From: an uncultured Alphaproteobacteria bacterium
GTDB lineage: Bacteria > Pseudomonadota > Alphaproteobacteria > RF32 > CAG-239
Direction of reading: 5' to 3'
Assembly (NCBI GenBank): GCA_944391505.1
Contig: CALXTV010000007.1
Coordinates: 2,839-66,838 of the forward strand
DNA length: 64,000 nt
The notes under the pieces were generated by a model. It did not search any database, was not told where the DNA came from, and saw nothing but the letters and a program-made list of their open reading frames with translations. This document shows positions 1 through 64,000 of the stretch, in pieces (positions within the stretch are counted from its first letter, which is position 1; each line of letters begins with the position of its first letter). Made by a program: the position numbers and the translations under genes.

Positions 1-72
1 TTATTTCGCTCGGAAACTGTAAGCAAAGGTTGCGGATACGAACTTAATTCCATTCAGCCTTTGGTTTTTTTA

Positions 73-891
73 TCAGAAAACGTTTGCGTTTCGGATAATA
101 TCCAGAGCGATTTGTCTGGCATAGGCGCTGGCGGAATGACGATAATCTTTGATGCTGTTTTCTTTGTCATGCAGTCTTACGGCAAAGAAAATTTTATGAT
201 TGTTTCGTTCATAAAATCCGACGAACCAGGCTGTGTCAACAACATCGTCTTTTATGCCCAAACCTGTTTTGCCATATATTTTGACCGGCACATTCGTGAT
301 AAGCATCAAATCTTTCAGCGTTTCCGTCATTTGATTTTCTTCGGCAAAAAGCTGCGCCAAAAATCGGACTTGTTCCACGGGCGAAATTTGCAGAGATGAT
401 TCTATCCAAAAGCCCTTTAATTTCGCAATATTGGTATTGGTGTTTTGTTTTCCCTCCCAGTCGGAAATATCCTGATTTCCGTAATGGTATTTTTGCAGAT
501 AAGTCCGAATTTTTTCCGGAGGCACTTTGTCCGTTAATGTTCGAAAATACCACACACAAGATGTTTTGAAAGCCGTTTTAATTTCCATGTCTTGATTCCA
601 TTGCGGATTTCCGTAGTCTTTGCCGTCCCATTCAAGGGTTGAGTTTTGGGCGGTAACAATATGTTCGGCCAAAGCAAAATAGGAAGACATGATTTTAAAT
701 GTTGAACAGGGCGAAGAGCGCCGTCGGCTTAATGCCGTGTTATAAATTTTGTATTCTGAGGCTTCCGGGTCATAAAAAACGGCAGTTCCGTCAATACCTT
801 TAAAATATTTTGCGAGGTTAATTTCTTCGCTTGTTTCCCTGCTGCAGGAAAGCGTCAAAAAAACAAACAATAAAAGTTTAATCAGTTTCAT
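73..891 (-). CDS. Class D (OXA-type) beta-lactamase, lipoprotein
   Basis: The STFK active-site motif, YGN, KTG and WxxG motifs are present in class D order. The N-terminus has a lipobox (LTLSC). Confidence 0.85.
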   Translation of the reverse strand: MKLIKLLLFVFLTLSCSRETSEEINLAKYFKGIDGTAVFYDPEASEYKIYNTALSRRRSSPCSTFKIMSSYFALAEHIVTAQNSTLEWDGKDYGNPQWNQDMEIKTAFKTSCVWYFRTLTDKVPPEKIRTYLQKYHYGNQDISDWEGKQNTNTNIAKLKGFWIESSLQISPVEQVRFLAQLFAEENQMTETLKDLMLITNVPVKIYGKTGLGIKDDVVDTAWFVGFYERNNHKIFFAVRLHDKENSIKDYRHSASAYARQIALDIIRNANVF

Positions 892-1070
892 TTTTTTGTG
901 TATCCATGGAAATAAAAACCTGCTAACATACTTTTATAAGTAAAGCAATAGAAATCGTTCCTCCTGCGTCCGGGCGGAATTTGAAGAAAAATTTGATGAA
1001 TTGAAATAGGAACCGTTTCAATCGGCAGATATAAAAAAAGACGGTTGCACGAACCGTCTTTTTCATTGTT

Positions 1071-1415
1071 TCAGAAGATGGAATAAATGCCATAGGCCGC
1101 AAAGCAGGCGCATGGCACAAAAACGAGCCAGCTCTTAAACATCCGCCGGACGCCGAAATAGGGATAACCGTCTTCCCATTCGTCAATACAAATTTCATGG
1201 CTGCCGACATAATAGAAAAATTCGTTGCTGATAAGCCAGAAAAAGCCGATAACGGCATATTCCCGGATTTCCGAAAAACCGATGCCGATTGTCAGAAGTA
1301 AAATAACCGACTGAACCGCCGCACGAACATTCCGGAAGAATTTTTCGTCTCTAACCTGTTTTTCAAAAAAGCTTTTCATAAGGCTGTATATTAAGGGGTT
1401 AATAATATATTTCAT
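1071..1415 (-). CDS. Small integral membrane protein, hypothetical
   Basis: 114-aa ORF with 3 predicted hydrophobic helices. It sits in an operon-like arrangement with the flanking minus-strand genes. Confidence 0.45.
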   Translation of the reverse strand: MKYIINPLIYSLMKSFFEKQVRDEKFFRNVRAAVQSVILLLTIGIGFSEIREYAVIGFFWLISNEFFYYVGSHEICIDEWEDGYPYFGVRRMFKSWLVFVPCACFAAYGIYSIF

Positions 1416-1486
1416 AATTTGATTTCTGCTTTTTTATAACATAACCGGCAAAAAAAGTAAACCGGTCTCGGCCGGAAAGATTTGTC

Positions 1487-2281
1487 TTACAGACTCATTT
1501 CTTTTGCCGGCAGATTGGGGTGCTTGTTTTTGGAAATGATAAATGAGGGGAAGACGGTCATGCCGTCCCCGTAGCCGTAATAGCTGCTGGCCTTTGTCAA
1601 AATGTCTCTGGCTTCCAGAAAGGCACAGTTTCTTTTTCCGTCATTGGCGTGTATTTTGTTTTCAAATTGTCTTTTTTGTGCCGGCGTTGCCTCAATCGAC
1701 AATATTTTTGGAAGATGGGCGCCGGCGTTCGGCGTCGGATTGGCCGGATCATAAAAATAATCGCCGCCGGGGATTTTCATGCTGATAAAGCTGTGCGGTT
1801 CGCCGTCTTCATCGGAGGAATGGTGCAGCAGCTCGCCGCCGCAGTATTTTGAGTCAAACCCCTGCCTTTGCAGATAAGCCTGGGCAAGCAGGGCAATTTC
1901 GGCACAGGCGCAAATGCCGGCCGCAACGGCTTCGGAGAGGGTTTTGCTGCCTTTTTCGTCATAAAATTTTGCCCTTTGGTCTGTGTTGTCCGACAAGCCG
2001 GGATACATTTTTCGCAAAACATTGTCAAAGGCATACAGATGAGCGAAGGTTTTAAGGTCAAAACCGGGAGCGGCCTTGTCCAGCCACTGTTTCATTCCGC
2101 TGTCGGTTTCAATCCGCCGGGCGTTTTCTTCCGTTTTTTGAAAAAGCGCCTCAAAATTGTCAATATCGGCCGTAACGGCCAGATTAAAAGTACCGGGATA
2201 TGAACCGCCGATTAAAATTTTGTCGTTGTTTTGAATGTCGTCAATGCGGCAGCTTACGTCGTTTAACTTTTCAAAATTCAT
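1487..2281 (-). CDS. Transglutaminase-like cysteine protease domain protein
   Basis: Core motif GICACAEIALLAQAYLQRQGF (catalytic Cys) is followed by His and Asp positions (PHSF...DYFYDP), as in the TGase-like superfamily. Confidence 0.55.
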   Translation of the reverse strand: MNFEKLNDVSCRIDDIQNNDKILIGGSYPGTFNLAVTADIDNFEALFQKTEENARRIETDSGMKQWLDKAAPGFDLKTFAHLYAFDNVLRKMYPGLSDNTDQRAKFYDEKGSKTLSEAVAAGICACAEIALLAQAYLQRQGFDSKYCGGELLHHSSDEDGEPHSFISMKIPGGDYFYDPANPTPNAGAHLPKILSIEATPAQKRQFENKIHANDGKRNCAFLEARDILTKASSYYGYGDGMTVFPSFIISKNKHPNLPAKEMSL

Positions 2282-2387
2282 TTTCAGGCTCCAACTGCAA
2301 AAATTATATCATGTTTTTTATAAATTTTAAATTAACGAAATTCCCTTAAGCTGATTTTGAGTATTGGGGTAATATACGAAAAAGATA

Positions 2388-3008
2388 TTGATGATGAAAA
2401 ATCTGGTTGAAATTGCCGATCCGCATTTTATCGTCGATTTGATGTATGCGGGAACGACGCACAACATAACCGGCCGCCCGGTCTATGTGGAAATCGGCAT
2501 GGGAAATCATGCCTACGTCCATCAGGATCTATGGCAGGCGCTGCAAAAGCTTGTTCCTTATCTGGATAAGACGGGGCGCCGGCTCAAAATTTATGAAGCC
2601 TGCCGACCGGTCAAAGCGCATGAGCGTCTGTTTGCCGCCGTTCCGCGAGATGGTTTTTTTATCCCCGACGCCGGAAGTTCGCCGCATTGCCGCGCGGCAG
2701 CGGTTGACGTGGCGCTGGTTGGCGCCGACGGTGTCGAACTTCTCTATCCGACGCCGGTTGACGCCTATAATCCGTATTATGCCGCCGAAGTTCAGTCCGG
2801 CCGGCTGGACGGTTTTTTTGAATATCTGAAAAAGGCCGCGCTGAACTGCGAGGACAAAACCATACCGGAGACGGCCGTCCGCAATCGCGATGAACTCCGG
2901 GCGCTGATGGAAGGCGTCGGTCTGGTGCCGGTTCCGAGACTGCACGAATGGTGGCACTATGAGCTCCCCGACGGCCGGACGGATAAATATCCGCTGATTG
3001 ATTTCTGA
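2388..3008 (+). CDS. ddpX: D-alanyl-D-alanine dipeptidase (VanX/DdpX, peptidase M15D)
   Basis: LMYAGTTHN, SPHCRAAAVDVAL (the Zn-binding HxxxxxxD region) and EWWHYE are characteristic of VanX-family dipeptidases. Confidence 0.8.
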   Translation: MMMKNLVEIADPHFIVDLMYAGTTHNITGRPVYVEIGMGNHAYVHQDLWQALQKLVPYLDKTGRRLKIYEACRPVKAHERLFAAVPRDGFFIPDAGSSPHCRAAAVDVALVGADGVELLYPTPVDAYNPYYAAEVQSGRLDGFFEYLKKAALNCEDKTIPETAVRNRDELRALMEGVGLVPVPRLHEWWHYELPDGRTDKYPLIDF

Positions 3009-3468
3009 AAACGAAAAAGACGCTCTCCGGCAAAAAAAAGCTTTGATGTTTGCAAACGGCGTCGGCCGGGCTGTGTAACAGAAGTTATACCAACGGGTAA
3101 CCGCCCGCGGAAAAATATCCGCGGACTTGCACCGGCCGCACCGCAAAATGCCTATAGCAGATATTGTTTAAAATGCACTCATAACGAGTATATAAAATAA
3201 TTATACAGTATTAATATTTATATAAAATGTGAATAATGTTGATTGCTATGTAATAAATATTGATAAAATAACTTAAGTTAGTAAAAATCCGTAAAGATAA
3301 AAAGGAACCTACTAAATAAATAATGTTAATAATTATCATTCTTTGTTGAAGAAATTCCTAAGAAGACTTAATAATACACCAATAAAAACATGTTACGTGT
3401 TGCTTGATATTTGTAAATCATGAAATAATGTCGTTTTTTGTCTAATGAACTTAATTTTAAGGTAATGT

Positions 3469-4383
3469 ATGAATAGTCAAAATTTGATTTTAGATATTAG
3501 TGATATAATAGAGAAAAATACAAGTAATAATGCTTGTATTTTATTGGGAGATTCTCTAAAAATACTAAAATCGATTAGAGAAAAATCTATTAATTTGATT
3601 TTTGCAGATCCCCCCTATAATATAGGTAAGAATTTTGGTAATAATTTTGATAAGTGGAAAACAAAAGAAAGTTACATAAATTGGTGTAAAGAATGGATTA
3701 TTGAATGTATGCGTATCTTAAAAGATGATGGAACAATGTATTTTATGATGGCAACTCAATTTATGCCATATTTGGATGTTTTTGCATCAGAAAACTACAA
3801 CGTCTTATCAAGAATAATATGGAATTATGATAGTTCAGGAGTTCAAGCAAAAAAAATGTTTGGTTCTCTTTATGAACCTATCTTAATGATAAATAAATCT
3901 AAAAATAATCCATACACTTTTAATGCTAAGGATATACTAATTGAAGCTAAAACAGGGGCAAAACGAGGATTGATTGATTATAGAAAAAATCCACCGAAAC
4001 CATATAATACACAAAAAATTCCAGGTAATGTTTGGGATTTTTCAAGAGTCAGATTTAAAATGGATGAATATGAAAATCACCCAACCCAGAAACCAGAAAA
4101 GTTATTAGAACGTATTGTAAAAGTATCAAGTAATAGGGGAGATATTGTTTTAGATCCATTTGCTGGTAGTTTTACAACAATATCTGTTGCGAGTAAATTA
4201 GAAAGATATGGAATAGGTATAGAATTAAATCCTGAATATTATAAAATTGGTTTACGCAGACTCGGAATAACTCAAGAATTTAAGGAAAAAAAACTTTCTA
4301 AAGTAAAAAAGACCAGTAATGAATCGAAATCTCTAAGCTTTACGTATCATCAAGGAATTTTACCATTATGCGGGAATTTATAG
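3469..4383 (+). CDS. DNA methyltransferase, beta-class (motif IV DPPY precedes motif I FAGSFTT); N6-adenine or N4-cytosine
   Basis: IFADPPYN sits near the N-terminus and DPFAGSFTT near the C-terminus. GC is about 30% against about 52% for the flanks. Confidence 0.85.
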   Translation: MNSQNLILDISDIIEKNTSNNACILLGDSLKILKSIREKSINLIFADPPYNIGKNFGNNFDKWKTKESYINWCKEWIIECMRILKDDGTMYFMMATQFMPYLDVFASENYNVLSRIIWNYDSSGVQAKKMFGSLYEPILMINKSKNNPYTFNAKDILIEAKTGAKRGLIDYRKNPPKPYNTQKIPGNVWDFSRVRFKMDEYENHPTQKPEKLLERIVKVSSNRGDIVLDPFAGSFTTISVASKLERYGIGIELNPEYYKIGLRRLGITQEFKEKKLSKVKKTSNESKSLSFTYHQGILPLCGNL

Positions 4384-5429
4384 AAGAAATTCTAAAAGAA
4401 GAATATCAAAATAAATTTGAGTACATATTTAATAATAGTCCCTTATTACAATATTTGGATTGTAAAATGGGAGCTGTCTATGGAAATTCTAAAACAAGAA
4501 GAAGTTTAGCCAATATTTATGCAATCTATTCTATTTTAAATTTCTATGTTGAAGATTTTTATAACCAAAAAGAAAAATATAAATCATTTACAGGGTATCC
4601 GTATACAAAATTATTTTCGTTTTGTCGTCAGCTTTATGGGGGAGAAAAATTACAAAATCATGCTCTAAACAGTAGGGTTAATGGTGAATTTAAAAATAAA
4701 GAAAATACAAATGAGCTGATAATTATTGATAGTGGTAAATATGCTTTACATATAAATTTCTTGTATGTTGATGAAATTGATATTTCAAAAACAGCTATAA
4801 AGATTATCCAGAAATACATACAGCTTTTAATGGAGAAGGATAATGCTTTTGTTAAAGATTTAGAAGAGTTAAAGACATTAAAAACCATAAATGAAAAATT
4901 AGATAAATTAAACACTATGCTTACCGAAAAATCAGAAGCAAGAGTTTTTGAAATCATATCCTATGCAATTCTAAAGAACCACTATAAAGGAACAAAAATA
5001 TACTGGGGATATTCCCCTCAAAATTTGCAACAAGAGTTTCTTACTCTTTATAAAACGGGTAGAACTAATGCAAATGATGGCGGAATAGATTTTGTTATGA
5101 AACCATTAGGACGTTTTTTTCAAGTGACGGAAGTTATGGAAAATTATGATAAATATCTATTAGATATTGATAAGGTAATGCGATTCCCAATAACATTTGT
5201 AATAAAAACATTAAAAACAAAAGATATTGTAAAGAGTGAATTAGATAATTTTATTCAAATTAAGTCAGGAGGAATGGAGATTATTATTAATAGGTATAAA
5301 CAAGCGATAGAGGAAATTATTACTATTAATGAACTAAAAGAATGGATGTCTAATTTGTTTGATGTTGAGATTAATGCTGTAATTAATGATATTGAAATGT
5401 ATTATAAATTAGAAATGAATTTGTTATAA
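4368..5429 (+). CDS. Putative type II restriction endonuclease (partner of the methyltransferase)
   Basis: Its start overlaps the methyltransferase stop by 16 nt, indicating translational coupling. It shares the same AT-rich island and has a possible degenerate PD-(D/E)xK motif (IIDSG...FLYVDEIDISK). There is no recognisable homology beyond that. Confidence 0.4.
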   Translation: MREFIEEILKEEYQNKFEYIFNNSPLLQYLDCKMGAVYGNSKTRRSLANIYAIYSILNFYVEDFYNQKEKYKSFTGYPYTKLFSFCRQLYGGEKLQNHALNSRVNGEFKNKENTNELIIIDSGKYALHINFLYVDEIDISKTAIKIIQKYIQLLMEKDNAFVKDLEELKTLKTINEKLDKLNTMLTEKSEARVFEIISYAILKNHYKGTKIYWGYSPQNLQQEFLTLYKTGRTNANDGGIDFVMKPLGRFFQVTEVMENYDKYLLDIDKVMRFPITFVIKTLKTKDIVKSELDNFIQIKSGGMEIIINRYKQAIEEIITINELKEWMSNLFDVEINAVINDIEMYYKLEMNLL

Positions 5430-5519
5430 TTAAATAAAATAATAAGCTATATTAATATAATTTTTATGCAAATAGTCATAGTTAAAATTTGTTTAAAATG
5501 CAATTAATAAAATAAGTTT

Positions 5520-7200
5520 TTAGAACAAACCCGAAATTATGCCGTTTTCGTCGACGTCAATCCGTTCTGCGGCCGGATGTTTGGGCAATCCGGGCATGGT
5601 CAGAATATTCCCGGCCAGGGCAACGACAAATCCGGCGCCGGCCGAAAGCCTGACGTCGCCGACCGTAAAGCTGTAACCTTCCGGCGCGCCCTTGCGTTTC
5701 GGGTCGTCGGAAATCGAGTTCTGCGTCTTGGCAATGCAGACCGGCAGGCGGCCATAACCCTTGTTTTCAAATTCCGCCAGTTTTTGGGCGGCTTTGTCCG
5801 AGAAGACGATTTCCCCCGCCCGGTAAATTTCTCTGGCAATCAGACTGATTTTTTCTTTCAGCGGCAGTGCCGTGTCATAAAGCGGCGCAAAGCTGCCGGG
5901 CTGTTCCGCGGCTTTGATAACGTTTTGCGCCAGTTCCAGAACACCTTTGCCCCCGTTTTCCCAGCCGGTTGCCGTCACCGCTGCAACGCCGGCCGCCGCA
6001 CAAAGTTCCCGCAGCAGGGCGATTTCCGCGTTGCTGTCCGAAACAAAGCGGTTGATTGCCGCCACTGTCGGCACGCCGAATTTGGCCAGATTTTCGAGAT
6101 GTACTTTCAAATTGGCAAAACCTTTGCGCAGCGCTTCCGGGTTTTCTTCGCCGAGCCGGTCTTTTTCGACCCCGCCGTGCATTTTCAGAGCCCTTACCGT
6201 GGCCACGATAACCGCGGCGGAAGGTTTCAAACCGCCGATACGGCACTTGATGTCAAAAAACTTTTCCGCACCCAGATCGGCGCCGAACCCGGCCTCGGTT
6301 ACCACATAATCGGCCAGTCGCAAAGCGGTTTTGGTTGCAATCAGACTGTTGCAGCCGTGGGCAATGTTGGCAAACGGGCCGCCGTGTACCAATGCCGGCG
6401 TTTTTTCCAGCGTCTGCACCAGATTGGGACGGATGGCGTCTTTGAGCAGCGCGGCCATGGCGCCGACGGCTTTGATTTCGCCGGCCGTAACATACCTGCC
6501 GTCAAAGGATTGTCCGATAACAATATTGCCCAGCCGTTTTTTCAGGTCGTTTATGTCTTCGGTCAGACACAAAATCGCCATAATCTCGCTGGCAACGCTG
6601 ATGTCAAAGCCGTCGCGGCGGGGCAGGCCGTCAGCATTGCCGCCGAGCGCGATTTCAATATTGCGGAGCGCCCGGTCATTCAAATCCAGACACCGGCGCC
6701 AGCAGATTTTTTCCGGATCGATGCCGAGTTCGTTGCCCTGTTTGATATGATTGTCCGTCATGGCCGCCAGCAGGTTGTTGGCCGCGGTAATGGCATGAAT
6801 GTCGCCGGTAAAATGCAGATTAATGTCTTCCATCGGCACAATCTGCGAATAACCGCCGCCGGTTGCACCGCCCTTCAGGCCGAAACATGGGCCGAGCGAC
6901 GGTTCGCGCAATGCCGCCGCGGCGTTTTTGCCGCAAAGCCGGAGCGCGTCGGCCAGCCCAATGGAAACGGTCGATTTTCCTTCGCCGGCCGGGGTCGGTG
7001 TAATCGCCGTCACCAGAATAAGTTTGCCTTTCAGCGGTTTTCCGGCCAGTTCGCGCAGTTTGGCAAAACTGATTTTTGCCTTGTACCGGCCGTAAAGTTC
7101 AAGGTCGTCTTCGCCAAGCCCGATTTTTTCGGCAATGCGGACAATGGGCTCCGGCCGGTTTTGTTGCGAAATTTCGATATCTGATAACATTCGGGTCTCC
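5520..7200 (-). CDS. fhs: Formate--tetrahydrofolate ligase
   Basis: MLSDIEI start follows an AGGAGA RBS, and the family P-loop [11 protein letters not shown] is present. The 535-aa plus-strand ORF over the same span is a shadow ORF. Confidence 0.95.
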
Positions 7201-7338
7201 TGCGCTGGTTGCAACTGACCCTGATATTATTTCCGATTTCCGGCAAAATGCAACGCCTGCCGGAAAATATCCCCCGGGGTTTTTTCTTGATGTTTGCAAA
7301 AATGGTGCTAACTTGGGCAGAAGACGAAAGAAAACAAA

Positions 7339-8211
7339 ATGCACGATATTTGGAACCCCTGGCACGGCTGCGTCAAAAAAAGCGAAGGCTGCCGCAACTG
7401 TTATATGTTTTTCCTTGACCGGCAGCGCGGCGGCGACGGCAGCCGGATTTATAAGGTTAAAAACAATTTCGACTATCCGCTGCAAAAAGACCGGGACGGG
7501 CGTTATAAGGTAAAAAGCGGCGAACAGCTCCGCGTCTGCATGACTTCGGACTTTTTCCTGGCCGAAGCCGACGATTGGCGCCCGGAGGCCTGGCGGATAA
7601 TCCGGCAGCGGCCGGACGTTGTCTTCTTTTTGCTGACCAAACGTCCCGAGCGGGTGAAAGACTGCCTGCCGCCGGACTGGGGCGACGGCTGGGAGAACGT
7701 TTTTTTCAACGTCACTTGCGAAAATCAGAAAATGGCCGACGAGCGCATTCCGCTGCTGCTGGAGCTTCCGTTTAAGCACAGGGGCATTATGGCCGCGCCT
7801 TTCATCGGCGAAGTAAGCCTTGCCGGATATCTGGCTTCCGGTCAGATTGAACAGGTCATCGCCGGCGGCGAAAATTATGACGGTTCGCGCCCCTGTGATT
7901 TCAATTGGGTTAAAAAGCTGTATGCCGAATGTGTTGCCGCCGACGTGACTTTTTGTTTTATCGAAACCGGAACATACTTTGTCAAAGACGGCAAAACATA
8001 TCATCTGCCGGACAAACGCCTGCAAAGTGAAATGGCCTTCAAATCCGGCCTGCAGTATCGGGGCAGGGAGCCGGATTTCCGGCTTTCATGGCCACAGCCT
8101 TCACTTTTTGAACACCCGGAACCCTATCAAAAATTTTTCCGCGAACGCTGCCAAACCTGCGGCAGCCGGCTGATTTGCAACGGCTGTTCAAACTGCGGCC
8201 GCTGCGGATAA
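7339..8211 (+). CDS. DUF5131 (phage Gp37/Gp68 family) protein
   Basis: The N-terminus WNPWHGCVKKSEGCRNCY matches the family signature (WNPVTGC...GCxNCY). The C-terminus is Cys-rich. Confidence 0.65.
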   Translation: MHDIWNPWHGCVKKSEGCRNCYMFFLDRQRGGDGSRIYKVKNNFDYPLQKDRDGRYKVKSGEQLRVCMTSDFFLAEADDWRPEAWRIIRQRPDVVFFLLTKRPERVKDCLPPDWGDGWENVFFNVTCENQKMADERIPLLLELPFKHRGIMAAPFIGEVSLAGYLASGQIEQVIAGGENYDGSRPCDFNWVKKLYAECVAADVTFCFIETGTYFVKDGKTYHLPDKRLQSEMAFKSGLQYRGREPDFRLSWPQPSLFEHPEPYQKFFRERCQTCGSRLICNGCSNCGRCG

Positions 8212-8263
8212 GAAAAACCCCTTTGCCTTGGTTATGCAAAGGGGTTTTTCGGAGTAAAGAGCC

Positions 8264-9310
8264 TTATTTCAGCTCCAGAGCCTCTCTCGGCGTGGCAAAA
8301 TTGCCTTTTTCCAGCTTTTTGCGAATGTCTTCGTTCCAGATAAAGCCGCCGTTTTCGTCATACATTTCCTGTACCGGCACGGCCTTATACGAAAACATCG
8401 GCAGATCCAGAAGCTCGTCAATGGCAATTTCATGATGCCAGAGAGCACGCAGTATATAAAAATACTGCTTTGGTTCGTCCTGGGTCTTTCTGATTTCGCC
8501 GTCGGCCTTTTGCAGAAGCAGCCAGTCCGCAGCCTCGGCAAATTCGCCTTCGTTGACTTTTTTCAAAAAAGTCGAGCGGGCAAAACCGTATTTTCCCATG
8601 CGCATGGCGGCCAGGGTAATAACGGCCATTTCCTGCTCGCTGAACTCAAGTTCCGGATTCAGGTTTTTCAGAACCAGAGGCTTCCAGTCTTCGGCCACGA
8701 TTTTAACCGATTCGTCATACGTCAGACCTTTGAAGTCATATTCGCTGACCGGTTTGTCATTGATAAATTTGAAACCGACCAAAGCGCGCGGACAGTCAGA
8801 GTTGATTTTGGTCTGAACGCCGTCCAGATAGGCTCGGGCAATAATGACTTTGTCAAACGACTGATAATACACAGCCTCAACCTTTTGAACCGGAGCGGTT
8901 TTTTCTTTGCTACCGCTGCTTTTCCAACAGAGGAAAATGCCGAATGCCAGAGCCAGAAGCAACAGCCACGGCCACCAGTTTTTGAAATTTTCGTGAGGTT
9001 CGCGGTTTCCCTTTGGCCGATGCCGGAACGGATTGTGAAACAATCCCTGCAGCCGGAGCCAGGCGACAACGGCAATACCCGTCAGCGTAAGCAGCAGCCG
9101 CCACCAGTTGTCGCCGACCCAGGTTAATGCCGGCGCCAGTTGTGAAAAGCACCAGGCAAGCCCCAGGAGAATCACATAAAGGATTGCAAGGGTCAGGGCG
9201 GCAAGTGCGGCCAGAATAAGAAACCGGAGAACGTTCAGGAGATCATAGCGAATAATCAGCTGTCCCTGATACCATTTGCCGTTAAGGCGTTTCAACTCGA
9301 AAGTTTTCAT
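8264..9310 (-). CDS. Membrane-anchored protein with a T4-lysozyme-like (GH24-like) C-terminal domain
   Basis: It has four N-terminal TM helices. The C-terminal region LTYDESVKIVAEDW...AVITLAAMRMGKYGFARSTFLKKVNEGEFAEAADWL parallels the T4L segment ITKDEAEKLFNQDV...[36 protein letters not shown]. The catalytic residues are not confidently placed. Confidence 0.5.
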   Translation of the reverse strand: MKTFELKRLNGKWYQGQLIIRYDLLNVLRFLILAALAALTLAILYVILLGLAWCFSQLAPALTWVGDNWWRLLLTLTGIAVVAWLRLQGLFHNPFRHRPKGNREPHENFKNWWPWLLLLALAFGIFLCWKSSGSKEKTAPVQKVEAVYYQSFDKVIIARAYLDGVQTKINSDCPRALVGFKFINDKPVSEYDFKGLTYDESVKIVAEDWKPLVLKNLNPELEFSEQEMAVITLAAMRMGKYGFARSTFLKKVNEGEFAEAADWLLLQKADGEIRKTQDEPKQYFYILRALWHHEIAIDELLDLPMFSYKAVPVQEMYDENGGFIWNEDIRKKLEKGNFATPREALELK

Positions 9311-9415
9311 ACAATAAAGAGTTTAATAATTTAACATAATTTTTTTAGCATTAACCCGAATATATCATGTATGGACAAAAAAGACAATAATTAATTTTTG
9401 TTTTTGTCGAAAAAG

Positions 9416-9724
9416 TTACTTGACGATTTCCTGACACATCGGATAATTCCGCCCTTTAATGGTCAGATAAGTTCCGTTGCCGCTCTGCATAAAGGTCATG
9501 CCGGTTGCGGTGTTTTCGTATCGTCTTCCGTCGGCCGCGGCCACTCTGTCAAGAACATAATTAACGCCGTTGATGCGGGCAATCAGTGAGTCATCGTCCA
9601 GAAAATCGGCCGATATAATCTGTTCGCCGCATTTATATTCGATTTTTTTCTCAATTTCCACTTCCGGGGTTCCGGCACAGGCCGCCAGCAGCAGAGGCAG
9701 CAGAAAAATCAGGAGTTTTTTCAT
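9416..9724 (-). CDS. mliC: MliC-family lysozyme inhibitor lipoprotein
   Basis: MKKLLIFLLPLLLAAC lipobox, plus EYKCGEQ and the AAADGRRYEN block that parallels MliC SASGARY. The start is taken at the internal Met after a GAGAGGAAAAG RBS, and the start coordinate may be off by 1 nt. Confidence 0.6.
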   Translation of the reverse strand: MKKLLIFLLPLLLAACAGTPEVEIEKKIEYKCGEQIISADFLDDDSLIARINGVNYVLDRVAAADGRRYENTATGMTFMQSGNGTYLTIKGRNYPMCQEIVK

Positions 9725-9893
9725 TTCTTTTCCTCTCATAAAATTGTTTGGTTTTGATGATGTAATCACCGCAGAGGCAAAATCAATCCGGTATAGCGCA
9801 AGGTTCGGAAAAAATTTTTTTTCAAACTCTTGATTTGGAATTTTTTGCATCCTACCTAGAACTTAGAAAGTGATAAATTTTAAGGAGGAAAAA

Positions 9894-10373
9894 ATGTCTG
9901 ATTCACTGATTACACGCAAAGAACACAGCCATAATACGCCTCTGCATTATGGTTATCGCAAAGATTTGAACGATCTGGTCAACAGCTTTTTCAACGGCTG
10001 GCTGGAACTGCCGTCTGAAACGCAGGCGTTCAAAAATCTGGAACCGAAAATTGAAGTTTCCGAAAATGAAAATGACGTTACCGTCTGCGCCGAAATGCCC
10101 GGCATTTCCGAAAAAGACATGGAGCTGGAAATTTCTTCCGACGGCTATCTGACCTTGTCCGGCGAAAAGAAACAGGAGAAAAAAGAACATGGCAAAGGCA
10201 GTTATTTTTCCGAGATTTCTTACGGTTCGTTCAAGAGAACCGTTCCGCTGCCGTGGGATTTGAAGTTTGACGAAGCCAAAGCCGATTTTGAAAACGGCGT
10301 TTTGAAAGTCTTTATCCCGAAATCTCAGGATGAAAAAGGCCGCAAGAAAAAAATTGCCATCAATCGCAAATAA
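9894..10373 (+). CDS. Hsp20/alpha-crystallin family small heat-shock protein
   Basis: An AAGGAGG RBS lies 6 nt upstream. The C-terminal ENGVLKVFIPK is the alpha-crystallin domain signature. Confidence 0.9.
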   Translation: MSDSLITRKEHSHNTPLHYGYRKDLNDLVNSFFNGWLELPSETQAFKNLEPKIEVSENENDVTVCAEMPGISEKDMELEISSDGYLTLSGEKKQEKKEHGKGSYFSEISYGSFKRTVPLPWDLKFDEAKADFENGVLKVFIPKSQDEKGRKKKIAINRK

Positions 10374-10389
10374 TCAAACGATTCAAAAA

Positions 10390-10422
10390 AAACAGCGCTC
10401 TTTGACGAGCGCTGTTTTTTTG
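10390..10422. terminator. Bidirectional rho-independent terminator between hsp20 and the convergent amidotransferase gene
   Basis: aacagcgctc-tttgac-gagcgctgtt hairpin is flanked by an A-run and a T-run. Confidence 0.7.
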
Positions 10423-10433
10423 TGTGTTTCCCC

Positions 10434-11159
10434 TTATTTTCCGGCATGATGAGCCGCGGCTTCAACAAAGCGCCGGAATATTTTCTTGCATCTGGCGTTT
10501 CCGTTGTTGGCCAGATTCTCCGGATGAAACTGCACGCCGAGAATAAACTCGCACCATGGCTCTTTCATCTCAATCGCTTCAACCACACCGTCTTCCGACA
10601 TGGCGGTAATTGTCAGTCCGTCACCCAGAATATTCGGGTTTACCGCTTCGTTGTGACGCGAATTGACAACCATTTCTTTCGGGCCGACAATGTCTGCCAG
10701 CAGCGATCCCGGCTGAATACGAATGGTATGAGCCTCGTCAAGGCCGCTGCTGTGTCCGTTGATATTTTTAGTCAGCAGAGAACAGAAGCTGACAGCCAAC
10801 AGCTGAATTCCGGCACAAATGCCGAGCAAAGGCAGTCGGAAATCATGCGCGTAACGAATCATTTCCTGATACGCCTTTGTTCTGATGTTGACACTGTCGT
10901 CGCCGCCAAAACGTCCATACCAGCAGTCAGGTGTTTTAAAGGCACCGCCGGGAAGCAGAATGGCGTCCGGTTTCAAAACAGACAGTTTTTCATAAACCTT
11001 GTCAAAACCGAACAACACGGGCAGACCGCCGGCTTCTTCAATGGCCCGGCAATAACTGTCGTTGGTTTCGTACATTCCGCTTTCATTGCCGAGCAATAAG
11101 GCAACCACGGGTTTTTCACTTTTCTCTGTCAGGGGATTCTCCCAAAAAATTAAAGCCAT
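10434..11159 (-). CDS. Class I glutamine amidotransferase / gamma-glutamyl hydrolase (peptidase C26, PuuD-like)
   Basis: GICAGIQLL catalytic Cys motif and HPE histidine motif. Confidence 0.8.
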   Translation of the reverse strand: MALIFWENPLTEKSEKPVVALLLGNESGMYETNDSYCRAIEEAGGLPVLFGFDKVYEKLSVLKPDAILLPGGAFKTPDCWYGRFGGDDSVNIRTKAYQEMIRYAHDFRLPLLGICAGIQLLAVSFCSLLTKNINGHSSGLDEAHTIRIQPGSLLADIVGPKEMVVNSRHNEAVNPNILGDGLTITAMSEDGVVEAIEMKEPWCEFILGVQFHPENLANNGNARCKKIFRRFVEAAAHHAGK

Positions 11160-11339
11160 AAACGTAAGATTTTAATTAATAATAAATTATTTATCCCCGT
11201 GAATATACATGATTATTTGTTTGATAACAAGATTTATTTTGTGGATTAGTCAAAATTTTTGTCCAAAAGCTGAAAAATAAACGTTTGACAAATAGACAAA
11301 ACAAATGTAATTTAAAACAAATTTAATTATTAAGAAATT

Positions 11340-12023
11340 ATGAAAACAAATTTAATTCCGGGAATTTTTATTCCTTATTTTGCGGCTGATTTCATTTCGG
11401 AAGCAGAAAGCGAGACAAAGAATCTTTTGGGCAAAACCAAAAACGTTTTGCAGAGTTATTTATCGGACGGCGATTTGTTTTATGCCTGCCAACTGGGATC
11501 GGAAGGAAAAATGATTTTAGGATTGTTTTTCAAACCGTATCACCCGCATCAAATGGGATATAAATCGGCGCTTGATGAAATCTGCCGTCTGACCGGCAAT
11601 CTGTCATTGTGCGATACGGTCTATACCGTGCCTTTGCACAATGTTTCTTCCGCCGGTACGGGAACGGTAAGCAAATCGGTTTGGGCATCGGGAAATTTTT
11701 CGGTCGTCCAAGTGGCAGAAATTCTGAAACGCTTTCGGGCGCAGTGCGGATTAGCGGCTTCGTTGACCCTGGTATGGTCGGACAACGGCTGCGAACTCCA
11801 CGGAACATCACCGCTGGGTGTTGTCAGCAATCATTCGTTGGCATGGCAAAATCATATGAGCAAAGCGTTTAAAGCCGTTTTGCCGCATATAACGGCCATT
11901 TTTTACCAAACCTGGTCGACCAATGCCGAACTTACTCGGAGCCTGACCGGAAAAGGACGAGAAATTTCCGCCGAACGCGAAGCCGAATATGAACGCTATT
12001 CGCGCAAAAGCAAAAAAGCCTGA
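11340..12023 (+). CDS. Hypothetical protein
   Basis: 227-aa ORF followed by a strong terminator at 12036-12078. No recognisable motif. Confidence 0.5.
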   Translation: MKTNLIPGIFIPYFAADFISEAESETKNLLGKTKNVLQSYLSDGDLFYACQLGSEGKMILGLFFKPYHPHQMGYKSALDEICRLTGNLSLCDTVYTVPLHNVSSAGTGTVSKSVWASGNFSVVQVAEILKRFRAQCGLAASLTLVWSDNGCELHGTSPLGVVSNHSLAWQNHMSKAFKAVLPHITAIFYQTWSTNAELTRSLTGKGREISAEREAEYERYSRKSKKA

Positions 12024-12035
12024 TCGCAAAATTCA

Positions 12036-12078
12036 AAACGCCCCGCGCTTGAAAGCGCCGGGCGTTTGCTTTTTTTTA
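12036..12078 (+). terminator. Rho-independent terminator
   Basis: aaacgccccgcgcttgaaagcgccgggcgttt hairpin plus a T9 run. Confidence 0.8.
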
Positions 12079-12127
12079 TAATCAGAACTATATTAAAAAA
12101 GATAAGACTGGAACAAAGGGGTAGATA

Positions 12128-12649
12128 ATGAAGCTTAAACTGAAGTTTATGGTTGAAAAAAACTTTGAACCGAAACTGCGCGCCTTGGGTTACCAGGCAA
12201 CACGCCGCCGACGACTGACGGAAACCTGGTATATTGTTGATGAAACAATCGGCGGTTTTCGCACCTGGCTGCATCTCCGGGAGGACAAACCCGGACGAAC
12301 CGCGTCAATAAACCTTCGACGGCAGATTTCCGAAAATGAAACGGACGAGAACATTGTTGCCGTTGCATTCAAAGACGTTGCCAAAATGAAGCTGATAATG
12401 GCGGCTTGCGGCAAAAAGGAAAAATGCGTCGTCAACCGGGACTATAAAACTTTTACCCGTGGCAATGTTTCCGTAACGCTGGATAATGTTGAAAATCTCG
12501 GCCGCTTTGTTAAAGTCGAAACCAATGGTGAGGAAAACGAAGCAGACATCGCCCGGCTCAATGCCGTCGTCGACGAAATAGGGCTGGAACAGTCCCTGCG
12601 CATCGGCAGCGATTATCCCGAAATGCTGAAAAAACGCAAAAAAAGATAA
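12128..12649 (+). CDS. CYTH-like domain protein (class IV adenylate cyclase / triphosphatase fold), tentative
   Basis: An AAAGGGG RBS precedes it. ENLGRFVKVE resembles the CYTH lGxFvEiE strand. N-terminal charged beta-strand pattern. Confidence 0.45.
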   Translation: MKLKLKFMVEKNFEPKLRALGYQATRRRRLTETWYIVDETIGGFRTWLHLREDKPGRTASINLRRQISENETDENIVAVAFKDVAKMKLIMAACGKKEKCVVNRDYKTFTRGNVSVTLDNVENLGRFVKVETNGEENEADIARLNAVVDEIGLEQSLRIGSDYPEMLKKRKKR

Positions 12650-12716
12650 AGAAACTTGCCTTTGTTTTTTTATTGCAATATGATTTTTGAGAAAGCAATT
12701 CTATCCGGAGAAAAAA

Positions 12717-12881
12717 ATGAAAGCGATTTTTTATATCATTATCTTGGCGGCTCTCGCTTACGGCGGCATGTATGTTTACGAAAACTATCTTGCCGAGTCC
12801 GTAAATCATACGATAACCAATACGGCCAATTTTGCCACGGACGCCAATGTTAAGAACTTTGACGCCAACAAAATGCAGTAA
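12717..12881 (+). CDS. Small single-TM membrane protein
   Basis: GGAGAAAAAAATG RBS, then MKAIFYIIILAALAYGGMYVY hydrophobic helix. Followed by a terminator. Confidence 0.4.
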   Translation: MKAIFYIIILAALAYGGMYVYENYLAESVNHTITNTANFATDANVKNFDANKMQ

Positions 12882-12903
12882 AAAAAACAAGCCTAAAACC
12901 CAA

Positions 12904-12931
12904 AGTCCCTCAAACGAGGGGCTTTGTTTTT
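12904..12931 (+). terminator. Rho-independent terminator
   Basis: ccctcaaacgaggg hairpin plus a T-run. Confidence 0.75.
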
Positions 12932-12942
12932 ATTACATGCTC

Positions 12943-13064
12943 TACAGAAAATCCGAGTTTACTCGGGGCTGAATGCAAAAGTGTCGTTAGACGACTGTTC
13001 CGCACCAACGGATGTAGTCAATCCGTAGGGTTGGGAGTTGATTAATTTTTCTCCAGTTTGTTGG
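12943..13064 (+). repeat. Structured GC-rich repeat element, copy A (homologous to 56383-56507)
   Basis: Shared block tacagaaaa-tccgagtttactcggggctgaatgc (hairpin ccgagt/actcgg). A second hairpin gtcgttagacgac sits at the aligned position of copy B gtgttggaacaacac. A conserved ccaacg...gtcaatccgtagggtt block follows, then a degraded terminal hairpin ctccagtttgttgg. Confidence 0.6.
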
Positions 13065-13138
13065 AAAATGTCTATTGGACAAAATATTGACTTAATAAAA
13101 CAATTTTGCTAAAATAAAAAAATAATAAGGATAACTTT

Positions 13139-14680
13139 ATGAATTTGCAGCAGAAATCTAAAAAAATAAAAGAAATCAAGCAAGGTATGCGCAAAGCCGC
13201 ATTAGTCGGTTTGGCTTCGTTGGTTACGACAACTGCTCTTGGCAAAGAGAGCAAAAATGATTTTGGCGGAGATGCTAAAAAAAATCAAACTGAAATCCCG
13301 GCAGTTTCTCCGGCAGAAAAGTCTTCCGAGTGTGCCTACTATGTCAATAATCTGACGCTTGATGCCCAGTCTCCGATTTGTCAGATATATAAGGTCAGCC
13401 GCCATAAGGCGTTCTATTCACATTATCTCAACGGCGGTGCCGGCGGCATTGTCTTTACCCGGTTCCATATCAGTGATGCCGATGCTTTTGGCAATGCCAA
13501 TCAGACCGGTCCCGAAAAATTTTCCAAAGCATTGCAGGATTTTGCGTCACGAGCTAAAAATTTTGGTTATAAAGACGAAATTAAAAATCTGGACGATGTC
13601 GCACGTTGTCTGGCTTCTTATGCCGACAGCAATCGGAAAAAAGACCGTTACATCGGCGAAGCTCTGTCGCAGAACTATGCGGACAGCGGGCTGCAGGCAG
13701 CCCGGACATTGAAAGAAACCGTTGCCGATCTGAACGAAGCTAATCTTAAAATGGCAAAACACGAGCAGACGCATGCTTCCAACGGTCAGTATATGAAAGC
13801 GGTTAAGACCGGCGATATTTTGCTGTCTCCGGGCGGCATTTATTTGGCTCGCATGGCCGATGAGCTGCGGGCGCAGATAAAAGGCGGCAATATTCAGGCA
13901 ACAGCTGCCGGAGTAGAAAACTTTTTTGCTGATTTCGGAGCCGGATATTACGAACAGTATACGTCGGATATTCTCCAAGACGTTTCTTATAATCGGATGT
14001 TTGCCTATGCCTTGAACGAAGAACAGGCAGAACGCCGTATTCCGGCCGAGATTAACAATTCGCTGCTTGGTTTTGAAATGGAAGGCGTTGACAGCCGGGG
14101 AAGAACGCACACAATCAACGGCGTGGAAACTTCCCGGGGATTTGTTTATTTCGGCGGCGAAGATGTTTCGTCGGTTAAAATGAAAAACGGCCGTGTCCTG
14201 CCGCTGAACTGTCTGGCTGATGCCGAAGGCCGTGCGCTGAAAGACGGTAACGGCCAGAAAATACCGGCGCGGGTCATTTATAACGACGGCGATTTTACTG
14301 TTGCCCTGGCGGGAAGCGTTTTGACAACGAAGGACATGGATAGGAATCTGGATGAAGCGCTGCGGCACATATTGCGCGATTTGACGCCTTCAGAGCAAAA
14401 AACGGTTCTGGACGCATTGAATGCCCATTGTCGTGACGATGCTGACAAACTGACTAATGCCCTGTTGCAGGATTCGGACTCGTTAATGAAAATGCGCGCC
14501 GAATCCGATAATGTTGCCGCGGATTTGCAGTATATCCGCGAGAAAAGGGCCTCTTTTCTGCAAAAGGCCGGGGAAGAAAAATATGCAGGCATGAATTTGG
14601 TACGGATTGATTCGTTACAGGATAATTCTTTGCACTTGACCCCGGCAATGTTTCGGCAGCCGTCTGCGGAACGGAAATAA
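13139..14680 (+). CDS. Secreted hypothetical protein (signal peptide)
   Basis: AAGGATA RBS. The N-terminal MRKAALVGLASLVTTTALG is signal-peptide-like. 513 aa with no recognisable catalytic motif. Confidence 0.7.
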   Translation: MNLQQKSKKIKEIKQGMRKAALVGLASLVTTTALGKESKNDFGGDAKKNQTEIPAVSPAEKSSECAYYVNNLTLDAQSPICQIYKVSRHKAFYSHYLNGGAGGIVFTRFHISDADAFGNANQTGPEKFSKALQDFASRAKNFGYKDEIKNLDDVARCLASYADSNRKKDRYIGEALSQNYADSGLQAARTLKETVADLNEANLKMAKHEQTHASNGQYMKAVKTGDILLSPGGIYLARMADELRAQIKGGNIQATAAGVENFFADFGAGYYEQYTSDILQDVSYNRMFAYALNEEQAERRIPAEINNSLLGFEMEGVDSRGRTHTINGVETSRGFVYFGGEDVSSVKMKNGRVLPLNCLADAEGRALKDGNGQKIPARVIYNDGDFTVALAGSVLTTKDMDRNLDEALRHILRDLTPSEQKTVLDALNAHCRDDADKLTNALLQDSDSLMKMRAESDNVAADLQYIREKRASFLQKAGEEKYAGMNLVRIDSLQDNSLHLTPAMFRQPSAERK

Positions 14681-14814
14681 AAAATTTTTAAGCATGTTCG
14701 ACTTCGATAGACAACCGGGTCAAGTTACTACTGAGCGATTTTTTTTGGGAAAAAGCCATTTTCTTTGTCTTTGCTTCAGAAAACCAGCCTCTGCTTTTGC
14801 AAAAATCAATAACT

Positions 14815-15099
14815 TCAGCTTTCAAAACGGTCAAAAAGCTCTTTTAATTCGTTAAGTTTTTGCTCTTTGTCTTCTTCCGAATTGAAAGACTGGGCAACGC
14901 AATGCTGCAAATGCGTCTTCAGAATACTGCTTTCTACGGCGCGAATGGCCGAGCGGGCAGCGCGAAGCTGAATCAAAATATCAGGACAATAGCGCTGCTC
15001 CTCAATCATTTTCTTCACGCCCTCCAACTGCCCGATAACTCTGTTCAGGCGCGGAAGCTCCCGCTTGTGGCAGGGATGTTGATGTGTTTGGGGTTCCAT
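14815..15099 (-). CDS. csoR: CsoR/RcnR/FrmR-family metal-sensing transcriptional repressor
   Basis: 94 aa carrying the family signature RxxGQLxGVxKM...YCxDIL...H...C, including the CPDIL motif. Confidence 0.85.
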   Translation of the reverse strand: MEPQTHQHPCHKRELPRLNRVIGQLEGVKKMIEEQRYCPDILIQLRAARSAIRAVESSILKTHLQHCVAQSFNSEEDKEQKLNELKELFDRFES

Positions 15100-15119
15100 C
15101 TCGGCCTCGCAAATTTAAG

Positions 15120-15275
15120 CTATTTGTCGCAGTCGCACTTGTGACAGCCGCATTCTTTTTCATTGTTTTTGCAGCCGCAGTCTTTGCCTTCGCCGCACTG
15201 ATGAGTTTCATCGCAGGTGCAGTTGTCGCCGCAGGTGCAGTCCGGGTTTTTGCATTTCGGGTTATTACAAGCCAT
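15120..15275 (-). CDS. Metallothionein-like Cys-rich peptide (51 aa, 15 Cys)
   Basis: AAGGAG RBS 7 nt upstream of the ATG. MACNNPKCKNPDCTCGDNCTCDETHQCGEGKDCGCKNNEKECGCHKCDCDK has CxC/CxxC clusters. It lies 20 nt upstream of csoR on the same strand. Confidence 0.7.
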   Translation of the reverse strand: MACNNPKCKNPDCTCGDNCTCDETHQCGEGKDCGCKNNEKECGCHKCDCDK

Positions 15276-15299
15276 TTCAAATCTCCTTGTTAAATTCTC

Positions 15300-15350
15300 A
15301 TACCCTCTTGGGGTATATAAAATGTATACCGTCCGGGGGTATAATGTCAA
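15300..15350 (-). promoter_or_regulatory. sigma70 promoter with two CsoR-type operators
   Basis: On the minus strand: TTGACA (15345-15350), a 16-nt spacer, then TATACAT. Operator ATACCGTCCGGGGGTAT (15326-15342) lies in the spacer and operator ATACCCTCTTGGGGTAT (15300-15316) lies just downstream of the -10. Both fit TACCC-N5-GGGTA. Confidence 0.7.
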
Positions 15351-15420
15351 CAGATAATTTTATCTAAACAAAAAGATTGCATAAAATCTCCAATCGGCTA
15401 TTTTAACCAAAGGAGGTGCC

Positions 15421-16707
15421 ATGCGGACTGACCGGAGTATTATCTATCATATTTACCCGCTGGGTTTCTGCGCGGTTGAACCGCGCAACAGCTTTACAAC
15501 CAACCCCGTAAATCGAATATCCAAAATCGAAAACTGGCTGCCGCACATCAAAAGCATGGGCTGCGATACGCTTTTGTTGGGGCCGGTGTGGGAAGCTTCC
15601 GCACATGGGTATGATACGGCTGATTTTTTTCATCTGGATCGCCGCCTCGGCTCAAATGAAGACTTCAAAGCGGTTGCAAAAGCAGTTCATGCTACCGGAA
15701 TGAATCTGGTTCTTGACGGTGTTTTCAACCATGTCGGCCGCGATTTCTGGGCATTTCGCGACGTCATCGAAAAACGCGAAAACTCGCCGTATAAAGACTG
15801 GTTTACCATTAATTTCAGCTTAAACAACGGCTTCAACGACGGTCTGTGTTACGATGCCTGGGAAGGCTGCGAAGATTTGGTTGCTTTGAACCTGTCCAAC
15901 GCCGCCGTCCGGCGTCATCTTCTGGATGCGGTCCGCTTCTGGATAGAAACGTTTGATATCGACGGCCTGCGTCTGGATGTCGCCTATTGTCTGAATATGG
16001 ATTTTATGCGCGAACTTCGCGATTTTACCGCCACTCTCAAACCCGGCTTCTGGTTGTTGGGCGAAGTTATCAAGGCCAATTATCGCCGTTGGCTGCGTCC
16101 CGGACTGGTTGATTCGGTAACCAATTACGAATGTTGGAAAGGCTTGTGGTCAAGCTGCAATACGCATAATATGTTCGAAATCGCTCACTCTCTGGATAGA
16201 CAGTTTGCCGAAGACGGTCCCGGCATTTATCGAAGCTGGCGGCTTTATAATTTTGCCGACAATCACGATGTCAGCAGGCTGGCGTCAAAACTCAAAGACA
16301 GCCGCCATCTGCCTCTGGTTTACACTTTGCTCTATACCATGCCGGGAATTCCGTCTTTGTATTACGGCAGCGAGTGGGGCGTTCCCGGCCGCAAAAACCG
16401 AGGAGACGGAGATTTGCGCCGTAGTTTGGAGCTTTTGCCGGATAATGCCCTGACGAATGTCCTGCGCCGACTTTCCGAACTCCGCAGCCGGTTCCCGTCG
16501 TTGGTTGATGCGCCATACCATCGTTCCGAACTTGGTAATGAGTTTTTAAGTTTTTTCCGGGATAATCTTTTTATTGCCGTCAATATCGGCGCCGAACCGG
16601 TCGAACTGACGGCGCCTTTCGGGCGTTTGACCGTTGTGCCGTTCTCGGCGGCAGTCTTTGAACCAAACGGCAATTGCCTTTTTTCTGTAGAAAATTTTTT
16701 GCTTTGA
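15421..16707 (+). CDS. GH13 alpha-amylase family glycoside hydrolase
   Basis: Conserved regions DGVFNH, GLRLDVAY, GEV and FADNHD. Confidence 0.9.
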   Translation: MRTDRSIIYHIYPLGFCAVEPRNSFTTNPVNRISKIENWLPHIKSMGCDTLLLGPVWEASAHGYDTADFFHLDRRLGSNEDFKAVAKAVHATGMNLVLDGVFNHVGRDFWAFRDVIEKRENSPYKDWFTINFSLNNGFNDGLCYDAWEGCEDLVALNLSNAAVRRHLLDAVRFWIETFDIDGLRLDVAYCLNMDFMRELRDFTATLKPGFWLLGEVIKANYRRWLRPGLVDSVTNYECWKGLWSSCNTHNMFEIAHSLDRQFAEDGPGIYRSWRLYNFADNHDVSRLASKLKDSRHLPLVYTLLYTMPGIPSLYYGSEWGVPGRKNRGDGDLRRSLELLPDNALTNVLRRLSELRSRFPSLVDAPYHRSELGNEFLSFFRDNLFIAVNIGAEPVELTAPFGRLTVVPFSAAVFEPNGNCLFSVENFLL

Positions 16708-16717
16708 GGATTTTGTC

Positions 16718-18097
16718 ATGACCCGCCGTATTCGCTTTATTCTGCTGTTGGCAATTTTTATCGGTGGTTATGCCTCGTTGTCGTTGGAACTTATTGTTTT
16801 GCGTCAGTTGAGCGGTTTTGTCGGCTCAACGGCCATCACAACCTCGATTGTCATCGGAATTTTTTTGGCTTTCATGTCTTTGGGGTATTGGCGAGGTGCC
16901 GAACTTCCGCTGAATCGAAACTCCGCCCGGAGCGTTGCGTCGCGCGATTTTGCCGTCGTGGCTCTGATGGTGGTCTTGGCCTCAAGTTATATCTTGCTCG
17001 ACATATATTTTGGACTGATGAGCGTTGCCGGTCTGAAGTCAAACGTGCTGAAAACCTTTATTTACTCATTTGCATTTTTGTCTTTTGGCCCCTATTTGTT
17101 TGGTAAAATCACCGCGCTTCTCAGCCGCTGCCTAAATCGTTACAATCGCAACTGCACCGGCAAAATTATGGCGGTCGATACGCTGGGGTCGGTACTGGGG
17201 TCGATTTTGACAACGCTGGTCATCATGCCTTTTATAGGTGTTAATCACACGATTATTGTGGCCGTTGTTGCTACGGTTGCCGCATCGGCGCTGTTGGCCA
17301 AAAAAGTCGCCTGGTATTGGCTCGGACTGATAATTGTTTCTGCTGTTTTGTTCAATCGCAACCATCTGCTGCGCGATGTCTATAATATTGTTGAAAACAA
17401 TGCCTTATCGACAATCTCTGTTTTTGATACGGATGACGGACGGGCGCGGGCCATGGTCATTAACGGCAGCAGTTCCTCCAAAATCTCTGAAGACCGGGAG
17501 CTTTGGTTTGGCTACGTCCGCTATGTGCAGGAGAATTTTATTGAAACGCTGCCCAAAGACCGGAAGAGAGACATACTGATTCTCGGTGCCGGCGGTTTTA
17601 CCATGGGCGAGGGAGATGTTTTCCATAATTATACGTTTCTTGACATTGACCGTTCGCTCCAAAAAATTTCCGAAGAAAAATTTCTCGGTCATAAACTGAC
17701 TCCGAACAAGCGTTTTGTTGTTGAAGATGCCAACCAGTTTCTGAAAGACAGTACGCAAAAGTATGATCTGATTGTGTTGGATACTTATTCCAGCATGGGC
17801 ATAATCCCGATGGATCTGATTACCCACGAATATTTTGCCAGAGTGAAAAACAACCTCAAACCCGGCGGCATTGTTGTAATGAATATTCTTACCAGTCCAA
17901 ATTTTAGCGATGCTTTTGCCGTCAACATTGACAATACCATACGCTCGGTTTTTCGTCATGCCTTGTCACGTCAGGTCATCGGCAGCTTCAACGCCTGGGA
18001 ACACCAGCGGGCGAACGTCATATATGTCTATTATGATGTTGAAGACAAGGGCGGCGTTTATACCGCAGACAAAAACGCCGTCTTCTACGATATGTAA
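16718..18097 (+). CDS. Membrane-bound spermidine-synthase-like aminopropyl/methyltransferase
   Basis: About 7 N-terminal TM helices. The C-terminal domain ILILGAGGFTMGE...VVEDANQFL...YDLIVLDTYSS has the spermidine synthase fold signature. Confidence 0.75.
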   Translation: MTRRIRFILLLAIFIGGYASLSLELIVLRQLSGFVGSTAITTSIVIGIFLAFMSLGYWRGAELPLNRNSARSVASRDFAVVALMVVLASSYILLDIYFGLMSVAGLKSNVLKTFIYSFAFLSFGPYLFGKITALLSRCLNRYNRNCTGKIMAVDTLGSVLGSILTTLVIMPFIGVNHTIIVAVVATVAASALLAKKVAWYWLGLIIVSAVLFNRNHLLRDVYNIVENNALSTISVFDTDDGRARAMVINGSSSSKISEDRELWFGYVRYVQENFIETLPKDRKRDILILGAGGFTMGEGDVFHNYTFLDIDRSLQKISEEKFLGHKLTPNKRFVVEDANQFLKDSTQKYDLIVLDTYSSMGIIPMDLITHEYFARVKNNLKPGGIVVMNILTSPNFSDAFAVNIDNTIRSVFRHALSRQVIGSFNAWEHQRANVIYVYYDVEDKGGVYTADKNAVFYDM

Positions 18098-18125
18098 AAA
18101 CGGCCGTTTCGAAAATAAGCAAATA

Positions 18126-18713
18126 TCAGGCATGCCCGGCCTTGGAAACCAAACGGGTAAGGTCAATACCAAGCGATTCGATGGCTTTTTGCCATTTCTC
18201 TTCGTCTTTGGTTCTGAAAACCAGTTCCGGAGTCGGATTGGCAACCAGCCAGGCATTGTTGGCAATCTCTTTTTCCAACTGCATTGGTGCCCAGCTTGCA
18301 TAACCCAGAGCAATCAGATTTTCTTTCGGCCCCATGCCGAAAGCAATATCGGTAATAATGTCTATTGAAGACGAAATGGCAATTTTATCATCAATGACAA
18401 CCGTATCGGGCTTGATGTAGTCTGTCGAATGCAGAACAAAACCGCGTACCTTTTCAAGCGGGCCGCCCTGATGAAGGTCAATGGGTTCGACGGGATATAT
18501 TGTATTGATCGGAAGTTGGTTAGCCAAATCAGCAAAGGAGAATTCTTTTATTTTTTTGTTCACCACGAACCCCATTGCCCCTTCTCTGGAGTGTGAGCAA
18601 ATATAAATCAGCGTATCGGCAAACCGTTCGTCTGCCATATCAGGCATGGAAACGAGACATTTTCCGGTAAGATATAAGTCGCATTTGTCCGTCATTGATT
18701 TTAATACCTGCAT
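18126..18713 (-). CDS. YqgE/AlgH family protein (UPF0301)
   Basis: N-terminal LTGKCLVSMPDMADERFADTLIYICSHSREGAMGFVVNK is typical of the family. Confidence 0.85.
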   Translation of the reverse strand: MQVLKSMTDKCDLYLTGKCLVSMPDMADERFADTLIYICSHSREGAMGFVVNKKIKEFSFADLANQLPINTIYPVEPIDLHQGGPLEKVRGFVLHSTDYIKPDTVVIDDKIAISSSIDIITDIAFGMGPKENLIALGYASWAPMQLEKEIANNAWLVANPTPELVFRTKDEEKWQKAIESLGIDLTRLVSKAGHA

Positions 18714-18800
18714 AATTACTTTTTATTTACCCAACATTGTTAGTATAACATAATAATTAAGTAATTTAAAAATGTTTTTTAAGGGGCAGGAGCGGAATTT

Positions 18801-21479
18801 ATGAAAAATTTTTGGATATCCTTATGGTTGGCGGCCGGTTTGCTGTATGCCGGTTCTGCTCTTGCCGTCGAAACGCCGCCGCCCGAACCGGAAACGGTTG
18901 AAGCCGGAGATGACGGCCTCACTTTTCCCGAAACGGTAAGCAATCTGATAACAATCGGGAAATATTTCCATGAAAAATATCCGGGCAGCGCGATTGAAGA
19001 AGATTTTTCGGAAGAAGTAGCCGAAAAGTTTCCTGAATTGACGACACAGGAAGTTTTTGACCGCGAAGAAACCATACGTTTTTGGGTAAAAATGTACCGC
19101 ATCGGTCGAAAAATATATGATACGGTCAAAGAAAAAATGCTGCTTCCTGAAGAACCGCCCCTGATTGTTCTGGAAGACCAGTATGATATGCCCAAAGAGC
19201 GCGAATATATTGAATCGGACGATATGGTCGTTGTGGAAGATTTCAAAAAAGTCCTCTCTTACGGAAGCAATCCCCGTGATTTTAAGGCTTATGCCGCCAA
19301 GATTGAAAGAGACCGCGAAAAGGAGCGGGACGGCACGGATTTTGCCAAACTGAACGGCATGTTGAAAAAGCTGGAATGGAAAAAAATTCCTTTTTACGGC
19401 ATTATTTATGAAAATCCGTTTACCGGCCGGCTCGGCAGCGGCGACTGGACAGAAACGCCCGGTGCCGAAATGCGGTTGATTGCAGAATACAGTACGGTCA
19501 ATGACAAAAAAAACATTCGTGCCGGTATCCATTTCAATCTGGAAGCGGGTTGGTTCATATTGGCACAAAATTATCAGGGATATAAAAAGCCGTCATTTTC
19601 TTTTGCAAAGTCCGAAAACCTGTCGGCGGCCGAATATTATGATCCGGTGCCGCTGCGCCTGACCGCGGAAAACGGCGAAAGCGCAGCCGTCTGGCAGGGG
19701 AATTTTATGCTGCCGCTGCAGGTAACCGTAAAAGATACGGACAAGCCTCTTATCCTTAAGACGGAAGGCGATTTTACGCTTTGCAACGGACGGTTGGAGT
19801 GCCGTCCCGTGCACTTGTCCGCCGGACTGGAACTCAAGGCCGGCGAGGGTTTTTACTCTTCGGTCAACAATTTTGTCGTCCAAAGTTTCAATTTCCTCCC
19901 GCGGGAGCAAACGTCGGTGTTCCGGTTGGAAAAAGCCGTCGTTGATGAAACCGAAAAAGGAGAGATTCTGCGTCTTGAATTTGACGCCGATGACGATCTG
20001 GATAATTTTGACGTCTATGTTGAAGGGGAAGATAACATTTTGTTTGGCCGTCCGCGGGTTGCCGTCGGCGATTTCGGAATAACGGCGCGGCTCGAACCGC
20101 AGGATACGAAACAAAAACTTGCCGGCAAAATTTTTGTCATTACGGCCCGGCTGAATAACACTGAATTCCTGCGTAAGACCGTAACCGTACATGAGGCGTC
20201 CATTTTTGACTATCGTGCGGAAGCCTTGTCGTTAATGCTTTTGCTGATGGCGGTTCTGGGCGGTTTTATTCTTAATTTCATGCCTTGCGTTTTTCCTGTT
20301 TTGTCGCTGAAATTACTGTCTCTGACCCGCTTTGGCGCCGCCCGCCCGGAAAATGTGCGGCGTAGCTTCTTTTGTACGGTTCTGGGCATTTTTGCCGCAT
20401 TCGAAATCATTGCGCTGTTTTTAAGCCTTCTGAAACTGGCCGGCCGCAGCATCGGCTGGGGAATGCAGTTCCAAAACCCGGGATTCCTTATTGTGATGAT
20501 TTTTGCCGTTACGATTTTTATGGCAGTCGTTTGGGGGCTGATTGGCGTGCGAAAACCGGAATGGCTGGAAAACAAATTTTCGACCTCTGCGGCTGACGAA
20601 AAACTGCGGCATTTTATGACCGGCGTTTTAGCCGTGTTTATGGCAACACCCTGCACGGCGCCGTATTTGGGAACGGCGGTCGGCTTTGCTCTGGGCGGAA
20701 CAATCGCCGACATCTGGATAATTCTTAATGCTGTTGCGCTGGGATTGTCGCTTCCATACCTGCTTGTTTTGACCTGGCCGGCGCTGGCCGACGTTTTTCC
20801 CAAACCGGGACAGTGGATGGAACGTCTGAACGCCTTTATGGGACTTATGCTGTTTTTGACACTAATCTGGCTGCTGAGTGTTTTATGGGCGCAAGCCGGG
20901 TTCTGGCCTGTCTTCAGACTTTCCTTGTATCTTTGCGCATTCCTTTTTGTTCTTTACTACCGGCGAAAAGCGCTTGACGCCGTTGACCAGACAGATTTTG
21001 AGCCGGAAATCAAAAACCGCGTGGCCGTTTTATATAGACGCAGTATCTTGTCCGTGCTGTTATTTATCTTTGCTTTGGCCGCAGTCGATACGGTAGTGAG
21101 TTTTGGCCGGACGCAGACCGAACGAACTGCAGAGAAGTCCGTTTATATCGATTATAATGCCATTTCGGCCAAAATCCGTGAGGGGCGAACCGTTGTTGTT
21201 GCCGTCGGCGCCGACTGGTGCCTGACCTGCAAATATAATGAAGCGCTGGTTTTCAATAATGTGATTATTGAAAATCTGCTCCGCAAAAGTAATACCGACT
21301 TGATAGAGGTCGATTGGACGTCGTATAATCCGGAGGTTCTGGAGTTTATGAAAAAATTCGGCCGACAGGGATTGCCTTTTTATGTGGTCTTTTCGCCGAT
21401 GGTGCCCGACGGCATGGTCTTGCCGGAAGTGTTAAGCGAACGGAGTTTGAGCAGGATAATCCGCAGCGTTTCCGACTAA
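18801..21479 (+). CDS. dsbD: Thiol:disulfide interchange protein DsbD family (long periplasmic N-domain, 8-TM core, C-terminal thioredoxin)
   Basis: Signal peptide, PCVFPVLSLK and ATPCTAPY in the TM core, and thioredoxin active site WCLTCK near the C-terminus. Confidence 0.85.
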   Translation: MKNFWISLWLAAGLLYAGSALAVETPPPEPETVEAGDDGLTFPETVSNLITIGKYFHEKYPGSAIEEDFSEEVAEKFPELTTQEVFDREETIRFWVKMYRIGRKIYDTVKEKMLLPEEPPLIVLEDQYDMPKEREYIESDDMVVVEDFKKVLSYGSNPRDFKAYAAKIERDREKERDGTDFAKLNGMLKKLEWKKIPFYGIIYENPFTGRLGSGDWTETPGAEMRLIAEYSTVNDKKNIRAGIHFNLEAGWFILAQNYQGYKKPSFSFAKSENLSAAEYYDPVPLRLTAENGESAAVWQGNFMLPLQVTVKDTDKPLILKTEGDFTLCNGRLECRPVHLSAGLELKAGEGFYSSVNNFVVQSFNFLPREQTSVFRLEKAVVDETEKGEILRLEFDADDDLDNFDVYVEGEDNILFGRPRVAVGDFGITARLEPQDTKQKLAGKIFVITARLNNTEFLRKTVTVHEASIFDYRAEALSLMLLLMAVLGGFILNFMPCVFPVLSLKLLSLTRFGAARPENVRRSFFCTVLGIFAAFEIIALFLSLLKLAGRSIGWGMQFQNPGFLIVMIFAVTIFMAVVWGLIGVRKPEWLENKFSTSAADEKLRHFMTGVLAVFMATPCTAPYLGTAVGFALGGTIADIWIILNAVALGLSLPYLLVLTWPALADVFPKPGQWMERLNAFMGLMLFLTLIWLLSVLWAQAGFWPVFRLSLYLCAFLFVLYYRRKALDAVDQTDFEPEIKNRVAVLYRRSILSVLLFIFALAAVDTVVSFGRTQTERTAEKSVYIDYNAISAKIREGRTVVVAVGADWCLTCKYNEALVFNNVIIENLLRKSNTDLIEVDWTSYNPEVLEFMKKFGRQGLPFYVVFSPMVPDGMVLPEVLSERSLSRIIRSVSD

Positions 21480-22120
21480 CCGAAACTGAAATAACGACCG
21501 AAAAGTTCTCCGATAAAGCTTTTGGGTTTCCGATCCAGAAAGGCCGACGGCCGGACATGGAACTTTCTCATCGTGGCGGCATTGAGTTTCAGACCTTTTT
21601 CGGCAATAATGTCTTCTTTTTTCAGACCGTATATCCTGCCGCTGACTTTCGGCAGTTGGCTGAGTTTGATTTTTCCGCCGCGCCACATGACGTTTCCGTC
21701 AACCTCGACACAGCTCAAGTCCATGTCTTTCATGGGAACAATTACAATATTCTTTTTGACGACGATTTTATTTTTTTCTTGATGAAAGTGACCGCAGGCG
21801 TTGTGCTGCAGAAATTGGAGAATATTTTCCGGAGCCGGCAGGTCGCCGCTGATGCCGTGTGTCGTAATCGGGAGTTGGTTGTAGGAGAAAATCAGAGGTG
21901 CGGAGGAGGGATCATTAAGGAAGCGGAATTGTCGGGCCAGAACCCGGCTCCAGTCCAAACCGGAAATAACGTTTTTGCCGTCAGCCGTTACCCGGCCGTT
22001 GATAAGTTCCGTATGACTTTTTTCGTCATAAATTTTTTGGCCTTCCAAAAGTTGTCCGCTTGCTGTCAAATAATCAAAGAATTCACGGACGCTCGTACAT
22101 TTCTTGCTGTTCAAGTCCAT
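21476..22120 (-). CDS. Hypothetical protein with an LpxH/calcineurin-like C-terminal GHxH motif
   Basis: ACGHFHQEK...VVKKNIVIV...VDGNVMW resembles the C-terminal region of metallophosphoesterases. The N-terminal metal-binding motifs were not found. Confidence 0.4.
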   Translation of the reverse strand: MDLNSKKCTSVREFFDYLTASGQLLEGQKIYDEKSHTELINGRVTADGKNVISGLDWSRVLARQFRFLNDPSSAPLIFSYNQLPITTHGISGDLPAPENILQFLQHNACGHFHQEKNKIVVKKNIVIVPMKDMDLSCVEVDGNVMWRGGKIKLSQLPKVSGRIYGLKKEDIIAEKGLKLNAATMRKFHVRPSAFLDRKPKSFIGELFGRYFSFG

Positions 22121-22211
22121 TGACCGTCACCGTAGCAGTTCTTGATAGACAAATAATAATAAAATTATGTCTAATTGTCAAATATTTTTAAAATTTTTGC
22201 TTAAAAGATTT

Positions 22212-22670
22212 TCAGTCGGCCGGGTTTTGGGTTCCTCTTAAGGCGGCTATGGCCTCGCGTGCCAGCTTGTCAACCCGTTCGTTTTCTGCATGTCCGTTAT
22301 GACCCTTTACCCAAATCCAGCGGATTTCGTGCCTTCCCGATAAAGTGTCAAGCTCTTGCCAAAGGTCAATGTTTTTGACCGGTGATTTTTTATTGCTGGT
22401 CCGCCAGTTGTTCTTTTTCCAGTTCGGAAGCCATTGGGTAATGCCGTCCATCACATAACGGCTGTCCGTATAGAGTGTAATGTTGCACTCTTTTTTCAGC
22501 GCTTTCAGCGCCTCGATGACGGCGGTAAGCTCCATGCGGTTGTTGGTCGTTTCGACCTCGGCGCCGCTCAGTTCTTTTTCCGTGTCTTTATACCGCAGCA
22601 AAGCGCCCCAGCCGCCGGCTCCCGGATTTCCGGAACAGGCACCGTCGGTAAAAATTTCAACTCTTATCAT
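22212..22670 (-). CDS. rnhA: Ribonuclease HI
   Basis: [30 protein letters not shown] and [11 protein letters not shown]. Confidence 0.95.
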
Positions 22671-22673
22671 TTT

Positions 22674-23738
22674 TCACTCGCTTCTGAAATATTCTGAAAA
22701 GAATTCCTGCTGCAGCAAGACGGTGTCTTCGCCTTCGCGCATGGCTTTGGCAACAAAAGAGCGCAGCTTGTTTTTGGGAATGTAAATGCGAAAATCTTTC
22801 GGTGCGGCATGGTCAGCGCCGATAACGCCGTCCATCAGAAAATCTTCTTCGCTGTAAGGCGAAAGGATAATGGTTACGTTGACAAAGCGGAAAATACCGC
22901 GCGGCGGCAGTCTCAAGTCCGGCCGTGTAATCAGATTCAACTGTCCCTCAATGCCCGGAATTGAATCCATCTGATTATAATTGGAAAAACGCACTTTGTT
23001 ATATTCGCCGCCTTTGCCGGTTGATGAACAGGACAAGTACAGTTCGCGGGCAATAACGTTGCTGTCGTTTTGTGCGCAGATAGAAAAGCCCAGCCGCAGA
23101 TATTTTGCGGGCGGATTGTTCATCGAAGAAGGGTAAACCATATCTTCCACAGCATTGTCAAGAACCTCCAGTCTTTTATCGGCGACAATCAGCTCAATGT
23201 TAGGCTGCGGACGTTTTCCGAACATTCCCGCAATAACCGAATACGGCGCCGGCACGTTATTGGAGCCGGAGCGAATATAAATATTGTTGCCCATGGTTGT
23301 CATCAGGGGCGCCAAATCCGATTTCGGAATATAAGTGGCGACAAAGCCGTCACCGTTTTTATCGACGCTGATGATATGATTGCGCACGCGGTTATGACTG
23401 GGAATTGTACAGCCGGAAATGGCATTTTCCAGCCAGCTCAAAAATCGGTGCACGTTTTTGACTTTGACTTTTGCCTTGGCAACGTCGCCGATGTCGCAGT
23501 CACGGCTGCATTCAACACCCCAGACAATAACGCCGCCTTCCGAATTTCCGAAACCGGAAATGCCTTTGGCCAGATTTTTGCGATCGTCCTTGTGCAGGGT
23601 TGTGCCGTTTTTGCCGGTTGAAACGGCCTGCTTAAAATCCAGAAACAGTTCTTCGGTTTGCAGATTGACGATAAAGTCGTCAATCGCATCTTCCCCGAAA
23701 TAAATCAGTTTTTGAAAAATATCCTCGGCGCGGGACAT
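22674..23738 (-). CDS. AlbA_2 (Schlafen-like putative DNA-binding) domain protein
   Basis: N-terminus EELFLDFKQ...SEGGVIVWGVE matches the AlbA_2 core (E.EFK ... GGvlviGV). The 200-aa C-terminal region is unrecognised. Confidence 0.5.
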   Translation of the reverse strand: MSRAEDIFQKLIYFGEDAIDDFIVNLQTEELFLDFKQAVSTGKNGTTLHKDDRKNLAKGISGFGNSEGGVIVWGVECSRDCDIGDVAKAKVKVKNVHRFLSWLENAISGCTIPSHNRVRNHIISVDKNGDGFVATYIPKSDLAPLMTTMGNNIYIRSGSNNVPAPYSVIAGMFGKRPQPNIELIVADKRLEVLDNAVEDMVYPSSMNNPPAKYLRLGFSICAQNDSNVIARELYLSCSSTGKGGEYNKVRFSNYNQMDSIPGIEGQLNLITRPDLRLPPRGIFRFVNVTIILSPYSEEDFLMDGVIGADHAAPKDFRIYIPKNKLRSFVAKAMREGEDTVLLQQEFFSEYFRSE

Positions 23739-23766
23739 TGGTTTTCTCCCAGAACTAAAAAAACGT

Positions 23767-24678
23767 TTATCCTTTTTTTACCGAGTTTACATGATGAATC
23801 TTAATTTTATCATAATGCTCTTTTAGTTCGGTCAACAGGTCTTCCACCAGTTTTTCCGGAGCCGAAGCGCCGGCGCTGATACCGATGCTGTCACCGATTT
23901 CGGCAAAGTCAAGTTCGGCGGCGTTATCTATCAGAAAAGCCTTTTCGGCGCCGCTTTTCAGCGCTGTTTCTTTTAACTGGCGCGAATTTGACGAATTGGC
24001 CGAACCGATAATGACGACGACAGGTGTCCGGGCAGCCAGAGCCTTAACGGCGCTTTGGCGGTTTGTTGTTGCAAAACAGATGTCGCTGCGGCTCATTGCC
24101 AGCAGGTTCTTAATTTTTTTCTGCAAAACGGCAATGATTTCGGCCGTATCGTCCACCGAAAGCGTTGTCTGGGTAACAAAACCGACGGGAACGTCCGGGG
24201 CAATGACAAGTTGTTCGGCCTCTTCCGGAGAATATATGACATGAACTTTTTCCGGATGCCGGAGTTGGCCGATTGTTCCGATAATTTCCGGATGATTCTT
24301 TTTGCCGATGACGATAATTTCGGCTCCGTCCTCTTCCAAACGGACAATTTGCCGGTGTACTTTTGCCACCAGCGGACAGGTCGCGTCAAGAACGGTCAGG
24401 CCTCGGCGTTCGGCTTCCGTGACAACATCTCGTCCCACCCCGTGTGCCGAAAAAACAACCGGCCTTCCGTCGGGAACATCTTTCAGTTCGTCGACGAAAA
24501 CCGCGCCTTTGCGCCGGAGATCTTCAATTACGGCTTTGTTATGCACAATCTCATGCCGCACAAAAACCGGTGCTCCGTATTGTTTCAGGGCGTCTTCAAC
24601 AATTCCGACCGCCCGCCGAACCCCAGTACAGAAACCGCGCGGTTCAGCCAGATATACGTCCAAAGTCCGTTCGTCCAT
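23767..24678 (-). CDS. ispH: 4-hydroxy-3-methylbut-2-enyl diphosphate reductase
   Basis: GFCTGVRRA with the first Cys ligand and the VRHEIVHN motif. The length is typical. Confidence 0.95.
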   Translation of the reverse strand: MDERTLDVYLAEPRGFCTGVRRAVGIVEDALKQYGAPVFVRHEIVHNKAVIEDLRRKGAVFVDELKDVPDGRPVVFSAHGVGRDVVTEAERRGLTVLDATCPLVAKVHRQIVRLEEDGAEIIVIGKKNHPEIIGTIGQLRHPEKVHVIYSPEEAEQLVIAPDVPVGFVTQTTLSVDDTAEIIAVLQKKIKNLLAMSRSDICFATTNRQSAVKALAARTPVVVIIGSANSSNSRQLKETALKSGAEKAFLIDNAAELDFAEIGDSIGISAGASAPEKLVEDLLTELKEHYDKIKIHHVNSVKKG

Positions 24679-24681
24679 GGC

Positions 24682-25962
24682 TTAAATCTTAAGCAGTTTC
24701 TGCAGTTGTTCGTAATCGGGATATTTTTTCAGGGAGCCGAGCAGAGCATAAGTTGGCTTGGTACTGAAAATTTTATTGGCCGTATCCCGAATGTCGTCCA
24801 GCGTAACGTTTTCGATTTTTTCAACGATTTCTTCGGTCGGCAGCACCCGTCCGAACAACAGCATCTGCCGTGCAATGACTTCCGAAGTGGACGACGAACT
24901 TTCCAAAGCCATCAGCATGCTGGCCTTAATCTGCGCCTTGGCGCGGTTAAGCTCTTTAATATCGACTTTGTCATAACAAACTTTTTTAATTTCCTGGGCC
25001 ACGACCGGGAGCAGTTTTTTCAGCTCGTTGGGCGTTGTTCCGGCATAAATCCCGGCCATACCGGTCTGAGTATGCGAATTGGCAAAACCGTAAACCGTAT
25101 AAACCAGTCCGAGTTTTTCGCGGATTTCCTGAAACAGGCGCGAAGACATTCCGCCGCCGAACAGCGTGGAAAAAATCATTGTGGGATAATAATAGTCGCT
25201 GTCGTATGCAAAACCTCTGAAGCCAAGCGCTACATGCACCTGTTCAATATCGCGGTCTTCGGCAAAAAAGCCGCCGACATACTTTTGCGGTTGAATTGTA
25301 AAGGAAACTTTTTGTTGCAGGCCGCTCAAACGCTGACGGCACATCTCGACGAATTTTTCATGACTGATGTTTCCGACGGCACAAACGACAATGTTCTCGG
25401 CAGCATAATTGGTTTTCATGTATTTCTGCAGAATGCCGGCGTCAAACGAGCGCACTTTTTCGATTGTACCAAGAATGCTTCTGCCCAGAGGCTGGTTGGA
25501 AAAGGCCTGTTCCTGAAAATGGTCGAAAATAATGTCGTCGGGGGAGTCGATTGTCTGCTTAATCTCCTGCACAACGACCTCGCGTTCTTTGACCAGTTCC
25601 TCTTCGGGAAAAGTCGGATTGAGAATAAGATCACTGATAACGTCCATGGCCAGTTCGGCGTCGTCTTTCAGCATTCTGGCATAAAAAGCCGTAAATTCGC
25701 GGGAAGTATAAGCGTTATTCTGCCCGCCGACATTTTCGATTTCTTCCGAAATCTGCAATGATGAGCGGTTTTTGGTACCCTTAAAAACCATATGTTCCAG
25801 AAAATGAGAAATACCGTTGATGCTTTTGTCTTCGTAGGCGGAACCCGTTTTAATCCAAATGCCGAGAGAAACCGTTTCGGTATTCGGGCGGGAGCAGGTA
25901 ACAATTCGTAGTCCGTTGTCAAGGGTAGTCTGTTGTGTCTGCATAAATAGTTCCTTAGTCAA
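24682..25962 (-). CDS. M16 family zinc peptidase (insulinase-like)
   Basis: HFLEHMVFKGT inverted zinc-binding motif HxxEH. Confidence 0.9.
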   Translation of the reverse strand: MTKELFMQTQQTTLDNGLRIVTCSRPNTETVSLGIWIKTGSAYEDKSINGISHFLEHMVFKGTKNRSSLQISEEIENVGGQNNAYTSREFTAFYARMLKDDAELAMDVISDLILNPTFPEEELVKEREVVVQEIKQTIDSPDDIIFDHFQEQAFSNQPLGRSILGTIEKVRSFDAGILQKYMKTNYAAENIVVCAVGNISHEKFVEMCRQRLSGLQQKVSFTIQPQKYVGGFFAEDRDIEQVHVALGFRGFAYDSDYYYPTMIFSTLFGGGMSSRLFQEIREKLGLVYTVYGFANSHTQTGMAGIYAGTTPNELKKLLPVVAQEIKKVCYDKVDIKELNRAKAQIKASMLMALESSSSTSEVIARQMLLFGRVLPTEEIVEKIENVTLDDIRDTANKIFSTKPTYALLGSLKKYPDYEQLQKLLKI

Positions 25963-26048
25963 TTTACTTTATATTTACCATAATTATATAGCTAGTATAT
26001 ATTGATAAATTTTTATTGCAATAGTTCAGAACAAAGGAGACACAAGTT

Positions 26049-26729
26049 ATGGAAGCACCTAAATTTGCGGTTGTTTTGTCGGGCTGCGGCGTCTTTGACG
26101 GCAGCGAAATTCACGAAGCCGTTTGCGCGTTGCTGGCAATAGACGAGGCCGGATGTTCATATCAGTGTTTTGCGCCCAATACCTGGCAGGCCAAAACCGT
26201 TGACCATTTCACGGGCGAAGCCACGGCCATAGCCGGCGATGCCGACAACCGCAACGTTCTGGCAGAATCCGCCCGCATTGCCCGCGGCAATATTTTGGAT
26301 TTGTCCGAATTCAATCCCAAAGATTTTTCCGCCGTCATTTTTCCCGGCGGATTCGGTGCGGCGCTGAATTGGAGCAATTTTGCCGTTAAAGGGCCGGCCT
26401 GCGAGGTTAACGAAGAAATTGAACGTGCTGTCAGCGAGAGTTATAAGGCAGGCATCGTCATCGGTGCCATGTGCATTGCGCCGACGGTCATTGCCCGCGT
26501 GCTCGGCAGGCATAAGATAAAGGTAACAATCGGCAACGACAAAGACATTGCCGCAGGAATAGCCAAAATGGGCGCTGTTCACCAAAATTGCGACGCGACG
26601 GAGGTTTGCGTCGATGAAGAAAACAAGATTGTAACCGTTCCCGCCTATATGCTGAGTAAGAACATTTCGCAGATTGCCGTCGGTGCGCACAATCTGGTCA
26701 GCGCCGCGCTGGAACTGGCAGAAGCGTAA
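26049..26729 (+). CDS. elbB: ElbB/DJ-1/PfpI-family isoprenoid biosynthesis (glyoxalase III-like) protein
   Basis: KFAVVLSGCGVFDGSEIHEAV N-terminus, and a conserved Cys in AMCIAP. Confidence 0.8.
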   Translation: MEAPKFAVVLSGCGVFDGSEIHEAVCALLAIDEAGCSYQCFAPNTWQAKTVDHFTGEATAIAGDADNRNVLAESARIARGNILDLSEFNPKDFSAVIFPGGFGAALNWSNFAVKGPACEVNEEIERAVSESYKAGIVIGAMCIAPTVIARVLGRHKIKVTIGNDKDIAAGIAKMGAVHQNCDATEVCVDEENKIVTVPAYMLSKNISQIAVGAHNLVSAALELAEA

Positions 26730-26811
26730 ATCGCGCATAAAATCCTTGCAATCCGTGATTTTTGTTCTATGGTGTAATCAGTTTAACAATTCAGAACAGG
26801 TAGATTAGAAG

Positions 26812-28242
26812 ATGAAAGTAAGAACCAGATTTGCGCCCAGCCCGACCGGCTATATGCACATCGGCAACCTGAGAACCGCTTTGTACGAATATCTCATTGC
26901 CAAAACCAACGGCGGCGATTTCATTCTCCGTATTGAAGACACCGATCAGAAACGTTTTGTCGAAGGCGCCGAAGAAATTATTTACAACACATTGAAAAGA
27001 GTCGGCATGAACTGGGACGAAGGCCCCGATATCGGCGGCAATTATGGTCCTTACGTTCAGTCGCAGCGCAAACCGCTTTATGCCGAATATGCTCACAAAC
27101 TGGTAGAACTCGGCGGCGCGCATTACTGCTTCTGCTCCGCCAAAGATGCCGACGAGCAGAAAGACGACGAACAAAACATCAAGTTCAAAGATCCCTGCAA
27201 ACGCTTGAGCCTTGAAGAAGCGCGTGCGCGTATTGCCGCCGGGGAACCTTATGTTGTCCGTCAGACCATTCATAAGACCGGAACTTCCATTTTTCACGAC
27301 GTTGTTTACGGCGACATCGAAATTGACTATGACGAGCTTGACGAAGGCGTTCTTCTTAAGTCAGACGGTTTCCCGACTTATAACTTTGCCAATGTTGTCG
27401 ATGACCACCTGATGGAAATAACGCATGTCGTCCGCGGCAACGAATATATATCCTCAACGCCGAAATATAATCTCATTTATGAAGATTTCGGCTGGACGCC
27501 GCCGGTTTATGTCCATGTTCCGCAGGTTATGAAAGACGCGCAGCACAAACTCAGCAAGCGTAACGGCGATGCCTCGTTTCAGGATTTGGTTGCCAAGGGT
27601 TTCCTGCCCGAAGCGGTTTTAAACTACATCTGCCTGCTTGGCTGGAACCCGGGAACCGATGAAGAAATCTTCTCACTCGAAGACCTGAAGAAAATCTTCA
27701 AAATGGAACGCATTAACAAATCGCCGGCAATTTTTGACTTGACCAAACTGACATGGATGAACGGGTGCTACATTCGTGCGCTCAGCCCGGAAGCTTTTCA
27801 TGAGATGGCAATGCCTTATTACAAACAGGCTGTCAGCCGCAACATTGACTTTAAGGTTTTGAGCGAGGTTTTGCAGCCGCGAACCGAGGTTTTGGGACAA
27901 ATCCCTGAAGAAATCGCTTTCCTGGAAAAGGTTGCCGATTATTCAACTGAGCTTTATAACAACAAAAAAATGAAGACCGATCCCGAAGTCGCCAGAAAAA
28001 CGCTGACCTTGGCCGCCGAGACCCTGAAGGCTCAGACAAACTGGGATAACGATACGTTGTTTGCCGCATTAAAAGCCCTGGCAGAAAAAGAGGGCCTGAA
28101 AAACGGTCAGATTCTGTATCCGGTGCGCATCGCTTTGTCTGGTCGGGAAACGACGCCGGGCGGAGCAACCGAATTGGCTGTCATTTTGGGAAAAGACGAA
28201 ACGCTTAAGCGTATTGCCGACGCCCTGCAAAAACTTGGTTAA
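26812..28242 (+). CDS. gltX: Glutamate--tRNA ligase
   Basis: RFAPSPTGYMHIGNLRTAL (HIGH region) and KLSKR (KMSKS-type motif). Confidence 0.95.
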   Translation: MKVRTRFAPSPTGYMHIGNLRTALYEYLIAKTNGGDFILRIEDTDQKRFVEGAEEIIYNTLKRVGMNWDEGPDIGGNYGPYVQSQRKPLYAEYAHKLVELGGAHYCFCSAKDADEQKDDEQNIKFKDPCKRLSLEEARARIAAGEPYVVRQTIHKTGTSIFHDVVYGDIEIDYDELDEGVLLKSDGFPTYNFANVVDDHLMEITHVVRGNEYISSTPKYNLIYEDFGWTPPVYVHVPQVMKDAQHKLSKRNGDASFQDLVAKGFLPEAVLNYICLLGWNPGTDEEIFSLEDLKKIFKMERINKSPAIFDLTKLTWMNGCYIRALSPEAFHEMAMPYYKQAVSRNIDFKVLSEVLQPRTEVLGQIPEEIAFLEKVADYSTELYNNKKMKTDPEVARKTLTLAAETLKAQTNWDNDTLFAALKALAEKEGLKNGQILYPVRIALSGRETTPGGATELAVILGKDETLKRIADALQKLG

Positions 28243-28254
28243 AATATTAAAGTC

Positions 28255-28281
28255 AAAACCCCGGGTTTATCCCGGGGTTTT
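28255..28281. terminator. Bidirectional rho-independent terminator
   Basis: aaaaccccgggtttatcccggggtttt lies between convergent genes. Confidence 0.8.
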
Positions 28282-28324
28282 GACAGAAAAGAAAAATCCC
28301 GGTAACACGTTTTGGCAAAGCGCC

Positions 28325-29125
28325 TTAAAACTCCAGCACCGGGCGAACGTAGTTCTTGCTATCGTAATTCTTAGAGTAGCCGTAGGTCAAACCGTAATGG
28401 ATGCCAAGGGAAGCGTACCATGCGTATTGGCTGGAGTGCTCCGTCGAAGACCAGTTACAGCACCACGGATACTCAACACCTCCTACTTTCGAAATTGCTG
28501 TTTGTATGGCAACGTTATTGTTATAGATATTATTCATGATACCGGCCGCCGGCAGGCACCATTGGCCCGCTGTTTCAGTGGTCGGCGCATATTTTCGTGT
28601 CGCCCAGGCGGCCGGATAAGTGCTGGCATTTCCCTGCGCAACAATCTTGTTCGTATTGCCACAACTATCATAGTCTTGCAAAGCTGCTGTCGCAATCGTA
28701 TAATTCGGCAGGCTTGATATATCCGTACCATAACCGCCCCAAATCATAGTCGTTGAGTTGCTGCTGGTCTTATTCCCGTCCTTGTCGATCGGCCACGGCG
28801 CCATAATCTGGCCGCCGATACCGTCGGCATTGACATAAACCACAATACCCAACACAGTCTTGCTGCTGTCATGGTTCGCTGAGGCAACACAGGTGTTATC
28901 CGTATAGAAAATGTCGCCGATATTACATTTAGGACGCGGCGTCGGACAGTAATAACCGTCTCCGGTCGGGCATTTCAAACCGCCCCGTGGACATTCTTCT
29001 TGCGAATATTTATAACCGAGCGAAGCGCATTCCGGCGTCGCTGTGCAGGTGGCCGCCAAAACCTCGGAAGCATAAAGGACAGAAGCAAAAGCGGAAAGTA
29101 AAAGAAAAGGATATCGTGTTTGCAT
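28325..29125 (-). CDS. Secreted Cys-rich hypothetical protein
   Basis: The start is taken at MQTRYPF after a GGAG RBS. It has a signal peptide, and the N-terminal segment has 9 Cys. Confidence 0.55.
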   Translation of the reverse strand: MQTRYPFLLLSAFASVLYASEVLAATCTATPECASLGYKYSQEECPRGGLKCPTGDGYYCPTPRPKCNIGDIFYTDNTCVASANHDSSKTVLGIVVYVNADGIGGQIMAPWPIDKDGNKTSSNSTTMIWGGYGTDISSLPNYTIATAALQDYDSCGNTNKIVAQGNASTYPAAWATRKYAPTTETAGQWCLPAAGIMNNIYNNNVAIQTAISKVGGVEYPWCCNWSSTEHSSQYAWYASLGIHYGLTYGYSKNYDSKNYVRPVLEF

Positions 29126-29264
29126 GGTCTTACTCCAAGTCAGAATGGTTTCGGACGGATTAACCCCGTCCGTCAGACCACAAACACCTATTATTGACAG
29201 GATACCCCAATTCCCGGAAAAAGTCAATTAATAATGAACGTCCGTTTCTTTCCGGCTAAAGTAT

Positions 29265-30563
29265 TTAATGCTTTTTTTCGACAAACAGACCTTTGGCCTT
29301 GTCCAGCAGCGTGTCATGCGTTGCCAAATCCGTAAACGCGTGAGTAGGGGCAGTCGGCATCGGCGCTGTCGGCGTAACATTGACATAATTGATATCCGGT
29401 TTTTTCCAGATGCGGTTGAGAGCAAAAATAATAAACAGCAGCGGAAAGGCAAAAAAGGCCACCATAAAGAAATCGGCTCCGAACAGACTCATGCCTGCCG
29501 AAACGACAATAGGTCCGGAAATCAAACCGATGCTTTGCGCCATAATCAGCATACCGCTGATATGCACGCGTTGTTCGTCGGTTACCAGGTCGTTGATATG
29601 CGAAACCGAAATCGGGTATAATGTAAAAGTGCAGGCGCCGAGCATCATTGTCAGTACAATCAGATACCAGCCGCCCTTAATAATCAGCACGTCTGCCGCC
29701 GGCACAATGAAACCCATGGCGCAGCAGATATAAAACAGAACATGGCGGCGGTCGGTCAGGTCAGACAACCGCCCGAGCGGAATTTGCGCCAGCAGACCGC
29801 CGAATACGCCGAAAAACATGAACATTGAAACGTCTTTAATACTCATGCCGATACTTGAGGCATAAATCGTGCCCAACAGATAGAAGCTGCCGACCAGAAC
29901 ACCGCTGACAATGCAGCAGGCAAAACCCACCGGCGAAATTTTGAAAGCTTCGCGAATGGTCGTCGAGCGGAAAATCTGAATATTTGGTGCAGGCAGAGCC
30001 GTCAGCGAAACCGGTATCAAAGCCACCGAAAAAATAACCGAAATCAGAATATAAACCAATGAACCGTCGGCATCGGGAATATTCAGCGACAACTGGCCGA
30101 TGCTTGAACCCAGATAAGTCGTAACCATATACAAAGACATGACCAGGCCGCGGTTTTTGTTTGTGGCACGCGTGTTGAGCCAGCTTTCCAAACACAGGTT
30201 GATGGTACCGATGCAATAGCCTTCCCCAAAACGCAAAAACGGCCATAACAGCAGATTGGCGGAAAAAACGTGCATCAGAACCAGTGCCGAGAGCAGGGAG
30301 GTAAAGGCCGAAAAGGCTCTGATGTTGCCGACTTTGTTGATAAACTTATAAGCGCTGAGCGATGCGGTAATACTGCCCAGATAATAGCAGGCCAGAATAA
30401 GTCCGGAAACAAACATCGGCGTATTGGCCAGATTCAGGCGCAGGCCGAAAGTCGAGTTAAGCGACGCATAACCGCAGCAAACCAGTGTCGTACCGGTCAA
30501 AAAGGCCGTCAGCGGAGAAACCGCCGCTTTCAGTGCTGTCCAGAAAGACTTGATGATTTCCAT
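29265..30563 (-). CDS. MFS transporter
   Basis: 12 predicted TM segments, and the GRLSDLTDRR loop motif. Confidence 0.85.
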   Translation of the reverse strand: MEIIKSFWTALKAAVSPLTAFLTGTTLVCCGYASLNSTFGLRLNLANTPMFVSGLILACYYLGSITASLSAYKFINKVGNIRAFSAFTSLLSALVLMHVFSANLLLWPFLRFGEGYCIGTINLCLESWLNTRATNKNRGLVMSLYMVTTYLGSSIGQLSLNIPDADGSLVYILISVIFSVALIPVSLTALPAPNIQIFRSTTIREAFKISPVGFACCIVSGVLVGSFYLLGTIYASSIGMSIKDVSMFMFFGVFGGLLAQIPLGRLSDLTDRRHVLFYICCAMGFIVPAADVLIIKGGWYLIVLTMMLGACTFTLYPISVSHINDLVTDEQRVHISGMLIMAQSIGLISGPIVVSAGMSLFGADFFMVAFFAFPLLFIIFALNRIWKKPDINYVNVTPTAPMPTAPTHAFTDLATHDTLLDKAKGLFVEKKH

Positions 30564-30728
30564 AGACGCTCCTGCCGAAAATTATGGAACAAACATTCTT
30601 GTTTGCTCCATAATAACGGCTGATTGGTAAAAAAATCACCAAGATTTGCAAAACAGAGTTGTTTTTTTGTTGTCAGATACGCGGCACCGGGTATATAGAT
30701 AAACAAAACAAACTTATAGGAAAAACAA

Positions 30729-31130
30729 ATGCGGAGTGTCAAACAAGTCAGTACCGGAATCATCAGGCATAACGGCAAAATTCTGATTGGTCAGCGCAAA
30801 CGCGGTAAACCGCAGGAATTTTTATGGGAGTTTCCTGGCGGCAAACAGGAACCCGGTGAAACCATGCCGGAATGTCTTTATCGCGAACTGAAAGAGGAAT
30901 TCGGGCTTGAAACCGAAATCGGCGACTTTATCATGACCTCGCCCTATGATTATGAAACCGGCTCTATTGTTTTGCACGCTTATTTTGTCTCGGCGCCGGA
31001 TGCCGAAATCAAAAAGCTTGACGCTCATGAACAGTACAAATGGGTAACGCCTTCCGAACTGCAGAATTATGAGTTCGCGCCGGCCGACCGTCCGATTGTT
31101 GCCAAACTGCTCAATTCCGGCCTTCTTTAA
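30729..31130 (+). CDS. NUDIX hydrolase (MutT-like)
   Basis: NUDIX box GGKQEPGETMPECLYRELKEEFGLE. Confidence 0.85.
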   Translation: MRSVKQVSTGIIRHNGKILIGQRKRGKPQEFLWEFPGGKQEPGETMPECLYRELKEEFGLETEIGDFIMTSPYDYETGSIVLHAYFVSAPDAEIKKLDAHEQYKWVTPSELQNYEFAPADRPIVAKLLNSGLL

Positions 31131-33148
31131 GCGAGAAGCAAAGCCACAGCCGCTTTTTTCAGCAGGTCGGCATTATACAAAAGAGACAGTTCTTCGTCTT
31201 TGCTCAAATCCAGCTCCAAACGGTGGTGCAGCCAGTTTTCCAGCTTGATTCGCGCTTTTTCGCTAATCTCGCGCGAAAACTCAGGTGCCGGCCCGTTTAC
31301 GGGAAGCATAAAGATATGCAGGTTGACCATTTTATTGTCGCTCAGCAGCAGTTCGACACCCTGTGCCGAAACTTCGGTCTTTCCGAGAGCCTGATTATAA
31401 AAAGCGGCCTTTTGCATAATCTGCGGAACTTCCGTTTCTTCCGGAATGACAAAATAATTATGTTTTTTCGCCCATAAACCGGTGCTGACCCGCGACGTAA
31501 ACATGGAAATCGGAATGGAAAACATCAGTCCGACGGTAATCGGCAGCATCCACCAAAACAGTTGCTGCGCATACAATCCGACGACAATGGTCGTGACAAT
31601 GCCGAGAATGGTATGCCAGATATGGCGTTGAAAAGCCTCTTTGAATGACGTTCCCCTGTCGCCGCGGTTTTGCGTACTCCAGCCAACGGCATGACCGGTA
31701 AAAATTTCCAGCACAAATTTGCTCTGAAACATCATCATTATCGGCGCTGTCAGGGCGCTCATGACAATTTCGGCCAACGTACTCTTAAAAGCGCCTTTGG
31801 TTTTCTTTTCGTTGATGTAGTAAATGATTAATCCCAAAAACTTTGGGAAGATAAGCATGAACATCGACAGGACGAACAGCGCAATGGTGCCGATTTTATC
31901 AAATATCGGCCAGGTCGGAAACAGGGTATGCACTTCCGGAAAATAAACCGGCGGAAAAATAACCCGCCCAAGTGCAATGGCCAGTCCGACCAACAGAAAA
32001 CACAACCAAATCGGCGATGACAGATAAGACATGATGCCGATAATGAAATGTATGCGGCTGACCGGATGCAAATGTCTGGAAATCAGGACTTTTATATGCT
32101 GCATATTTCCCTGACACCAGCGGCGGTCTCGGCCCGCAAAATCAATCATGGTCGGCGGCGGCCCTTCATAGCTTCCCTTCAGTTCCGGCAGCAGCCAGGC
32201 CGACCAGCCGCCGCGGCGGATAAGTGCGGCCTCGACAAAGTCATGGCTTAAAATATGTCCGCCGAACGGCGCCTTGCCTTCCAAAACCGGAAGCCCGCAA
32301 CAAGCCGTAAAGGCCTTGACCCGGATAATCGCATTATGTCCCCAGTAATTGCTGTCGCCGACCTGCCAGTAGGCCAGCCCCGCGGAAACGATGGGGCCGT
32401 AAACTTTTCCGGCAAACTGCTGCATGCGGGCAAAAAGCGTGTGTCCACCGACCGTCATCGGCGGGGCTTGAATGATTCCGGTATGCGGATTAACTTCCAT
32501 CAACTGCGCCATTTTGAGCATGGTTTTGCCGTTCATCAGGCTGTCGGCGTCCAAGACAATCATAAAATCATATTCACTGCCCCATTTAACGCAGAAGTCT
32601 TCAATATTGCCGCTTTTGCGCGCCGTATTTTTCGTCCGCCGCCGATAATACAGATTGATTGACGCGGGCATCAGTTTTTTCGCCTCCAGCCAGCAGCGTT
32701 CTTCTTCTACCCAGAGCTTGGGGTTGGTCGTATCGCTCAAAACAAATATATCAAAAGCTTTGCCCTGACCGGTCTTGTCCAGGTCGTCGGCCATGGCCAG
32801 CAGATTGGCGAAAACATCGCGCGAACATTCGTTGTAAACCGGCATCAATACGGCCGTGCGGGTCGTCAGCTTGGTTTCTTCCGGAGCCCAGACAATACCG
32901 GGCACGCCGCGCCGGAACAAAAGTTCGAAAAAGCCGAAAATGCTCGACCAGAAAAACAAGGCAATCCAGGCAAAAGTCAGAACAAACAGAGCAACCATCA
33001 AAATTTTGGTCAGCAAAGTTGAATCTGTCGGAATAACATAGGTCCATTTGATGGTTGCCAGCAGTGTGGAAACCAGCATCAGCCCGAAAACTTTAAGACG
33101 ACGATTGCGAATACGCTTGGGATTGATAACGGTTAACTTTTCGGTCAT
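31127..33148 (-). CDS. opgH: Glucans biosynthesis glucosyltransferase H
   Basis: GT2 core flanked by TM blocks, and the QGNMQH motif. It lies in an operon with opgG. Confidence 0.9.
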   Translation of the reverse strand: MTEKLTVINPKRIRNRRLKVFGLMLVSTLLATIKWTYVIPTDSTLLTKILMVALFVLTFAWIALFFWSSIFGFFELLFRRGVPGIVWAPEETKLTTRTAVLMPVYNECSRDVFANLLAMADDLDKTGQGKAFDIFVLSDTTNPKLWVEEERCWLEAKKLMPASINLYYRRRTKNTARKSGNIEDFCVKWGSEYDFMIVLDADSLMNGKTMLKMAQLMEVNPHTGIIQAPPMTVGGHTLFARMQQFAGKVYGPIVSAGLAYWQVGDSNYWGHNAIIRVKAFTACCGLPVLEGKAPFGGHILSHDFVEAALIRRGGWSAWLLPELKGSYEGPPPTMIDFAGRDRRWCQGNMQHIKVLISRHLHPVSRIHFIIGIMSYLSSPIWLCFLLVGLAIALGRVIFPPVYFPEVHTLFPTWPIFDKIGTIALFVLSMFMLIFPKFLGLIIYYINEKKTKGAFKSTLAEIVMSALTAPIMMMFQSKFVLEIFTGHAVGWSTQNRGDRGTSFKEAFQRHIWHTILGIVTTIVVGLYAQQLFWWMLPITVGLMFSIPISMFTSRVSTGLWAKKHNYFVIPEETEVPQIMQKAAFYNQALGKTEVSAQGVELLLSDNKMVNLHIFMLPVNGPAPEFSREISEKARIKLENWLHHRLELDLSKDEELSLLYNADLLKKAAVALLLA

Positions 33149-33150
33149 GT

Positions 33151-33606
33151 TTAAGATGCCTTTTTAAATGTCAGGTGCAGCAGCCGGCGGAACCAGCTTT
33201 TGGAAATAACCGGCTTGATTTTTTGCGTCCTCATCGGGGCGTAAGAATATCCGGGTGCCTGCTGCAAATTATGATTCGCCATTTCCTGCCGCATGTCTTC
33301 GGGAATTTCTTTGTCAAAAAAGACCATGCTTCCCCAGCGTGCGGCGCCGTTTCCGGCCAGATACAAAAGTTTAAACAAAGCAACAAGCTGTTCGGAAGAA
33401 TAATCGCACAGCGGCCATATTTTCCGAGCCGTCTGCAACAGCAGCGCATCAAGCGCGGCAATGATTTCATCACCGTTGTTCAAACCGGCGTCGATACGTT
33501 CGGACAACTTTTCGCTGACCGTTGCCGCGGCATCTTGCTCAAAACCGAGACTTTGCAGATAGGCCGCAATAATGTCGGCGCGGCTTTGAATTTTTATGGT
33601 AACCAT
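33151..33606 (-). CDS. Hypothetical protein intercalated between opgG and opgH
   Basis: Its start overlaps the opgG stop by 13 nt and its stop is 3 nt from the opgH start. Confidence 0.5.
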   Translation of the reverse strand: MVTIKIQSRADIIAAYLQSLGFEQDAAATVSEKLSERIDAGLNNGDEIIAALDALLLQTARKIWPLCDYSSEQLVALFKLLYLAGNGAARWGSMVFFDKEIPEDMRQEMANHNLQQAPGYSYAPMRTQKIKPVISKSWFRRLLHLTFKKAS

Positions 33607-35165
33607 TGATAGCTCCAGACTTCCGAAATATTTTTGCCGTCTTTTTTCAAAACGATTCTAAGCTCCGAGGTTTTGTAGTTCGGCTCAAAATCCATATAAA
33701 CGGTTGCCCCTTTGATAAGCGGATTATACATCAGGTGCTTGCCGAGTATTTTTCCTTCCGAAGCCGAAACTTCGGCTGTAATTTTGCCGGCGGCAATGTC
33801 TTTTTTCATTTTCGGACCTTTGAAATCGACGACAAACTTACGTTTGTGATTTTCAAGCATTCCCGAAACGCCGCCGATTCCCGTATATGTTGCCGTAACT
33901 TTGGCAATCTCCGCATCTTCGGGAGCCTCATTGCACCAGTGCAAACGATATTTGAAGCGGTATTCCTTTTTAATTTCTACCGGTTTTTCCGGAATCCAGA
34001 ATGCGACAATGTTATCGTGAATTTCCTGAATACTCGGAATTTCCACCAGTTGCACAATGCCTTTTCCCCAGTTGTCCAGCGGTTCGACCCAAATGCTCGG
34101 CCGTTGCTCATAATTGGCCTCAAAGTCGAGATAATGTTCCGGATTCCGATCGCGCTGCATAAGGCCGAAACCTTTGGGGTTGTTGTCTTCAAAAGAACTG
34201 ATGCGCAGGTATTGCGAATTGTCCAGCGGCCGCCACAAAAGCTCGCCGTTTCCGTTGGCAATCAGCAGACCGTCGCTGTCATGAACTTCCGGCCGATGAT
34301 CGTCAAAACGGTTTTTGGTGTTTTCTCCGAACAGGAACATTGAGGTCAGCGGCGCAATGCCGATTTTATTTATATGTTTGCGCGGATACAATACGGCCTC
34401 AACCTCCATAGTCGTTGTTTTGCCCGGCGTAATAATAAAGGTATAGGCGCCGGCAATGCTCGGACTGTCAAGCAGGGCATAAACCTTAACATTTTTTTGG
34501 CCGCGTTTGGGCTTTTCTATCCAAAATTCTTTGAAAATCGGAAATTCTTCACCGGTTGCAACCGCTGTGTCAATAGCCAGTCCGCGGGCAGAAATGCCGT
34601 ATTTCTGTCCTTTGGCCAAAGCGCGGAAATAGCTGGCACCCAAAAACGAGACCAGCTCGTCATAATAAGCGGGGCTGTTAAGCCGCGTATGCAGGCGAAA
34701 ACCGGCGTAACCCAAATTGGCATAGGCCGTTTCGGTCAGCTTGTTGCGTCCATAGTCAAAAAACTGCGGAGAATACTTAATGCGGGTCGCTTTGCCGTCA
34801 ACAACCTCATTAATCGGAACCGAAATCTGAAAGAGTGAACCGAGGTGGAAAAACTGCAGTTCAAAAGGAAGCTTTTTGCCGTACCAGGGGCCGTTTTCGC
34901 GCACAAAGCGAATATCACGGTGCTTGTCATAATCCAGGTCTTTCAGCTCCTGCGGCAGAATGTCAACCGGCTTTTCATAATCTTTACCGGCAAGTTTCTG
35001 TGCTTTGGCAATCAGAACGTTCTGATCAAAATTTTCGCTGACCGGCGCCTGCATTTCGGCGACCTGAGCCTCGGCCTTCTTTTGCTTCCAAAATTTATAA
35101 CCGGCCGCTCCGGTACAGACGAGTGCAACGGCGGCAAAGAAATATACAACTGATTTTTTCATCAA
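33594..35165 (-). CDS. opgG: Periplasmic glucans biosynthesis protein G
   Basis: Signal peptide. Length and conserved blocks match the MdoG family. Confidence 0.9.
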   Translation of the reverse strand: MMKKSVVYFFAAVALVCTGAAGYKFWKQKKAEAQVAEMQAPVSENFDQNVLIAKAQKLAGKDYEKPVDILPQELKDLDYDKHRDIRFVRENGPWYGKKLPFELQFFHLGSLFQISVPINEVVDGKATRIKYSPQFFDYGRNKLTETAYANLGYAGFRLHTRLNSPAYYDELVSFLGASYFRALAKGQKYGISARGLAIDTAVATGEEFPIFKEFWIEKPKRGQKNVKVYALLDSPSIAGAYTFIITPGKTTTMEVEAVLYPRKHINKIGIAPLTSMFLFGENTKNRFDDHRPEVHDSDGLLIANGNGELLWRPLDNSQYLRISSFEDNNPKGFGLMQRDRNPEHYLDFEANYEQRPSIWVEPLDNWGKGIVQLVEIPSIQEIHDNIVAFWIPEKPVEIKKEYRFKYRLHWCNEAPEDAEIAKVTATYTGIGGVSGMLENHKRKFVVDFKGPKMKKDIAAGKITAEVSASEGKILGKHLMYNPLIKGATVYMDFEPNYKTSELRIVLKKDGKNISEVWSYQWLP

Positions 35166-35392
35166 ATAGCCCTGTTTTGCCTGTTCAATTACCAGAGTAT
35201 ATCAGAGCAGATTAGGGTAAAAGTCAAGACAAATCGGATACGTTTGTCACATTGGCTCGGACTTTGGGAAATTTAAGAATGTAAAAGACAAAAAAGAATT
35301 TTTTCTGTCCGTTTGGATTATTTTTATACGCCGAAGGTTTTAATTTGCCGCCGGATGAATATATACGAAAAGAACAGATTTGGGGAGGAAAA

Positions 35393-36244
35393 ATGGTTAG
35401 GCGGCTGGTTGTATTTTTGCTGACGATGTTTTGTCTGATACCCGTCTCGGCGGCCAAAGAGGAGGCGGCCCCGCTGCGTGCAAATTTTAAGCGGGTTGCG
35501 CTGGACTTCTCGTCGACGTCTGTTAAAAACGCCCGTGATTATCAAAATTCTCCGAACGCGCAGCTCAGCGCTGACGGCGAAACGGTTGTCAAAGGCGTGT
35601 TTGATTTTGTGCTGGAATACGAACGGCCGGATTATCAGTGGAACAACAGTCTTTTTATGGAATATGGCAAAACCAAGGTTCGTCCGTCGGTTGGTCAAAG
35701 CACGACCAGCGAAAACGCCGACAGGATTCTGCTGACTTCGGATTATGCCAAAAAGAGTTTCCGCTGGCATGACGCCGATGTCGGTCTTTTTGTCAGCCTC
35801 GGTTATCAGACCGAGTTTGAAAAAAACGAAGACGCGCCGCTGACCAAAACTTTCCGCGGCAAAGCCGGCTATAAGCTTTTCAACGGACGTCATTTCAAAG
35901 AACTGTATGCCGCACTGGTCGAAGAATATGACATGACATACAGCCCGTCTAATACCAAAACGGCTTGGGAAATCGGCATAACATATGAGTATCCGCTGCG
36001 TGACGGCATAAAGTTTCATCTGGAGAGCTATTTCCGCGATTATTTTTATTATAGTCGGTATCGAGGCACCGATTTTAAATATGAATTGAGTTTCATCGGC
36101 CGCATGGATGTCAAAATTAACAACACGTTCAGTCTGGCTCCTTTTGTGCAGTATTTTATGGCGCAGGATAGGCAGAGCAGCGTTTATGGCAGCAATCTTA
36201 TGATTGGTGTCTCCGTCTCTTATGCCGGTCTGTTCAATTTATAA
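35393..36244 (+). CDS. Outer-membrane beta-barrel protein (DUF3078-like)
   Basis: GGGGAGGAAAAATG RBS, a signal peptide, alternating amphipathic strands, and a C-terminal aromatic residue in ...YAGLFNL. Confidence 0.6.
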   Translation: MVRRLVVFLLTMFCLIPVSAAKEEAAPLRANFKRVALDFSSTSVKNARDYQNSPNAQLSADGETVVKGVFDFVLEYERPDYQWNNSLFMEYGKTKVRPSVGQSTTSENADRILLTSDYAKKSFRWHDADVGLFVSLGYQTEFEKNEDAPLTKTFRGKAGYKLFNGRHFKELYAALVEEYDMTYSPSNTKTAWEIGITYEYPLRDGIKFHLESYFRDYFYYSRYRGTDFKYELSFIGRMDVKINNTFSLAPFVQYFMAQDRQSSVYGSNLMIGVSVSYAGLFNL

Positions 36245-36332
36245 TATACATACCTCAAAGGAGGTAATTGTACTTGACAATTACCACGGGCATAATATTT
36301 ATTACAGAAAAAACTGATGTTAGGCAGGAAAA

Positions 36333-37445
36333 ATGAAGCTCGATTTTAATGTCGAACAAAAAAAACTGAAGCTTGCGCTGGCTGGCGATTATCGTGATTT
36401 TGACGATGAAGAGGCTAAAAGCCGGCTGCTTGGCGCCGTTCGCGGCGGCAGCGTGCGGGAGGCGGTCATTAATGCCGGAAACATCGGCAGTTGGGATTCG
36501 ACGCTGGTCGTCGTGCTTTACGAGTTAATTCGGGAGTGCCGCCGCGCAGATGTCCCGGTCAGTTATGAAGACTTTCCGCCCAACCTCCGTCGCCTGGTCG
36601 AACTGGCTTTTATGGTCGATCGCAAGCCGTCTCTGCCGCAAAAAGTTTTTTTACCTCCTCTTGAAACACTCGGCACATTCGGAATTTCCCTCTGGCGGAG
36701 CATAAAAAAAGGCCTGGGTTTTATCGGCCAAAGCCTGACTTCGTCCAGACGCTGGCTGACAGGGACAGCGGTCATGCGCAAAGTCGACTTCCTGTTTGCG
36801 CTGCAGGATTGCAGTTATAAGGCGGTTGGTATTGTTTCATTGGTCAGCTTTATGGTCGGACTGATTCTAGCTTTTGTCGGCGCCGTTCAGCTCAAGACTT
36901 TCGGCGCACAGATTTATGTTTCCAGTTTGGTTGCTATCGGCATGACCCGCATCATGGGGGCAATAATGGTCGGCATTATCATGGCCGGCCGAACCGGCGC
37001 TTCTTATGCCGCGGCCATCGGCACCATGCAGGTCAATGAAGAAATTGACGCCCTGAAGACGATGGGAATTCCGGTTGCCGATTTTCTGGTTTTGCCGCGG
37101 ATTATGGCGCTGACTTTATCCGTTCCGTTTTTAGTCATTCTGGCCGATTTTATGGGCATTGTCGGCGGTGGTTTTGTCGGTGTGCTGATGCTGGATATTC
37201 CCTATGCCGAATATTATAAATATACGCTGGACGCGCTGGATATGACCAATTTTCTTGTCGGCCTGTTTCACGGACTGGTGTTTGGGGTTGTCATTTCGCT
37301 TTGCGGCTGTTATTTCGGCATCAACTGCGGACGCAACGCCGACAGTGTCGGTAAGGCGACAACGCAGGCGGTCGTCACAGCCATTGTCTGGATGATTGTC
37401 ATGACCGGAATTATAACCTTTATTTTTGAGGTCCTGGGCATATGA
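36333..37445 (+). CDS. mlaE: MlaE-family ABC permease with N-terminal STAS (MlaB-like) domain
   Basis: The C-terminal 260 aa has the MlaE topology. The N-terminal ~100 aa is STAS-like. Confidence 0.85.
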   Translation: MKLDFNVEQKKLKLALAGDYRDFDDEEAKSRLLGAVRGGSVREAVINAGNIGSWDSTLVVVLYELIRECRRADVPVSYEDFPPNLRRLVELAFMVDRKPSLPQKVFLPPLETLGTFGISLWRSIKKGLGFIGQSLTSSRRWLTGTAVMRKVDFLFALQDCSYKAVGIVSLVSFMVGLILAFVGAVQLKTFGAQIYVSSLVAIGMTRIMGAIMVGIIMAGRTGASYAAAIGTMQVNEEIDALKTMGIPVADFLVLPRIMALTLSVPFLVILADFMGIVGGGFVGVLMLDIPYAEYYKYTLDALDMTNFLVGLFHGLVFGVVISLCGCYFGINCGRNADSVGKATTQAVVTAIVWMIVMTGIITFIFEVLGI

Positions 37446-38212
37446 GCAATACAAAAACGCAAATATCGGTTCGGAACTTGACAGTGGCCTACGGTGATTT
37501 TGTTTTGCTTAAAAACGCCGATTTTGATATCAATAAGGGCGATGTTTTCATCATTATGGGCGCCAGCGGCGGCGGCAAAAGCTCCTTGCTGCGTGTGCTG
37601 ACCGGATTGGTTCCGGCAGCTTCCGGACAAATTGTCATCGACGGGGTTGACTTCACGGCCGCCACCGAGAGCGAACGGTCAAAAATCATGCAGAAATGCG
37701 GCATTTTGTACCAGAGCGGAGCGTTGTTCAGCTCCATGACTCTGGCCGAAAACATAGCCTTGCCGCTGCGTCAGTATACGGACTATTCCGACAAGCTGAT
37801 TTCCGAACTGGTGTCGTTGAAACTGGCGCTGGTCGGCCTGACCGGCTTTGAAGAATTTTATCCTTCCGAAATCAGCGGCGGCATGAAAAAACGTGCCGGT
37901 CTGGCGCGGGCTTTGGCGCTTGATCCGGGCATCGTTTATTTTGATGAGCCTTCCGCCGGTCTTGACCCGATAAGTTCCAAAATGCTCGATGATTTGATTA
38001 TCGACATCAACCGGAGCCTCGGTACGACGATTGTGGTCGTAACGCATGAGCTTGATTCTATTTTTGCCATCGGCACCAACTCGGTTTTTCTTGATGCCGA
38101 AACCAAAAGCATCATCGCCCGCGGCAACCCGCGCGAATTGCTGAAAAATCCGCCCAACGAAGAAGTATATAAATTTTTAACCCGGGGAGCAGAGAAAAAA
38201 TATGCGAAATGA
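37442..38212 (+). CDS. mlaF: ABC transporter ATP-binding protein (MlaF-like)
   Basis: Walker A GASGGGKSS, the signature motif, and Walker B IVYFDEP. Its start overlaps mlaE by 4 nt. Confidence 0.9.
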   Translation: MSNTKTQISVRNLTVAYGDFVLLKNADFDINKGDVFIIMGASGGGKSSLLRVLTGLVPAASGQIVIDGVDFTAATESERSKIMQKCGILYQSGALFSSMTLAENIALPLRQYTDYSDKLISELVSLKLALVGLTGFEEFYPSEISGGMKKRAGLARALALDPGIVYFDEPSAGLDPISSKMLDDLIIDINRSLGTTIVVVTHELDSIFAIGTNSVFLDAETKSIIARGNPRELLKNPPNEEVYKFLTRGAEKKYAK

Positions 38213-38981
38213 ACCCAATAAAAAAATGATCGGCTTGTTCATGGCCGTTGGCCTGGCCGTATTAATCATCATTTTCGGCTTGTTTGTCAAATCGAAGTTC
38301 TTTGCCGGCGATGGCAAAATTCTTGTCATGTATTTTGAAGAGTCGATTAATGGCTTAAATGTCGGTTCGCCGGTTGTCTTTAAGGGGGTGCAGATAGGCA
38401 AGGTCGCCAGCATTGAACTGATAGCCAATGCCGAAGATCTGAGTTTTCGCATTCCGGTTTATGTCAAAATGGACGCCGAACAAAGTATCAACCATTCTGA
38501 AGCTTACGGCGAAAAAGAAATGATACTGAATGCGCTGATTGCCAAAGGGCTGCGTGCGCGGCTTACGACGCAGAGTTATCTGACCGGCCAGTTGATGATT
38601 GAACTGGAAATGTTGCCCGAAACGCCGATTGTTCTGCGCCGTCCGCAAAACGAAAAAGATTTGTTAGAAGTGCCGACCGTATTGTCGCCGTTGGGCGAAA
38701 TCTCCAAAGGCATTCAGAATTTGCCTCTGCGGGATGCTGTTGACCAGTTCAGAAATTTCTTCATCTCGCTGAATAAGGAAATGCCGCAGATAAGAGATAT
38801 GGTCGGTTCCGTAAACAAGGTTGTCAACAGCAATGCCCGTGCGGCGGCCGAAACGCTGGACAACTTCAACGACGCGGCTGTCAATATCAGTCAGGCGGCG
38901 AAAGCATTGCGCAATTTTGCCGATTATATCGAGCGTCACCCTGAAGCATTGTTGAAAGGAAAGAGAGGCGGATATGAATAA
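38202..38981 (+). CDS. mlaD: MCE/MlaD-family protein
   Basis: N-terminal TM helix, then an MCE domain GVQIGKV. Confidence 0.85.
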   Translation: MRNEPNKKMIGLFMAVGLAVLIIIFGLFVKSKFFAGDGKILVMYFEESINGLNVGSPVVFKGVQIGKVASIELIANAEDLSFRIPVYVKMDAEQSINHSEAYGEKEMILNALIAKGLRARLTTQSYLTGQLMIELEMLPETPIVLRRPQNEKDLLEVPTVLSPLGEISKGIQNLPLRDAVDQFRNFFISLNKEMPQIRDMVGSVNKVVNSNARAAAETLDNFNDAAVNISQAAKALRNFADYIERHPEALLKGKRGGYE

Positions 38982-39555
38982 GAAAAGACTATGGATTTTG
39001 TTGCCGGTTTTGCTTTTGAGCGCTTGTATTACGGGCAACAGCCTGCCGTCAAAATTTTATAATCTCCGGGCAGAAAATGCCGGTCTTTATGTTAATGACC
39101 GCGTCCGTGCCGACATCGGAATTCTTGAAGTAAAGATTCCCGATTATCTGGACAAACCCCAGATAGCCACGTTGAAGTCGGGCGGCGTTGAATTGAGCAT
39201 TTCGGAACACAATCGTTGGAGCGAACCTCTTTCGGGCATGATACAGCGTGTGATTGCCGCCGATTTGGGATATAACCTTCCCAAAGCCGTTGTCAAGCCG
39301 AGACTGTCCGCCCGCGAAGATTTCAAATATCTGGTTCAGATTGAAATCGGCCGCTTTGACGGCAGTTGGAATAAAACGGCCGATTTGGACGCCTGGTGGA
39401 CAATTACCGGCAACAACGGCAATGTCTTGCTTCAGCAGAAAAGCAGCCTGTCCGCACCGCTGGGCGAGGGGTATGACGCCCTGGTTCAGGCGCAGAGCCG
39501 TTTGCTGGCCGAACTGGCCGCTCAAATTGCGCCGGCAATAGCTCGGTTGAGATAA
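38974..39555 (+). CDS. ABC-transport auxiliary lipoprotein (PqiC/DUF330-like)
   Basis: Lipobox LLLSAC. It directly follows the MCE gene with an 8-nt overlap. Confidence 0.75.
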   Translation: MNKKRLWILLPVLLLSACITGNSLPSKFYNLRAENAGLYVNDRVRADIGILEVKIPDYLDKPQIATLKSGGVELSISEHNRWSEPLSGMIQRVIAADLGYNLPKAVVKPRLSAREDFKYLVQIEIGRFDGSWNKTADLDAWWTITGNNGNVLLQQKSSLSAPLGEGYDALVQAQSRLLAELAAQIAPAIARLR

Positions 39556-39584
39556 CGTGTCCGACATCTTTTTCAGTCCCGGAA

Positions 39585-39610
39585 ATGTGCCGTTCCGGGA
39601 TTTTTTTTGA
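39585..39610 (+). terminator. Rho-independent terminator of the mla operon
   Basis: cccggaaatgtgccgttccggg plus a T8 run. Confidence 0.8.
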
Positions 39611-39618
39611 AAACCTGA

Positions 39619-39647
39619 TTGCAAAATAGATTTTAACCTTTATAATC
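39619..39647 (+). promoter_or_regulatory. Near-consensus sigma70 promoter (TTGCAA-N16-TATAAT)
   Basis: Read directly: ttgcaa at 39619-39624 and tataat at 39641-39646. Confidence 0.55.
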
Positions 39648-39652
39648 ATCTC

Positions 39653-39836
39653 TGCCGACGGAAACGGTTAGACCGGCGGCGGAGCCTTCAAGCTCCTCAA
39701 ACAGAACCGAATATATGACCTCCTGCAAGGGAGGATGGTACGATATAAGCCGCTTTTGCGGACGAATTAGTACGCTGTCTGTTTGCAGTTTGAAGCTCCT
39801 CCCGCCTTTTCCAAATGAAAGGGCGGTTTTGTTTTT
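39653..39836 (+). ncRNA. Candidate small RNA or terminated 5' leader upstream of the XRE regulator gene
   Basis: A strong promoter upstream, and an intrinsic terminator cccgccttt...aaagggcgg plus T-run at 39801-39836. It contains a CCUCC/GGAGG hairpin and a direct repeat ttcaagctcctc / ttgaagctcctcc. Confidence 0.3.
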
Positions 39837-39862
39837 AACAAAACATAAAGGAGTTGAACATC

Positions 39863-40090
39863 ATGGCAACCAAAAACAACGAAATTATCAAAATCAGAAA
39901 CGGTATTTCCCGCCAACTGCATGAGACCCGTATCAGCGCCCATTTATCGTTGGTGCAGGTCGAAAAGCTGACCGGCATTCCCGCCGATGTTATCGACCGG
40001 CTGGAAGTCGGCATCAAACCGGTTGACATCGGCCACCTGCACCAGTTGGCCAAGGCTTACGGCAAAACCGTCAAAATCAGCCTGGTCTGA
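39863..40090 (+). CDS. XRE-family helix-turn-helix transcriptional regulator
   Basis: AAGGAG RBS. SLVQVEKLTGIPADVIDRLE matches the HTH_XRE pattern. Confidence 0.7.
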   Translation: MATKNNEIIKIRNGISRQLHETRISAHLSLVQVEKLTGIPADVIDRLEVGIKPVDIGHLHQLAKAYGKTVKISLV

Positions 40091-40123
40091 AAAATTAAAG
40101 CCCCTCTTCCGAGGGGCTTTTGC

Positions 40124-41113
40124 TTATTTGCTTATTTTGTCAGCCGGTTTGGTTTTAGCTGATTTTGCCGCTGGTTTTTTAGCGGCGGGTTTCTTTTTGG
40201 CAGCAGGCTTCTTTGCCTCAGCCTTAACTTCGGCCTTTGCCGGTACTGCCGGTTTTTCGTCAGCGCTTTTTACGGCGTGTTTTTTCTTGCCCGGAGCTTT
40301 TTTCGCAGGCGCTTTTTTTACCGGAGCCGCCTTCATGGCCTCCGGAAGAGGGGCAGAGCGGATTTCCTCTTTGGCTGTCACCGGTTCCGGAAGATGACCC
40401 TTGGCCGGAGCATATTTAATGACAAATCCGATTAAAGCGCAAAGGACGACCGCCAGAAACAGCAGCGTGCTGTTAAGACCGATCCAGCCCAGCGGAATAA
40501 ACAGAATATAGGCGGCGGTCAGAACGACGGCGCTCAAACGCATTCTGGAATCAAAAGCCATGTTCCGGCGGGCCAAAGCCGCAATAATCTGGGTGCAGAG
40601 AGCATAAAACATCGCCAGAATAAAATACAGGACAAACAAGACGACAATGCCGCCGATGCCGCAGACAATGGCAGACCAGTTCAGCCAGCTTTTGAAAACG
40701 TCGGTATAGTCGCCGCGGGGAATATAGTTGTTGCCCTCGATTTTGATAACCTTAATCTGATTTTTGTTCACGGTATAAATATTTGTACGGGTAACGTAAA
40801 CGCCCTGCGGCAGCAGGTTGGCGTCCAGATTGCTGACGCGTGTGTCCAAAACCAGCGGCAGCGCCAGCGGCGTATCTCTTCCCTCAATGCGTATCTGCGC
40901 CATTCTGAAAGTGTTGAGCGGCTCGACGATTTGTCCGTCAACAACCTTAATCGGCAGCATCTGATCGGCAATTTCCTGCGCATAAGGAATATAAGCGGTT
41001 CCCTGAACTCTGATGACAATAGCAAAAATCAATGCCATCAAAACCGACAGCCCGGCCAGAAATTTTATGCCCAAACCCTGACCGTTAAGAATATAACTGG
41101 TGATTTTTTTCAT
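40124..41113 (-). CDS. Membrane protein with Lys/Ala/Pro-rich C-terminal tail
   Basis: About 5 TM helices. The C-terminal 90 aa consist of KKPAAKK-type repeats. Confidence 0.6.
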   Translation of the reverse strand: MKKITSYILNGQGLGIKFLAGLSVLMALIFAIVIRVQGTAYIPYAQEIADQMLPIKVVDGQIVEPLNTFRMAQIRIEGRDTPLALPLVLDTRVSNLDANLLPQGVYVTRTNIYTVNKNQIKVIKIEGNNYIPRGDYTDVFKSWLNWSAIVCGIGGIVVLFVLYFILAMFYALCTQIIAALARRNMAFDSRMRLSAVVLTAAYILFIPLGWIGLNSTLLFLAVVLCALIGFVIKYAPAKGHLPEPVTAKEEIRSAPLPEAMKAAPVKKAPAKKAPGKKKHAVKSADEKPAVPAKAEVKAEAKKPAAKKKPAAKKPAAKSAKTKPADKISK

Positions 41114-41266
41114 TTTAAACCCCGTTTCAAATTGTTCCTGATGTCTTTTTATAACCTTTTGGCGTAAATGTAAATTGTTTTTCTTCTGTTTTTGCCGGTC
41201 TGGAAATTTTTCGCCGCATGATTAAATAGTAGATGATTGTTATAACCTTTAGCAAAGGAGAAAACG

Positions 41267-41812
41267 ATGGTTGCTTCTCAAACAAGTCGGAACATAGGCA
41301 TTTGGCACCTGATTGCCGGTATTGTTGTTGCCGTTCTGGGTGTTTATGTCTGGTTTAATCCGGAAGTCACGCTGCTGGGGCTGGCGCTTTACCTGGGTAT
41401 TGCGTTTATTGTTGTCGGTGCCGGCTATTTTATGCTTTCTTTTGCCGGTCATTCCGGCTGGTATCTGGCCGTGGGCATTTTGGATATGCTTGTCGGCGTG
41501 GTCTTTGTGTCAAATCTCGGTCTGACGGCAGCGTCTCTGCCGGTTATTATGGCATTGTGGTTTATGGCCGTCGGCGTCATGCAGATTGTCGCTTCCTTCG
41601 GCCTGCGTCGCGAAGGATTATCCTGGAGCTGGTCTTTGCTGGCCGGAATTTTGGGCGTGCTGTTCGCATTTTTGATTCTGGCATATCCCGTTATCGGCGC
41701 GGTTACCGTTACGGCATTGGTCGGCGCATATTTTTTCATGTACGGCATGATAGAAATCGGCGAATATATTGCCAACCGCAGGCTGGTTCCGGCCGAAACC
41801 GGTGTCTTTTAA
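41267..41812 (+). CDS. hdeD: HdeD-family (DUF308) acid-resistance membrane protein
   Basis: 6 TM helices with the repeated GxxxxxxG pattern typical of DUF308. Confidence 0.75.
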   Translation: MVASQTSRNIGIWHLIAGIVVAVLGVYVWFNPEVTLLGLALYLGIAFIVVGAGYFMLSFAGHSGWYLAVGILDMLVGVVFVSNLGLTAASLPVIMALWFMAVGVMQIVASFGLRREGLSWSWSLLAGILGVLFAFLILAYPVIGAVTVTALVGAYFFMYGMIEIGEYIANRRLVPAETGVF

Positions 41813-41841
41813 CAAAAAAATCCCGCTTCGGCGGGATTTTT
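41813..41841. terminator. Bidirectional rho-independent terminator
   Basis: aaaaaaatcccgcttcggcgggattttttt. Confidence 0.8.
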
Positions 41842-41842
41842 T

Positions 41843-41968
41843 TTAGCGGCGCTGACCGCCGTCATCAAAATGTCCGGTATGGAAATAATGACTGTCATGC
41901 GTATTGTCGTGAGACAAATGGCAGGCGGCAATAACGGCAAGAACGGCAACAATTAAAACTTTTTTCAT
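41843..41968 (-). CDS. Unannotated 41-aa secreted His-rich peptide
   Basis: Not in the ORF track because it is under 60 aa. AAGGAGAAAAATATG RBS, then MKKVLIVAVLAVIAACHLSHDNTHDSHYFHTGHFDDGGQRR. It has a signal/lipobox-like N-terminus and 6 His in 20 residues. Confidence 0.45.
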   Translation of the reverse strand: MKKVLIVAVLAVIAACHLSHDNTHDSHYFHTGHFDDGGQRR

Positions 41969-42046
41969 ATTTTTCTCCTTAATTAAAAATCAGTATAATA
42001 TGTTTTTTGGGTAATACAATCAAAAGCTTGATTATTACACAGAATA

Positions 42047-44422
42047 TCAGAAAGGCCTGATTGTTTCCTGCCCGGCAAAGCGGACAACCCTTTGCGGATA
42101 AGGAATGTTGATGTTGTTTTCGCGAAAACGTTCAACGATTTTTTCCCTGATGCGAAACGCTATTCCGGCGCTGCTGTAAACATTGGCCGTGTAGCAGTTC
42201 AGTTGAAAATTAAGAGCATTGTCGCCCAAATCGGTAAATTGCAGCGACGGCGGCGGCGAGGTCAGAACTTCCGGATCTGTTCCGGCAATGTCAAGCAAAA
42301 TGTCCTTAACCAAATTGATGTCGCTTTCATAATCGACGCCGACCTTGATTTCGACCCGCCCCATCTGGTCGCTGTAGGTTTTGTTTATCAGGCTGCTGGA
42401 AAGAATGGCCGCGTTCGGAATAATGACGTTGGACTTATTCCAGGTTTCAAGCTCGGTCGAACGCATATTGATTTTTTTGACAATGCCCTCCTGACCGTCG
42501 ACAATAACCCAGTCGCCGACTTTTATCTGCCGTTCAAACAAAATGGTCAGACCGGCCACCAGACTGCTGACCATGCTTTGCAGGCCGAGCCCCGCGCCGA
42601 AAGACAGGGCACCGGCAATAATGGTAATGCTGCCGATGCTTCCGCCCATAACCGCAAAACCGACAATCAGCGATATGATAACCCCGAAAAAGCCGATACC
42701 CGAAACAACCGAGTTCTTAACGCCGGGATCCCAGTCAATCTGACTAAGACTGCCGTTTTGAAAACTGCGTTTGAGCATTTTGAACAAAAAGGAAGAAACC
42801 AGAAAGCTGATTATTCCGAGCAGAATGGAAGTAATGGAGATATGCAGGCTGCCGATATTGAATCCGATTAAGAAGTTGCGAACCTTATTTAACATAATGT
42901 CAACCGAAACGCCCCAGACGGCCAACAGGGTCAATAAGGCCATAATGCCCAAAACCGGCTTGAGGACAAGGGCAAACCAGAAATTGGCCTTAACCAGTTT
43001 TCTGGGATTTATGCGCAGGGTTCTGCTCCAGAACTTCAACCGCATCAACTGGCGGAAGATAACCCGCAGCAACTTGTCAAGAATATAAAAGACGGCAATG
43101 ACCGTTCCCGAAATGATAAAGCGGTTGATGGCAAATTCCGAAAGCCGGATATAGCCGAACAAGGACGCACCGAAAGAAATCAGCATAAAAAAGGTAACTG
43201 CCAGACTGATTTTGGCCGGGATTGACAATTCCTTAAATTCTTCGTCACTCTTGCTGCCGGGAATGGAAGGTGTCTCATCGGTTTCTTGTGACGTTCCGTC
43301 AAACAAAAAACGGTTGGCAACCAAAATAACACAGAAGGCTTTGACCGCATTGGCAAAAATCTTAAGCGAATAAAGAACTTCCGGATCTACGTTTATTTCC
43401 GCGGCCAAAGACTGAAAAAAACTGACAACGCAGATGGCCGCCGCGGAAAAAATCAGCGCCTTGCTGCTTGCCTGTGCCCGTTCGTTGCTGACTTCAATAA
43501 TCCGCCATTTCCCGTTTGCCGGCGTAAACATGATTTTGACCAGAGCCTGAGTCAGAAAAAAATACAAAAGATACTGCGCTGCCGTATAGAGCAGTGTCCC
43601 GAAATTGCTTTTGTTGATAAGGGCGCCGTTTTTAATCCAAAACATGAAAGTTCCGATGATTGCCGCCGGAATTAACCCCCTGGCCAGAAACATCCACAGG
43701 GCGGCCCGCACTTTTTGACTGTAGTCCGGGTTAACGATGGATTCTCTGTAACCGAGCCGGGTTTTGATAAAATGGCGCAGAAAAACCGCCGCAAAGGTTG
43801 CGGCAATAATATAAAACAACGCGTAGATGATATTGTCGTCCGCCTTGGCCATGTCAGCCGCGGGAAGCTGCCTGTACCAGTCAAGCGGAGACTTGGCCAG
43901 CGCAAAGGTAAATTTGGCAAAACTGACCAGCGAAGTCCAAAATTCCTGCGGGTGAAAAATGGAGCTCTGTTTTGCAAAAATACGGGTAAATAAGTCCTGA
44001 TTGCGAACTTTCAAAATCAACCCGTTTAAATCGTCAATTTTAGTTTTTGCCAGCTTTGCCTGTGCAATGATCGCCCGGTACCCGTCGGCCTGTTTGTTCA
44101 GTTCGCGGCGCTGCTTGGCAATTTCGGGCGGCTCGCTGCCGTTTTCGGGAATTTCGCCGAGCGCCTCGATTTTTTTCTGAATGCTGCCGAGATCATTGTT
44201 TAACTGCGGCAGATACTGGTTCAGATTATCCTGTACGCCGTTGATTTTATCAAGCATGGCGTTTGTTTCCCCGGGGCTTATTTTTCCGGTGTTCAGCTCC
44301 GATGTCATCTTGTCAAGCTGCTTGTTGACGGCGCCGTAATCAAAATTATTTTCGGAAGATTGCGCCGCGGCTTGTGCCGCCGTCAGAAAAAATAAAAAAA
44401 AGACTGTTAAAAGTTTTTTCAT
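42047..44422 (-). CDS. MscS-family mechanosensitive channel (MscK/KefA-like, long periplasmic coiled-coil N-domain)
   Basis: Signal peptide, then a Gln/Leu-rich coiled coil, about 11 TM helices, and a C-terminal MscS beta domain (VGDWVIVDGQEGIV). Confidence 0.85.
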   Translation of the reverse strand: MKKLLTVFFLFFLTAAQAAAQSSENNFDYGAVNKQLDKMTSELNTGKISPGETNAMLDKINGVQDNLNQYLPQLNNDLGSIQKKIEALGEIPENGSEPPEIAKQRRELNKQADGYRAIIAQAKLAKTKIDDLNGLILKVRNQDLFTRIFAKQSSIFHPQEFWTSLVSFAKFTFALAKSPLDWYRQLPAADMAKADDNIIYALFYIIAATFAAVFLRHFIKTRLGYRESIVNPDYSQKVRAALWMFLARGLIPAAIIGTFMFWIKNGALINKSNFGTLLYTAAQYLLYFFLTQALVKIMFTPANGKWRIIEVSNERAQASSKALIFSAAAICVVSFFQSLAAEINVDPEVLYSLKIFANAVKAFCVILVANRFLFDGTSQETDETPSIPGSKSDEEFKELSIPAKISLAVTFFMLISFGASLFGYIRLSEFAINRFIISGTVIAVFYILDKLLRVIFRQLMRLKFWSRTLRINPRKLVKANFWFALVLKPVLGIMALLTLLAVWGVSVDIMLNKVRNFLIGFNIGSLHISITSILLGIISFLVSSFLFKMLKRSFQNGSLSQIDWDPGVKNSVVSGIGFFGVIISLIVGFAVMGGSIGSITIIAGALSFGAGLGLQSMVSSLVAGLTILFERQIKVGDWVIVDGQEGIVKKINMRSTELETWNKSNVIIPNAAILSSSLINKTYSDQMGRVEIKVGVDYESDINLVKDILLDIAGTDPEVLTSPPPSLQFTDLGDNALNFQLNCYTANVYSSAGIAFRIREKIVERFRENNINIPYPQRVVRFAGQETIRPF

Positions 44423-44527
44423 TGTTAATCCTTTACTTTTGAGCTTATATAATGTGCTGGGCAGAACGTTAAAGGTCTGCCGGAAAATTTTATTGTGTGA
44501 CACTTGCCCAAACGGAAAGGAGAACGG

Positions 44528-45157
44528 ATGAAAGTTTTAATGATAAACGGCAGCCCGCGTCCGAAAGGCTGCACTTTTACGGCGCTTTCGCTGGTTGCCG
44601 AGGCGTTGAACGAAGAGGGAATAGAAACGGAAATCATTCAGAGCGGCACTGGTGCGCTGCGCGACTGCATCGGCTGCCGGAAGTGTCATGAAAACGGCAA
44701 CAGCCGCTGTATTTTTAACGACGACATCGTTAACGGGATTATTGCCAAGGCGGAGCAGGCGGACGGTTTTGTATTCGGCTCGCCGGTTTATTACGCGCAT
44801 CCGAGCGGCCGGGTTTTGTCTTTGCTCGACCGGATTTTCTATGCCGGTTCCGGAGCTTTCATGAACAAGCCGGGCGCGGCGGTCGTTTCTGCGCGGCGTG
44901 CCGGAACGACGGCTTCGCTGGATGTTCTGAACAAATATTTTACCATCAGCAGAATGCCGGTGGTTTCTTCCCGTTACTGGAATATGGTGCACGGACAGAA
45001 GCCGGAAGACGTTATGCAGGATGCCGAAGGCGTGCAGGTTATGCGGCTTTTGGGAAAAAATATGGCCTGGCTGCTGAAGTGCATCGCGGCCGGAAAAGAG
45101 GCCGGTATTCTGCCGCCGCGGTTGGATAATCCCGTGATGACCAATTTTATCCGTTGA
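44528..45157 (+). CDS. NADPH-dependent FMN reductase / iron-sulfur flavoprotein family
   Basis: GGAAAGGAGAACGG RBS, MKVLMINGSPRPKGCT flavodoxin-like N-terminus, and a CxxC pair. Confidence 0.85.
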   Translation: MKVLMINGSPRPKGCTFTALSLVAEALNEEGIETEIIQSGTGALRDCIGCRKCHENGNSRCIFNDDIVNGIIAKAEQADGFVFGSPVYYAHPSGRVLSLLDRIFYAGSGAFMNKPGAAVVSARRAGTTASLDVLNKYFTISRMPVVSSRYWNMVHGQKPEDVMQDAEGVQVMRLLGKNMAWLLKCIAAGKEAGILPPRLDNPVMTNFIR

Positions 45158-45166
45158 TGAACCGAC

Positions 45167-45198
45167 AGCCTCCCTTTTGTTTAAGAGAGGCTGTTTTT
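45167..45198 (+). terminator. Rho-independent terminator
   Basis: cagcctccc...gagaggctg hairpin plus a T-run. Confidence 0.75.
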
Positions 45199-45306
45199 CT
45201 CTCAATCAACACATTGTACCAATGGATGTTTTTTATGCCCGAAGGTTTTATTTCGCGGATTAAAAATTATATAAGACGCAGCGGTATCATCTGAAAAGGA
45301 AAGGAT

Positions 45307-47565
45307 ATGAAAAAAATAGCGTTTGTTTTTTGCGGGATGATGCTGGCGTCGAAGGCCGGAGCGGTCACTCAGATAATTGAAGCCGGCGACGATGTCAGCG
45401 GCGGAGATGTCAATACGGTTGTAACCCAGGAAGTTTACGGAACAACCAGAAACTTTACTGTTTCCGGGGTTCAGCAGGTTATGTCGGGAGGCAAAACTTA
45501 TAACAGCAATATATATTCGTACGGACGCCAGGATGTTGAAACGGGCGGTATATCGTATAATACGAATGTCCAGTATTACGCCACACAAAACGTAAGCGGC
45601 GAAGCATATTCTTCCGTCGTTGCCACCCGTGGCAATATAAATGTTAGCAATGGCGGCTATGTGCAGGATACGGTGGTTAACGGCGGAACATTAACTGTTT
45701 CGGCAGGCGCTTCGGCCAAAGGCACAATCTTAAACAGCGGCCGCGAAAACGTTTCAGGGACGGATGAAAATGCACGGATTTCTGACGGGGTGCAGGAAAT
45801 AAGAAACGGAGGCGTTTCCCGCCAGGCCACGATAAGTGGAGGAGTGCAGCAGGTTGATGCCGGTGGTTCGAGTATTGGTGCCGTTATCTCCGGAAGCGGC
45901 CGACAGCAGGTGCGCGGAACAGTAAGCGGAACAGTTGTGCAAAGCGGCGGAGTTTCCAATATCATGACCGGTGGAACAGCGGACGGCACAACGCTTAACG
46001 GCGGCGATATGTATGTCGACGGAACTGCAAGCAACACGACCATAAATGCGGGAACTCAGATTGTTTTCGGAACCGATACAAATACGATTATTAATGGTGG
46101 AGTACAACAGATAGAAAGCGGCGGTCTGGTCTCCGGCGCCTTGGTTCAAAACGGTGGCGTGCAAAGTGTTTTTTCTGGAGGGGAAGCAGAGAATACGACA
46201 GTCAGTCGTCGCGGTGGTCTTTTCCTTTTTGCAGGCGGCACGTTATCCGGACAAACTAAGGTGTCGAACGGTCTTGTCACGGTTGTTGGCAGCAACCGGA
46301 TTCCGGACATGGAACTGGATAATGCCGTTGTCAATATTCCATACAGCAGGGGCTTTTCATCGTTGGAGTTTGACAAGTTGTCGGGGCGGGGTGTCTTTGG
46401 CATTAGCAGCAGTCTTTCGGAAGGACTTTCCGATAAAATTGTAATCCATTCGGGAACAGGCAGTTTCGGTCTGATAATTCATGACTACAGCCCGGAAGGA
46501 AATATCCCGGAACAATTTGGCATAATTAATGAAGGAAGCGGAGGCACGGAAGATTTTTACTTAGTCGGAGGAGCCGTCGATGTCGGTGCTTTTCAATATA
46601 ATCTCAAACAAAACGGGAACGAATGGTTTTTGTCTCGTACGCAGAATGTGACGGATAGCGCCGTCATCGCCAAAAACACCTATTCATCGTTGGCATCGCT
46701 GTTTTATACGCATCTGACCCCGGTCTATAATCATATTCGCAGCCGGCGGAACGCGTCGGGACATGACAATGGCTTGTGGATTAAAGGACTGGGGCAAAGA
46801 GTCAAATTTAAATATAAAGATAAGAGCAACAGCAGAGCAGACATTTACGGTACGGAAATCGGGTATGATCGCGAAGTTTGGCGTCATGAAGGACACTATT
46901 TGAGTATGGGCGCTTATGGCGGCTATACGGATACACGGCAAAAATTTGACCGCCAGGGACAAGGCGACGCATATACGCACTCTTTAGGTCTTTATGCCCT
47001 TTTAAATACGAATGACAACTGGTTTCTGGATATGGTCGGCACTTATTTCTGGCATCGTCAGAAGCTGAAAAGCTATACACCGGCGGGAAGTGCCGTCAGA
47101 GGCAAATACGACACAAACAGCTGGCAGTTATCGGCATCTTTGGGCAAACGTATAAGTTTAAACGGTCAATGGTTTATAGAACCGTCTGTCGGTTTGAATT
47201 ATATGCACATTGATGCCGTTCATTACCGAACCAGCTTCAACACGCTGATTGAAACTTCGGACGCGGGATATCTGAGCAGTCGGTTCGATTTGTCGGCAGG
47301 CCGGTCTTTTGCCTGGGGCAATGGCAACTTCTTGGATGCCTACGGACGCTTTGCCCTGATTCATGACCTTGACGGCAAAAGCCGTGTTCGCGTTGCCGAT
47401 TATGAGTTTACGGAGGATTTATCGTCATTGAGGTATGAACTGGGAGCCGGTGTAAGCACCTCGTGGAGTGAAAACGGTACCGCTTATCTTGAAGCCTCCA
47501 CACAATTAGGCAGCCGTGTTCGGCTGCCTTGGGAAGTCAACTTTGGAATTCAATATCGGTTTTAA
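45307..47565 (+). CDS. Autotransporter (passenger with GG-rich beta-helical repeats, C-terminal beta-barrel)
   Basis: Signal peptide. About 15 copies of the GGxxxxTxIxxGG pattern. The C-terminal barrel ends ...NFGIQYRF. Confidence 0.85.
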   Translation: MKKIAFVFCGMMLASKAGAVTQIIEAGDDVSGGDVNTVVTQEVYGTTRNFTVSGVQQVMSGGKTYNSNIYSYGRQDVETGGISYNTNVQYYATQNVSGEAYSSVVATRGNINVSNGGYVQDTVVNGGTLTVSAGASAKGTILNSGRENVSGTDENARISDGVQEIRNGGVSRQATISGGVQQVDAGGSSIGAVISGSGRQQVRGTVSGTVVQSGGVSNIMTGGTADGTTLNGGDMYVDGTASNTTINAGTQIVFGTDTNTIINGGVQQIESGGLVSGALVQNGGVQSVFSGGEAENTTVSRRGGLFLFAGGTLSGQTKVSNGLVTVVGSNRIPDMELDNAVVNIPYSRGFSSLEFDKLSGRGVFGISSSLSEGLSDKIVIHSGTGSFGLIIHDYSPEGNIPEQFGIINEGSGGTEDFYLVGGAVDVGAFQYNLKQNGNEWFLSRTQNVTDSAVIAKNTYSSLASLFYTHLTPVYNHIRSRRNASGHDNGLWIKGLGQRVKFKYKDKSNSRADIYGTEIGYDREVWRHEGHYLSMGAYGGYTDTRQKFDRQGQGDAYTHSLGLYALLNTNDNWFLDMVGTYFWHRQKLKSYTPAGSAVRGKYDTNSWQLSASLGKRISLNGQWFIEPSVGLNYMHIDAVHYRTSFNTLIETSDAGYLSSRFDLSAGRSFAWGNGNFLDAYGRFALIHDLDGKSRVRVADYEFTEDLSSLRYELGAGVSTSWSENGTAYLEASTQLGSRVRLPWEVNFGIQYRF

Positions 47566-47583
47566 GAAAAATGCAAAGCGGTT

Positions 47584-47898
47584 TTATGAAACAGCTTTCA
47601 GGCCGGCGACGCCGATAATAATCAGCCCAACGCTTATAATCCGACGCCGGCTGCGGCTTTCGCCGAAAAAAATCATATTGACGATAACCGCGCCCGCCGT
47701 TCCAAGCCCCATCCATACGGCATAGGCAATGCTCATATCCAGAAAGTCCAACGCCATATACAGCAACAAATAGGAAAAGGCAAAACCGCCCGTAAACAAA
47801 AGCAGATTTATAAGCGTTTTCTGCCTGCTGAACATTTTCAGTCCGACGACGCCGGCAATTTCCATTATTGCGGCCGCTACAACATATATCCAACCCAT
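47584..47898 (-). CDS. SMR-family small multidrug resistance protein (EmrE/SugE-like)
   Basis: 104 aa, 4 TM helices, and a conserved Glu in the first helix (MEIAG). Confidence 0.85.
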   Translation of the reverse strand: MGWIYVVAAAIMEIAGVVGLKMFSRQKTLINLLLFTGGFAFSYLLLYMALDFLDMSIAYAVWMGLGTAGAVIVNMIFFGESRSRRRIISVGLIIIGVAGLKAVS

Positions 47899-47902
47899 TT
47901 GT

Positions 47903-48268
47903 CTACTCCTTTTCTTTCTGAGTTTCGTTTTCGGCCAGTTTCAGACTGATAACGCCGACAATCAGCAAGGCAATGAAAAAGCCCTTTGCAAAAGAAAATT
48001 CTATATTGAAAATCAGCGTGTCCATCAGCGCCGTGCAAATAGTTCCGATTGCCGAAAAAATCGCATAAACTGTACCTGTCTGAATACTTTCGCAGGCTTT
48101 TTCCAAAAAATAGAAATCAGCGATGATGATTAAGGCAATTAAAATAAAATGAAACAGGCTCTCCGCCGCATTAAAACCATAAATCCAAAGAAGTTCAAAA
48201 ATACATGTCAGAACGACATAAGTCCATCCTTTACTAATTTTTTTTCTCCTTACAATTAATAATAACAA
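47903..48268 (-). CDS. SMR-family protein, paired subunit
   Basis: Adjacent to the first SMR gene with a 4-nt gap, and has a conserved TM1 Glu (IFELLWIYG). The exact start is uncertain because the AAGGAG lies inside the ORF. Confidence 0.7.
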   Translation of the reverse strand: MLLLIVRRKKISKGWTYVVLTCIFELLWIYGFNAAESLFHFILIALIIIADFYFLEKACESIQTGTVYAIFSAIGTICTALMDTLIFNIEFSFAKGFFIALLIVGVISLKLAENETQKEKE

Positions 48269-48484
48269 TTATATCATAAAACAACGAATAAAAGCAACCG
48301 AAAAAATCTACTTTAAAAAAACGGATTTGTGTAAAAATCGGAATGTTTTTTACCCGGTGCTTGAACATATGGTTGACCTGTGTTAACTTTTTCAGCGCAA
48401 AAAGTTAATATATGAACGGCTGTATGGAAAATTTCATCGGAAATTTACTGCAGAACATACAGATTATGTGAGGCAGAAACATAA

Positions 48485-51400
48485 ATGACGATTCGGACTG
48501 AAAAAGGACTGTATTTGGGTATAGACGTCGGTTCCACAACCGTTAAGGCAGTGGTTATTGATGCAAAGGAAAATATTTTATTTTCCACATATCAGAGACA
48601 TTTGTCTGAGGTTCGCGGAAAAATCGCGTCAATTATTGCCGAAGTGGCAGAAAAATTTCCCGATGCCGTATTTAACCTGAGCATGACCGGTTCCGGCGCA
48701 TTGTCTCTTTGCGGCAAGCTTAACGTTTCTTTCGTTCAGGAAGTCATTGCCTCAAGCCTGAGTATAAAAAAATTGATTCCCGATGCCGATGTCATCATTG
48801 AGCTTGGCGGCGAAGATGCCAAACTGACGTTTCTGACCAGCGGCACGGATTTGCGAATGAACGAAACCTGCGCCGGCGGTACGGGGGCTTTTATCGACCA
48901 AATGGCCTCGTTTCTCAATCTCGAGGTTGGGGAAATGGATGAGCTGGCGCTGAAATATAAAAATATTTATCCGATTGCTTCCCGCTGTGGCGTATTTGCC
49001 AAAACCGACATTGTTCCGCTGATTAACGAAGGCTGCGCCAAAAGCGATATTGCCATGTCGATTATGCAGGCCGTTGTCAACCAGTTTATCGGCGGTTTGG
49101 CCAGAGGTCGGGAAATAACCGGAAAAGTTGTGTTTCTCGGCGGGCCGCTGGCTTTTCTGAAGTCGCTCCGCCGCTGTTTTGCAGAAACGCTCAAACTTGA
49201 CGAAGCCAACGCCGTTCTGCCAGAAAGAGCCGAACTCTTCGTGGCGCTTGGTGCCGCGCTGCATGCCAAAAGCTGTCCGGGAGAGGCTGTCCGGTTGAAC
49301 GAACTGAAAGCCGCATTGGAAAAACTTGACGAAGAAAAAGATATTCAGAAACTGCCGCCTCTTTTTAAAAATAAGCGGGAAAAAGAAGAATTTGACGCCA
49401 GACATCGCCAAACCAACGTCCAAACTTTTCCTCTGGAAAATTATGAAGGATATGCGTGGTTCGGAATAGACAGCGGTTCGACAACCGTAAAGGCAGTGCT
49501 GATTGATGACAAAAACCATCTGCTCTATTCGTATTACGGACCCAACAACGGTGACCCTTTTCATATTGCCCTCAAAATTCTGGAAGATATTTATTCCCGC
49601 GCCAAACCGGGACTTCAAATCAGAGCTGCCGCGGCAACCGGTTATGGCAGCGCATTGCTGAAAGCCGGACTGAAACTCGATATTGATGAAGTGGAAACGG
49701 TAGCGCATTGCGAGGCGTCGGTGTTTTTTGCCCCCAAAGCAAGTTTTGTCTTGGATATAGGCGGACAGGACATCAAATGTATGAAGCTGAAAAACGGCGT
49801 CATTGAAAAAATCGGCCTTAACGAGGCCTGTTCGTCCGGCTGCGGTTCTTTTATAGAAAATTTTGCCAAATCCTTAAACATGAGCATGCCTGCCTTTGTC
49901 GAAGCGGCAATCAATGCCCGGCATCCCGTCGATCTTGGAACCCGTTGCACGGTTTTTATGAACTCCAAGGTCAAACAGGCGCAGAAAGAAGGCGCTTCCG
50001 TCGGCGACATTGCGGCAGGCCTGTCTTATTCGGTCATTAAAAATGCCTGTTATAAGGTTATAAAAATAAATGATGTTTCGGAACTGGGAGACTGTATTGT
50101 TGCGCAGGGCGGCTCGTTCTTAAACGACGCACTGCTGCGTGCGCTGGAAATACAGGTCGGCAAAACGGTCGTGCGTCCCGGACTTTCCGGTTTGATGGGC
50201 GCATTCGGCGCCGCATTGCTGGCCAAAAAGCGCGGTCCGGAAAACGGTGTCAAAACCGGGCTCATTTCCGAAGAAGAGATAAAAAATCTGCAGATTAAGA
50301 CGACCAACACCCGTTGCAAGGGCTGTGCCAATCATTGTATGTTGACGATTACGGATTTCGGCGGCAAAAAGAAATTTATCTCCGGCAACAAATGCGAAAA
50401 GGGCGCCGGCCTGACAAAAAATACAAAAATCAACCTCTGCGCCTACAAATACAAACGGTTGTTTGACTATTATCAGCCGCTGCCCAAGGAACGCGCCGTC
50501 CGCGGTACGGTGGGCATTCCCCGCGCATTGAATATGTATGAGAACTATCCGCTGTGGTTTACACTGCTGACACGTCTGGGCTTTCGGGTCGAATTGTCCG
50601 CACCGTCGTCAAAGAAAATGTTTTTCAGCGGCTATGCCTCCATTCCGTCGCAAACGGTCTGTTATCCGGCCAAAATGGCGCACGGTCATATTATGGATTT
50701 GTTGAACAAAAACGTAGATTACATCTTTTTTCCGTGTATTCCCCGGGAACAGAAAGAATTTCCGTCTCAGGCCGATTGCTATAATTGTCCCGTGGTTACC
50801 GGATATCCTGAATTGCTGGCCAAAAATATTTCCGAGCTTTCCGAAAGCGGAATACCGTTCTTTGCGCCGTTTCTGCCGTTAGATGAAAAAATTCTGGCCA
50901 AACGGCTGAAGTCGGTACCGTTGTTTGCCGGTTTTTCGTCTCTGCAGCTCCGTATGGCAGTCAAAAGAGCCTTTGTCGAATTGAGACGATTTAAAAAAGA
51001 TATCCGGAACGCAGGCGTCGAAGCCGTTGAAAAATTAAAACAAAGCGGCGAATACGGCATTGTCCTGGCCGGCCACCCGTATCACATTGATCCGGCGATT
51101 AATCACGGCATTCCGGAACTTATCAATTCCTGCGGTTTGTCGGTTCTGACCGAGGATTCGGTGGCTCATTTGCGTCCGAACCCGGAGGCTTTGCGCGTTC
51201 GGGATCAATGGACCTATCACGCGCGCTTGTACCGAGCCGGAACATTCACGGCCGAAAGCCGGAATCTGGCCATTTTGCAGTTGGTTTCCTTTGGTTGCGG
51301 CGTTGATGCGATTACGGCCGATCAGGTTGAAGAAATTGTTACCTCAAAAGAAAGGCTGTATGCGCAGATTAAAATTGATGAAGGCGACAATCTGGGCCCG

Positions 51401-52735
51401 GCCAAAATCAGAATCCGTTCGCTTCTGGCGGCACTGAAAGATATGCAGAGCAGAGAGCAGGGGGCAATGTCACAGGCATTCCGGCAGCCGCCCGTCTTTA
51501 CGGAAGAGATGAAAAAAACGCACACTATTCTCATTCCGCAGCTTTCGCCGATGCATTTTCAGTTTTTGGAGACCGTTTTTGCCAGCGAAGGATATAAGGT
51601 TGCGCAGTTGCCGAAAGTCAGCAAAAGCGCCATAGAGCTCGGTCTGAAACATGTCAACAACGATGCCTGTTTTCCGGCAATCGTCGTTATCGGACAGCTT
51701 TTGCAGGCCATTCGGGACGGCAACTATGATACAAACCGGATTGCGCTTCTTATCTCGCAGACCAGCGGCGGCTGCCGGGCATCAAATTATGCCGGACTTC
51801 TGCGCCGGGCGCTGGCTCAGTGTAACATGGCGCATATCCCGGTAATTACCATGAATGTCAGCGGCAATGTGGATAGCCCGGGCTTTATTCCGGGGCGGAA
51901 AATTCTGCTGCGTTCGATTATGGCCGGTTGTTACGGTGATGCGCTGATGCGGATGTTTAACCGTGTTTCGCCTTACGAAAAAATTCCGGGCAGCGCGCGA
52001 AAACTGCTGGACAAATGGGTCGCTGTTATCAAGGAAAATCTGAAAAGCGGCAATATCGTCAAATTCAACCTGAATATGTTTAAGATGATTCGCGAGTTTG
52101 ACAAACTGCCGCTCCGCAATATAAAAAGAAAACCTCGCGTCGGCCTGGTTGGTGAAATTTTGCTGAAATACCACCCCGATGCCAATAATCGCGCGGCTCG
52201 CATTATTGAGCAGGAAGGCGGCGAAGCGGTTATCCCCGATTTAATGGATTTTATGCTCTACGGATTTTATGATCATATCTTTAACTACAAATATTTACAA
52301 GGGTCTTGGAAAGCCTATGCCGTAAGCATATCCAGCATTGCTCTGCTGGAATTCTGCCGTTGGTCCATGCGTCTGGGTTTGGCGCTTTCCAAACGGTTTG
52401 AACCGCCCGTCTTTTTTAAGAATTTGCGTAAGAAAATTCGCGGCCTGGTCTCTCTGGGACATCAAACCGGCGAGGGTTGGCTGCTGACGGCCGAAATTGT
52501 CGAACTTTTGGAAGCCGGCGTCAATAACATATTATGTATGCAGCCTTTCGGCTGTCTCCCGAACCATATTACAGGAAAAGGCTTTGTCAAGGAAATCAAA
52601 AAGCGTTTTCCGAAAGCAAATATTATTGCCGTAGACTATGATCCGGGCGCCAGCGAAAGCAATCAGGTTAATCGGATTAAGCTGATGATGTCTATTTCCA
52701 AACAAGAACAGGAGGAAAACGGCAAAGCGGCCTGA
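48485..52735 (+). CDS. Giant fusion: two BadF/BadG/BcrA/BcrD-type (CoA-substrate-specific enzyme activase) ATPase modules plus a 2-hydroxyglutaryl-CoA-dehydratase (HgdB)-like domain
   Basis: Two copies of the GIDVGSTTVKAV / GIDSGSTTVKAV acetate/sugar-kinase-fold phosphate loops. Cys clusters (CKGCANHC). The C-terminal part is dehydratase-D-like. Confidence 0.85.
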   Translation: MTIRTEKGLYLGIDVGSTTVKAVVIDAKENILFSTYQRHLSEVRGKIASIIAEVAEKFPDAVFNLSMTGSGALSLCGKLNVSFVQEVIASSLSIKKLIPDADVIIELGGEDAKLTFLTSGTDLRMNETCAGGTGAFIDQMASFLNLEVGEMDELALKYKNIYPIASRCGVFAKTDIVPLINEGCAKSDIAMSIMQAVVNQFIGGLARGREITGKVVFLGGPLAFLKSLRRCFAETLKLDEANAVLPERAELFVALGAALHAKSCPGEAVRLNELKAALEKLDEEKDIQKLPPLFKNKREKEEFDARHRQTNVQTFPLENYEGYAWFGIDSGSTTVKAVLIDDKNHLLYSYYGPNNGDPFHIALKILEDIYSRAKPGLQIRAAAATGYGSALLKAGLKLDIDEVETVAHCEASVFFAPKASFVLDIGGQDIKCMKLKNGVIEKIGLNEACSSGCGSFIENFAKSLNMSMPAFVEAAINARHPVDLGTRCTVFMNSKVKQAQKEGASVGDIAAGLSYSVIKNACYKVIKINDVSELGDCIVAQGGSFLNDALLRALEIQVGKTVVRPGLSGLMGAFGAALLAKKRGPENGVKTGLISEEEIKNLQIKTTNTRCKGCANHCMLTITDFGGKKKFISGNKCEKGAGLTKNTKINLCAYKYKRLFDYYQPLPKERAVRGTVGIPRALNMYENYPLWFTLLTRLGFRVELSAPSSKKMFFSGYASIPSQTVCYPAKMAHGHIMDLLNKNVDYIFFPCIPREQKEFPSQADCYNCPVVTGYPELLAKNISELSESGIPFFAPFLPLDEKILAKRLKSVPLFAGFSSLQLRMAVKRAFVELRRFKKDIRNAGVEAVEKLKQSGEYGIVLAGHPYHIDPAINHGIPELINSCGLSVLTEDSVAHLRPNPEALRVRDQWTYHARLYRAGTFTAESRNLAILQLVSFGCGVDAITADQVEEIVTSKERLYAQIKIDEGDNLGPAKIRIRSLLAALKDMQSREQGAMSQAFRQPPVFTEEMKKTHTILIPQLSPMHFQFLETVFASEGYKVAQLPKVSKSAIELGLKHVNNDACFPAIVVIGQLLQAIRDGNYDTNRIALLISQTSGGCRASNYAGLLRRALAQCNMAHIPVITMNVSGNVDSPGFIPGRKILLRSIMAGCYGDALMRMFNRVSPYEKIPGSARKLLDKWVAVIKENLKSGNIVKFNLNMFKMIREFDKLPLRNIKRKPRVGLVGEILLKYHPDANNRAARIIEQEGGEAVIPDLMDFMLYGFYDHIFNYKYLQGSWKAYAVSISSIALLEFCRWSMRLGLALSKRFEPPVFFKNLRKKIRGLVSLGHQTGEGWLLTAEIVELLEAGVNNILCMQPFGCLPNHITGKGFVKEIKKRFPKANIIAVDYDPGASESNQVNRIKLMMSISKQEQEENGKAA

Positions 52736-53192
52736 AACGTCCGGAAAACAAAAAGATATTGACTTTTCTAAATCCATATTGTAAACAAAAGGCCGATAAA
52801 AGATTAGTAAGATATTATTCTATAAATTGCCTGAAGCATTTTACGAACGCAATTTGCCAAAGTCAGATTAAAAGGTTCAGCAGTCCGTCGAGATGAAAGA
52901 TTCTTGAAAAAGCTATGATTGACGAGGATGTTTTGCGTTTCCGCAAGTAATGACGAATGAAAACGGATAAAATGAAATTTCGGCAGTTTCCGTAAAAAAG
53001 AAAACAAATTGTTTCCATATAAATATTTGCTTATAAGTTTTCTTTCCCTTGAAATGTCCGTTTCAGGGGTTTTCTTTTATAAAATTTTTTTTGACATAGT
53101 GCCCATAACGACAATAGGTTAATTTGTTTGATATACTTAATAGGAAAAATATCCTTTCATTAGAGTTTGAAAATGAAAAGAATTACCTGTTG

Positions 53193-54428
53193 TTAATATG
53201 TCTTTTGAGACAGTAATGCTTGATTTATTGGTACATTAGATCTTGTGTTGCTGTTATTTTGTTTAACATGGGTTAGTAACGGATTAGTACCATGCCTTAA
53301 TGAAACAAGAAAATAATATTGTTGACTTTTACTCATACCTTGAAATTGTGTATGAGAAGTAGTTAAACCCTGATTTGGCAAAGGAGGCGGCATAGGATTT
53401 ACATATTCTTGAGCAACTTGTTGCCCCGTTTTGCTCAATTGTTTTGCACGTCCATAAATGCTTTCCTGTATTTTATTTAAATCAATTTTTTCAGCGGGAG
53501 TATAATTTTCATTATTTTGTAATTCTGAAATAGTTCTGTACATCCCATCAGCACCATTTTCATCATATTGTTTAATCATATTATTTCTGCGAGCTGTCAT
53601 ATTTTCACTTAGACAAGTATCAATAGGTTTATGCAGATTAGCAAAGTCTCGCCATTTTTTATCTATAATTTCTCCGTTTTCATCAAGTTCTAAAGGGATG
53701 ACTTTTTGTTGTTGCTTTTCTTGGTCGTATGCTGATATCCAAACTTTTTTAAGTTTATTCTGATGTGGAAATATTGCTGTTTCATTTTTATCATATGCTT
53801 TTTCTATATCAAACTCATCTGTAAAGTAATCATGATTAATATCGCCAAAACCTTGTCATTTTCCTTTACTTTCATACTCAAAAACGAAACCGTATATGAC
53901 CTTCCCGTCATGACAAGACAAAAACCTTGAATTATGTCCAGATCCCCGGGGTGTAACATAGTCACAGGCACCTTGCATAATTTGCTTATTTTGACCTGAT
54001 ATAGAAACATTTTCTTGTCTAGCCCCAAAAGCAGCACCATATGTATGTCCATAAACTTCATATTTAACCAATACAGCATAAGGATCACCACTAAAGCCTC
54101 CATGAAAAACAGAAGCTAACTCACCTTTGTTTTGTAATGACTCTATATTTTCTTTGTTCATTACAACAGGATCGACGCCATTTTCCATAACATTTTTTAT
54201 CATTTCATCAGCATAATCATCTAAGGATAAGTGATCTTTAAGAATTTCTTGATAGTTACTGCCATTAGCTCTGGCTATTATATTGATGTCTAAATTTCTA
54301 CCTATATCAGTAGCAGCCGGTGCAATTTCTTTACGAGTCATAGGATGGGATAAATATACTTTACCTCCTTGTTTAGATATAGCCTCAATTATTTTTATAT
54401 TTGCTTTTAATGCTTCATCCGGAGCCAT
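53193..54428 (-). pseudogene. Toxin-like 411-codon reading frame interrupted by one in-frame TGA (at 53856-53858)
   Basis: Track ORFs 53856..54428 and 53193..53600 are in the same frame. The sequence between them is open except for a single TGA (...ESKGK*QGFGD...). AT-rich island. Confidence 0.5.
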
Positions 54429-54532
54429 AAAGGGTGAATGAACACCTGTTTGGGTTACAATAAAAACATTTGGATTAGTGGCTCTTGGATCATCCTCAGT
54501 TAACCTCTCCTTTAAAGGCTTAAAACAAAGAC

Positions 54533-54931
54533 TTACCTTTTATTGCAAATTGTTGGATATTCCCAATTTCCTGATAATTTAGAACAATCTTGGGATATAA
54601 AGTCAAATTTACAATCATTATTATCAATATTCCAAGCTTTTTGATTATTTAGGCAAATTTCTTTAAATGTTTGATTGTTTGGGCAATTTGATAAATTTTT
54701 GCATTGTTTCAAAAGTTTTGTCTGTTCCGGTGTAAGTTTGATACAGCCAAATTCTTTTTTCCAAATTAAGCAATCATCTCGGCAAATATTATTTTGATAA
54801 TCCCATACTTGTCCGTTATCCACACAAGTATCAATACTCAACCAATAAGGATTGCGAATAAAGGAAATGCTTAAACCCAGTAAACATACGCCAAAAAAGC
54901 TTATCATTAATATTTTTATAATTTTTGTCAT
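54533..54931 (-). CDS. Cys-rich (12 Cys) membrane-anchored small protein
   Basis: N-terminal TM/signal anchor. Its start is 3 nt after the stop of the upstream SAA-like gene. Confidence 0.6.
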   Translation of the reverse strand: MTKIIKILMISFFGVCLLGLSISFIRNPYWLSIDTCVDNGQVWDYQNNICRDDCLIWKKEFGCIKLTPEQTKLLKQCKNLSNCPNNQTFKEICLNNQKAWNIDNNDCKFDFISQDCSKLSGNWEYPTICNKR

Positions 54932-54934
54932 TGC

Positions 54935-55393
54935 CTAATATTTTTTATTTGTTGATTTTTTTCTTTTAAATTCGCAACCATCTTTAGCATTTGTATATAG
55001 CCCACTTTTTGCTTGATGGCGCCCAAGCGAATTAATATATTTATCGTGTTCATAATCAGCATAAGCATCTATAGCTGATGTTCCTTTTATAATCCTATTT
55101 TTGAAATAGTCAATTCGTTCTTTAGCATCACCAATAGCTTCTGCTGTTTTCTCGCCCCATTTTCCTCTTTGGGTTGCTTCATAATTTGCTTTGCAATGAA
55201 AATAGTCATCGTTTCCAATTACATTATCTTCTTTCATATCATTATAATTTTTATACATGTCAGAAGCAGCACCAAAAATTTGAGCAAAAGGTGTTTCTAG
55301 TAAATTAGTCATTTTATTATTTCTGTTTGTTTGCTTTTTCTTCATTTGTTTTTCAGGATCTTCCTGAATGATATAACGTATAAGGTTACTCAT
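54935..55393 (-). CDS. Serum amyloid A (SAA)-like protein
   Basis: AAAGGA RBS. FGAASDMYKNYNDMKEDNVIGNDDYFHCKANYEATQRGKWGEKTAEAIGDAKERIDYF aligns with vertebrate SAA [59 protein letters not shown]. Confidence 0.75.
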   Translation of the reverse strand: MSNLIRYIIQEDPEKQMKKKQTNRNNKMTNLLETPFAQIFGAASDMYKNYNDMKEDNVIGNDDYFHCKANYEATQRGKWGEKTAEAIGDAKERIDYFKNRIIKGTSAIDAYADYEHDKYINSLGRHQAKSGLYTNAKDGCEFKRKKSTNKKY

Positions 55394-55780
55394 AATTTTT
55401 TCCTTTCATGATAATGTTTAGAGATTTAAAATAAAAAAAATCCGAAGAACTTAATCTTCAGATTTTGGATACACTTGTATCAAGTGATAATTAGTCTATA
55501 ACAAATATATATACAATTTTCAAGATATAAGTAAAATATGTCAACAACTTTTAATCTTTTTCTGTTTTACAATCCTCAAAATGATAGATATAATATTTTT
55601 GAAAATATGATTGATGATAAAAAACGTATAAACAATTAGTTATAATGAAAATATAGACTTTTTTCGGGTTCCTCGGAAAGGGTGGGGTGGCAGGATGTGT
55701 CAATACCAACCCATAAAACCTTGTTTCGTGTAAAATCAATAATTTATCTAAATATCGTCTGGGGTGTAAACCTCAAAGTT

Positions 55781-55878
55781 ATTAGCAGTTTTCATTAGCA
55801 CTGCTAATAAAATATATTAGCACAATTTCGCTGTCAATTAGGAATATCAAGGATTAACGGCGAATTTATTCTGCTAAT
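55781..55878. promoter_or_regulatory. Array of ATTAGCA(G/C) half-sites including a perfect 15-bp palindrome ATTAGCACTGCTAAT (55794-55808)
   Basis: Copies at 55781-55788, 55794-55808, 55816-55823 and 55871-55878, within the 670-bp AT-rich gap between divergent island genes. Confidence 0.35.
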
Positions 55879-56063
55879 AACTTTTATTATTAGGGTGATA
55901 TGAGAGATTTTTCCTAAAAGTTGTTGATATGTTCACTTGTAACTTGAAAATTGTATTTAATTTTGCTATAAGAAAAAAGCCACTTGCTATTAGTGTATCT
56001 AAATATACAAAATATTAAGAAATCACATAGTAAGTTAATCTATTATTTTGCCGGAGAGGAAAT

Positions 56064-56321
56064 ATGAAAGAACAAATTGTAAAATTTCTGCGTTTTTTGT
56101 GTGGGTATATTATACTAAGCTCTTTGGCCTTACTTATATTTAATGGGATTTCAGGCCCTAAAAATTATGTTTTTGGCTGGCCTTCCTTTATTTATATGGT
56201 AACATATCTTATTTATCCCCTAATAAGAAAACTCGGGAACATCAATAAGAAATATAGTGTTATTTATTTTTCAGTGCTATATTTTATTTTATGTTTTTTA
56301 TATTTTATATTTATCTTCTAA
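56064..56321 (+). CDS. Small membrane protein, hypothetical
   Basis: GGAGAGGAAATATG RBS. 85 aa with 3 hydrophobic helices. Terminator at 56341-56371. Confidence 0.45.
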   Translation: MKEQIVKFLRFLCGYIILSSLALLIFNGISGPKNYVFGWPSFIYMVTYLIYPLIRKLGNINKKYSVIYFSVLYFILCFLYFIFIF

Positions 56322-56340
56322 GCATATATTTTACTAATTT

Positions 56341-56371
56341 CAGCTCTACACACAAGTGTAGAGTTTTTTTT
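56341..56371 (+). terminator. Rho-independent terminator
   Basis: ctctacacacaagtgtagag plus a T8 run. Confidence 0.8.
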
Positions 56372-56382
56372 ATTAGTTGCCT

Positions 56383-56507
56383 TACAGAAAACCCCGAGTT
56401 TACTCGGGGCTGAATGCCAAGGTGTTGGAACAACACCGCTCCATGCCAACGAGCGTGGTCAAACCGTAAGGTTTGTAGCTGTTATAGAACCCCCAGTTTA
56501 CTGGGGG
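56383..56507 (+). repeat. Structured GC-rich repeat element, copy B (homologous to 12943-13064)
   Basis: tacagaaaaccccgagtttactcggggctgaatgcc, the hairpin gtgttggaacaacac, a conserved ccaacg...gtcaaaccgtaaggtt block, and a terminal second copy of the first hairpin (cccccagtttactggggg, 56490-56507). It is GC-rich inside an AT-rich island. Confidence 0.6.
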
Positions 56508-56529
56508 ATATCTATTGAAAGGAAACCTC

Positions 56530-57264
56530 ATGGTAAATTTATCAAATATTTTATTAACAGCAGGAAAAAAAATTACTAAAGCAATTGTCAAAAAAGAAGC
56601 CAGAGAGCATAGTGATACCATTGATGAATTCTCTAACTCAACGGCATTAAATCCGTTTGACGTTAAACCATTGAATGAAGGAGAAGATGAACGTATTGAA
56701 CAGATATTAAAATCTAAGGAGACATATGAACCTTATTATAAAAAACAACTTGAAAAACTTAACCAAAAACAAAAATTAATCCAAGATATAAATCAAAACA
56801 ATAACGCAGAAGAAGATATTTTATATAAACACCCTTCACAAATTACAGAAGCTGAAATAAAAAATAGTATGATTTATTCAGGAGACAAAACGTCTGACCG
56901 AGAATTAAAAGAACAATTGCAAAAGAAACAAAAAGATTGGTTTGATTTTTATTATGGTACAGATGCAATTAAAACGGATGCAGCCGGAAAATATATATCA
57001 CCTTCAATAAAGCATTCATTACCGGATGCTCCCGTTGAGCTTACAACCAAAGAAAAACTTCCGTTGATGAACGGATTTGATAAAATAGCAGAATATACAT
57101 CTAAGAATGATGTGAAAACATTGCAAAATAGGCTTAACAATCTTTATCAGAATGATACTTCTTTGCCACAATTAAAAGAAGATGGAATTCTTGGTAAAAA
57201 AACTACATCTCGTATAAAAAAAGCCCTTGTTGAATTTGGTGTAAATAAAATTACTCAAAACTAA
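56530..57264 (+). CDS. Protein with C-terminal peptidoglycan-binding (PG_binding_1-like) domain
   Basis: AAAGGA RBS. LQNRLNNLYQNDTSLPQLKEDGILGKKTTSRIKKAL matches the PGBD pattern (LQ..L..LGY...DGifG..T..A). Charged, K/E-rich N-terminal region. Confidence 0.65.
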   Translation: MVNLSNILLTAGKKITKAIVKKEAREHSDTIDEFSNSTALNPFDVKPLNEGEDERIEQILKSKETYEPYYKKQLEKLNQKQKLIQDINQNNNAEEDILYKHPSQITEAEIKNSMIYSGDKTSDRELKEQLQKKQKDWFDFYYGTDAIKTDAAGKYISPSIKHSLPDAPVELTTKEKLPLMNGFDKIAEYTSKNDVKTLQNRLNNLYQNDTSLPQLKEDGILGKKTTSRIKKALVEFGVNKITQN

Positions 57265-57748
57265 ATTTTTTACCATCAAATAATTTTTATAGAATAGGCT
57301 GTGTTTTTTTCAGCCTATTCTATACTATAAATTTCTTACCCTTCGTTTTGAGTGTAGGAATTGATTTTTGGCGATAAACTTATCGTAAAACAACCATATT
57401 TGCATTGGCTGACAAGGAAAACACTTAAAATAAAATATTTTTCGCACAGCTCCATAATTTTAATTGCAAATTAAGACCTTGGTTTATAATATAAACTCAG
57501 TTATGGGGGAATACTCCATAATCAGAACCAGAGATGGTTCGGGGCTTTCATCGGCTCTTATCGTGTACGGTGTTAGGATATAACATCGTCATATTGTTAG
57601 CTTGTAATTGGAGCTGACAGTAAATATATCCCCGATTAAAATTGGTAAAACTCTTTTGGTCGGGGAGCTTTTGGCGTATGTTCAGAAGTTTTTTGACTTT
57701 AAAGGCTAAGAGAATCATTTTACACGATATGATTGATGGACTCTCCGA

Positions 57749-57778
57749 CCACCTTAAATAGGTGGTTTTCTTTTAATT
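57749..57778 (+). terminator. Intrinsic terminator/attenuator ~30 nt upstream of the autotransporter start codon
   Basis: ccaccttaaataggtgg plus ttttcttttaatt. Confidence 0.55.
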
Positions 57779-57806
57779 GCAATTAAAGAAAAGGAAGTTT
57801 AATCAT

Positions 57807-60800
57807 ATGAAAAAATCTTTATTAATGACAACAGCATTGGTTGCACTGGTGAGTGCATCTAATGCCCGCGCTGAAGATTGGACAGTCAGTGCGCCGGAAA
57901 GTATTGAAAACCAAATCCTAAATAAAGACAATGTAACCATTCAAGCCGGAGGCGAAGTTGCAATTTCCGGAGACACGGAAAGCGGCATAATCGCCAAAAG
58001 TTTTACGATGGAAGGCGGAAAGCTGACCGCAACATCGGTTAACGGCAGCGCCGACACCGGAATTTTCGTTAAATCGGACAGTTCAGACATAAACTTGAAT
58101 GGCGGCACCATCGAGTTAACAAATTCACGCATCTACAAAGGCAATGATACAGAGACAAGCGGAGATATTAATATTTCCGGTGGAGATATTACTTTGAATA
58201 AAGATGCCTATATTGAAATGCGGAAAGAAAACAGCGGTAATGTCAATATAACCGGTGGCAACTTACTCTTAAATGAAAATTCAGCCTTGCTCATCAATAG
58301 CAACAATGACCAAGAAGTTGAGGGCAACGCCTCCAAGGTGATAATCAATGGGGAAGGGGCGCAAATTACGGCAACCGGAAACAACCGCATCACGGGAAAT
58401 ATTGATTTTACGAACGGAACCCTAACAGTCAGCGACAATGCAAGTTTGACTTCCGGTGATATAACTATGTCCGGTGAAGATGCTCAGATAGATTTGTCCG
58501 GCCAGTTGAATACAAATATTTCCGGCAATGGAAATATCACATTCCAAAATTCGTCCTCAAATATTAAAGGGAATGTCTCAGGCTCTCATTTAACCTTTGA
58601 AGCAGACCATTCTTTAAGCCAAGCTATTTCGGGCGGTATTTCTAATTTAGCCTCTTTGAGTGTTAATAAAGGAACATTGACGTATGATAAACCTTCGGAA
58701 GGTCTTTTAGGTGATGTGAAGGTTGCTCAAGGAGCGGGATTAAATGTTAATAAATTTATGCAAACCAATGATTTAACGCTTAACGGAAAAGTCAGCATCA
58801 ATGATGATGTCGCCGCACAAGGAAACATCAAAATAGCCGATGCCTCGATTGATTTGAACGGCAAGTCATTAAATGCCATAAAAGAAGGTATTACAATGAC
58901 GAGCGGAACCATCAATATGAACAATGGCTCAGGCGACCAAGATTTAACCCTTTGGGCGGCTAAAGATATTAATATCTTGGGCGGTACAATTAATATGAAT
59001 GGTCGCGAAGCATACATTGACACATTTTATGACTTGCTTAACCCTGATGACCATACACCGCTCCCAAAACCGGACACTCCTGGAAATATTAATATTTCTA
59101 ATGCGACCATTAACGTTAACAGCAATTCGGCGGAAATATCTTCCGAAGGAAAGATTAATGTTTCCGATAATGCGGTCATCAATATCGCATCTGGTGCAAA
59201 ATTATCTTCTTATGAGAGCTTTAGCATTAAAAATGCAGATTTAGTATTAGGTGATAAGGCCACTATCAATCTTACCGGTACCGGCGCAATTAATATTGCC
59301 GGTAATTTGGCGGCAAATGTTGAAGGTGATGGTAATCTGAACATTAAGTCTTCTAATGCGGTAATTGATGGTGATATCAAAGGCTCGCAATTAACCTTTG
59401 AGGCAGACCATTCTTTGAGTAAAGCTCTGTTGGGTGAGAATATTGAATTAGCCTCTTTGAACGTTAACAAAGGTACGTTGACTTTTGATAAACAACCAAC
59501 TTCAATCACCAATTTGAATGTTGCCGGAGGTTTGGACATTGGTACCAATACCGTAAAAGCTACCAATGTTTCCTTCAAAGACAACTCCACGCTTAAATTC
59601 ACGGTTGCCGGTAAAGAAGACGGAAGTTATGGTAAAATTCAAGCTAGTACGATAGATATTAGCACAACCGGTACCAAACTTGATTTAACCTTAAACAGCA
59701 GTGTTTTGGGTAAAGATGAAGCAAAAGATTTTACTATTCTTGATGGTAGTGTCAGCGGAGATTTTGCGGAGTTAAGCAAAAACAGCCGTTATGAATTTGA
59801 AAAATTAGGAAACGGTCAATATAAAATTACCGGAAAAGCCTCAGCGGCTGATATTGCGACAGAAGCCGGCGGTAATGCCAACAATGTCGGCACTGCAACG
59901 GCTTGGGATGGTGTTTCTTTAGATAACCCAAGCGGTTCAACTTCCGGACAAGTTGCCAATGCCTTGGCTGAATTGGCTGGTAAACCGGATGCCGCCTCAC
60001 AAAAGGCTTATGTAGATGCTTTGACCGCGGTTGCTCCTGAGGTTGCGCCAATGGTTCAACATACACAAACCGAAACCGCAAACCAAGTCTTTGGCGCTGT
60101 CGGTACACGTTTAACCGGTGGTTCTGTTTCTACCGGTGGTGAAGGTATGTCTTCCGGTGATAATATCTTTGAGCGTGCCGCAATGTGGGTTCAAGGCTTG
60201 TTTAATAAATCTAAACTTGATGACACTTCAAAATCTTATGGCTTTGATGCAGATTCAAACGGTATCGCCATGGGTGCTGAAAAATATGTAACGGAAGACA
60301 CCAAAGTCGGTTTAGGTTATGCTTATACCAACACCGATATTGACGGCTTCAAAAGAGATACTGATGTCGATACACATACCGCCTTTGTTTATGGCGAATA
60401 TAAGCCGAGTAATTGGTATGTTAACGGTATCGCCTCATACGGCTGGTCAGATTATGACGAAAGCAAGAATGTTGCCGGAGTTAATGTTAAGTCTGACTAT
60501 GATGCCGAAACCTTTGGTTTGCAAGCTATGGCCGGTTATGACATGCAAATGAAACACTTCGGTTTAACTCCTGAAGTTGGTTTGCGCTATGTTCACATTA
60601 GCCAAGACAGCTATAAAGATTCTGCCGACCAAAGAGTATCTGCAAATGATAGCGATATCTTAACCGGTGTTATCGGTGCTAAAGTCAGCAAAACTTGGAC
60701 GCTTGAAAACGGTATGAACATTAAACCGGAAGCACGCATTGCCGCAACTTATGACCTGATGAACGATGACACAAACTCTGTCGTAACTTTGGCCAATGGT

Positions 60801-60971
60801 TCGGCTTATGCGGTCGATGGCGAAGCTCTTGACCGTTTCGGAATGGAATTCGGTGCCGGTGTAACTGCGGAAGTTAACGACAATGTTGAGCTTTCTCTCG
60901 GTTATGAGGGCAAATTCCGCGATAATTACGAAGACCATACAGGCTTGATTAACGCTAAATATAAGTTTTAG
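57807..60971 (+). CDS. Autotransporter with large repetitive passenger domain
   Basis: AAGGAAG RBS, signal peptide MKKSLLMTTALVALVSASNARA, and an internal duplication (LTFEADHSLSQAISGGISNLASLSVNKGTLTYDK / LTFEADHSLSKALLGENIELASLNVNKGTLTFDK). The C-terminal beta-barrel ends ...INAKYKF. Confidence 0.9.
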   Translation: MKKSLLMTTALVALVSASNARAEDWTVSAPESIENQILNKDNVTIQAGGEVAISGDTESGIIAKSFTMEGGKLTATSVNGSADTGIFVKSDSSDINLNGGTIELTNSRIYKGNDTETSGDINISGGDITLNKDAYIEMRKENSGNVNITGGNLLLNENSALLINSNNDQEVEGNASKVIINGEGAQITATGNNRITGNIDFTNGTLTVSDNASLTSGDITMSGEDAQIDLSGQLNTNISGNGNITFQNSSSNIKGNVSGSHLTFEADHSLSQAISGGISNLASLSVNKGTLTYDKPSEGLLGDVKVAQGAGLNVNKFMQTNDLTLNGKVSINDDVAAQGNIKIADASIDLNGKSLNAIKEGITMTSGTINMNNGSGDQDLTLWAAKDINILGGTINMNGREAYIDTFYDLLNPDDHTPLPKPDTPGNINISNATINVNSNSAEISSEGKINVSDNAVINIASGAKLSSYESFSIKNADLVLGDKATINLTGTGAINIAGNLAANVEGDGNLNIKSSNAVIDGDIKGSQLTFEADHSLSKALLGENIELASLNVNKGTLTFDKQPTSITNLNVAGGLDIGTNTVKATNVSFKDNSTLKFTVAGKEDGSYGKIQASTIDISTTGTKLDLTLNSSVLGKDEAKDFTILDGSVSGDFAELSKNSRYEFEKLGNGQYKITGKASAADIATEAGGNANNVGTATAWDGVSLDNPSGSTSGQVANALAELAGKPDAASQKAYVDALTAVAPEVAPMVQHTQTETANQVFGAVGTRLTGGSVSTGGEGMSSGDNIFERAAMWVQGLFNKSKLDDTSKSYGFDADSNGIAMGAEKYVTEDTKVGLGYAYTNTDIDGFKRDTDVDTHTAFVYGEYKPSNWYVNGIASYGWSDYDESKNVAGVNVKSDYDAETFGLQAMAGYDMQMKHFGLTPEVGLRYVHISQDSYKDSADQRVSANDSDILTGVIGAKVSKTWTLENGMNIKPEARIAATYDLMNDDTNSVVTLANGSAYAVDGEALDRFGMEFGAGVTAEVNDNVELSLGYEGKFRDNYEDHTGLINAKYKF

Positions 60972-61078
60972 GAGGACTTGTCAAAATTTATTTTGACGTA
61001 AAAATGTCATCTTCAGAGCGAACAGAGCGTAAGTGAATGTAAGACCCGGAGATCTGGCGTTAAATCACTAAAACGAAA

Positions 61079-61112
61079 CAGCCTCGGATAAAAATATTCG
61101 AGGCTGCTTTTA
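61079..61112 (+). terminator. Rho-independent terminator of the autotransporter gene
   Basis: cagcctcg...cgaggctg plus a T-run. Confidence 0.8.
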
Positions 61113-61357
61113 TATAAATTGTTAAATAAGTTCAAAATATGTAAAGAAAAAATCCAGTTATTCAAAAGCAATAAACCAATATCAATAAGTTTCAGATTTC
61201 AGAATATCTTAACAGTTCCTATTGCTCAGAATATCATTGGTTAGTTGAGTTGATTGAATATGATAATAATAGTTTTAGGCGTAGAGGAGAAATTTATGGT
61301 ATCAAATCGGCTGTGTTTTTATCACAATCTATTTTTGTTTTGTTATTTATTCTATCT

Positions 61358-61849
61358 CTAATGAGTCAAATCGGCTTTGTCATCACATTCAATTCTTGCT
61401 TGATGGAGATATTCTTTTACTGTATTTTGAATCCAATATGTCGCCTTCCCAATTGCTATGGTGTTATACATATTTCCTCCGCGCACAGATGCAAAATCGC
61501 TATATTGTATCATATCATGAGCACAGGCATAATAGGCTGTAACCAGTGTATCAAAATTCTTTTTGACCTCAGCATTGTATTTTTTATAATTTCTGTCAAA
61601 AAGTTTATGGGCAACAGCAATAGAACAATCACCAAAATCATAAGCCGCATTATTCATATCTGCAGTTGAGGGAGCATCGGCCATTTGAATTTTGCAATTC
61701 GCCAATTCTTCTTCCAAACTACGAAGAAATGCATCTTCTTCACCTGAACATTTTTCTTGTTTGTCAGTGTAGGTTGATACTTTTTCTTCTGCTGCGGAAG
61801 CTTGTATAGATAATGCCAATGCCATTATTAATAATAAAATAAATCTCAT
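61358..61849 (-). CDS. Secreted Cys-containing protein (possibly DUF1311/LprI-like)
   Basis: Signal peptide MRFILLLIMALALSIQASA and 6 Cys. It is the last gene of the minus-strand island operon. Confidence 0.55.
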   Translation of the reverse strand: MRFILLLIMALALSIQASAAEEKVSTYTDKQEKCSGEEDAFLRSLEEELANCKIQMADAPSTADMNNAAYDFGDCSIAVAHKLFDRNYKKYNAEVKKNFDTLVTAYYACAHDMIQYSDFASVRGGNMYNTIAIGKATYWIQNTVKEYLHQARIECDDKADLTH

Positions 61850-61853
61850 CCCG

Positions 61854-62366
61854 CTATTCCTTATGAGTTTGAAGAGGCTTTACTTCCATCTTCTTAAAGG
61901 CAACAATCATTAAAACACCATAAATAATTAATGGTAAGAAAAAGAATATTGCTCCAAGAATGGCATTCCCCAGACTGCCAAGTGTTAAGATAATATTTTT
62001 TTGTTTAAACAAAAAATACAAATAAACAAATATATATAATAACCATTCAGGAATTATTACTTGCCAAGATAAGGCTTTGTATAAATAATTTTTTCCATAA
62101 ATTTTCAGCCCTGTGTAGAGGGGAAAGGCTTGAAAATAAAAACAAATGATTGTAAATGTTTCATAACGACATGGGGCTTGTTCATCTTTTCTAAACCAAT
62201 GAAAATAGTTATTCCAACCAAATTCCAGATAATTTTGAATTTGAGCCCCAAAAGCAGGAGTAATACAGATTTCGCCACTTTGATGGTCATTCGTCATCAT
62301 TGTTCCCCATAATAGAGACAAAACAATAATCAGTAGCTCTAGTATAATGTATTTTACTATTTTCAT
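61854..62366 (-). CDS. Membrane protein, paralog 2 of tandem pair (immunity-protein-like)
   Basis: Shares GWNNYF(H/Q)WF, a PC(R) motif and TM topology with 62379..62885. About 4-5 TM helices. Confidence 0.6.
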   Translation of the reverse strand: MKIVKYIILELLIIVLSLLWGTMMTNDHQSGEICITPAFGAQIQNYLEFGWNNYFHWFRKDEQAPCRYETFTIICFYFQAFPLYTGLKIYGKNYLYKALSWQVIIPEWLLYIFVYLYFLFKQKNIILTLGSLGNAILGAIFFFLPLIIYGVLMIVAFKKMEVKPLQTHKE

Positions 62367-62378
62367 AGGTTTCTCTTT

Positions 62379-62885
62379 TTACTTGCTTTTTATTTTCATT
62401 ATATGCATGTTGCACCCAGATATTATAAATACAGAACACAGAATAAAAGGAACAAATAGTAGCAATATTCCGATTAAAGCATTTATGAAACTATAACTTG
62501 TTAACACTAGACCTGGCTGCAAAAATAACCATATCATAAATAGAGCAATGTAAAATATATATTCTGAAATAACAAATTTATATTTAAGCGTTATTGAAAG
62601 CTTAAACATTCCATACACCTTTAACAAAGCATATGCAGGAAAACAACTTAAAAAATATAAGCACCATGCTGCAAAAGTTATACGGCATGGCATTTGTTCT
62701 ATATTTGAAAACCATTGAAAATAGTTATTCCAGCCTAATGCCAGATAGTTACCAATATTTATTCCATAATTTGCTGTTAGGCATGTTTCTCCAGGTTTGA
62801 GCATTGAGATAAAAAATAAATCTCCCCAAAACCAAGCGGCGATAATAAATATTAGTTCCAGAATGACATAAAATAAAATTTTCAT
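62379..62885 (-). CDS. Membrane protein, paralog 1 of tandem pair (immunity-protein-like)
   Basis: Paralogous to 61854..62366. Its start overlaps the stop of the upstream SLT-like gene by 1 nt. Confidence 0.6.
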   Translation of the reverse strand: MKILFYVILELIFIIAAWFWGDLFFISMLKPGETCLTANYGINIGNYLALGWNNYFQWFSNIEQMPCRITFAAWCLYFLSCFPAYALLKVYGMFKLSITLKYKFVISEYIFYIALFMIWLFLQPGLVLTSYSFINALIGILLLFVPFILCSVFIISGCNMHIMKIKSK

Positions 62886-63817
62886 TATTTTCCTTTTTTT
62901 GATTTAAATTTTGGCATTTCCAATGGGTTATTCCAAGTTTTATTTTTATAATATTCTTTGGCCCGAGCACCATAATCATTTACTTCTTTTAATCCTGTAC
63001 CATTCCATAAAGTAGCAATTTTGGCAATATCTTTATCCGGAACAGCATCATATATGGATTTAAGAACCCTTACGCCGAGTTCTATGTTTTGCTCAGGATC
63101 ATTAACATCATATTGTTTTCCTTGAAAGTTACCCCACGTCTTTCCTTGAATATTCATAGGAAGGGTACTTTCAGAAATTTTTATAATATCAGCCAATTTG
63201 TTGTATCCATATTTATGATAATCAGAATTTTCTGAATATATTATAGCTTTTGTTATATTAGGGTCAAGCCCATATCGTTGAGAATATTTTTCTATTTGTT
63301 TGCTATATTTATCTACATAATCTCTTCCCCAGTTGTGTAAATGTTCAGGTAATAAGTCTGGTTTGGCATTAGGATTATCGGCAATATTAATATATATTTT
63401 TTTGCCTGATTTAAGAGCATCTATTCTGTCTTTAGCACTCATTCCATTTCCATTTATTGATATTTGTGGATTTTTTATTTCTTGTTTTATGTCAATTTTG
63501 GGAGAGCTTTTAGCCCATGGAGTTTGATTTTCTGTTTTGTCAGATATTTTTAAATCTTGAGATTTTATATTTGAAGAAGATTTTTCATCAGATTTAATAT
63601 TGTTAAAGATATTAGAAATTCCACTCATAAAAGAACCATCATCTTTACTTTGTGAAGATTTGTTTGCTGTTAATGAATTAAAGCTGTTTTCCAACAAATT
63701 TTTAGAGCTGAATTTATAGCCTTTGTATTTGTCTTCTTGAGATTGTTTTTGAATAGGATAATTAAAAAAATATATTTTTTGAAAAATAGACAAAATAATG
63801 CTTGCATAGCATGTCAA
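62885..63817 (-). CDS. Lytic transglycosylase (SLT-domain)-like protein with low-complexity S/K/N-rich N-terminal region
   Basis: IIYSENSDYH (ES catalytic-type motif), NDPEQNIELGVRVL (compare MltE NPERNISMGAAYL), and LWNGTG (compare SYANGAG). The start is uncertain. Confidence 0.55.
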   Translation of the reverse strand: MTCYASIILSIFQKIYFFNYPIQKQSQEDKYKGYKFSSKNLLENSFNSLTANKSSQSKDDGSFMSGISNIFNNIKSDEKSSSNIKSQDLKISDKTENQTPWAKSSPKIDIKQEIKNPQISINGNGMSAKDRIDALKSGKKIYINIADNPNAKPDLLPEHLHNWGRDYVDKYSKQIEKYSQRYGLDPNITKAIIYSENSDYHKYGYNKLADIIKISESTLPMNIQGKTWGNFQGKQYDVNDPEQNIELGVRVLKSIYDAVPDKDIAKIATLWNGTGLKEVNDYGARAKEYYKNKTWNNPLEMPKFKSKKGK

Positions 63818-63830
63818 AATGTGGTATATA
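63802..63830 (+). promoter_or_regulatory. sigma70-like promoter TTGCAT-N17-TATATA driving the partial plus-strand gene
   Basis: Read directly. It overlaps the 5' end of the divergent SLT-like gene. Confidence 0.4.
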
Positions 63831-63881
63831 CTATTTCAGAAAAAAATATTTTTATGTTAAATAAAAAAATTTTATCATTAT

Positions 63882-64000
63882 GGAAACAAAAACATTTTTT
63901 GAAAAAGTAAAAGAATTAGCTAGAGAAAATAGTTTCAAATGTAATGCCGCCGGTCGTCGGTTTGTGGCTGATAAAATTCAGGTAACAGAACCACGCTTGT
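63882..64000 (+). CDS. Partial CDS running off the window end
   Basis: ATG at 63882, and METKTFFEKVKELARENSFKCNAAGRRFVADKIQVTEPRL is open to the window end. Confidence 0.4.

Follow-up and report, generated by a model that had tools for sequence, protein, structure and literature searches.

A 142-bp repeat family at intrinsic terminators of uncultured gut Alphaproteobacteria, very probably non-autonomous derivatives of an IS200/IS605-type element

We detected a 142-nt repeat with sharp bounds in two copies, A (12934-13075) and B (56374-56515), in the window, i.e. the whole 64-kb stretch of DNA that was analysed. Both loci are very probably copies of a 142-bp non-autonomous transposable element (a MITE, or PATE) derived from an IS200/IS605-type IS that encodes only tnpA. 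The unit is 142 bp long, has no ORF, is present in many copies, carries the ends of an autonomous element, occurs together with that element on one contig (L027) and is polymorphic for insertion. A MITE/REP-like mobile element with hairpin termini was among the candidates of an earlier sequence-only reading, and this candidate was the right one, now specified as a non-autonomous IS200/IS605 element. The repeat is a new MITE family of a well-known kind of element, and is neither a new RNA gene or class nor a new system of regulation; no prior description of the family was found, as far as the searchable literature shows.

Results

Two copies of the repeat in the window

Copies A and B can be aligned across ~142 nt. 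The 24-mer CCGAGTTTACTCGGGGCTGAATGC, common to both, occurs exactly twice in the window (0 expected, 100 shuffles), and the family covariance model run against the 64 kb matched only copies B and A (181 and 102 bits), the next-best match reaching 10 bits. The alignment, shuffles and covariance model confirm that the two-copy repeat reported earlier is real. The intervals first given for it (12943-13064 and 56383-56507) fell on the element, but the true ends, set by an empty allele and ~100 other copies, lie 8-11 nt further out on each side. The parts of the two copies and their flanks are as follows.

12901..12926, + strand: host intrinsic-terminator hairpin of the upstream small gene at the copy A site; 11-bp stem, then TTTTTATTAC
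12927..12933, + strand: T-tract and target TTTTTAT, with the putative left cleavage/target tetranucleotide C_L TTAT at 12930-12933 (flank counts and position logo)
12934..13075, + strand: copy A of the 142-nt putative MITE; 101/143 identical to the consensus, 102 bits in the covariance model
12948-12951, + strand: left guide AAAA of copy A (sequence and alignment)
12952..12968, + strand: left-end subterminal hairpin IP_L of copy A, with a 1-nt deletion in the 5' arm (sequence and alignment)
12983..12995, + strand: internal hairpin H2 of copy A, GTCGT-TAG-ACGAC, compensatory relative to copy B
13052..13065, + strand: remnant of the right-end hairpin of copy A, TCCA...TGGA (sequence, alignment and covariance model)
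56342..56365, + strand: host intrinsic-terminator hairpin at the copy B site; 10-bp stem, then T-run, unchanged in the empty allele L133
56366..56373, + strand: end of the terminator T-tract and target, with C_L TTAT at 56370-56373; the empty allele reads ...GAGTTTTTTTTAT joined to TGAAAGG
56374..56515, + strand: copy B of the putative MITE, canonical; 141/142 identical to the commonest family sequence, 181 bits
56388..56391, + strand: left guide G_L AAAA, 4 nt 5' of the hairpin foot; (near-)invariant columns A15-A18
56392..56409, + strand: left-end subterminal hairpin IP_L, CCCCGAG-TTTA-CTCGGGG, with the left cleavage point 18 nt away
56421..56437, + strand: internal hairpin H2, GGTGTTG-GAA-CAACACC, with family-wide compensatory changes
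56441..56458, + strand: internal hairpin H3, CCATGC...GCGTGG, a candidate structure with little covariation; an overlapping alternative stem GCTC/GAGC is possible
56460..56475, + strand: internal hairpin H4, CAAACC-GTAA-GGTTTG; similarity to the tnpA 3' end (GTTTGGAGCTGT) in the 3' arm and the bases that follow
56486..56489, + strand: right guide G_R AGAA; near-invariant columns A113, G114, A115 and A116
56490..56507, + strand: right-end subterminal hairpin IP_R, CCCCCAG-TTTA-CTGGGGG (CCCCCAGTTTACTGGGGG), oriented like IP_L; 5/7 pairs compensatory, identical in the autonomous IS
56512..56515, + strand: C_R CTAT, tetranucleotide of the right cleavage; these 4 nt close the element 8 nt past the hairpin foot, at the empty-allele boundary

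Copy B, present in some strains and absent from others, is a recent insertion that can probably still be mobilised. Copy A (~71% identical to the family consensus) is old and decayed. Because its right-end hairpin and right guide are destroyed, it is probably immobile now; it keeps the terminal CTAT (13072-13075). Three further assemblies of this species (L001-L003) also carry copy A, which was thus present in 4/4 assemblies of the species seen. The 1-nt deletion leaves hairpin 1 of copy A with only 6 bp, and the 7-bp stem described earlier for both copies holds for copy B alone. The description of the other hairpins was accurate: the second differs in sequence between the copies with its pairing kept (GTCGT/ACGAC in A, GGTGTTG/CAACACC in B), and copy B ends in a further hairpin, CCCCCAGTTTACTGGGGG, which in copy A has decayed to TCCA/TGGA.

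Insertion sites and guide sequences

The locus of copy B was found in L133 with the element absent. This allele lacks exactly 56374-56515 and reads ...TTTTTTTTAT joined directly to TGAAAGG, with flanks 98-99.5% identical to those in the window and the flanking genes intact. Two more pairs of occupied and empty sites were detected (L024 versus L022/L040/L039, and L105 versus L050). The element inserts 3' of TTAT with no clear target duplication. Flank and element both end in TAT, so the empty alleles, which bear on the target-site duplications raised earlier, show none that is unambiguous, and a 3-bp TAT duplication is still compatible with the sequence.

Among unique left flanks 85/102 end in TTAT and 56/102 in TTTTTAT, and conservation of the terminal CTAT reaches at least 98% among 84 unique right ends. 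When the guide register is taken from IS608 (PMC5934647), the IS608 rule predicts T-T-x-T, i.e. TTAT, from G_L AAAA, and C-T-x-T, i.e. CTAT, from G_R AGAA, both of which are the sites observed. The difference between left and right at position -4 (T vs C) is mirrored by guide position 2 (A vs G). From hairpin to cut there are 18 nt at the left end and 8 nt at the right end. The subterminal hairpins, CCCCGAGTTTACTCGGGG (IP_L) and CCCCCAGTTTACTGGGGG (IP_R), stand on one strand in direct orientation, and no inverted repeat is formed by the termini TAGTTGCC... and ...ATATCTAT. Covariation of guide and target in diverged IS was also considered and rejected: the guide ACTA of L027 fits its flank GTAT, the ortholog L135 has the flank TTCT, and L136-L139 are too decayed.

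Transposition of single strands in the IS200/IS605 family is biased to the lagging-strand template. Here the top strand of the element coincides with the G-rich strand at 73 of 106 loci (p ~1e-4), a bias confounded with gene orientation in the MAG contigs. Both window copies lie on the + strand, in positive skew.

Autonomous relatives

We detected full-length elements (L027, L030 and L118-L127) with left and right ends as in the MITE, encoding a Y1 HUH transposase. In L027 (3507-4072) and L118-L127 the MITE-type ends flank a 142-aa ORF, and in L030 the exact MITE left end is joined to the 5' end of tnpA. These parent-type elements are ~560 bp long (559-566 bp) and carry tnpA only. The 142-aa ORF matched Pfam Y1_Tnp (1.9e-31) and NCBIfam transpos_IS200 (122.9 bits, cut-off 55), and alignment to ISHp608 TnpA (2A6M) showed DKDHIH (HUH motif) and YVEFQ (catalytic Tyr motif) to be conserved. 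Between MITE and IS the right 33 nt are 100% identical and ~40 nt match on the left; the tnpA-bearing unit with the shared ends was found at 5 or more different sites, and both forms stand together on contig L027. No tnpA was found by tblastn in the 64-kb window, so mobilisation in the source genome is presumed.

The 65-nt interior (H2-H4), when compared with the sampled full-length elements, matched them in only 12 nt, at the 3' end of tnpA. The compensatory changes in H2 go beyond what a minimal TnpA model requires.

Family members and hairpin covariation

An exact 22-mer of the element occurs in more than 114 loci of ~39 species-level gut alphaproteobacterial MAGs, which gives the count of copies in related genomes that had been proposed, just as the covariance model gave two copies and no more for the window. 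Each of several MAGs has at least 9-13 detected loci. Many of the 22-mer matches are located at contig ends, since repeats break assemblies. Sixteen copies, drawn from 8 or more species-level genomes, have 100% identity to one another, with orthologous flanks only 73-87% identical. The plasmid search gave no match to the element; in IMG/VR the left-end 22-mer had no match and the right-end 22-mer matched one mini element. Derivatives with a single hairpin, REP-like in look, were detected in L140 and L085.

Compensatory changes were found in several hairpins across the family. In H2, 32 sequences have UA and 10 have CG at pair 62/68, and 36 have GC and 3 have AU at pair 60/70. IP_R has compensatory changes at 5/7 pairs, and IP_L exists as CCCCGAG/CTCGGGG, CCCCCAG/CTGGGGG and CCCCCAT/ATGGGGG. 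The alternative H3 stem GCTC/GAGC is compensatory in two sequences (L016 and L065) and is inseparable from the CCACGC/GCGTGG stem. A closing stem that would join the variable 5' linker (positions 2-8) to the likewise variable segment 104-113 had no compensatory pattern in the subfamilies of the alignment. The earlier claim that compensatory changes point to selection on secondary structure is supported by these family-wide pair counts.

Terminators and neighbouring genes

Both window copies directly follow a terminator-like hairpin with a T-run (12901-12926 and 56342-56365), as noted earlier, and the pattern extends to the family: 70% of sites abut an intrinsic terminator, versus 4-19% of comparable intergenic sites. 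Insertions overwhelmingly abut the T-tract of host intrinsic terminators. The hairpin at 12901..12926 is host sequence, with a different hairpin at every other insertion site. When the distance from terminator stem to insertion was considered as a measure of right-end mimicry, A/T pairs extended the stems into the T-tract. Head-to-tail arrays exist, and in 4/5 of them the copy nearest the terminator is the best preserved, an order expected if the retained left-flank TTAT is re-used.

Genes for exported proteins had been placed 25-75 nt downstream of both copies. Both copies do precede a same-strand gene, but it starts 63 nt past copy A and 14 nt past copy B, and a signal-peptide-like N-terminus is obvious only for the gene after copy A; the gene after copy B encodes a peptidoglycan-binding domain. 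The tie to exported-protein genes is a coincidence, because at 37/64 independent sites the downstream gene is convergent; the distances to the next gene vary widely.

Discussion

The element very probably arose by internal deletion from a ~560-bp tnpA-only IS200-type IS of the same clade of uncultured gut Alphaproteobacteria. From this parent it keeps the left end (the 18-nt linker ending in the guide AAAA, then IP_L) and, on the right, the guide AGAA followed by IP_R and the tail ATATCTAT. TnpA (Y1 HUH), provided in trans by a full-length copy, would bind both hairpins on the single-stranded top strand and cut 3' of TTAT in the left flank and 3' of the terminal CTAT on the right, with the cuts placed by base-pairing to the guides. 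A single-stranded circle would then be excised and re-inserted 3' of another TTAT with no target duplication. The order of these steps, the catalysis by TnpA and the single-stranded intermediate would follow the IS608 paradigm, and transposition as such is suggested by polymorphism and copy number. The observed basis consists of end homology, exact boundaries, guide/site complementarity, copy number, presence/absence polymorphism and site re-use.

The hairpin covariation most simply reflects ssDNA hairpins used by TnpA, not RNA. A family of free-standing small-RNA genes, or a cis-regulatory leader 5' of genes for exported proteins, both proposed from the sequence alone, would explain the covariation by RNA structure, and would suit the five hairpins per element, the folding z-score of -5 for copy B, the compensatory pairs and the same-strand gene after both window copies. 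Such RNA is very unlikely here, however, and is already largely refuted. The reverse strand folds equally well, and wobble counts across the hairpins (22 G-T vs 18 A-C) have no strand specificity. Rfam 15, in which a known family might have been found, gave 0 matches at gathering score for the whole window and none at threshold for both loci at E up to 10. No sigma-70-like promoter was detected in the canonical copy, the ends are identical to those of the tnpA-bearing IS, the empty allele L133 keeps intact flanking genes, and the frequent convergent genes at varied distances do not suit a leader.

We also considered that the MITE is co-opted or tolerated for an effect on the host, with U-tailed end hairpins that reinforce or insulate termination, or with a structured small RNA made by read-through, as from the 5'UTR of IS200 in Salmonella, which would add to the transposon reading and is in our view rather unlikely. 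Terminator-like scores were obtained for the right-end hairpin with AUAUCUAUU (top strand) and the left-end hairpin with UUUUCUGU (bottom strand), H2 keeps its pairing by compensatory changes, and copy A has been retained long, at 71% identity, in all four species assemblies seen. The left-end hairpin of classical IS200 is a bidirectional terminator, and its 5'UTR and antisense RNAs are functional (PMC4513863, PMC5435999). Against a host effect, the canonical copy contains no promoter-like site, and copies are polymorphic between strains and decay freely, as neutral insertions would. Template switching can also yield compensatory changes in DNA palindromes in the absence of selection.

Two readings with other mobile or guide-RNA systems were weighed against the IS200/IS605-derived MITE. 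A REP/REPIN element mobilised by a domesticated RAYT is extremely unlikely. RAYTs are from the HUH Y1 superfamily too, the repeat lies outside genes in many hairpin-bearing copies, and the one-hairpin minis resemble REPs, but with REP_Tyr_transpos (cut-off 80) the transposases reached 29.1 and 27.7 bits, compared with 123 bits for transpos_IS200. RAYT genes typically occur as single copies with REPs on either side, whereas tnpA here sits inside a mobile unit bounded by the shared left and right ends at 5 or more sites, and the 142 nt with distinct direct ends are not an inverted REP doublet. There is likewise a very slight chance that the interior is an omega RNA scaffold for TnpB/IscB and that the MITE exploits RNA-guided homing. 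IS200/IS605 right ends commonly carry omega RNAs, and the interior is structured and of about the right size, but the ~560-bp parents carry tnpA only, with no room for and no trace of tnpB/iscB, no RNA family matched, and no tnpB-linked copy was found in ~0.9 Mb of loci. The TnpB literature treats PATEs beside such guide-RNA systems (PMC10055086).

Integron attC sites and class C group II introns, which associate with hairpins or terminators, were dropped as candidates: the ends match the tnpA element, and no intron or ribozyme signal was found.

The position of the MITE at terminators has a parallel in a survey (ISME J 2026), where terminator-like sequences were strongly over-represented just upstream of IS elements, most strongly for IS200/IS605, and were read as limiting transposase expression (PMC13548323). 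The pattern is alike for the IS and the MITE here, and since the MITE is gene-less, silencing of a transposase cannot apply to it. The terminator with its T-tract resembles the right end of the element itself, a hairpin with an 8-nt tail ending in YTAT. We tentatively suggest, as a possible though doubtful explanation, that the IS200-type transposase system may actively recognise intrinsic-terminator hairpins (hairpin and T-tract ending in TTAT) on ssDNA, so that the bias would come from structure-guided targeting and not as a by-product of selection; this is suggested because the gene-less MITE shares the bias of the IS and because the same terminator is struck repeatedly, giving arrays. H2 may possibly tune target choice, by analogy with the second left-end hairpin of IS608 in vitro.

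The gene-less derivative is useful in separating terminator targeting by IS200/IS605 from selection on transposase expression. The family is a natural replicate of the IS608 guide/site rule with other nucleotides (AAAA/TTAT and AGAA/CTAT). The repeat accounts for fragmented assemblies of an abundant, uncultured clade of gut Alphaproteobacteria, and its exact boundaries can be used for masking and annotation and as a strain-level presence/absence marker.

Among known systems, we know of no strong association with terminator hairpins described for IS608 of Helicobacter pylori. IS608 otherwise shares with the family the directly oriented subterminal hairpins, the left tetranucleotide outside the element ~19 nt 5' of the hairpin (18 here), right-end cleavage a few nt downstream of the right hairpin, the 4-nt guides 5' of the hairpins in the same register and the insertion with no target duplication (PMC3201880, PMC5934647). 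In IS608 cleavage takes place 19 nt and 10 nt away from the feet of the hairpins (PMC3201880), and its guides AAAG and GAAT pair with TTAC and TCAA, respectively (PMC5934647). The position of H2 matches that of the small second hairpin 3' of IP_L in IS608 (PMC5934647). The family differs in the target (TTAT, not TTAC), in the right site (CTAT, not TCAA) and in having no tnpB.

REP/REPIN-RAYT systems are likewise extragenic hairpin repeats with an HUH Y1 enzyme acting on ssDNA hairpins with an adjacent conserved tetranucleotide; they differ in that the transposase here is an IS200-type equivalog and the element is a defined 142-bp unit with distinct left and right ends. PATEs, for which mobilisation in trans is presumed, are short, ORF-less, multi-copy elements that have kept only the hairpin-bearing ends of IS200/IS605 (PMC7290912, PMC3119063). 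The MITE is distinguished from them by its conserved structured interior, at least 9-13 copies detected per MAG and head-to-tail arrays at terminators.

Salmonella IS200 is notoriously immobile, whereas the family from uncultured gut Alphaproteobacteria is evidently active or recently active (identical copies, presence/absence polymorphism). IS200 of Salmonella and IS1541 of Yersinia make up the tnpA-only group of the IS200/IS605 family. The autonomous relative resembles them in being very small (~560 bp, with 707 bp for IS200), in its one Y1 HUH tnpA and in a GC-rich hairpin near the left end, and the window has only its 142-bp non-coding derivative. A second inverted repeat in the autonomous relative, CACGACGACGAT ... 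ATCGTCGTCGTG, could sequester the ribosome-binding site and start codon, as in IS200/IS1541 (PMC4513863). The best sub-threshold Rfam match on the element was STnc490 (21.8 bits vs 56; left end of copy B, minus strand), which is art200, the antisense RNA of IS200 (PMC4513863), and gives a weak hint of IS200 origin.

Two copies of a repeat family from gut Alphaproteobacteria

The window holds two copies of the repeat, on the following positions:
12934-13075 (+), copy A, decayed
56374-56515 (+), copy B, canonical

The copies are alignable over ~142 nt. A 24-mer common to both occurs exactly 2 times in the window, with 0 expected from shuffles, and a covariance model built from the family detected only copies B and A in the 64 kb (181 and 102 bits, respectively; next match, 10 bits). 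The sequence-only reading had placed a structured element at both sites, at 12943-13064 and 56383-56507; the element stands and its actual extent is slightly wider. The architecture described there was recovered, including the GC-rich hairpin near the 5' end, the second hairpin with differing sequence and preserved pairing, the conserved block CCAACG...GTCAA.CCGTA, the repeat of hairpin 1 closing copy B on its 3' side and the host terminator directly upstream of both copies.

A search for further copies, suggested by the same reading, used a 22-mer of the conserved block and matched it exactly in more than 114 stretches of a species-representative genome collection. Among the matches listed, all are in uncultured gut Alphaproteobacteria MAGs (human, mouse and deer gut; some named, e.g., "Azospirillum sp. 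51_20" and "Acetobacter sp. 46_36"), at least about 39 assemblies are represented, and several MAGs have at least 9-13 loci each. Many matches lie within ~100 nt of a contig end, which is the signature of an assembly-breaking repeat. Both boundaries are sharp when copies are stacked: on the left, variable sequence is succeeded by (T)nAT and then by the first element bases, TAGTTGCCTTACAG, and on the right the element ends in ...GGGGGATATCTAT before variable sequence resumes. Complete (100%) identity is shared by 16 copies drawn from at least 8 species-level genomes, while orthologous flanking DNA of such genomes is only 73-87% identical, so the element is much younger than the genomes or moves between them.

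Copy B matches the commonest family sequence at 141/142 positions, has intact guides and hairpins, and varies in presence between strains; it is a recent insertion and probably mobilisable. Copy A (101/143) has lost 1 nt from the left hairpin; its right guide and right hairpin are ruined and its interior is rearranged. It was found in 4/4 assemblies of the species seen, and is an old fossil.

No plasmid among 72,556 gave a match. Among human faecal virome sequences, four "Bacteriophage sp." contigs without annotation (matches H1-H4: MT839539.1, MT838190.1, MT835812.1, MT836093.1) have copies at 73-87% identity. These contigs are prophage or transducing DNA from the Alphaproteobacteria concerned, or else the virome preparations were contaminated with bacterial DNA. 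In IMG/VR the left-end 22-mer found no match, and the right-end 22-mer found one, a 43-nt one-hairpin mini element directly after a terminator and TTTTTAT. This and a second mini derivative are REP-like minimal units made of left linker and guide, one hairpin and right tail:
L140 (IMG/VR contig), ~1834-1876 (-), TGTTGCCTTACAGAAAA-CCCCCAGTTTACTGGGGG-ATATCTAT
L085, ~5555-5584 (-), GAAA-CCCCGAGTAAACTCGGGG-ATATCTAT

The autonomous parent element

The parent was detected by searching for left or right ends that had no partner at the spacing expected, which led to contig L027. This contig has a 142-aa ORF with a right end just 3' of it and, just 5', a diverged left end. The ORF matches Pfam Y1_Tnp (1.9e-31) and NCBIfam transpos_IS200 (122.9 bits, cut-off 55), is below the REP_Tyr_transpos cut-off (29 vs 80), and by these profiles is an IS200-type transposase; alignment to the solved ISHp608 TnpA demonstrated that both the HUH motif and, towards the C-terminus, the catalytic tyrosine motif are conserved. 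In L030 an exact MITE left end is joined to the start of the same transposase gene. The TnpA P0003 (92% identical) is encoded on ten contigs, representing five insertion sites. At all of them, TTTTTAT in the left flank is followed by T(G/A)CAAGCTTTGCTGAAAA-CCCCCAG(T/A)TTACTGGGGG and then tnpA, and the element closes after tnpA with GAGAA-CCCCCAGTTTACTGGGGG-ATATCTAT. The full element is 559-566 bp long, with tnpA as its sole content.

The MITE and the full element share ~40 nt at the left end and, at 100% identity, 33 nt at the right end; the MITE interior has no clear counterpart in the full element except 12 nt at the tnpA end. No tnpA was found within the window. With the ends of a tnpA-only element around a different interior, the 142-bp repeat falls under the MITE/PATE definition, and the mobile-element candidate of the sequence-only reading (MITE/REP-like) becomes an IS200/IS605-derived MITE; elements of this kind are well known, while the family is undescribed. 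Such a MITE is termed PATE, the category for the IS200/IS605 family (PMC7290912). The residual interest is in the terminator targeting and the conserved internal hairpin; the MITE is otherwise ordinary in kind and cleanly characterised.

In four contigs encoding P0003 (L122-L125) the left flank of the IS is identical and the right flanks are of three kinds, a pattern suggestive of chimeric assembly or of recombination among IS copies. L053 3740-3851 (+) is a solitary right end with a tnpA-type terminator hairpin (GGAAGGCACCTTTAAGGTGCCTTTCC ... GGGGATATCTAT), preceded by a small membrane-protein-like ORF instead of tnpA; it may be an IS derivative with a passenger gene, or a rearrangement.

Insertion point and terminator association

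Tracing the gene downstream of copy B into other assemblies provided an empty-site comparison. Another strain (L133; flanks 99.5% and 98% identical) has the locus without the element, reading GTGTAGAGTTTTTTTTAT directly into TGAAAGGAAACCTCATGG, while the window has 142 bp between TTAT and TGAAAGG. Four other contigs of this locus begin inside the element, which therefore breaks assemblies here. Two more pairs of occupied and empty sites, in different species, give the same result (L024 vs L022/L040/L039; L105 vs L050). From these three comparisons, insertion is 3' of TTAT; the check for target-site duplication gave none that is obvious, and a 3-bp TAT duplication is formally possible because flank and element both end in TAT. 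The left flank ends in TTAT at 85/102 unique sites (TTTTTAT at 56/102), and the last four bases of the element, CTAT, are at least 98% conserved.

A strict terminator-like hairpin with T-run adjoins 71/102 unique occupied sites, and several of the remaining ones have imperfect hairpins. For unoccupied sites the proportion is 1.7-9.9% overall (TTAT to TTTTTAT) and 3.8-18.6% in crude intergenic space only. The autonomous IS has the pattern at 4/5 insertion sites. We also detected five head-to-tail arrays.

Head-to-tail arrays of MITE copies
L059, 3428-3830 (-), three copies
L049, 3442-3712 (-), two or three copies at one terminator
L068, 3377-3635 (+), two or three copies at one terminator
L014, 4276-4480 (+), two or three copies at one terminator
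L009, 137-381 (+), two or three copies at one terminator

In 4/5 arrays the best-preserved copy is at the terminator and older copies lie downstream, decay rising with distance from it; this order fits repeated insertion at the same retained left-flank TTAT. A 2026 survey found terminators enriched upstream of IS elements, most for IS200/IS605, and read them as limiting transposase expression (PMC13548323). Since the MITE is gene-less, its bias must stem either from target preference or from host-level purifying selection for harmless sites, and our data fit both. At L024 7482-7568 (-) the insertion is right after a conserved ~100-nt structured element rather than an ordinary terminator, with a sub-threshold Rfam match to skipping-rope RNA (28.8 bits, gathering 36.7, E 4.8e-05). 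L022, L039 and L040, all with the site empty, have this structured element conserved.

Hairpins, guides and the IS608 model

For 44 distinct copies, a five-hairpin model had 97% of cells paired vs 39-46% with partners slid, and ten pairs with double changes vs 3.3 in shuffles. The covariation noted between the two window copies thus extends to the family. Compensatory changes are concentrated in the right-end hairpin (5/7 pairs) and the internal hairpin H2 (UA to CG in 10 sequences, GC to AU in 3), and H1, H2, H3 and the right-end hairpin were also obtained independently with RNAalifold. The invariance of the 3' arm of H1, the left-end hairpin, is uninformative because the search pattern fixed it; across family members H1 changes are compensatory (CCCCGAG/CTCGGGG, CCCCCAG/CTGGGGG, CCCCCAT/ATGGGGG). 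G-T and A-C mismatches are about equal (22 vs 18), so neither RNA nor one strand is singled out. Selection for DNA hairpins needed by TnpA is the simplest reading, less certainly so for H2.

In IS608 the protein does not itself read the cleavage sites, which pair with 4-nt guides just 5' of each hairpin (left, AAAG with TTAC; right, GAAT with TCAA), guide base 1 pairing with position -3 and base 2 with -4 in the crystal structure (PMC5934647, PMC3201880). Our reading of both published pairs is that guide base 4 pairs with position -1. In this register the MITE left guide AAAA predicts T-T-x-T, where the actual target is TTAT, and the right guide AGAA predicts C-T-x-T, where the actual end is CTAT. 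The two sites differ only at -4 (T vs C) and the guides at one matching position (A vs G). On the left, 18 nt separate the cut from the foot of the hairpin, and on the right the cut falls 8 nt past the hairpin, similar to 19 and 10 nt in IS608 (PMC3201880). H2 occupies the same relative position as the small second hairpin just 3' of the IS608 left hairpin; in vitro, this second hairpin has a modulating effect on target pairing (PMC5934647). By analogy, the hairpins and guides of the MITE would be used as in the IS608 mechanism.

IS200/IS605 elements have a known bias for the lagging-strand template. The element top strand is the G-rich strand in 73/106 loci, as in the window, a count confounded with gene orientation and consistent with this bias.

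RNA-gene and leader explanations

A small RNA family and a cis-regulatory leader had also been proposed for the repeat. Across the whole window no Rfam 15 family reached its gathering score, scans of the two loci at permissive settings yielded chance-level matches only, and the canonical copy has no sigma-70-like promoter, which argues against an RNA gene. One chance-level match, at the copy B left end on the minus strand, was STnc490 (21.8 bits, gathering score 56), which is art200, the IS200 antisense RNA (PMC4513863), and is of interest in hindsight. Against a leader, the next gene is convergent at 37 of 64 independent sites and co-directional at 22, at widely varying distances. The gene downstream of copy B, whose ribosome-binding site lies 5 nt past the element, is itself intact in the empty allele. 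Because orientations and distances vary and this gene is intact without the element, the proposed tie to exported-protein genes is a coincidence, and the MITE explanation is retained.

Reverse-strand ORFs that read into the MITE gain a common C-terminal peptide, ...GLTTLVG(V/M)ERCCSNTLAFSPE:
L035, 4915-5739 (-), 274-aa ORF running into a truncated copy and ending in the peptide
window, 56400-56621 (-), ORF with the same C-terminal peptide, probably spurious

Surroundings of copy B

AT-rich islands lie at 52000-64000 and 2000-6000 of the window (GC 0.29-0.41 vs 0.45-0.50 elsewhere). The former, around copy B, contains small unannotated ORFs and the following genes:
54935-55393 (-), 152-aa protein, Pfam SAA 9.5e-20
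56530-57264, peptidoglycan-binding-domain protein
57777-60971, autotransporter, 1064 aa

The serum amyloid A domain is named for the vertebrate protein and seems unusual in a gut bacterium; SAA-domain homologues adjoin the IS200 copy in L027/L135 (L027 2479-3207; also L128). The genes of the 52000-64000 island resemble surface or secreted cargo gained by horizontal transfer.

Follow-up and report, generated by a model that had tools for sequence, protein, structure and literature searches.

Genes and promoter elements of the locus

The window, by which we mean the whole 64-kb stretch of DNA analyzed, carries on its minus strand a gene for a 51-aa Cys-rich peptide followed by a gene for a CsoR-family repressor. 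In a check of the window sequence, all predicted elements of this locus were present (Table 1). An earlier sequence-only reading of this DNA had proposed a TTGACA-N16-TATACAT promoter, an AAGGAG ribosome binding site before the small open reading frame (ORF), and a 20-nt distance between the two genes, and we located each of them. The promoter scan reads the same site alternatively as TTGACA-18-TACATT (10/12). AAGGAG or GGAG is kept in nearly all homologous loci.

Table 1. Features of the peptide-csoR locus, in the direction of transcription, with positions in the window
Feature	Position	Strand	Remarks
-35 hexamer TTGACA	15345..15350	-	TTGAC(A/T) at the equal place in csoR-linked homologous promoters
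Distal box (box 1) ATACCCCCGGACGGTAT	15326..15342		One mismatch to TACCC-N5-GGGTA; position kept in orthologous promoters
-10 hexamer TATACA	15323..15328	-	16-nt spacer from -35; homologues have TATATT or TATAAT
Proximal box (box 2) ATACCCCAAGAGGGTAT	15300..15316		Exact TACCC-N5-GGGTA; perfect 6-bp arms
Shine-Dalgarno AAGGAG	15283..15288	-	7 nt 5' of the ATG at 15275
51-aa metallothionein-like peptide gene, 13 Cys and 2 His: MACNNPKCKNPDCTCGDNCTCDETHQCGEGKDCGCKNNEKECGCHKCDCDK	15120..15275	-	Homologues, codon-position test
Intergenic spacer, 20 nt	15100..15119	-	GAGG at 15108-15105, csoR ribosome binding site
csoR, 94 aa	14815..15099	-	Cys38, His63, Cys67, Tyr37, invariant His11

The peptide ORF starts with ATG at 15275 and ends with a TAG stop at 15122-15120. 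The length and the position upstream of csoR are as first described, whereas the Cys count, given then as 15, is 13 (plus 2 His). Also borne out is the remark that the ORF track had missed the true form, as the mechanical ORF list gives a 76-aa TTG-started form instead; the ribosome binding site and all homologues support the ATG of the 51-aa form as the start. The terminator scan marked nothing in the 20-nt gap that separates the peptide gene from csoR, and we therefore infer that the two genes are co-transcribed. Downstream of csoR, RNA folding was no better than in shuffles, and no terminator is supported there.

Large ORFs in the window include those for MscS, autotransporters, a glycosyltransferase, MdoG, DsbD, and a CoA-enzyme activase. 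A P-type ATPase, copA, or any other copper gene is absent from the window and from the vicinity of the locus in related genomes, and no HMA-type chaperone was found near the locus. Neither the Rfam scan nor the tRNA scan of the window gave a match.

The small ORF encodes a metallothionein-like peptide under purifying selection

The peptide has the hallmarks of a metallothionein: 25% Cys, five CxC motifs, no aromatic residues (F, W, or Y), and no L, I, or V. It possesses neither a hydrophobic core nor a signal peptide. Its AlphaFold model, of low confidence (pLDDT 64), lacks secondary structure, including predicted helices, as would be expected if folding depends on metal.

Pairwise comparison of 33 orthologous 25-codon modules gave 551, 759, and 6330 differences at codon positions 1, 2, and 3, an excess of third-position changes of about 10:1 over first or second positions. 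Seven Cys, one His, and one Gln are invariant in the module among these orthologues. The invariant Cys residues are encoded by both TGT and TGC, and non-Cys residues (N, P, K, G, D, H, and Q) are likewise conserved. Judged by these codon patterns, the small ORF is a real gene whose protein product is under purifying selection. Its product is probably metal binding and metallothionein-like, in keeping with the original description.

Neither Pfam nor NCBIfam gave a significant match to the peptide, longer family members included, and the family profile had no significant match among PDB sequences. The BmtA/SmtA family (PF02069) did not match even at a Pfam E value of <=10. Among Pfam metallothionein families, Metallothio_6 came closest without reaching the cut-off; for one family member the E value was 0.53, and for P0017 it was 0.005. 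A profile search of 1.84 billion representatives returned 7 matches only, all of them family members or fusions, with no known metallothionein among them. Literature searches with motif strings and with CsoR plus metallothionein found no description of the family, which on sequence grounds is best treated as independent of eukaryotic metallothioneins.

We also considered other kinds of small Cys-rich protein. An HMA-fold CopZ-type chaperone (MxCxxC) was rejected, as the peptide has no Pfam match, and so was a Csp copper storage protein, which is a Cys-lined four-helix bundle of ~120 aa, as the peptide has 51 aa and no predicted helices. A RiPP precursor or secreted Cys-rich peptide was rejected for want of a leader or signal and of conserved adjoining maturation or export genes.

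The downstream gene encodes a CsoR-family repressor with a copper-type ligand set

The identification of the downstream gene as csoR held up. Its product contains the Pfam PF02583 (DUF156) helical-bundle domain (E value of 7.6e-27; bit score of 94, with the cut-off at 22.8), and by homology it is a CsoR/RcnR-family repressor. The best NCBIfam match is RicR, below the cut-off, and PDB matches include Geobacillus CsoR (4M1P; 6.9e-17) and InrS (5FMN; 2.9e-16). Cys38, His63, and Cys67 align with the RYC...H-x3-C of 4M1P, and this Cys, His, Cys ligand set, together with the Tyr of RYC, is invariant among 20 repressor orthologues. A Glu in the last helix, within NELKELF, is also conserved among the orthologues. 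The RYC Tyr and the last-helix Glu are the second-shell pair of Cu(I) CsoRs. The aligned sequences differ at the tyrosine position, reading RYC here, RPC in InrS, and RDC in the third-best PDB match, 6AHX.

An N-terminal His (His11, in a P-x-H motif) is invariant in all 20 repressor orthologues and, by analogy with H-C-H-C sensors, could be a fourth ligand. In the PDB alignment, the InrS ligand His21 falls opposite His6 of the repressor, and the invariant residue is His11; with this flexible N terminus, any match to the InrS ligand is tentative. The orthologue alignment also included B. subtilis, M. tuberculosis, and RcnR reference rows.

Two boxes overlap the promoter and track csoR across species

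Both boxes had been described as matches to TACCC-N5-GGGTA, which is exact for box 2 and holds with one mismatch for box 1. Box 1 fills the -35/-10 spacer, its 3' arm overlapping the -10 hexamer, and box 2 covers the predicted transcription start. In most csoR-linked loci, the distance between the two boxes is 24 to 28 bp, and in a few distant loci it reaches 35 bp. Two box matches in 64 kb are weakly unusual alone, as 15 of 100 shuffles reach at least two; both boxes in one promoter, in a layout kept in dozens of species, are far beyond chance.

Among 32 species loci, TACC-N7-GGTA boxes occur in 18 of the 19 with csoR and in 1 of the 13 without it (Fisher p = 7e-7, with related species counted as independent). 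Nearly all motif matches in 184 kb (29 of 32) fall <=200 nt upstream of peptide genes. One syntenic pair of loci consists of L023, with csoR and a box, and L019, with neither. The consensus of 42 boxes is ATACCC-N5-GGGTAT(A), with conservation extending to positions not fixed by the search, and it is the same as the CsoR-box that experiments have defined in Bradyrhizobium and C. glutamicum, TATACCC-N5-GGGTATA (PMC5057107). By their placement and distribution, the boxes are operators that track csoR across species. A role as terminators was rejected on account of their location inside the promoter, upstream of the gene.

In some loci, the opposite-strand reading of the palindromic boxes scores as a weak hairpin of the terminator type.

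The layout recurs in uncultured gut bacteria

csoR lies directly 3' of the peptide gene in 19 of 32 related species, two of these with one intervening gene, and the other 13 keep the peptide gene without csoR (for example, upstream of rbfA-truB-rpsO-pnp). Because of these 13 species, CsoR control of the peptide is, as far as gene content tells, not universal. Six of six sampled clusters of distant CsoR homologues (61 to 67% identity), one of them from Elusimicrobiota, have an uncalled, related Cys-rich ORF and boxes. At locus L083, a perfect TTGACA-17-TATAAT surrounds box 1.

The peptide module is also found duplicated, in up to 3 copies. Two copies are fused to a multicopper oxidase at L077; this fusion is known from one 2.7-kb contig, and a protein search with the fusion N terminus found no second example. 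At L041 and L042, a poly-His cation diffusion facilitator (CDF) exporter (PF01545 and PF16916) sits between the peptide gene and csoR, and the peptide is His-enriched. The CDF insertion is confined to one small clade.

The peptide ORF is uncalled in many public annotations, and over-extended csoR calls sometimes cover it. From these comparisons, many uncultured gut bacteria have the peptide-csoR layout, mostly without annotation, and the peptides look like a new bacterial metallothionein family. The sequence-only reading placed the system in a lineage other than the mycobacteria, which is correct and understated: it extends over gut Alphaproteobacteria and at least Elusimicrobiota, usually unannotated.

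Proposed mechanism

We propose, with moderate confidence, that the locus is an autoregulated, metal-derepressed metallothionein module, with Cu(I) as the most likely metal. The sequence-only reading had suggested a Cu(I)-derepressed metallothionein with autoregulated csoR, analogous to MymT under RicR, and the species comparisons support it, with the metal as a best guess. One sigma-70 promoter would give a bicistronic mRNA encoding the 51-aa cytosolic metallothionein-like peptide and then the CsoR-family repressor. When metal is scarce, CsoR tetramers would occupy the two (T)ATACCC-N5-GGGTAT(A) operators, and RNA polymerase would be excluded by one operator in the -35/-10 spacer and the other over the transcription start. 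Rising metal, most probably Cu(I) at Cys38, His63, and Cys67, would take CsoR off the DNA. The Cys-rich peptide would then be made and would sequester the metal in thiolate clusters, and the extra repressor made along with it would turn the operon off again once free metal is buffered. The model builds on the observed sequence anatomy, the selection on the small ORF, the family and ligand residues of the repressor, and the finding that the operators are conserved and occur together with csoR; it predicts CsoR binding to DNA at this locus, metal-dependent derepression of the operon, and metal binding by the peptide.

Which metal, and alternative functions

Cu(I) is our best guess for the metal because of the C-H-C set plus Tyr in CsoR and the multicopper oxidase fusion elsewhere. 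The same architecture could instead answer to a divalent metal (Ni, Co, Zn, or Cd), with an InrS/DmeR-like repressor and a Zn/Cd/Ni-thionein, which we consider unlikely. An invariant His, such as that of the peptide module, is more typical of Zn-thioneins, and the CDF family, represented in the L041 and L042 operons by the poly-His exporter next to a His-enriched peptide, moves divalent cations. On the repressor side, the InrS match nearly equals that of the copper CsoR, His6 aligns with the InrS ligand His21, and His11 is invariant in all 20 orthologues. Zn and Cd, too, induce the CsoR regulon of Bradyrhizobium (PMC5057107). Against these points stand the RYC tyrosine and last-helix Glu found in all orthologues, where InrS has RPC and 6AHX has RDC, as well as the fusion of the module to a multicopper oxidase and the restriction of the CDF exporter to one small clade. 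The boxes, too, equal the Cu-CsoR box.

A broader and rather unlikely possibility is that the peptide is the founder of a modular, cross-phylum, almost entirely unannotated metallothionein family. Such a family would be built on a module of ~27 residues, 7 of them Cys and 1 His, used in up to three copies, fused to a multicopper oxidase, or paired with a CDF exporter, and its cognate CsoR-type repressor, with the extra N-terminal His, would answer to more than copper (e.g., Zn, Cd, or Ni). If this multi-metal reading were true, many anaerobic gut commensals would have the peptide as their main cytosolic buffer for soft metals, and it would be the first metallothionein under a CsoR-family regulator with a divalent-metal response.

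Alternatively, the peptide may act less as a sink than, in CopZ's place, as a trafficking or sensing partner that passes metal to CsoR, an exporter, or a cuproenzyme, or that tunes the set point. Its position directly upstream of csoR mirrors copZ/csoZ-csoR arrangements, no HMA-type chaperone or ATPase lies nearby, and the multicopper oxidase fusion could mean metal delivery to an enzyme. Thirteen Cys in 51 residues and up to 3 module copies, however, speak for capacity and not for a single transfer site, and 13 species have the peptide without csoR, all of which makes this role improbable.

There is only a slight chance that the repressor senses a non-metal signal (a persulfide, oxidant, or aldehyde, as in CstR and FrmR) and that the peptide is a thiol or sulfane-sulfur buffer. 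The CsoR/RcnR family does include non-metal sensors, weak FrmR matches were obtained, and a very Cys-rich peptide could scavenge electrophiles. However, the FrmR-type matches are much weaker than those to CsoR or InrS, the ligand His63 is invariant within a full C-H-C set plus Tyr, the peptide, rich in CxC and without a core, has a composition typical of metallothioneins, and the other contexts of the module (CDF exporter and multicopper oxidase) are metal related. Finally, a chance ORF or a regulatory leader (e.g., for cysteine supply), with boxes that are ordinary palindromes or terminators, would suit a short ORF uncalled in many annotations and boxes that can also read as weak opposite-strand hairpins, but it is hardly credible given the ~10:1 third-position excess, the conserved non-Cys residues and ribosome binding site, the persistence of the peptide in 13 species that lack csoR and its occurrence in duplicated or fused form, and boxes at fixed promoter positions that track csoR.

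Significance

As of 2020, a biological role had been studied for two bacterial metallothioneins only, SmtA and MymT (PMC7387436). The locus points to a further bacterial family, unrelated to both in sequence, that is common in uncultured gut Alphaproteobacteria, present in Elusimicrobiota, and usually missed by gene callers. Because the peptide gene is tied to a sensor and two clear operators, the system could easily be tested in a heterologous host. The module would reveal the means by which gut anaerobes that have no copper pump nearby buffer copper or zinc from the diet or imposed by the host, and it would offer a compact cassette of metal-inducible promoter, repressor, and sink.

Comparison with known systems

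RicR-MymT of Mycobacterium tuberculosis resembles the proposed module in that a CsoR-family repressor controls a small Cys-rich cytosolic peptide and is autoregulated. The genes for peptide and repressor form one operon here, whereas mymT and ricR are separate loci, and the module occurs in gut Alphaproteobacteria and Elusimicrobiota instead of Actinobacteria. The peptide has no detectable similarity to MymT, the best stretch being the 5-residue CTCGD (E value of 0.068), and no NCBIfam match. The RicR site is of the related TACCC-N(4-5)-GGGTA type (PMC3944814).

In the cyanobacterial Zn system SmtB-SmtA, too, a metallothionein gene adjoins the gene for its own metal-sensing repressor, and His occurs alongside Cys. 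The regulator there is of the ArsR/SmtB type and here CsoR, and the peptide lacks both a PF02069 (SmtA/BmtA) match and similarity to SmtA. With eukaryotic Cu-thioneins (Neurospora Cu-MT and the mammalian beta-domain), the peptide shares small size, absence of aromatics, and C-x-C-G-x-x-C-x-C spacing, whereas its family has no significant Pfam metallothionein match.

The Ni/Co systems InrS and DmeR-DmeF are close on the regulator side, as InrS is nearly as similar as the copper CsoR and the N-terminal His is conserved, and the L041/L042 variants share with DmeR-DmeF a CDF exporter in the operon. InrS, an Ni(II) sensor, binds a CsoR-type inverted repeat (PMC3320959). Unlike these systems, the window's own operon has no exporter, and its repressor has the RYC tyrosine where InrS has RPC.

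Other CsoR operons encode a copper chaperone or an ATPase (B. subtilis copZA, Bradyrhizobium csoR-cueA, C. glutamicum, and Thermus copZ-csoR-copA). They share with this locus the repressor family, the ligand set, and an operator that overlaps the promoter, and the box of Bradyrhizobium and C. glutamicum is the same as our 42-box consensus. The peptide-csoR operon differs in having no P-type ATPase or HMA-domain chaperone in it or nearby; its sole cargo is the metallothionein-like peptide.

Organization of the peptide-csoR locus

The peptide gene and csoR lie on the minus strand of the window. The promoter, ribosome site and ORF order described in the sequence-only reading were all found (see table), and its observation is confirmed apart from two small corrections: the peptide has 13 Cys, not 15, and of the two boxes called canonical, only box 2 fits TACCC-N5-GGGTA in full, box 1 deviating at one position. 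A promoter scan read the same promoter as TTGACA-18-TACATT (10/12). The peptide, MACNNPKCKNPDCTCGDNCTCDETHQCGEGKDCGCKNNEKECGCHKCDCDK, contains 2 His and lacks aromatic and aliphatic residues.

Features of the peptide-csoR locus, in window coordinates
Feature	Position	Strand	Remark
-35 TTGACA	15350-15345	minus	
Box 1, palindrome ATACCCCCGGACGGTAT	15342-15326		nearly fills the 16-nt spacer after TTGACA
-10 TATACA	15328-15323	minus	16-nt spacer from TTGACA
Box 2, second palindrome ATACCCCAAGAGGGTAT	15316-15300		around the expected transcription start
AAGGAG ribosome site	15288-15283	minus	7 nt ahead of the ATG at 15275
Peptide ORF, 51 codons	15275 (ATG) to 15120	minus	
Gap between peptide ORF and csoR		minus	20 nt, contains GAGG
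csoR ORF, 94 codons	15099 to 14815	minus	

Boxes 1 and 2 are the only TACCC-N5-GGGTA matches in the 64-kb window (at most one mismatch). This count is not rare by itself, as at least two matches occurred in 15 of 100 shuffles; what speaks for the boxes is therefore where they lie and that they are conserved. A site scan found no terminator between the two genes and, given the short gap, we infer that they are co-transcribed.

Box 1 and the minus-strand -35 also overlap a perfect plus-strand TATAAT (15340-15345), 75 nt upstream of a divergent alpha-amylase-family gene (15421-16707) that is followed by a gene for a spermidine-synthase-like membrane protein (16718-18097). CsoR might act on this divergent promoter as well; the promoter's -35 is poor, and the gene order is kept in the closest relatives only. 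Convergent to csoR is a 513-aa ORF with no Pfam match (13139-14680, plus strand). It differs among strains with identical CsoR, measuring 513, 515, and 436 aa in L002, L003, and L005, and an 82-aa ORF takes its place in L001 and L004. Two autotransporter-type proteins are encoded on the plus strand (45307-47565 and 57777-60971), one with Pertactin, AIDA, and Autotransporter beta-domains and the other with the Autotransporter beta-domain only, consistent with a host-associated Gram-negative organism.

The small ORF is conserved as a protein

Searching 5.8 billion clustered proteins returned 13 relatives. When GTDB was scanned with each species represented by one genome, 32 loci emerged; every one belongs to an uncultured gut Alphaproteobacteria MAG, the hosts being humans, mice, rabbits, and deer. 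The N-terminal 27 residues are highly conserved (C-N-N-P-K-C-K-N-P-[DN]-C-T-C-G-D-N-C-x-C-D-E-x-H-Q-C); the C-terminal half is variable, with CxC repeats and a CCC tail, and single-module forms carry 10 to 17 Cys. Pairwise comparison of 33 orthologues over their 25-codon core gave 551, 759, and 6330 nucleotide differences at first, second, and third codon positions, respectively. None of the seven Cys varies, nor do the His and Gln, even though both synonymous codons are freely used. Based on this codon pattern, the ORF is under strong purifying selection as a protein. Chance can thus be excluded as its origin, and a role as a leader peptide only is disfavored. The ribosome site AAGGAG is likewise conserved.

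The downstream gene encodes a CsoR-family protein

The csoR product matches PF02583 (E = 7.6e-27), and its best NCBIfam model is RicR, under that model's strict cut-off. The best solved structures are Geobacillus CsoR (4M1P, 6.9e-17) and the nickel sensor InrS (5FMN, 2.9e-16). In the alignment, Cys38, His63, and Cys67 fall on the ligand positions, with a Tyr directly before the ligand Cys (RYC), as in copper sensors. These four residues do not vary across 20 orthologues, and neither does a hitherto unremarked N-terminal His in a P-x-H motif (His11 in the window). A Glu in the last helix is also conserved; it and the RYC Tyr correspond to the Tyr/Glu pair in the second shell of Cu(I) CsoRs. By homology, the gene is a CsoR-family repressor.

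The boxes are putative CsoR operators

csoR lies immediately downstream of the peptide gene in 17 of the 32 species loci and after one intervening gene in two more. The aligned promoters share one plan, in which TTGAC(A/T) is followed by 3 to 4 bases and a box whose 3' arm enters the -10; most have a second box 24 to 28 bp beyond the first, then the RBS. At least one strict TACC-N7-GGTA box is present in 18 of 19 csoR-linked loci versus 1 of 13 loci without csoR (Fisher p = 7e-7, a value that ignores shared ancestry), and 29 of the 32 motif occurrences in 184 kb of these loci fall within 200 nt upstream of peptide genes. Between two syntenic loci, L019 and L023, the csoR-bearing one has the box and the one without csoR has none.

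Among 42 boxes, the positions left free by the search pattern were mostly A at -1 (35/42), C at +4 (33/42), G at +10 (38/42), and T at +15 (41/42), with a freely variable spacer. The resulting consensus, (T)ATACCC-N5-GGGTAT(A), is the same as the experimentally defined CsoR-box of Bradyrhizobium liaoningense and Corynebacterium glutamicum, TATACCC-N5-GGGTATA (PMC5057107), and resembles the RicR site of M. tuberculosis (PMC3944814). In these comparisons, the boxes behave as putative operators of the linked repressor.

One more TACCC-N5-GGGTA palindrome occurs in both L019 (at 3299) and L023 (at 3601). It follows the peptide/csoR genes, close to where a convergent gene for a DMT_6 (DUF486) membrane protein ends, and could act as an additional operator or belong to a terminator.

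Extent and variants of the family

We sampled DNA upstream of six distant CsoR clusters (61-67% identity), one of them annotated Candidatus Avelusimicrobium (phylum Elusimicrobiota). All six have a related Cys-rich ORF of 36-41 codons upstream of csoR, called by no gene caller (products include MAKCSNPKCTCDPCTCGDNCQCDGTTCKCPKPADKK, MAKCNNPNCKCENCRCGENCKCGTECGCGTNSGCGCKKNEK, and MANCTNPKCKCINCKCGENCTCDGDTCNCPPECNEE), behind a promoter of the same plan with one or two boxes. In locus L083, a perfect TTGACA-17-TATAAT encloses box 1, and a terminator-like hairpin separates the peptide gene from csoR. Scanning metagenomes brought in 30 further loci, most of them from human gut; wherever the contig reached far enough, csoR and two boxes were again present. 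Several public gene calls stretch csoR to 130-154 aa over the peptide gene in another frame and so hide the small ORF. It is missed or covered in public gene calls P0020, P0022-P0028, and P0138 and loci L043-L048 and L081-L083; thus, protein databases show little of the family.

In two rabbit-gut Alphaproteobacteria MAGs (L042:2998-4598 and L041:2891-4482), an operon behind a single box, placed between -35 and -10, encodes a three-module peptide of ~108 aa with a His-enriched middle module (CHNPHCHNPEC), a poly-His cation diffusion facilitator (CDF) exporter (PF01545, PF16916), and CsoR. In L077 (1230-2732), two Cys modules (KPCTNP[HY]CNNPNCKCGDQCKC) are fused in-frame to the N terminus of a CotA-like multicopper oxidase (PF07732, PF00394) without a signal peptide. 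This fusion is known from a single short AT-rich metagenomic contig (2.7 kb), and no second multicopper-oxidase fusion was found.

The peptide is kept without csoR in 13 species. At L007:5001-5531, and in L021, L024, L027, and L061 (low-GC relatives), a 43- to 50-aa form with a CCC tail lies 13 nt upstream of rbfA-truB-rpsO-pnp, with neither csoR nor boxes. This suggests that csoR-less peptide genes are expressed constitutively or controlled otherwise.

Protein P0014 (124 aa) joins an unrelated N-terminal part (no Pfam match) to the last 39 residues of exactly the window peptide and is probably an assembly or gene-call chimera. In the L075 product (2498-2914), a Cys-rich N-terminal tail (CKCGENCTCNEDC...CGCGCKCGKSCGC) precedes a hydrophobic, transmembrane-like stretch and a SIMPL (DUF541) domain; the tail may bind metal while anchored to the membrane, and its kinship to the family is uncertain.

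Proposed mechanism and effector metal

At low metal, CsoR would occupy both boxes and block RNA polymerase at the spacer and start site. Metal binding to Cys38, His63, and Cys67 would take the repressor off the DNA, and the bicistronic mRNA would then yield the peptide, sequestering metal in thiolate clusters, along with new repressor that closes the loop once free metal falls. In more distant relatives, an intergenic hairpin may shift output toward the peptide relative to the repressor.

The sequence-only reading proposed a Cu(I)-derepressed metallothionein with an autoregulated csoR, and comparative genomics supports this interpretation except for the metal, its weakest link. We lean toward Cu(I) as the effector, favored over a divalent metal by the C-H-C ligand set, RYC Tyr, and last-helix Glu of the repressor, by an operator identical to copper CsoR operators, and by the two modules fused to a multicopper oxidase. 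A divalent effector seems unlikely, but InrS is almost as similar to the repressor (2.9e-16 versus 6.9e-17 for 4M1P) and likewise uses a CsoR-type inverted repeat. The invariant N-terminal His, the poly-His CDF exporter, and the Bradyrhizobium CsoR regulon, which responds not only to Cu but also to Zn and Cd (PMC5057107), also speak against a firm Cu(I) call. Weighing the same way, no copper ATPase was found in the window or, in a near-complete genome of a relative, within 10 kb.

Comparison with known metallothioneins

Pfam and NCBIfam searches with the peptide and longer members (E <= 10) gave no match except an insignificant Metallothio_6. The family profile matched no PDB chain and, among 1.84 billion representatives, 7 proteins only, all family members or fusions. 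The peptide has no significant similarity to MymT or SmtA, and our literature search found no paper with its motif and none on a CsoR-linked metallothionein outside mycobacteria. By sequence, then, it is not a known metallothionein, and its composition is that of a metallothionein in the operational sense. Its AlphaFold model lacks secondary structure (pLDDT 64), which would fit a fold formed only around metal.

The predicted control of a metallothionein by a CsoR-family repressor resembles RicR-MymT. The arrangement is no surprise in principle, yet it offers a clean testable system. What appears new is a modular, mostly unannotated peptide family, presumably co-transcribed with its own sensor in gut commensals, which adds to the very short list of bacterial metallothionein families.

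Follow-up and report, generated by a model that had tools for sequence, protein, structure and literature searches.

The window, a 64,000-nucleotide stretch of DNA from an uncultured human-gut alphaproteobacterium, carries an open reading frame that probably encodes a stand-alone toxin of the prok-SAA family (hereafter the toxin), with its cognate immunity gene 3 nt downstream, the two making up a single cassette within a polymorphic effector array carried on a genomic island (Table 1). In human biology, the actual function of serum amyloid A (SAA) has long been in question, and this locus is about the simplest test case for it: a 152-amino-acid toxin and a 132-amino-acid antidote, with no large carrier protein, from a bacterium of the human gut. 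Results obtained with it would be transferable to human SAA, which retains the same residues. Moreover, the leader and the 5' module described below point to a so far unstudied weapon system of gut Alphaproteobacteria, a poorly known group. The kind of toxin-antidote pair that this one looks like had already been predicted in a 2025 paper (PMC12419801), and the pair found here is likewise a prediction.

Table 1. Features of the island and its surroundings, in window coordinates.
Feature	Position	Strand	Description
Pseudogene ("third gene")	53193..54509	-	Remnant of a 530-aa ORF, intact in sister strain L003
Candidate immunity gene	54533..54931	-	132 aa; start codon 3 nt past the toxin stop codon
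prok-SAA gene	54935..55393	-	152 aa; ATG start; AAGGA-type ribosome-binding site ~8 nt upstream
Leader	55352-55393	-	Toxin residues 1-14
NLLE box	55295-55306	-	Toxin residues 30-33
SAA domain		-	Toxin residues ~35-152; residues of note H66, E92, D95, D117, N121, G124, R125, C67/C140 pair, C-terminal Y152
5' module	55430..55558	-	~130 nt; operator-like box, promoter-like element, small hairpin, terminator-type hairpin
Terminator-type hairpin and U-run	55437-55466	-	44 nt ahead of the toxin ATG; terminator scan
Promoter-like TTGACA-17-GAAAAT	55516-55544	-	Promoter scan
Divergent pair	55912..57264	+	Preceded at 55912-56003 by an incomplete, inverted 5' module that has only the promoter part (inverted repeat, nhmmer)
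85-aa protein	56064-56321	+	Three hydrophobic segments; weak PHROG matches for the divergent pair
249-aa protein	56515-57264	+	C-terminal PG_binding_1, 23.2 bits, at threshold
Three genes past the SLT effector	61358..62885	-	ORF list; two multi-pass membrane paralogues and a 163-aa protein
SLT effector (lytic transglycosylase)	62885..63817	-	Pfam SLT, 25.8 bits; 5'-truncated, MSNLI leader lost

Family, fold and predicted active site of the SAA-like protein

An earlier note on this DNA had described the gene product as a bacterial SAA-like protein, and the searches bore this out. Pfam PF00277 (SAA; curated gathering cut-off, 30.8 bits) matched residues 37-131 of the 152-aa protein at 71.4 bits (E 9.5e-20), covering profile positions 5-91 of 102, and a phmmer search of PDB sequences matched human SAA1 (4ip8/4ip9) at E 1.7e-14. 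Identity to human SAA1 amounted to 30 of 61 aligned positions (37-97), or about 49%, in line with the approximately 45% over 60 residues reported earlier, and to about 36% (35.6%) over the domain. The match includes the conserved core D-x-YFH-x-x-x-NY-x-A-x-RG, which is not a low-complexity segment, so that the earlier worry on this point could be set aside, and the profile alignment carries it on into the D-xxx-N-xx-GR helix. In agreement with the four-helix bundle that had been anticipated, the AlphaFold2 model showed a pLDDT above 90 across most of residues 32-152, with helices at 35-56, 62-74, 78-102 and 107-130 and a short fifth helix at 136-139, and low confidence for residues 1-31. When this model was compared with the PDB by Foldseek, the only significant matches were SAA1 and SAA3 (target TM-score 0.80-0.85, rmsd 2.2-3.0 Å).

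The toxin is a member of the published prok-SAA family, which belongs to the SAW clade of the Lipocone superfamily, the proposed superfamily of TelC, Wnt and VanZ; the fold of this clade is a four-helix cone core with a short fifth helix packed on helices 2 and 4 (PMC12419801). The prok-SAA domain has been described as a polymorphic-toxin domain, predicted to act on lipid head groups (Burroughs, Nicastro, Aravind, eLife 2025; PMC12419801), and bacterial SAA homologues are also found in Zamocky and Ferianc 2023, as cited by PMC12419801. Such homologues had been called rare and uncharacterised in the earlier note. The first term does not apply, since our profile search returned 1,230 clusters at 50% identity, and 126 SAA loci were found in the one-genome-per-species GTDB set; the second still holds experimentally, while computationally the family has been described as prok-SAA (PMC12419801). 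In several of these loci (L039, L045, L053, L056, L058, L065, L070, L072, L073, L076 and L079), an RHS protein of ~300 to 1,700 aa carries the SAA domain as its C-terminal tip, right behind a DPxGL-type RHS boundary, and some homologues are fused to PG_binding_1.

The Lipocone active-site positions are a His on helix 2, a Glu on helix 3, an Asp on helix 4 and the sNxxGR motif, and also an acidic residue ending helix 3 (PMC12419801). By alignment, the predicted catalytic set is intact in the toxin: H66 (helix 2), E92 and D95 (helix 3), and D117-xxx-N121-xx-G124-R125 (helix 4). Over 74 bacterial SAA domains, conservation reached 100% for H66 and D117, 99% for E92, N121 and G124, 92% for R125 and 84% for D95. 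The sNxxGR motif of the toxin, on helix 4, reads I120-N121-S122-L123-G124-R125, with Ile at the "small" position, where Ala is the commonest residue (58% of the 74 domains). The residues H66, E92, D117, N121, G124 and R125 are all found in human SAA1 too. The documented activities of vertebrate SAA are non-enzymatic (HDL binding and retinol binding), and since it has the same residues, their conservation is no proof of catalysis. Two cysteines, C67 and C140, were invariant in the bacterial domains, and C136 was present in 30 of 30 sequences with C71, occurring without C71 in one sequence only. These pairs connect helix 2 with the C-terminal segment, which points to a disulfide-bonded protein working outside the cytoplasm.

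With vertebrate SAA (SAA1/SAA3; 4ip8, 4ip9, 4q5g), the toxin shares the fold, the His/Glu/Asp-xxx-Asn-xx-Gly-Arg set and the C-terminal Tyr. Unlike it, however, the toxin has no RSFFSF-type N-terminus and no signal peptide, its 34 N-terminal residues being polar and charged without a hydrophobic signal sequence; it has Cys67/Cys140, absent in human SAA1; and it is encoded beside an immunity gene in an alphaproteobacterial metagenome-assembled genome, and is not an acute-phase apolipoprotein. In the Lipocone proposal, animal SAA came from bacterial toxins and is maybe still a lipid-head-group enzyme (PMC12419801), the published direction of transfer being from bacteria to early animals. Human SAA1 was 52% identical to the homologue of free-living Hyphococcus, against 35.6% for the gut protein, and in a neighbour-joining tree without bootstrap it nested among environmental bacterial forms, outside the gut clade; most of the human sequence used for the tree (through ...NEWGRS) was confirmed by PDB and profile alignments. 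This grouping argues against capture from the host, and transfer from animal to bacterium, for which the earlier note had suggested a phylogeny, was rejected on the identity ranking and the tree.

The candidate immunity gene and the genomic island

A Cys-rich membrane protein had been noticed after the SAA gene, and its AlphaFold2 model indeed consisted of a membrane helix (2-26) and a four-cysteine domain with a helix at 30-38 and strands at 42-44, 49-51, 56-58 and 62-65. The best model was confident at 81.5, the other four of the five scoring 53-65, and no fold neighbour was found in the PDB. Residues C36, C50, C54 and C63 were invariant in the partner alignment; the motif of the protein is C-V-D-N-G-Q-V-W-D-x5-C, and the Cys domain recurs in incomplete form at residues 86-129. 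This 132-aa protein fits immunity type iii, defined as membrane-anchored, with a helix, four strands and four conserved cysteines, and "coupled to Min-Wnt and prok-SAA" (PMC12419801), suggesting an immunity role.

The association is not restricted to this locus. In the family, an ORF with a membrane helix and the motif C-L-D-x-G-G-x-W-D-x5-C lies directly downstream of the toxin gene or overlaps its 3' end. Across 80 loci, the strict motif was found in 58 ORFs directly behind an SAA gene and in none of ~9,200 other ORFs, and a Cys-motif ORF was missing from about a quarter of the SAA loci. The protein adjoins SAA genes in several phyla, including behind the SAA tips of giant RHS toxins, where the partner forms have two cysteines only. 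Moreover, dN/dS was 0.04-0.33 for the toxin against its orthologues and 0.11-0.31 for the partner; both genes are under purifying selection, indicating that they are functional.

Compared with published prok-SAA systems, the pair shows the SAA Pfam match, the four-helix core with a short fifth helix, the His/Glu/Asp and NxxGR residues, a soluble domain, the use of this domain as a toxin tip and the pairing with a membrane-anchored immunity domain of helix, four strands and four cysteines. It differs in that the toxin is minimal and stand-alone, without the published RHS, PAAR, metallopeptidase/vWD or "broken-hairpin" contexts, and carries a lineage-specific leader and NLLE box, and in that the partner has the extra partial Cys-domain copy. 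A "broken-hairpin" domain at the C-terminus of the toxin was considered and is unlikely, the ~27 residues there aligning with the SAA tail that ends in Tyr and seeming too few for such a separate domain. Variable C-terminal modules on a conserved N-terminus, and a candidate immunity gene directly downstream, are both as in polymorphic toxins, but neither a known trafficking domain nor an associated secretion system was found: Pfam searches of the island, of the neighbours that recur most often beside leader-bearing genes and of related neighbourhoods, more than 25 in all (including L007, L011 and L110), gave no T1SS, T4SS, T6SS or phage-tail genes, and no trafficking domains (PAAR, RHS, LXG, MuF, TPS and the like) were present in the toxin, the island or the related neighbourhoods. 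The neighbours found instead were integrase, DUF3631, DUF3768, WG repeats, KAP NTPase, DUF4143, DUF6119, autotransporters and housekeeping genes.

The SAA region stands out as a stretch of ~30% GC in a chromosome of ~48% GC, as expected from its earlier description as an island, and the cassette occupies different chromosomal sites in different strains. The three-gene operon with a toxin-like third protein proposed in the earlier note had to be abandoned. The third ORF has lost its first 92 codons and has an in-frame stop after ...EYESKGK (tblastn and blastn against L003 and L002; translation), and the intact 530-aa form gave no Pfam or NCBIfam match; it was therefore rejected as a toxin, and the operon has two genes, the SAA-like protein itself being the predicted toxin.

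A second cassette of the same island is headed by the SLT effector. In other strains its full-length copies have 317-322 aa and bear the leader where checked (L093, L095, L105), and 322-aa SLT genes are also present in L112, L114 and L115. The two membrane paralogues past it, of 168 and 170 aa and 41% identical, are always behind the SLT effector in L093, L105 and L110-L115, and are candidate SLT immunity genes; the 163-aa neighbour has a signal-peptide-like N-terminus, and none of the three proteins gave a family match. The divergent pair was restricted to close relatives.

The leader, the NLLE box and the 5' module

The toxin starts with the 14-residue leader MSNLIRYIIQEDPE, whose consensus, MSNLI[RQ]YIIQ[ED]DPE, was found joined to SAA, SLT, lysozyme-like, VgrG3-like_C/GH46 and GH108 domains and to two modules without assigned function. 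A leader common to at least four types of cell-wall hydrolase effector and two further modules in human-gut Alphaproteobacteria appears to be unreported, as does the conserved promoter-terminator module before each leader-bearing gene, and a term search of PMC12419801 gave no mention of the leader or the NLLE box. These are two short conserved motifs amid a variable polar linker. The leader had no matches in viral contigs, and its profile retrieved from a 5.8-billion-protein set short leader fragments only, with partner domains not enumerated.

With nhmmer, 51 copies of the 5' module were detected, nearly all of them just ahead of an effector gene that bears the leader, and the pairing of the terminator hairpin was kept through compensatory changes. 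An Rfam search of the window, the module included, gave no match. Neither an alphaproteobacterial nor an E. coli-type LexA box was convincing in the module by eye.

We tentatively propose that the leader, the NLLE box and the 5' module may form an undescribed delivery and control head, switched by antitermination and serving at least seven swappable effectors with candidate immunity genes, which would represent either a new export route or tiny colicin-M/pesticin-like bacteriocins with an import box. Of the modules counted in this proposed system, one is the SAA lipocone, four are types of peptidoglycan hydrolase and two are unassigned. The immunity partner is well supported for the SAA module only.

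Proposed mode of action and alternative readings

Under the toxin-immunity reading, the released toxin would enter the periplasm of a competitor and cleave a phosphate-linked head group off a membrane lipid. The likeliest targets would be undecaprenyl-pyrophosphate carrier intermediates of wall synthesis (lipid II), as for TelC and colicin M; wall synthesis would then halt and the target cell would lyse. The producer would be protected by the periplasmic domain of the immunity protein, which would bind the toxin on the periplasmic side of the inner membrane. The terminator in the 5' leader may gate expression, and the N-terminal leader is the best candidate trafficking signal. A pointer to a wall-directed target is that the leader-sharing sisters are SLT, VgrG3-like_C/GH46, GH108 and phage-lysozyme-like hydrolases.

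Precedents for head-group cleavage or exchange are confined to other Lipocone families, namely TelC, PTDSS and YfiM, and of these TelC cleaves lipid II (PMC12419801). The TelC-TipC pair of Streptococcus intermedius combines this lipid II phosphatase toxin with a membrane-anchored immunity lipoprotein, and it resembles the pair described here in the shared superfamily, in a toxin that acts outside the cytoplasm only and in an immunity protein placed on the outside of the membrane (PMC12419801). However, no sequence similarity between TelC and the prok-SAA toxin was detected, TelC has an LXG domain, a T7SS and a Gram-positive host, and the fold of TipC is unrelated. Colicin M and pesticin consist of a short N-terminal box, an unstructured linker and a periplasm-acting lipid II phosphatase or lysozyme, without a signal peptide, and their immunity proteins (Cmi and Pim) are periplasmic and anchored in or near the inner membrane. 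The likeness of these enterobacterial systems, colicin M-Cmi and pesticin-Pim, lies in the working logic and is one of analogy, not membership; the toxin folds are unrelated.

This parallel in layout raises the possibility, which we consider somewhat unlikely, that the toxin is a diffusible bacteriocin of the colicin-M/pesticin type, released, for example, by lysis of a subpopulation or by the holin-like 85-aa protein and not injected on contact, with the leader (strand-prone NLIRYIIQ) and the NLLE box acting as Ton/Tol-like import boxes across the outer membrane of the target. The low model confidence of residues 1-31 is consistent with disorder, and two short conserved motifs in an otherwise variable polar linker, the absence of secretion genes nearby and a cassette site that differs among strains all fit this option, as does the order of promoter and leader terminator, which suggests tight gating of expression. 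Nonetheless, no receptor-binding domain is recognisable in the toxin, 152 aa is far below any known colicin-like toxin, the leader is unlike the usual acidic-Thr TonB-box consensus, and the 85-aa candidate lysis protein is confined to close relatives. Diffusible release would touch the delivery step only and is compatible with the toxin-immunity reading.

It is improbable that the SAA enzyme and the membrane protein are instead a lysis or virion pair left by a prophage (endolysin or ejection-lysin plus holin or regulator). In other gut Alphaproteobacteria, the SAA/Cys pair does lie between or beside prophage terminase and portal genes (L012, L018, L020), integrase, DUF3631 and DUF3768 genes are common nearby, the sister effectors are of lysozyme and SLT types typical of phage lysins, and the order of promoter and leader terminator is reminiscent of late-gene control regions in phages. 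However, the Cys-motif protein follows chromosomal RHS SAA tips in several phyla, which is the classical toxin-immunity arrangement, and of 2.9 million viral contigs only 3 carried an SAA relative, none of them leader-bearing. In agreement, PHROG and NCBIfam searches of the toxin, the Cys-rich partner and their neighbours gave no matches other than the weak PHROG ones for the divergent pair, phage structural genes were absent from the island of the window, and differing effector-immunity cassettes side by side fit an arsenal better than a single lysis cassette.

A non-enzymatic lipid-binding, retinol-binding or host-interaction factor, captured from an animal host or convergent with animal SAA in function, is very improbable: the gut habitat, the SAA fold with a best structural match that includes retinol-bound SAA3, and the binding activities documented for animal SAA would suit it, but the nearer relatives of human SAA1 are homologues from free-living bacteria, the toxin is without a signal peptide and has bacteria-specific disulfide pairs missing from animal SAA, its gene is closely linked with one of immunity type, its leader is common to peptidoglycan hydrolases, and its SAA domain doubles as an RHS toxin tip.

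The SAA-like protein, its family and its predicted active site

The 152-aa product, which the earlier note had described as a bacterial serum-amyloid-A (SAA)-like protein, was compared with profile and structure databases. The Pfam SAA profile PF00277 matched residues 37-131 with 71.4 bits (E 9.5e-20; curated cut-off, 30.8 bits), and human SAA1 chains in the PDB were matched at E 1.7e-14, with 30 identities per 61 aligned positions by our own count (residues 37-97). When a profile was built from 25 homologues, the alignment reached the D-xxx-N-xx-GR helix of SAA. The AlphaFold2 model had a mean pLDDT of 81.9, with values >90 across most of residues 32-152, and contained four long helices (35-56, 62-74, 78-102 and 107-130) and a short fifth one (136-139), while residues 1-31 were not confidently modelled. 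A Foldseek search of the PDB with this model gave SAA1 and SAA3 as the only significant matches (target TM-score 0.80-0.85). Since Pfam, PDB, profile, model and Foldseek agreed on SAA, the earlier observation was correct and the similarity is no low-complexity artefact.

The protein belongs to prok-SAA, a family of the Lipocone superfamily (Burroughs, Nicastro and Aravind, eLife 2025, PMC12419801), for which that work predicts enzymatic activity on phosphate-linked lipid head groups, use as the tip of polymorphic toxins and an ancestral position relative to animal SAA; for bacterial SAA homologues, PMC12419801 credits Zamocky and Ferianc 2023. The family was present in 126 loci when one genome per GTDB species was scanned, and an exhaustive profile search of 1.84 billion representatives gave 1,230 clusters at 50% identity. 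Three architectures were found among the best 80 GTDB loci: the C-terminal tip of RHS-repeat proteins of ~300 to 1,700 aa (Beta- and Gammaproteobacteria, a cyanobacterium and others), SAA preceded by an N-terminal peptidoglycan-binding domain (Micavibrio and other Alphaproteobacteria, likewise the retrieved homologues P0005, P0006 and P0008), and short stand-alone proteins of gut and rumen Alphaproteobacteria, to which the window protein belongs. At one fetched locus (L024, 8672-9873), two toxins have a common 120-aa N-terminal region, the SAA-like domain being normal in one and highly diverged in the other, and small Cys-containing membrane proteins come after both.

Capture from an animal host, a horizontal transfer raised in the earlier note, is argued against by sequence comparison: human SAA1 was 52% identical to a homologue from free-living Hyphococcus, 51% to an RHS-tip form and 35.6% to the window protein, and a neighbour-joining tree, computed without bootstrap and with one animal sequence (human SAA1, its sequence largely confirmed by the PDB match and profile alignment), nested SAA1 among environmental bacterial forms and placed the gut-alphaproteobacterial proteins in a clade of their own. 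These identities and the tree position agree with passage of SAA from bacteria to early metazoa, the scenario of PMC12419801.

Alignment of 74 bacterial domains with human SAA1 showed 92-100% conservation in the bacterial set of N49, Y50, M53, D62, Y64, F65, H66, C67, K68, A69, N70, E72, A73, G77, G80, A84, E92, D117, N121, G124, R125, C140 and the C-terminal Y152. These include catalytic-type residues: the active-site positions of PMC12419801 correspond to H66 (helix 2), E92 (helix 3), D117 (helix 4) and the acidic D95 at the end of helix 3, and N121-xx-G124-R125 lies at its sNxxGR signature. Human SAA1 retains equivalents of all of these. C67 and C140 are invariant in the bacterial set and missing from human SAA1; C71 and C136 also pair, both being present in 30 sequences and both absent in 43, with one exception. 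On both helix 2 and the short C-terminal helix, the cysteines of the two pairs lie at i/i+4 spacing, an arrangement that fits two disulfides stapling these helices together, one of them in the window protein. The predicted disulfides point to a protein that would work outside the cytoplasm; no signal peptide was found on it.

The partner gene and its surroundings

The adjoining gene encodes a predicted immunity protein (see table below). In its model, residues 2-26 form a membrane helix, residues 30-38 a further helix and residues 42-65 four short strands; a partial repeat of the helix-plus-four-strand unit comes next, and no fold neighbour of this domain was found in the PDB. C36, C50, C54 and C63 were invariant across its homologues. 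These features fit immunity type iii of PMC12419801, which is linked there to Min-Wnt and prok-SAA. The Cys-rich membrane protein of the earlier note was borne out. The strict motif C-[LIV]-D-x4-[WY]-[DN]-x5-C occurred in 58 ORFs of the 80 loci, all of them (58/58) directly after an SAA gene or overlapping its 3' end, RHS-SAA tips included, and in none of the ~9,200 other ORFs; a hydrophobic helix preceded it in most ORFs that could be scored. The toxin gene is strictly coupled with a Cys-rich partner that is anchored in the membrane. Purifying selection acts on the two genes, with dN/dS values of 0.04-0.33 (toxin) and 0.11-0.31 (predicted immunity gene). At locus L014 (8368-9209), tandem immunity paralogues of 142 and 137 aa lie behind a single SAA gene.

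Features of the predicted toxin cassette and of the low-GC regions in the window
Feature	Position	Strand	Remarks
Low-GC patch	3469-5429	+	N6/N4 DNA methylase and 353-aa ORF
Pseudogene	53193-54509	-	190-aa and 135-aa ORFs, one frame split by a stop codon
Predicted immunity gene, 132 aa	54533..54931	-	Starts 3 nt past toxin stop codon; four-Cys membrane protein
Predicted toxin gene, 152-aa ORF	54935..55393	-	ATG start; AAGGA-type ribosome-binding site ~8 nt upstream
5' module, ~130 nt	55430-55558	-	Operator-like box, promoter-like element, small hairpin, terminator-type hairpin with U-run
Terminator hairpin of 5' module	55437-55466	-	Stem pairing kept through compensatory changes
Partial inverted copy of 5' module	55912-56003	+	Lacks terminator; before divergent 85-aa gene, then 249-aa gene
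85-aa protein	56064-56321	+	Divergent from toxin; three hydrophobic segments; holin-like size and shape
249-aa protein	56515-57264	+	Divergent from toxin; C-terminal PG_binding_1 domain
Autotransporter, 1,064 aa	57777-60971	+	~41% GC (intermediate); internal duplication, 801-nt period (58163-58692 vs 58964-59493)
163-aa secreted-looking protein	61358-61849	-	After both multi-pass membrane proteins
Multi-pass membrane proteins	62379-62885, 61854-62366	-	Paralogous, 41% identical; after SLT effector
SLT effector	62885-63817	-	5'-truncated, leader lost; full-length copies 317-322 aa in other strains

The earlier note had counted a third, toxin-like gene in this operon. Compared with the intact 530-aa ORF of strain L003, the window copy lacks the first 92 codons, and three strains showed three states: intact (L003), 5' deletion with stop codon (window) and internal deletions (third strain). 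The lesions therefore mark a decaying neighbour, and with no toxin mark in it, and no Pfam or NCBIfam match even for the intact protein, a toxin-like role was rejected. The operon has two genes, and what had been an animal-like curiosity is reassigned as a predicted toxin that is paired with an immunity protein.

The 5' module had no Rfam match and was found in 51 copies in the fetched loci, ahead of nearly every effector gene that bears the N-terminal leader described below; it may act as a leader under antitermination control or as a small RNA. For the divergent 85-aa/249-aa pair a release function is possible. A comparable pair, an 'LNEGEDE' protein and a small membrane protein, lies upstream of the SAA gene at L024.

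A shared leader within a low-GC island

The first 14 residues of the toxin, MSNLIRYIIQEDPE, form a leader that is followed by a polar linker with an [N/H]LLE box, and both are common to genes with differing C-terminal modules: a lytic transglycosylase (SLT), a VgrG3-like_C/GH46 domain (99.5 bits), GH108 (40 bits), a phage-lysozyme-like domain (below threshold), two unknown modules and a second, divergent SAA type. Several identifiable partner modules attack peptidoglycan and so lend support, by association, to a target connected with the cell wall for the SAA module as well. The full-length SLT effector was always accompanied by both multi-pass membrane proteins; in the window, the truncated SLT gene and the three genes behind it make up a second effector cassette. 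A conserved head with exchangeable toxin modules, together with a truncated copy that has been displaced, is typical of polymorphic toxin loci. In a term search of PMC12419801, no mention of the leader or of Alphaproteobacteria was found. Bacterial SAA as such being already known, and the toxin being a good, compact example of its family, what appears to be new is the lineage-specific leader with its control module, and the ease of testing the pair.

The leader makes up the whole of many very short ORFs (29-77 aa; P0042-P0064; locus L011, 8001-8051 and 5118-5252), which seem to be left over from effector genes that were frameshifted or recombined. A glycine-rich segment without family assignment, G..SGTE..LNG.TLGGY...LG..R......AD..G.G, was seen in leader-bearing effectors (L089 6161-7126, L011 9631-10194) and in a 462-aa prophage protein encoded beside the small terminase (L012 4750-6138).

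The window backbone has ~48% GC and carries housekeeping genes, with GluRS, MdoG, a DsbD-like protein and a 1,416-aa BcrAD/DUF2229 activase among its genes. From ~52.8 kb through the window end the GC content drops to ~30-40%, with minima of ~30% at 53-57 kb and 61-64 kb. On a sister contig, the island runs beyond this end with DUF3631, a second effector, DUF6119, an AAA_14/DUF4143 ATPase and a KAP NTPase, a gene set that marks it as a conflict-gene island. Identical or near-identical toxin copies were found in human-gut metagenome contigs and MAGs labelled uncultured Alphaproteobacteria. The autotransporter within the island is missing at the equivalent position in strain L002. The second low-GC patch (~28% GC), whose 353-aa ORF had no family matches, is probably a restriction-modification island.

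Proposed action and delivery

We propose that, in the periplasm of a competitor, the toxin would attack a lipid head group that is linked through phosphate. By analogy with TelC, colicin M and YfiM, the most plausible targets would be undecaprenyl-PP-linked wall precursors. Colicin M is a precedent for such a target. For YfiM, another Lipocone, recent work demonstrated lipid-linked-oligosaccharide pyrophosphatase activity, and overexpression of this protein leads to osmotic lysis; TelC offers a further precedent for an undecaprenyl-PP-linked target (PMC12419801). The immunity ectodomain would stop the toxin on the outer side of the producer's inner membrane, and expression would require read-through of the leader terminator.

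As to delivery, the leader might serve as an import box in a route like that of colicin M and pesticin, an attractive alternative to contact-dependent injection that is favored by the finding of no secretion system near the cassette, in the island or in related neighbourhoods, and by the differing chromosomal sites of the cassette between strains.

The family was almost absent from viral collections. In some Alphaproteobacteria of animal guts (e.g., roe-deer colon), the SAA/Cys-immunity pair lies between or beside prophage large-terminase and portal genes (L012 6607-10825, L018 7758-10321 and L020), and these prophage loci contain more toxin-like genes with common lineage-specific N-terminal regions.
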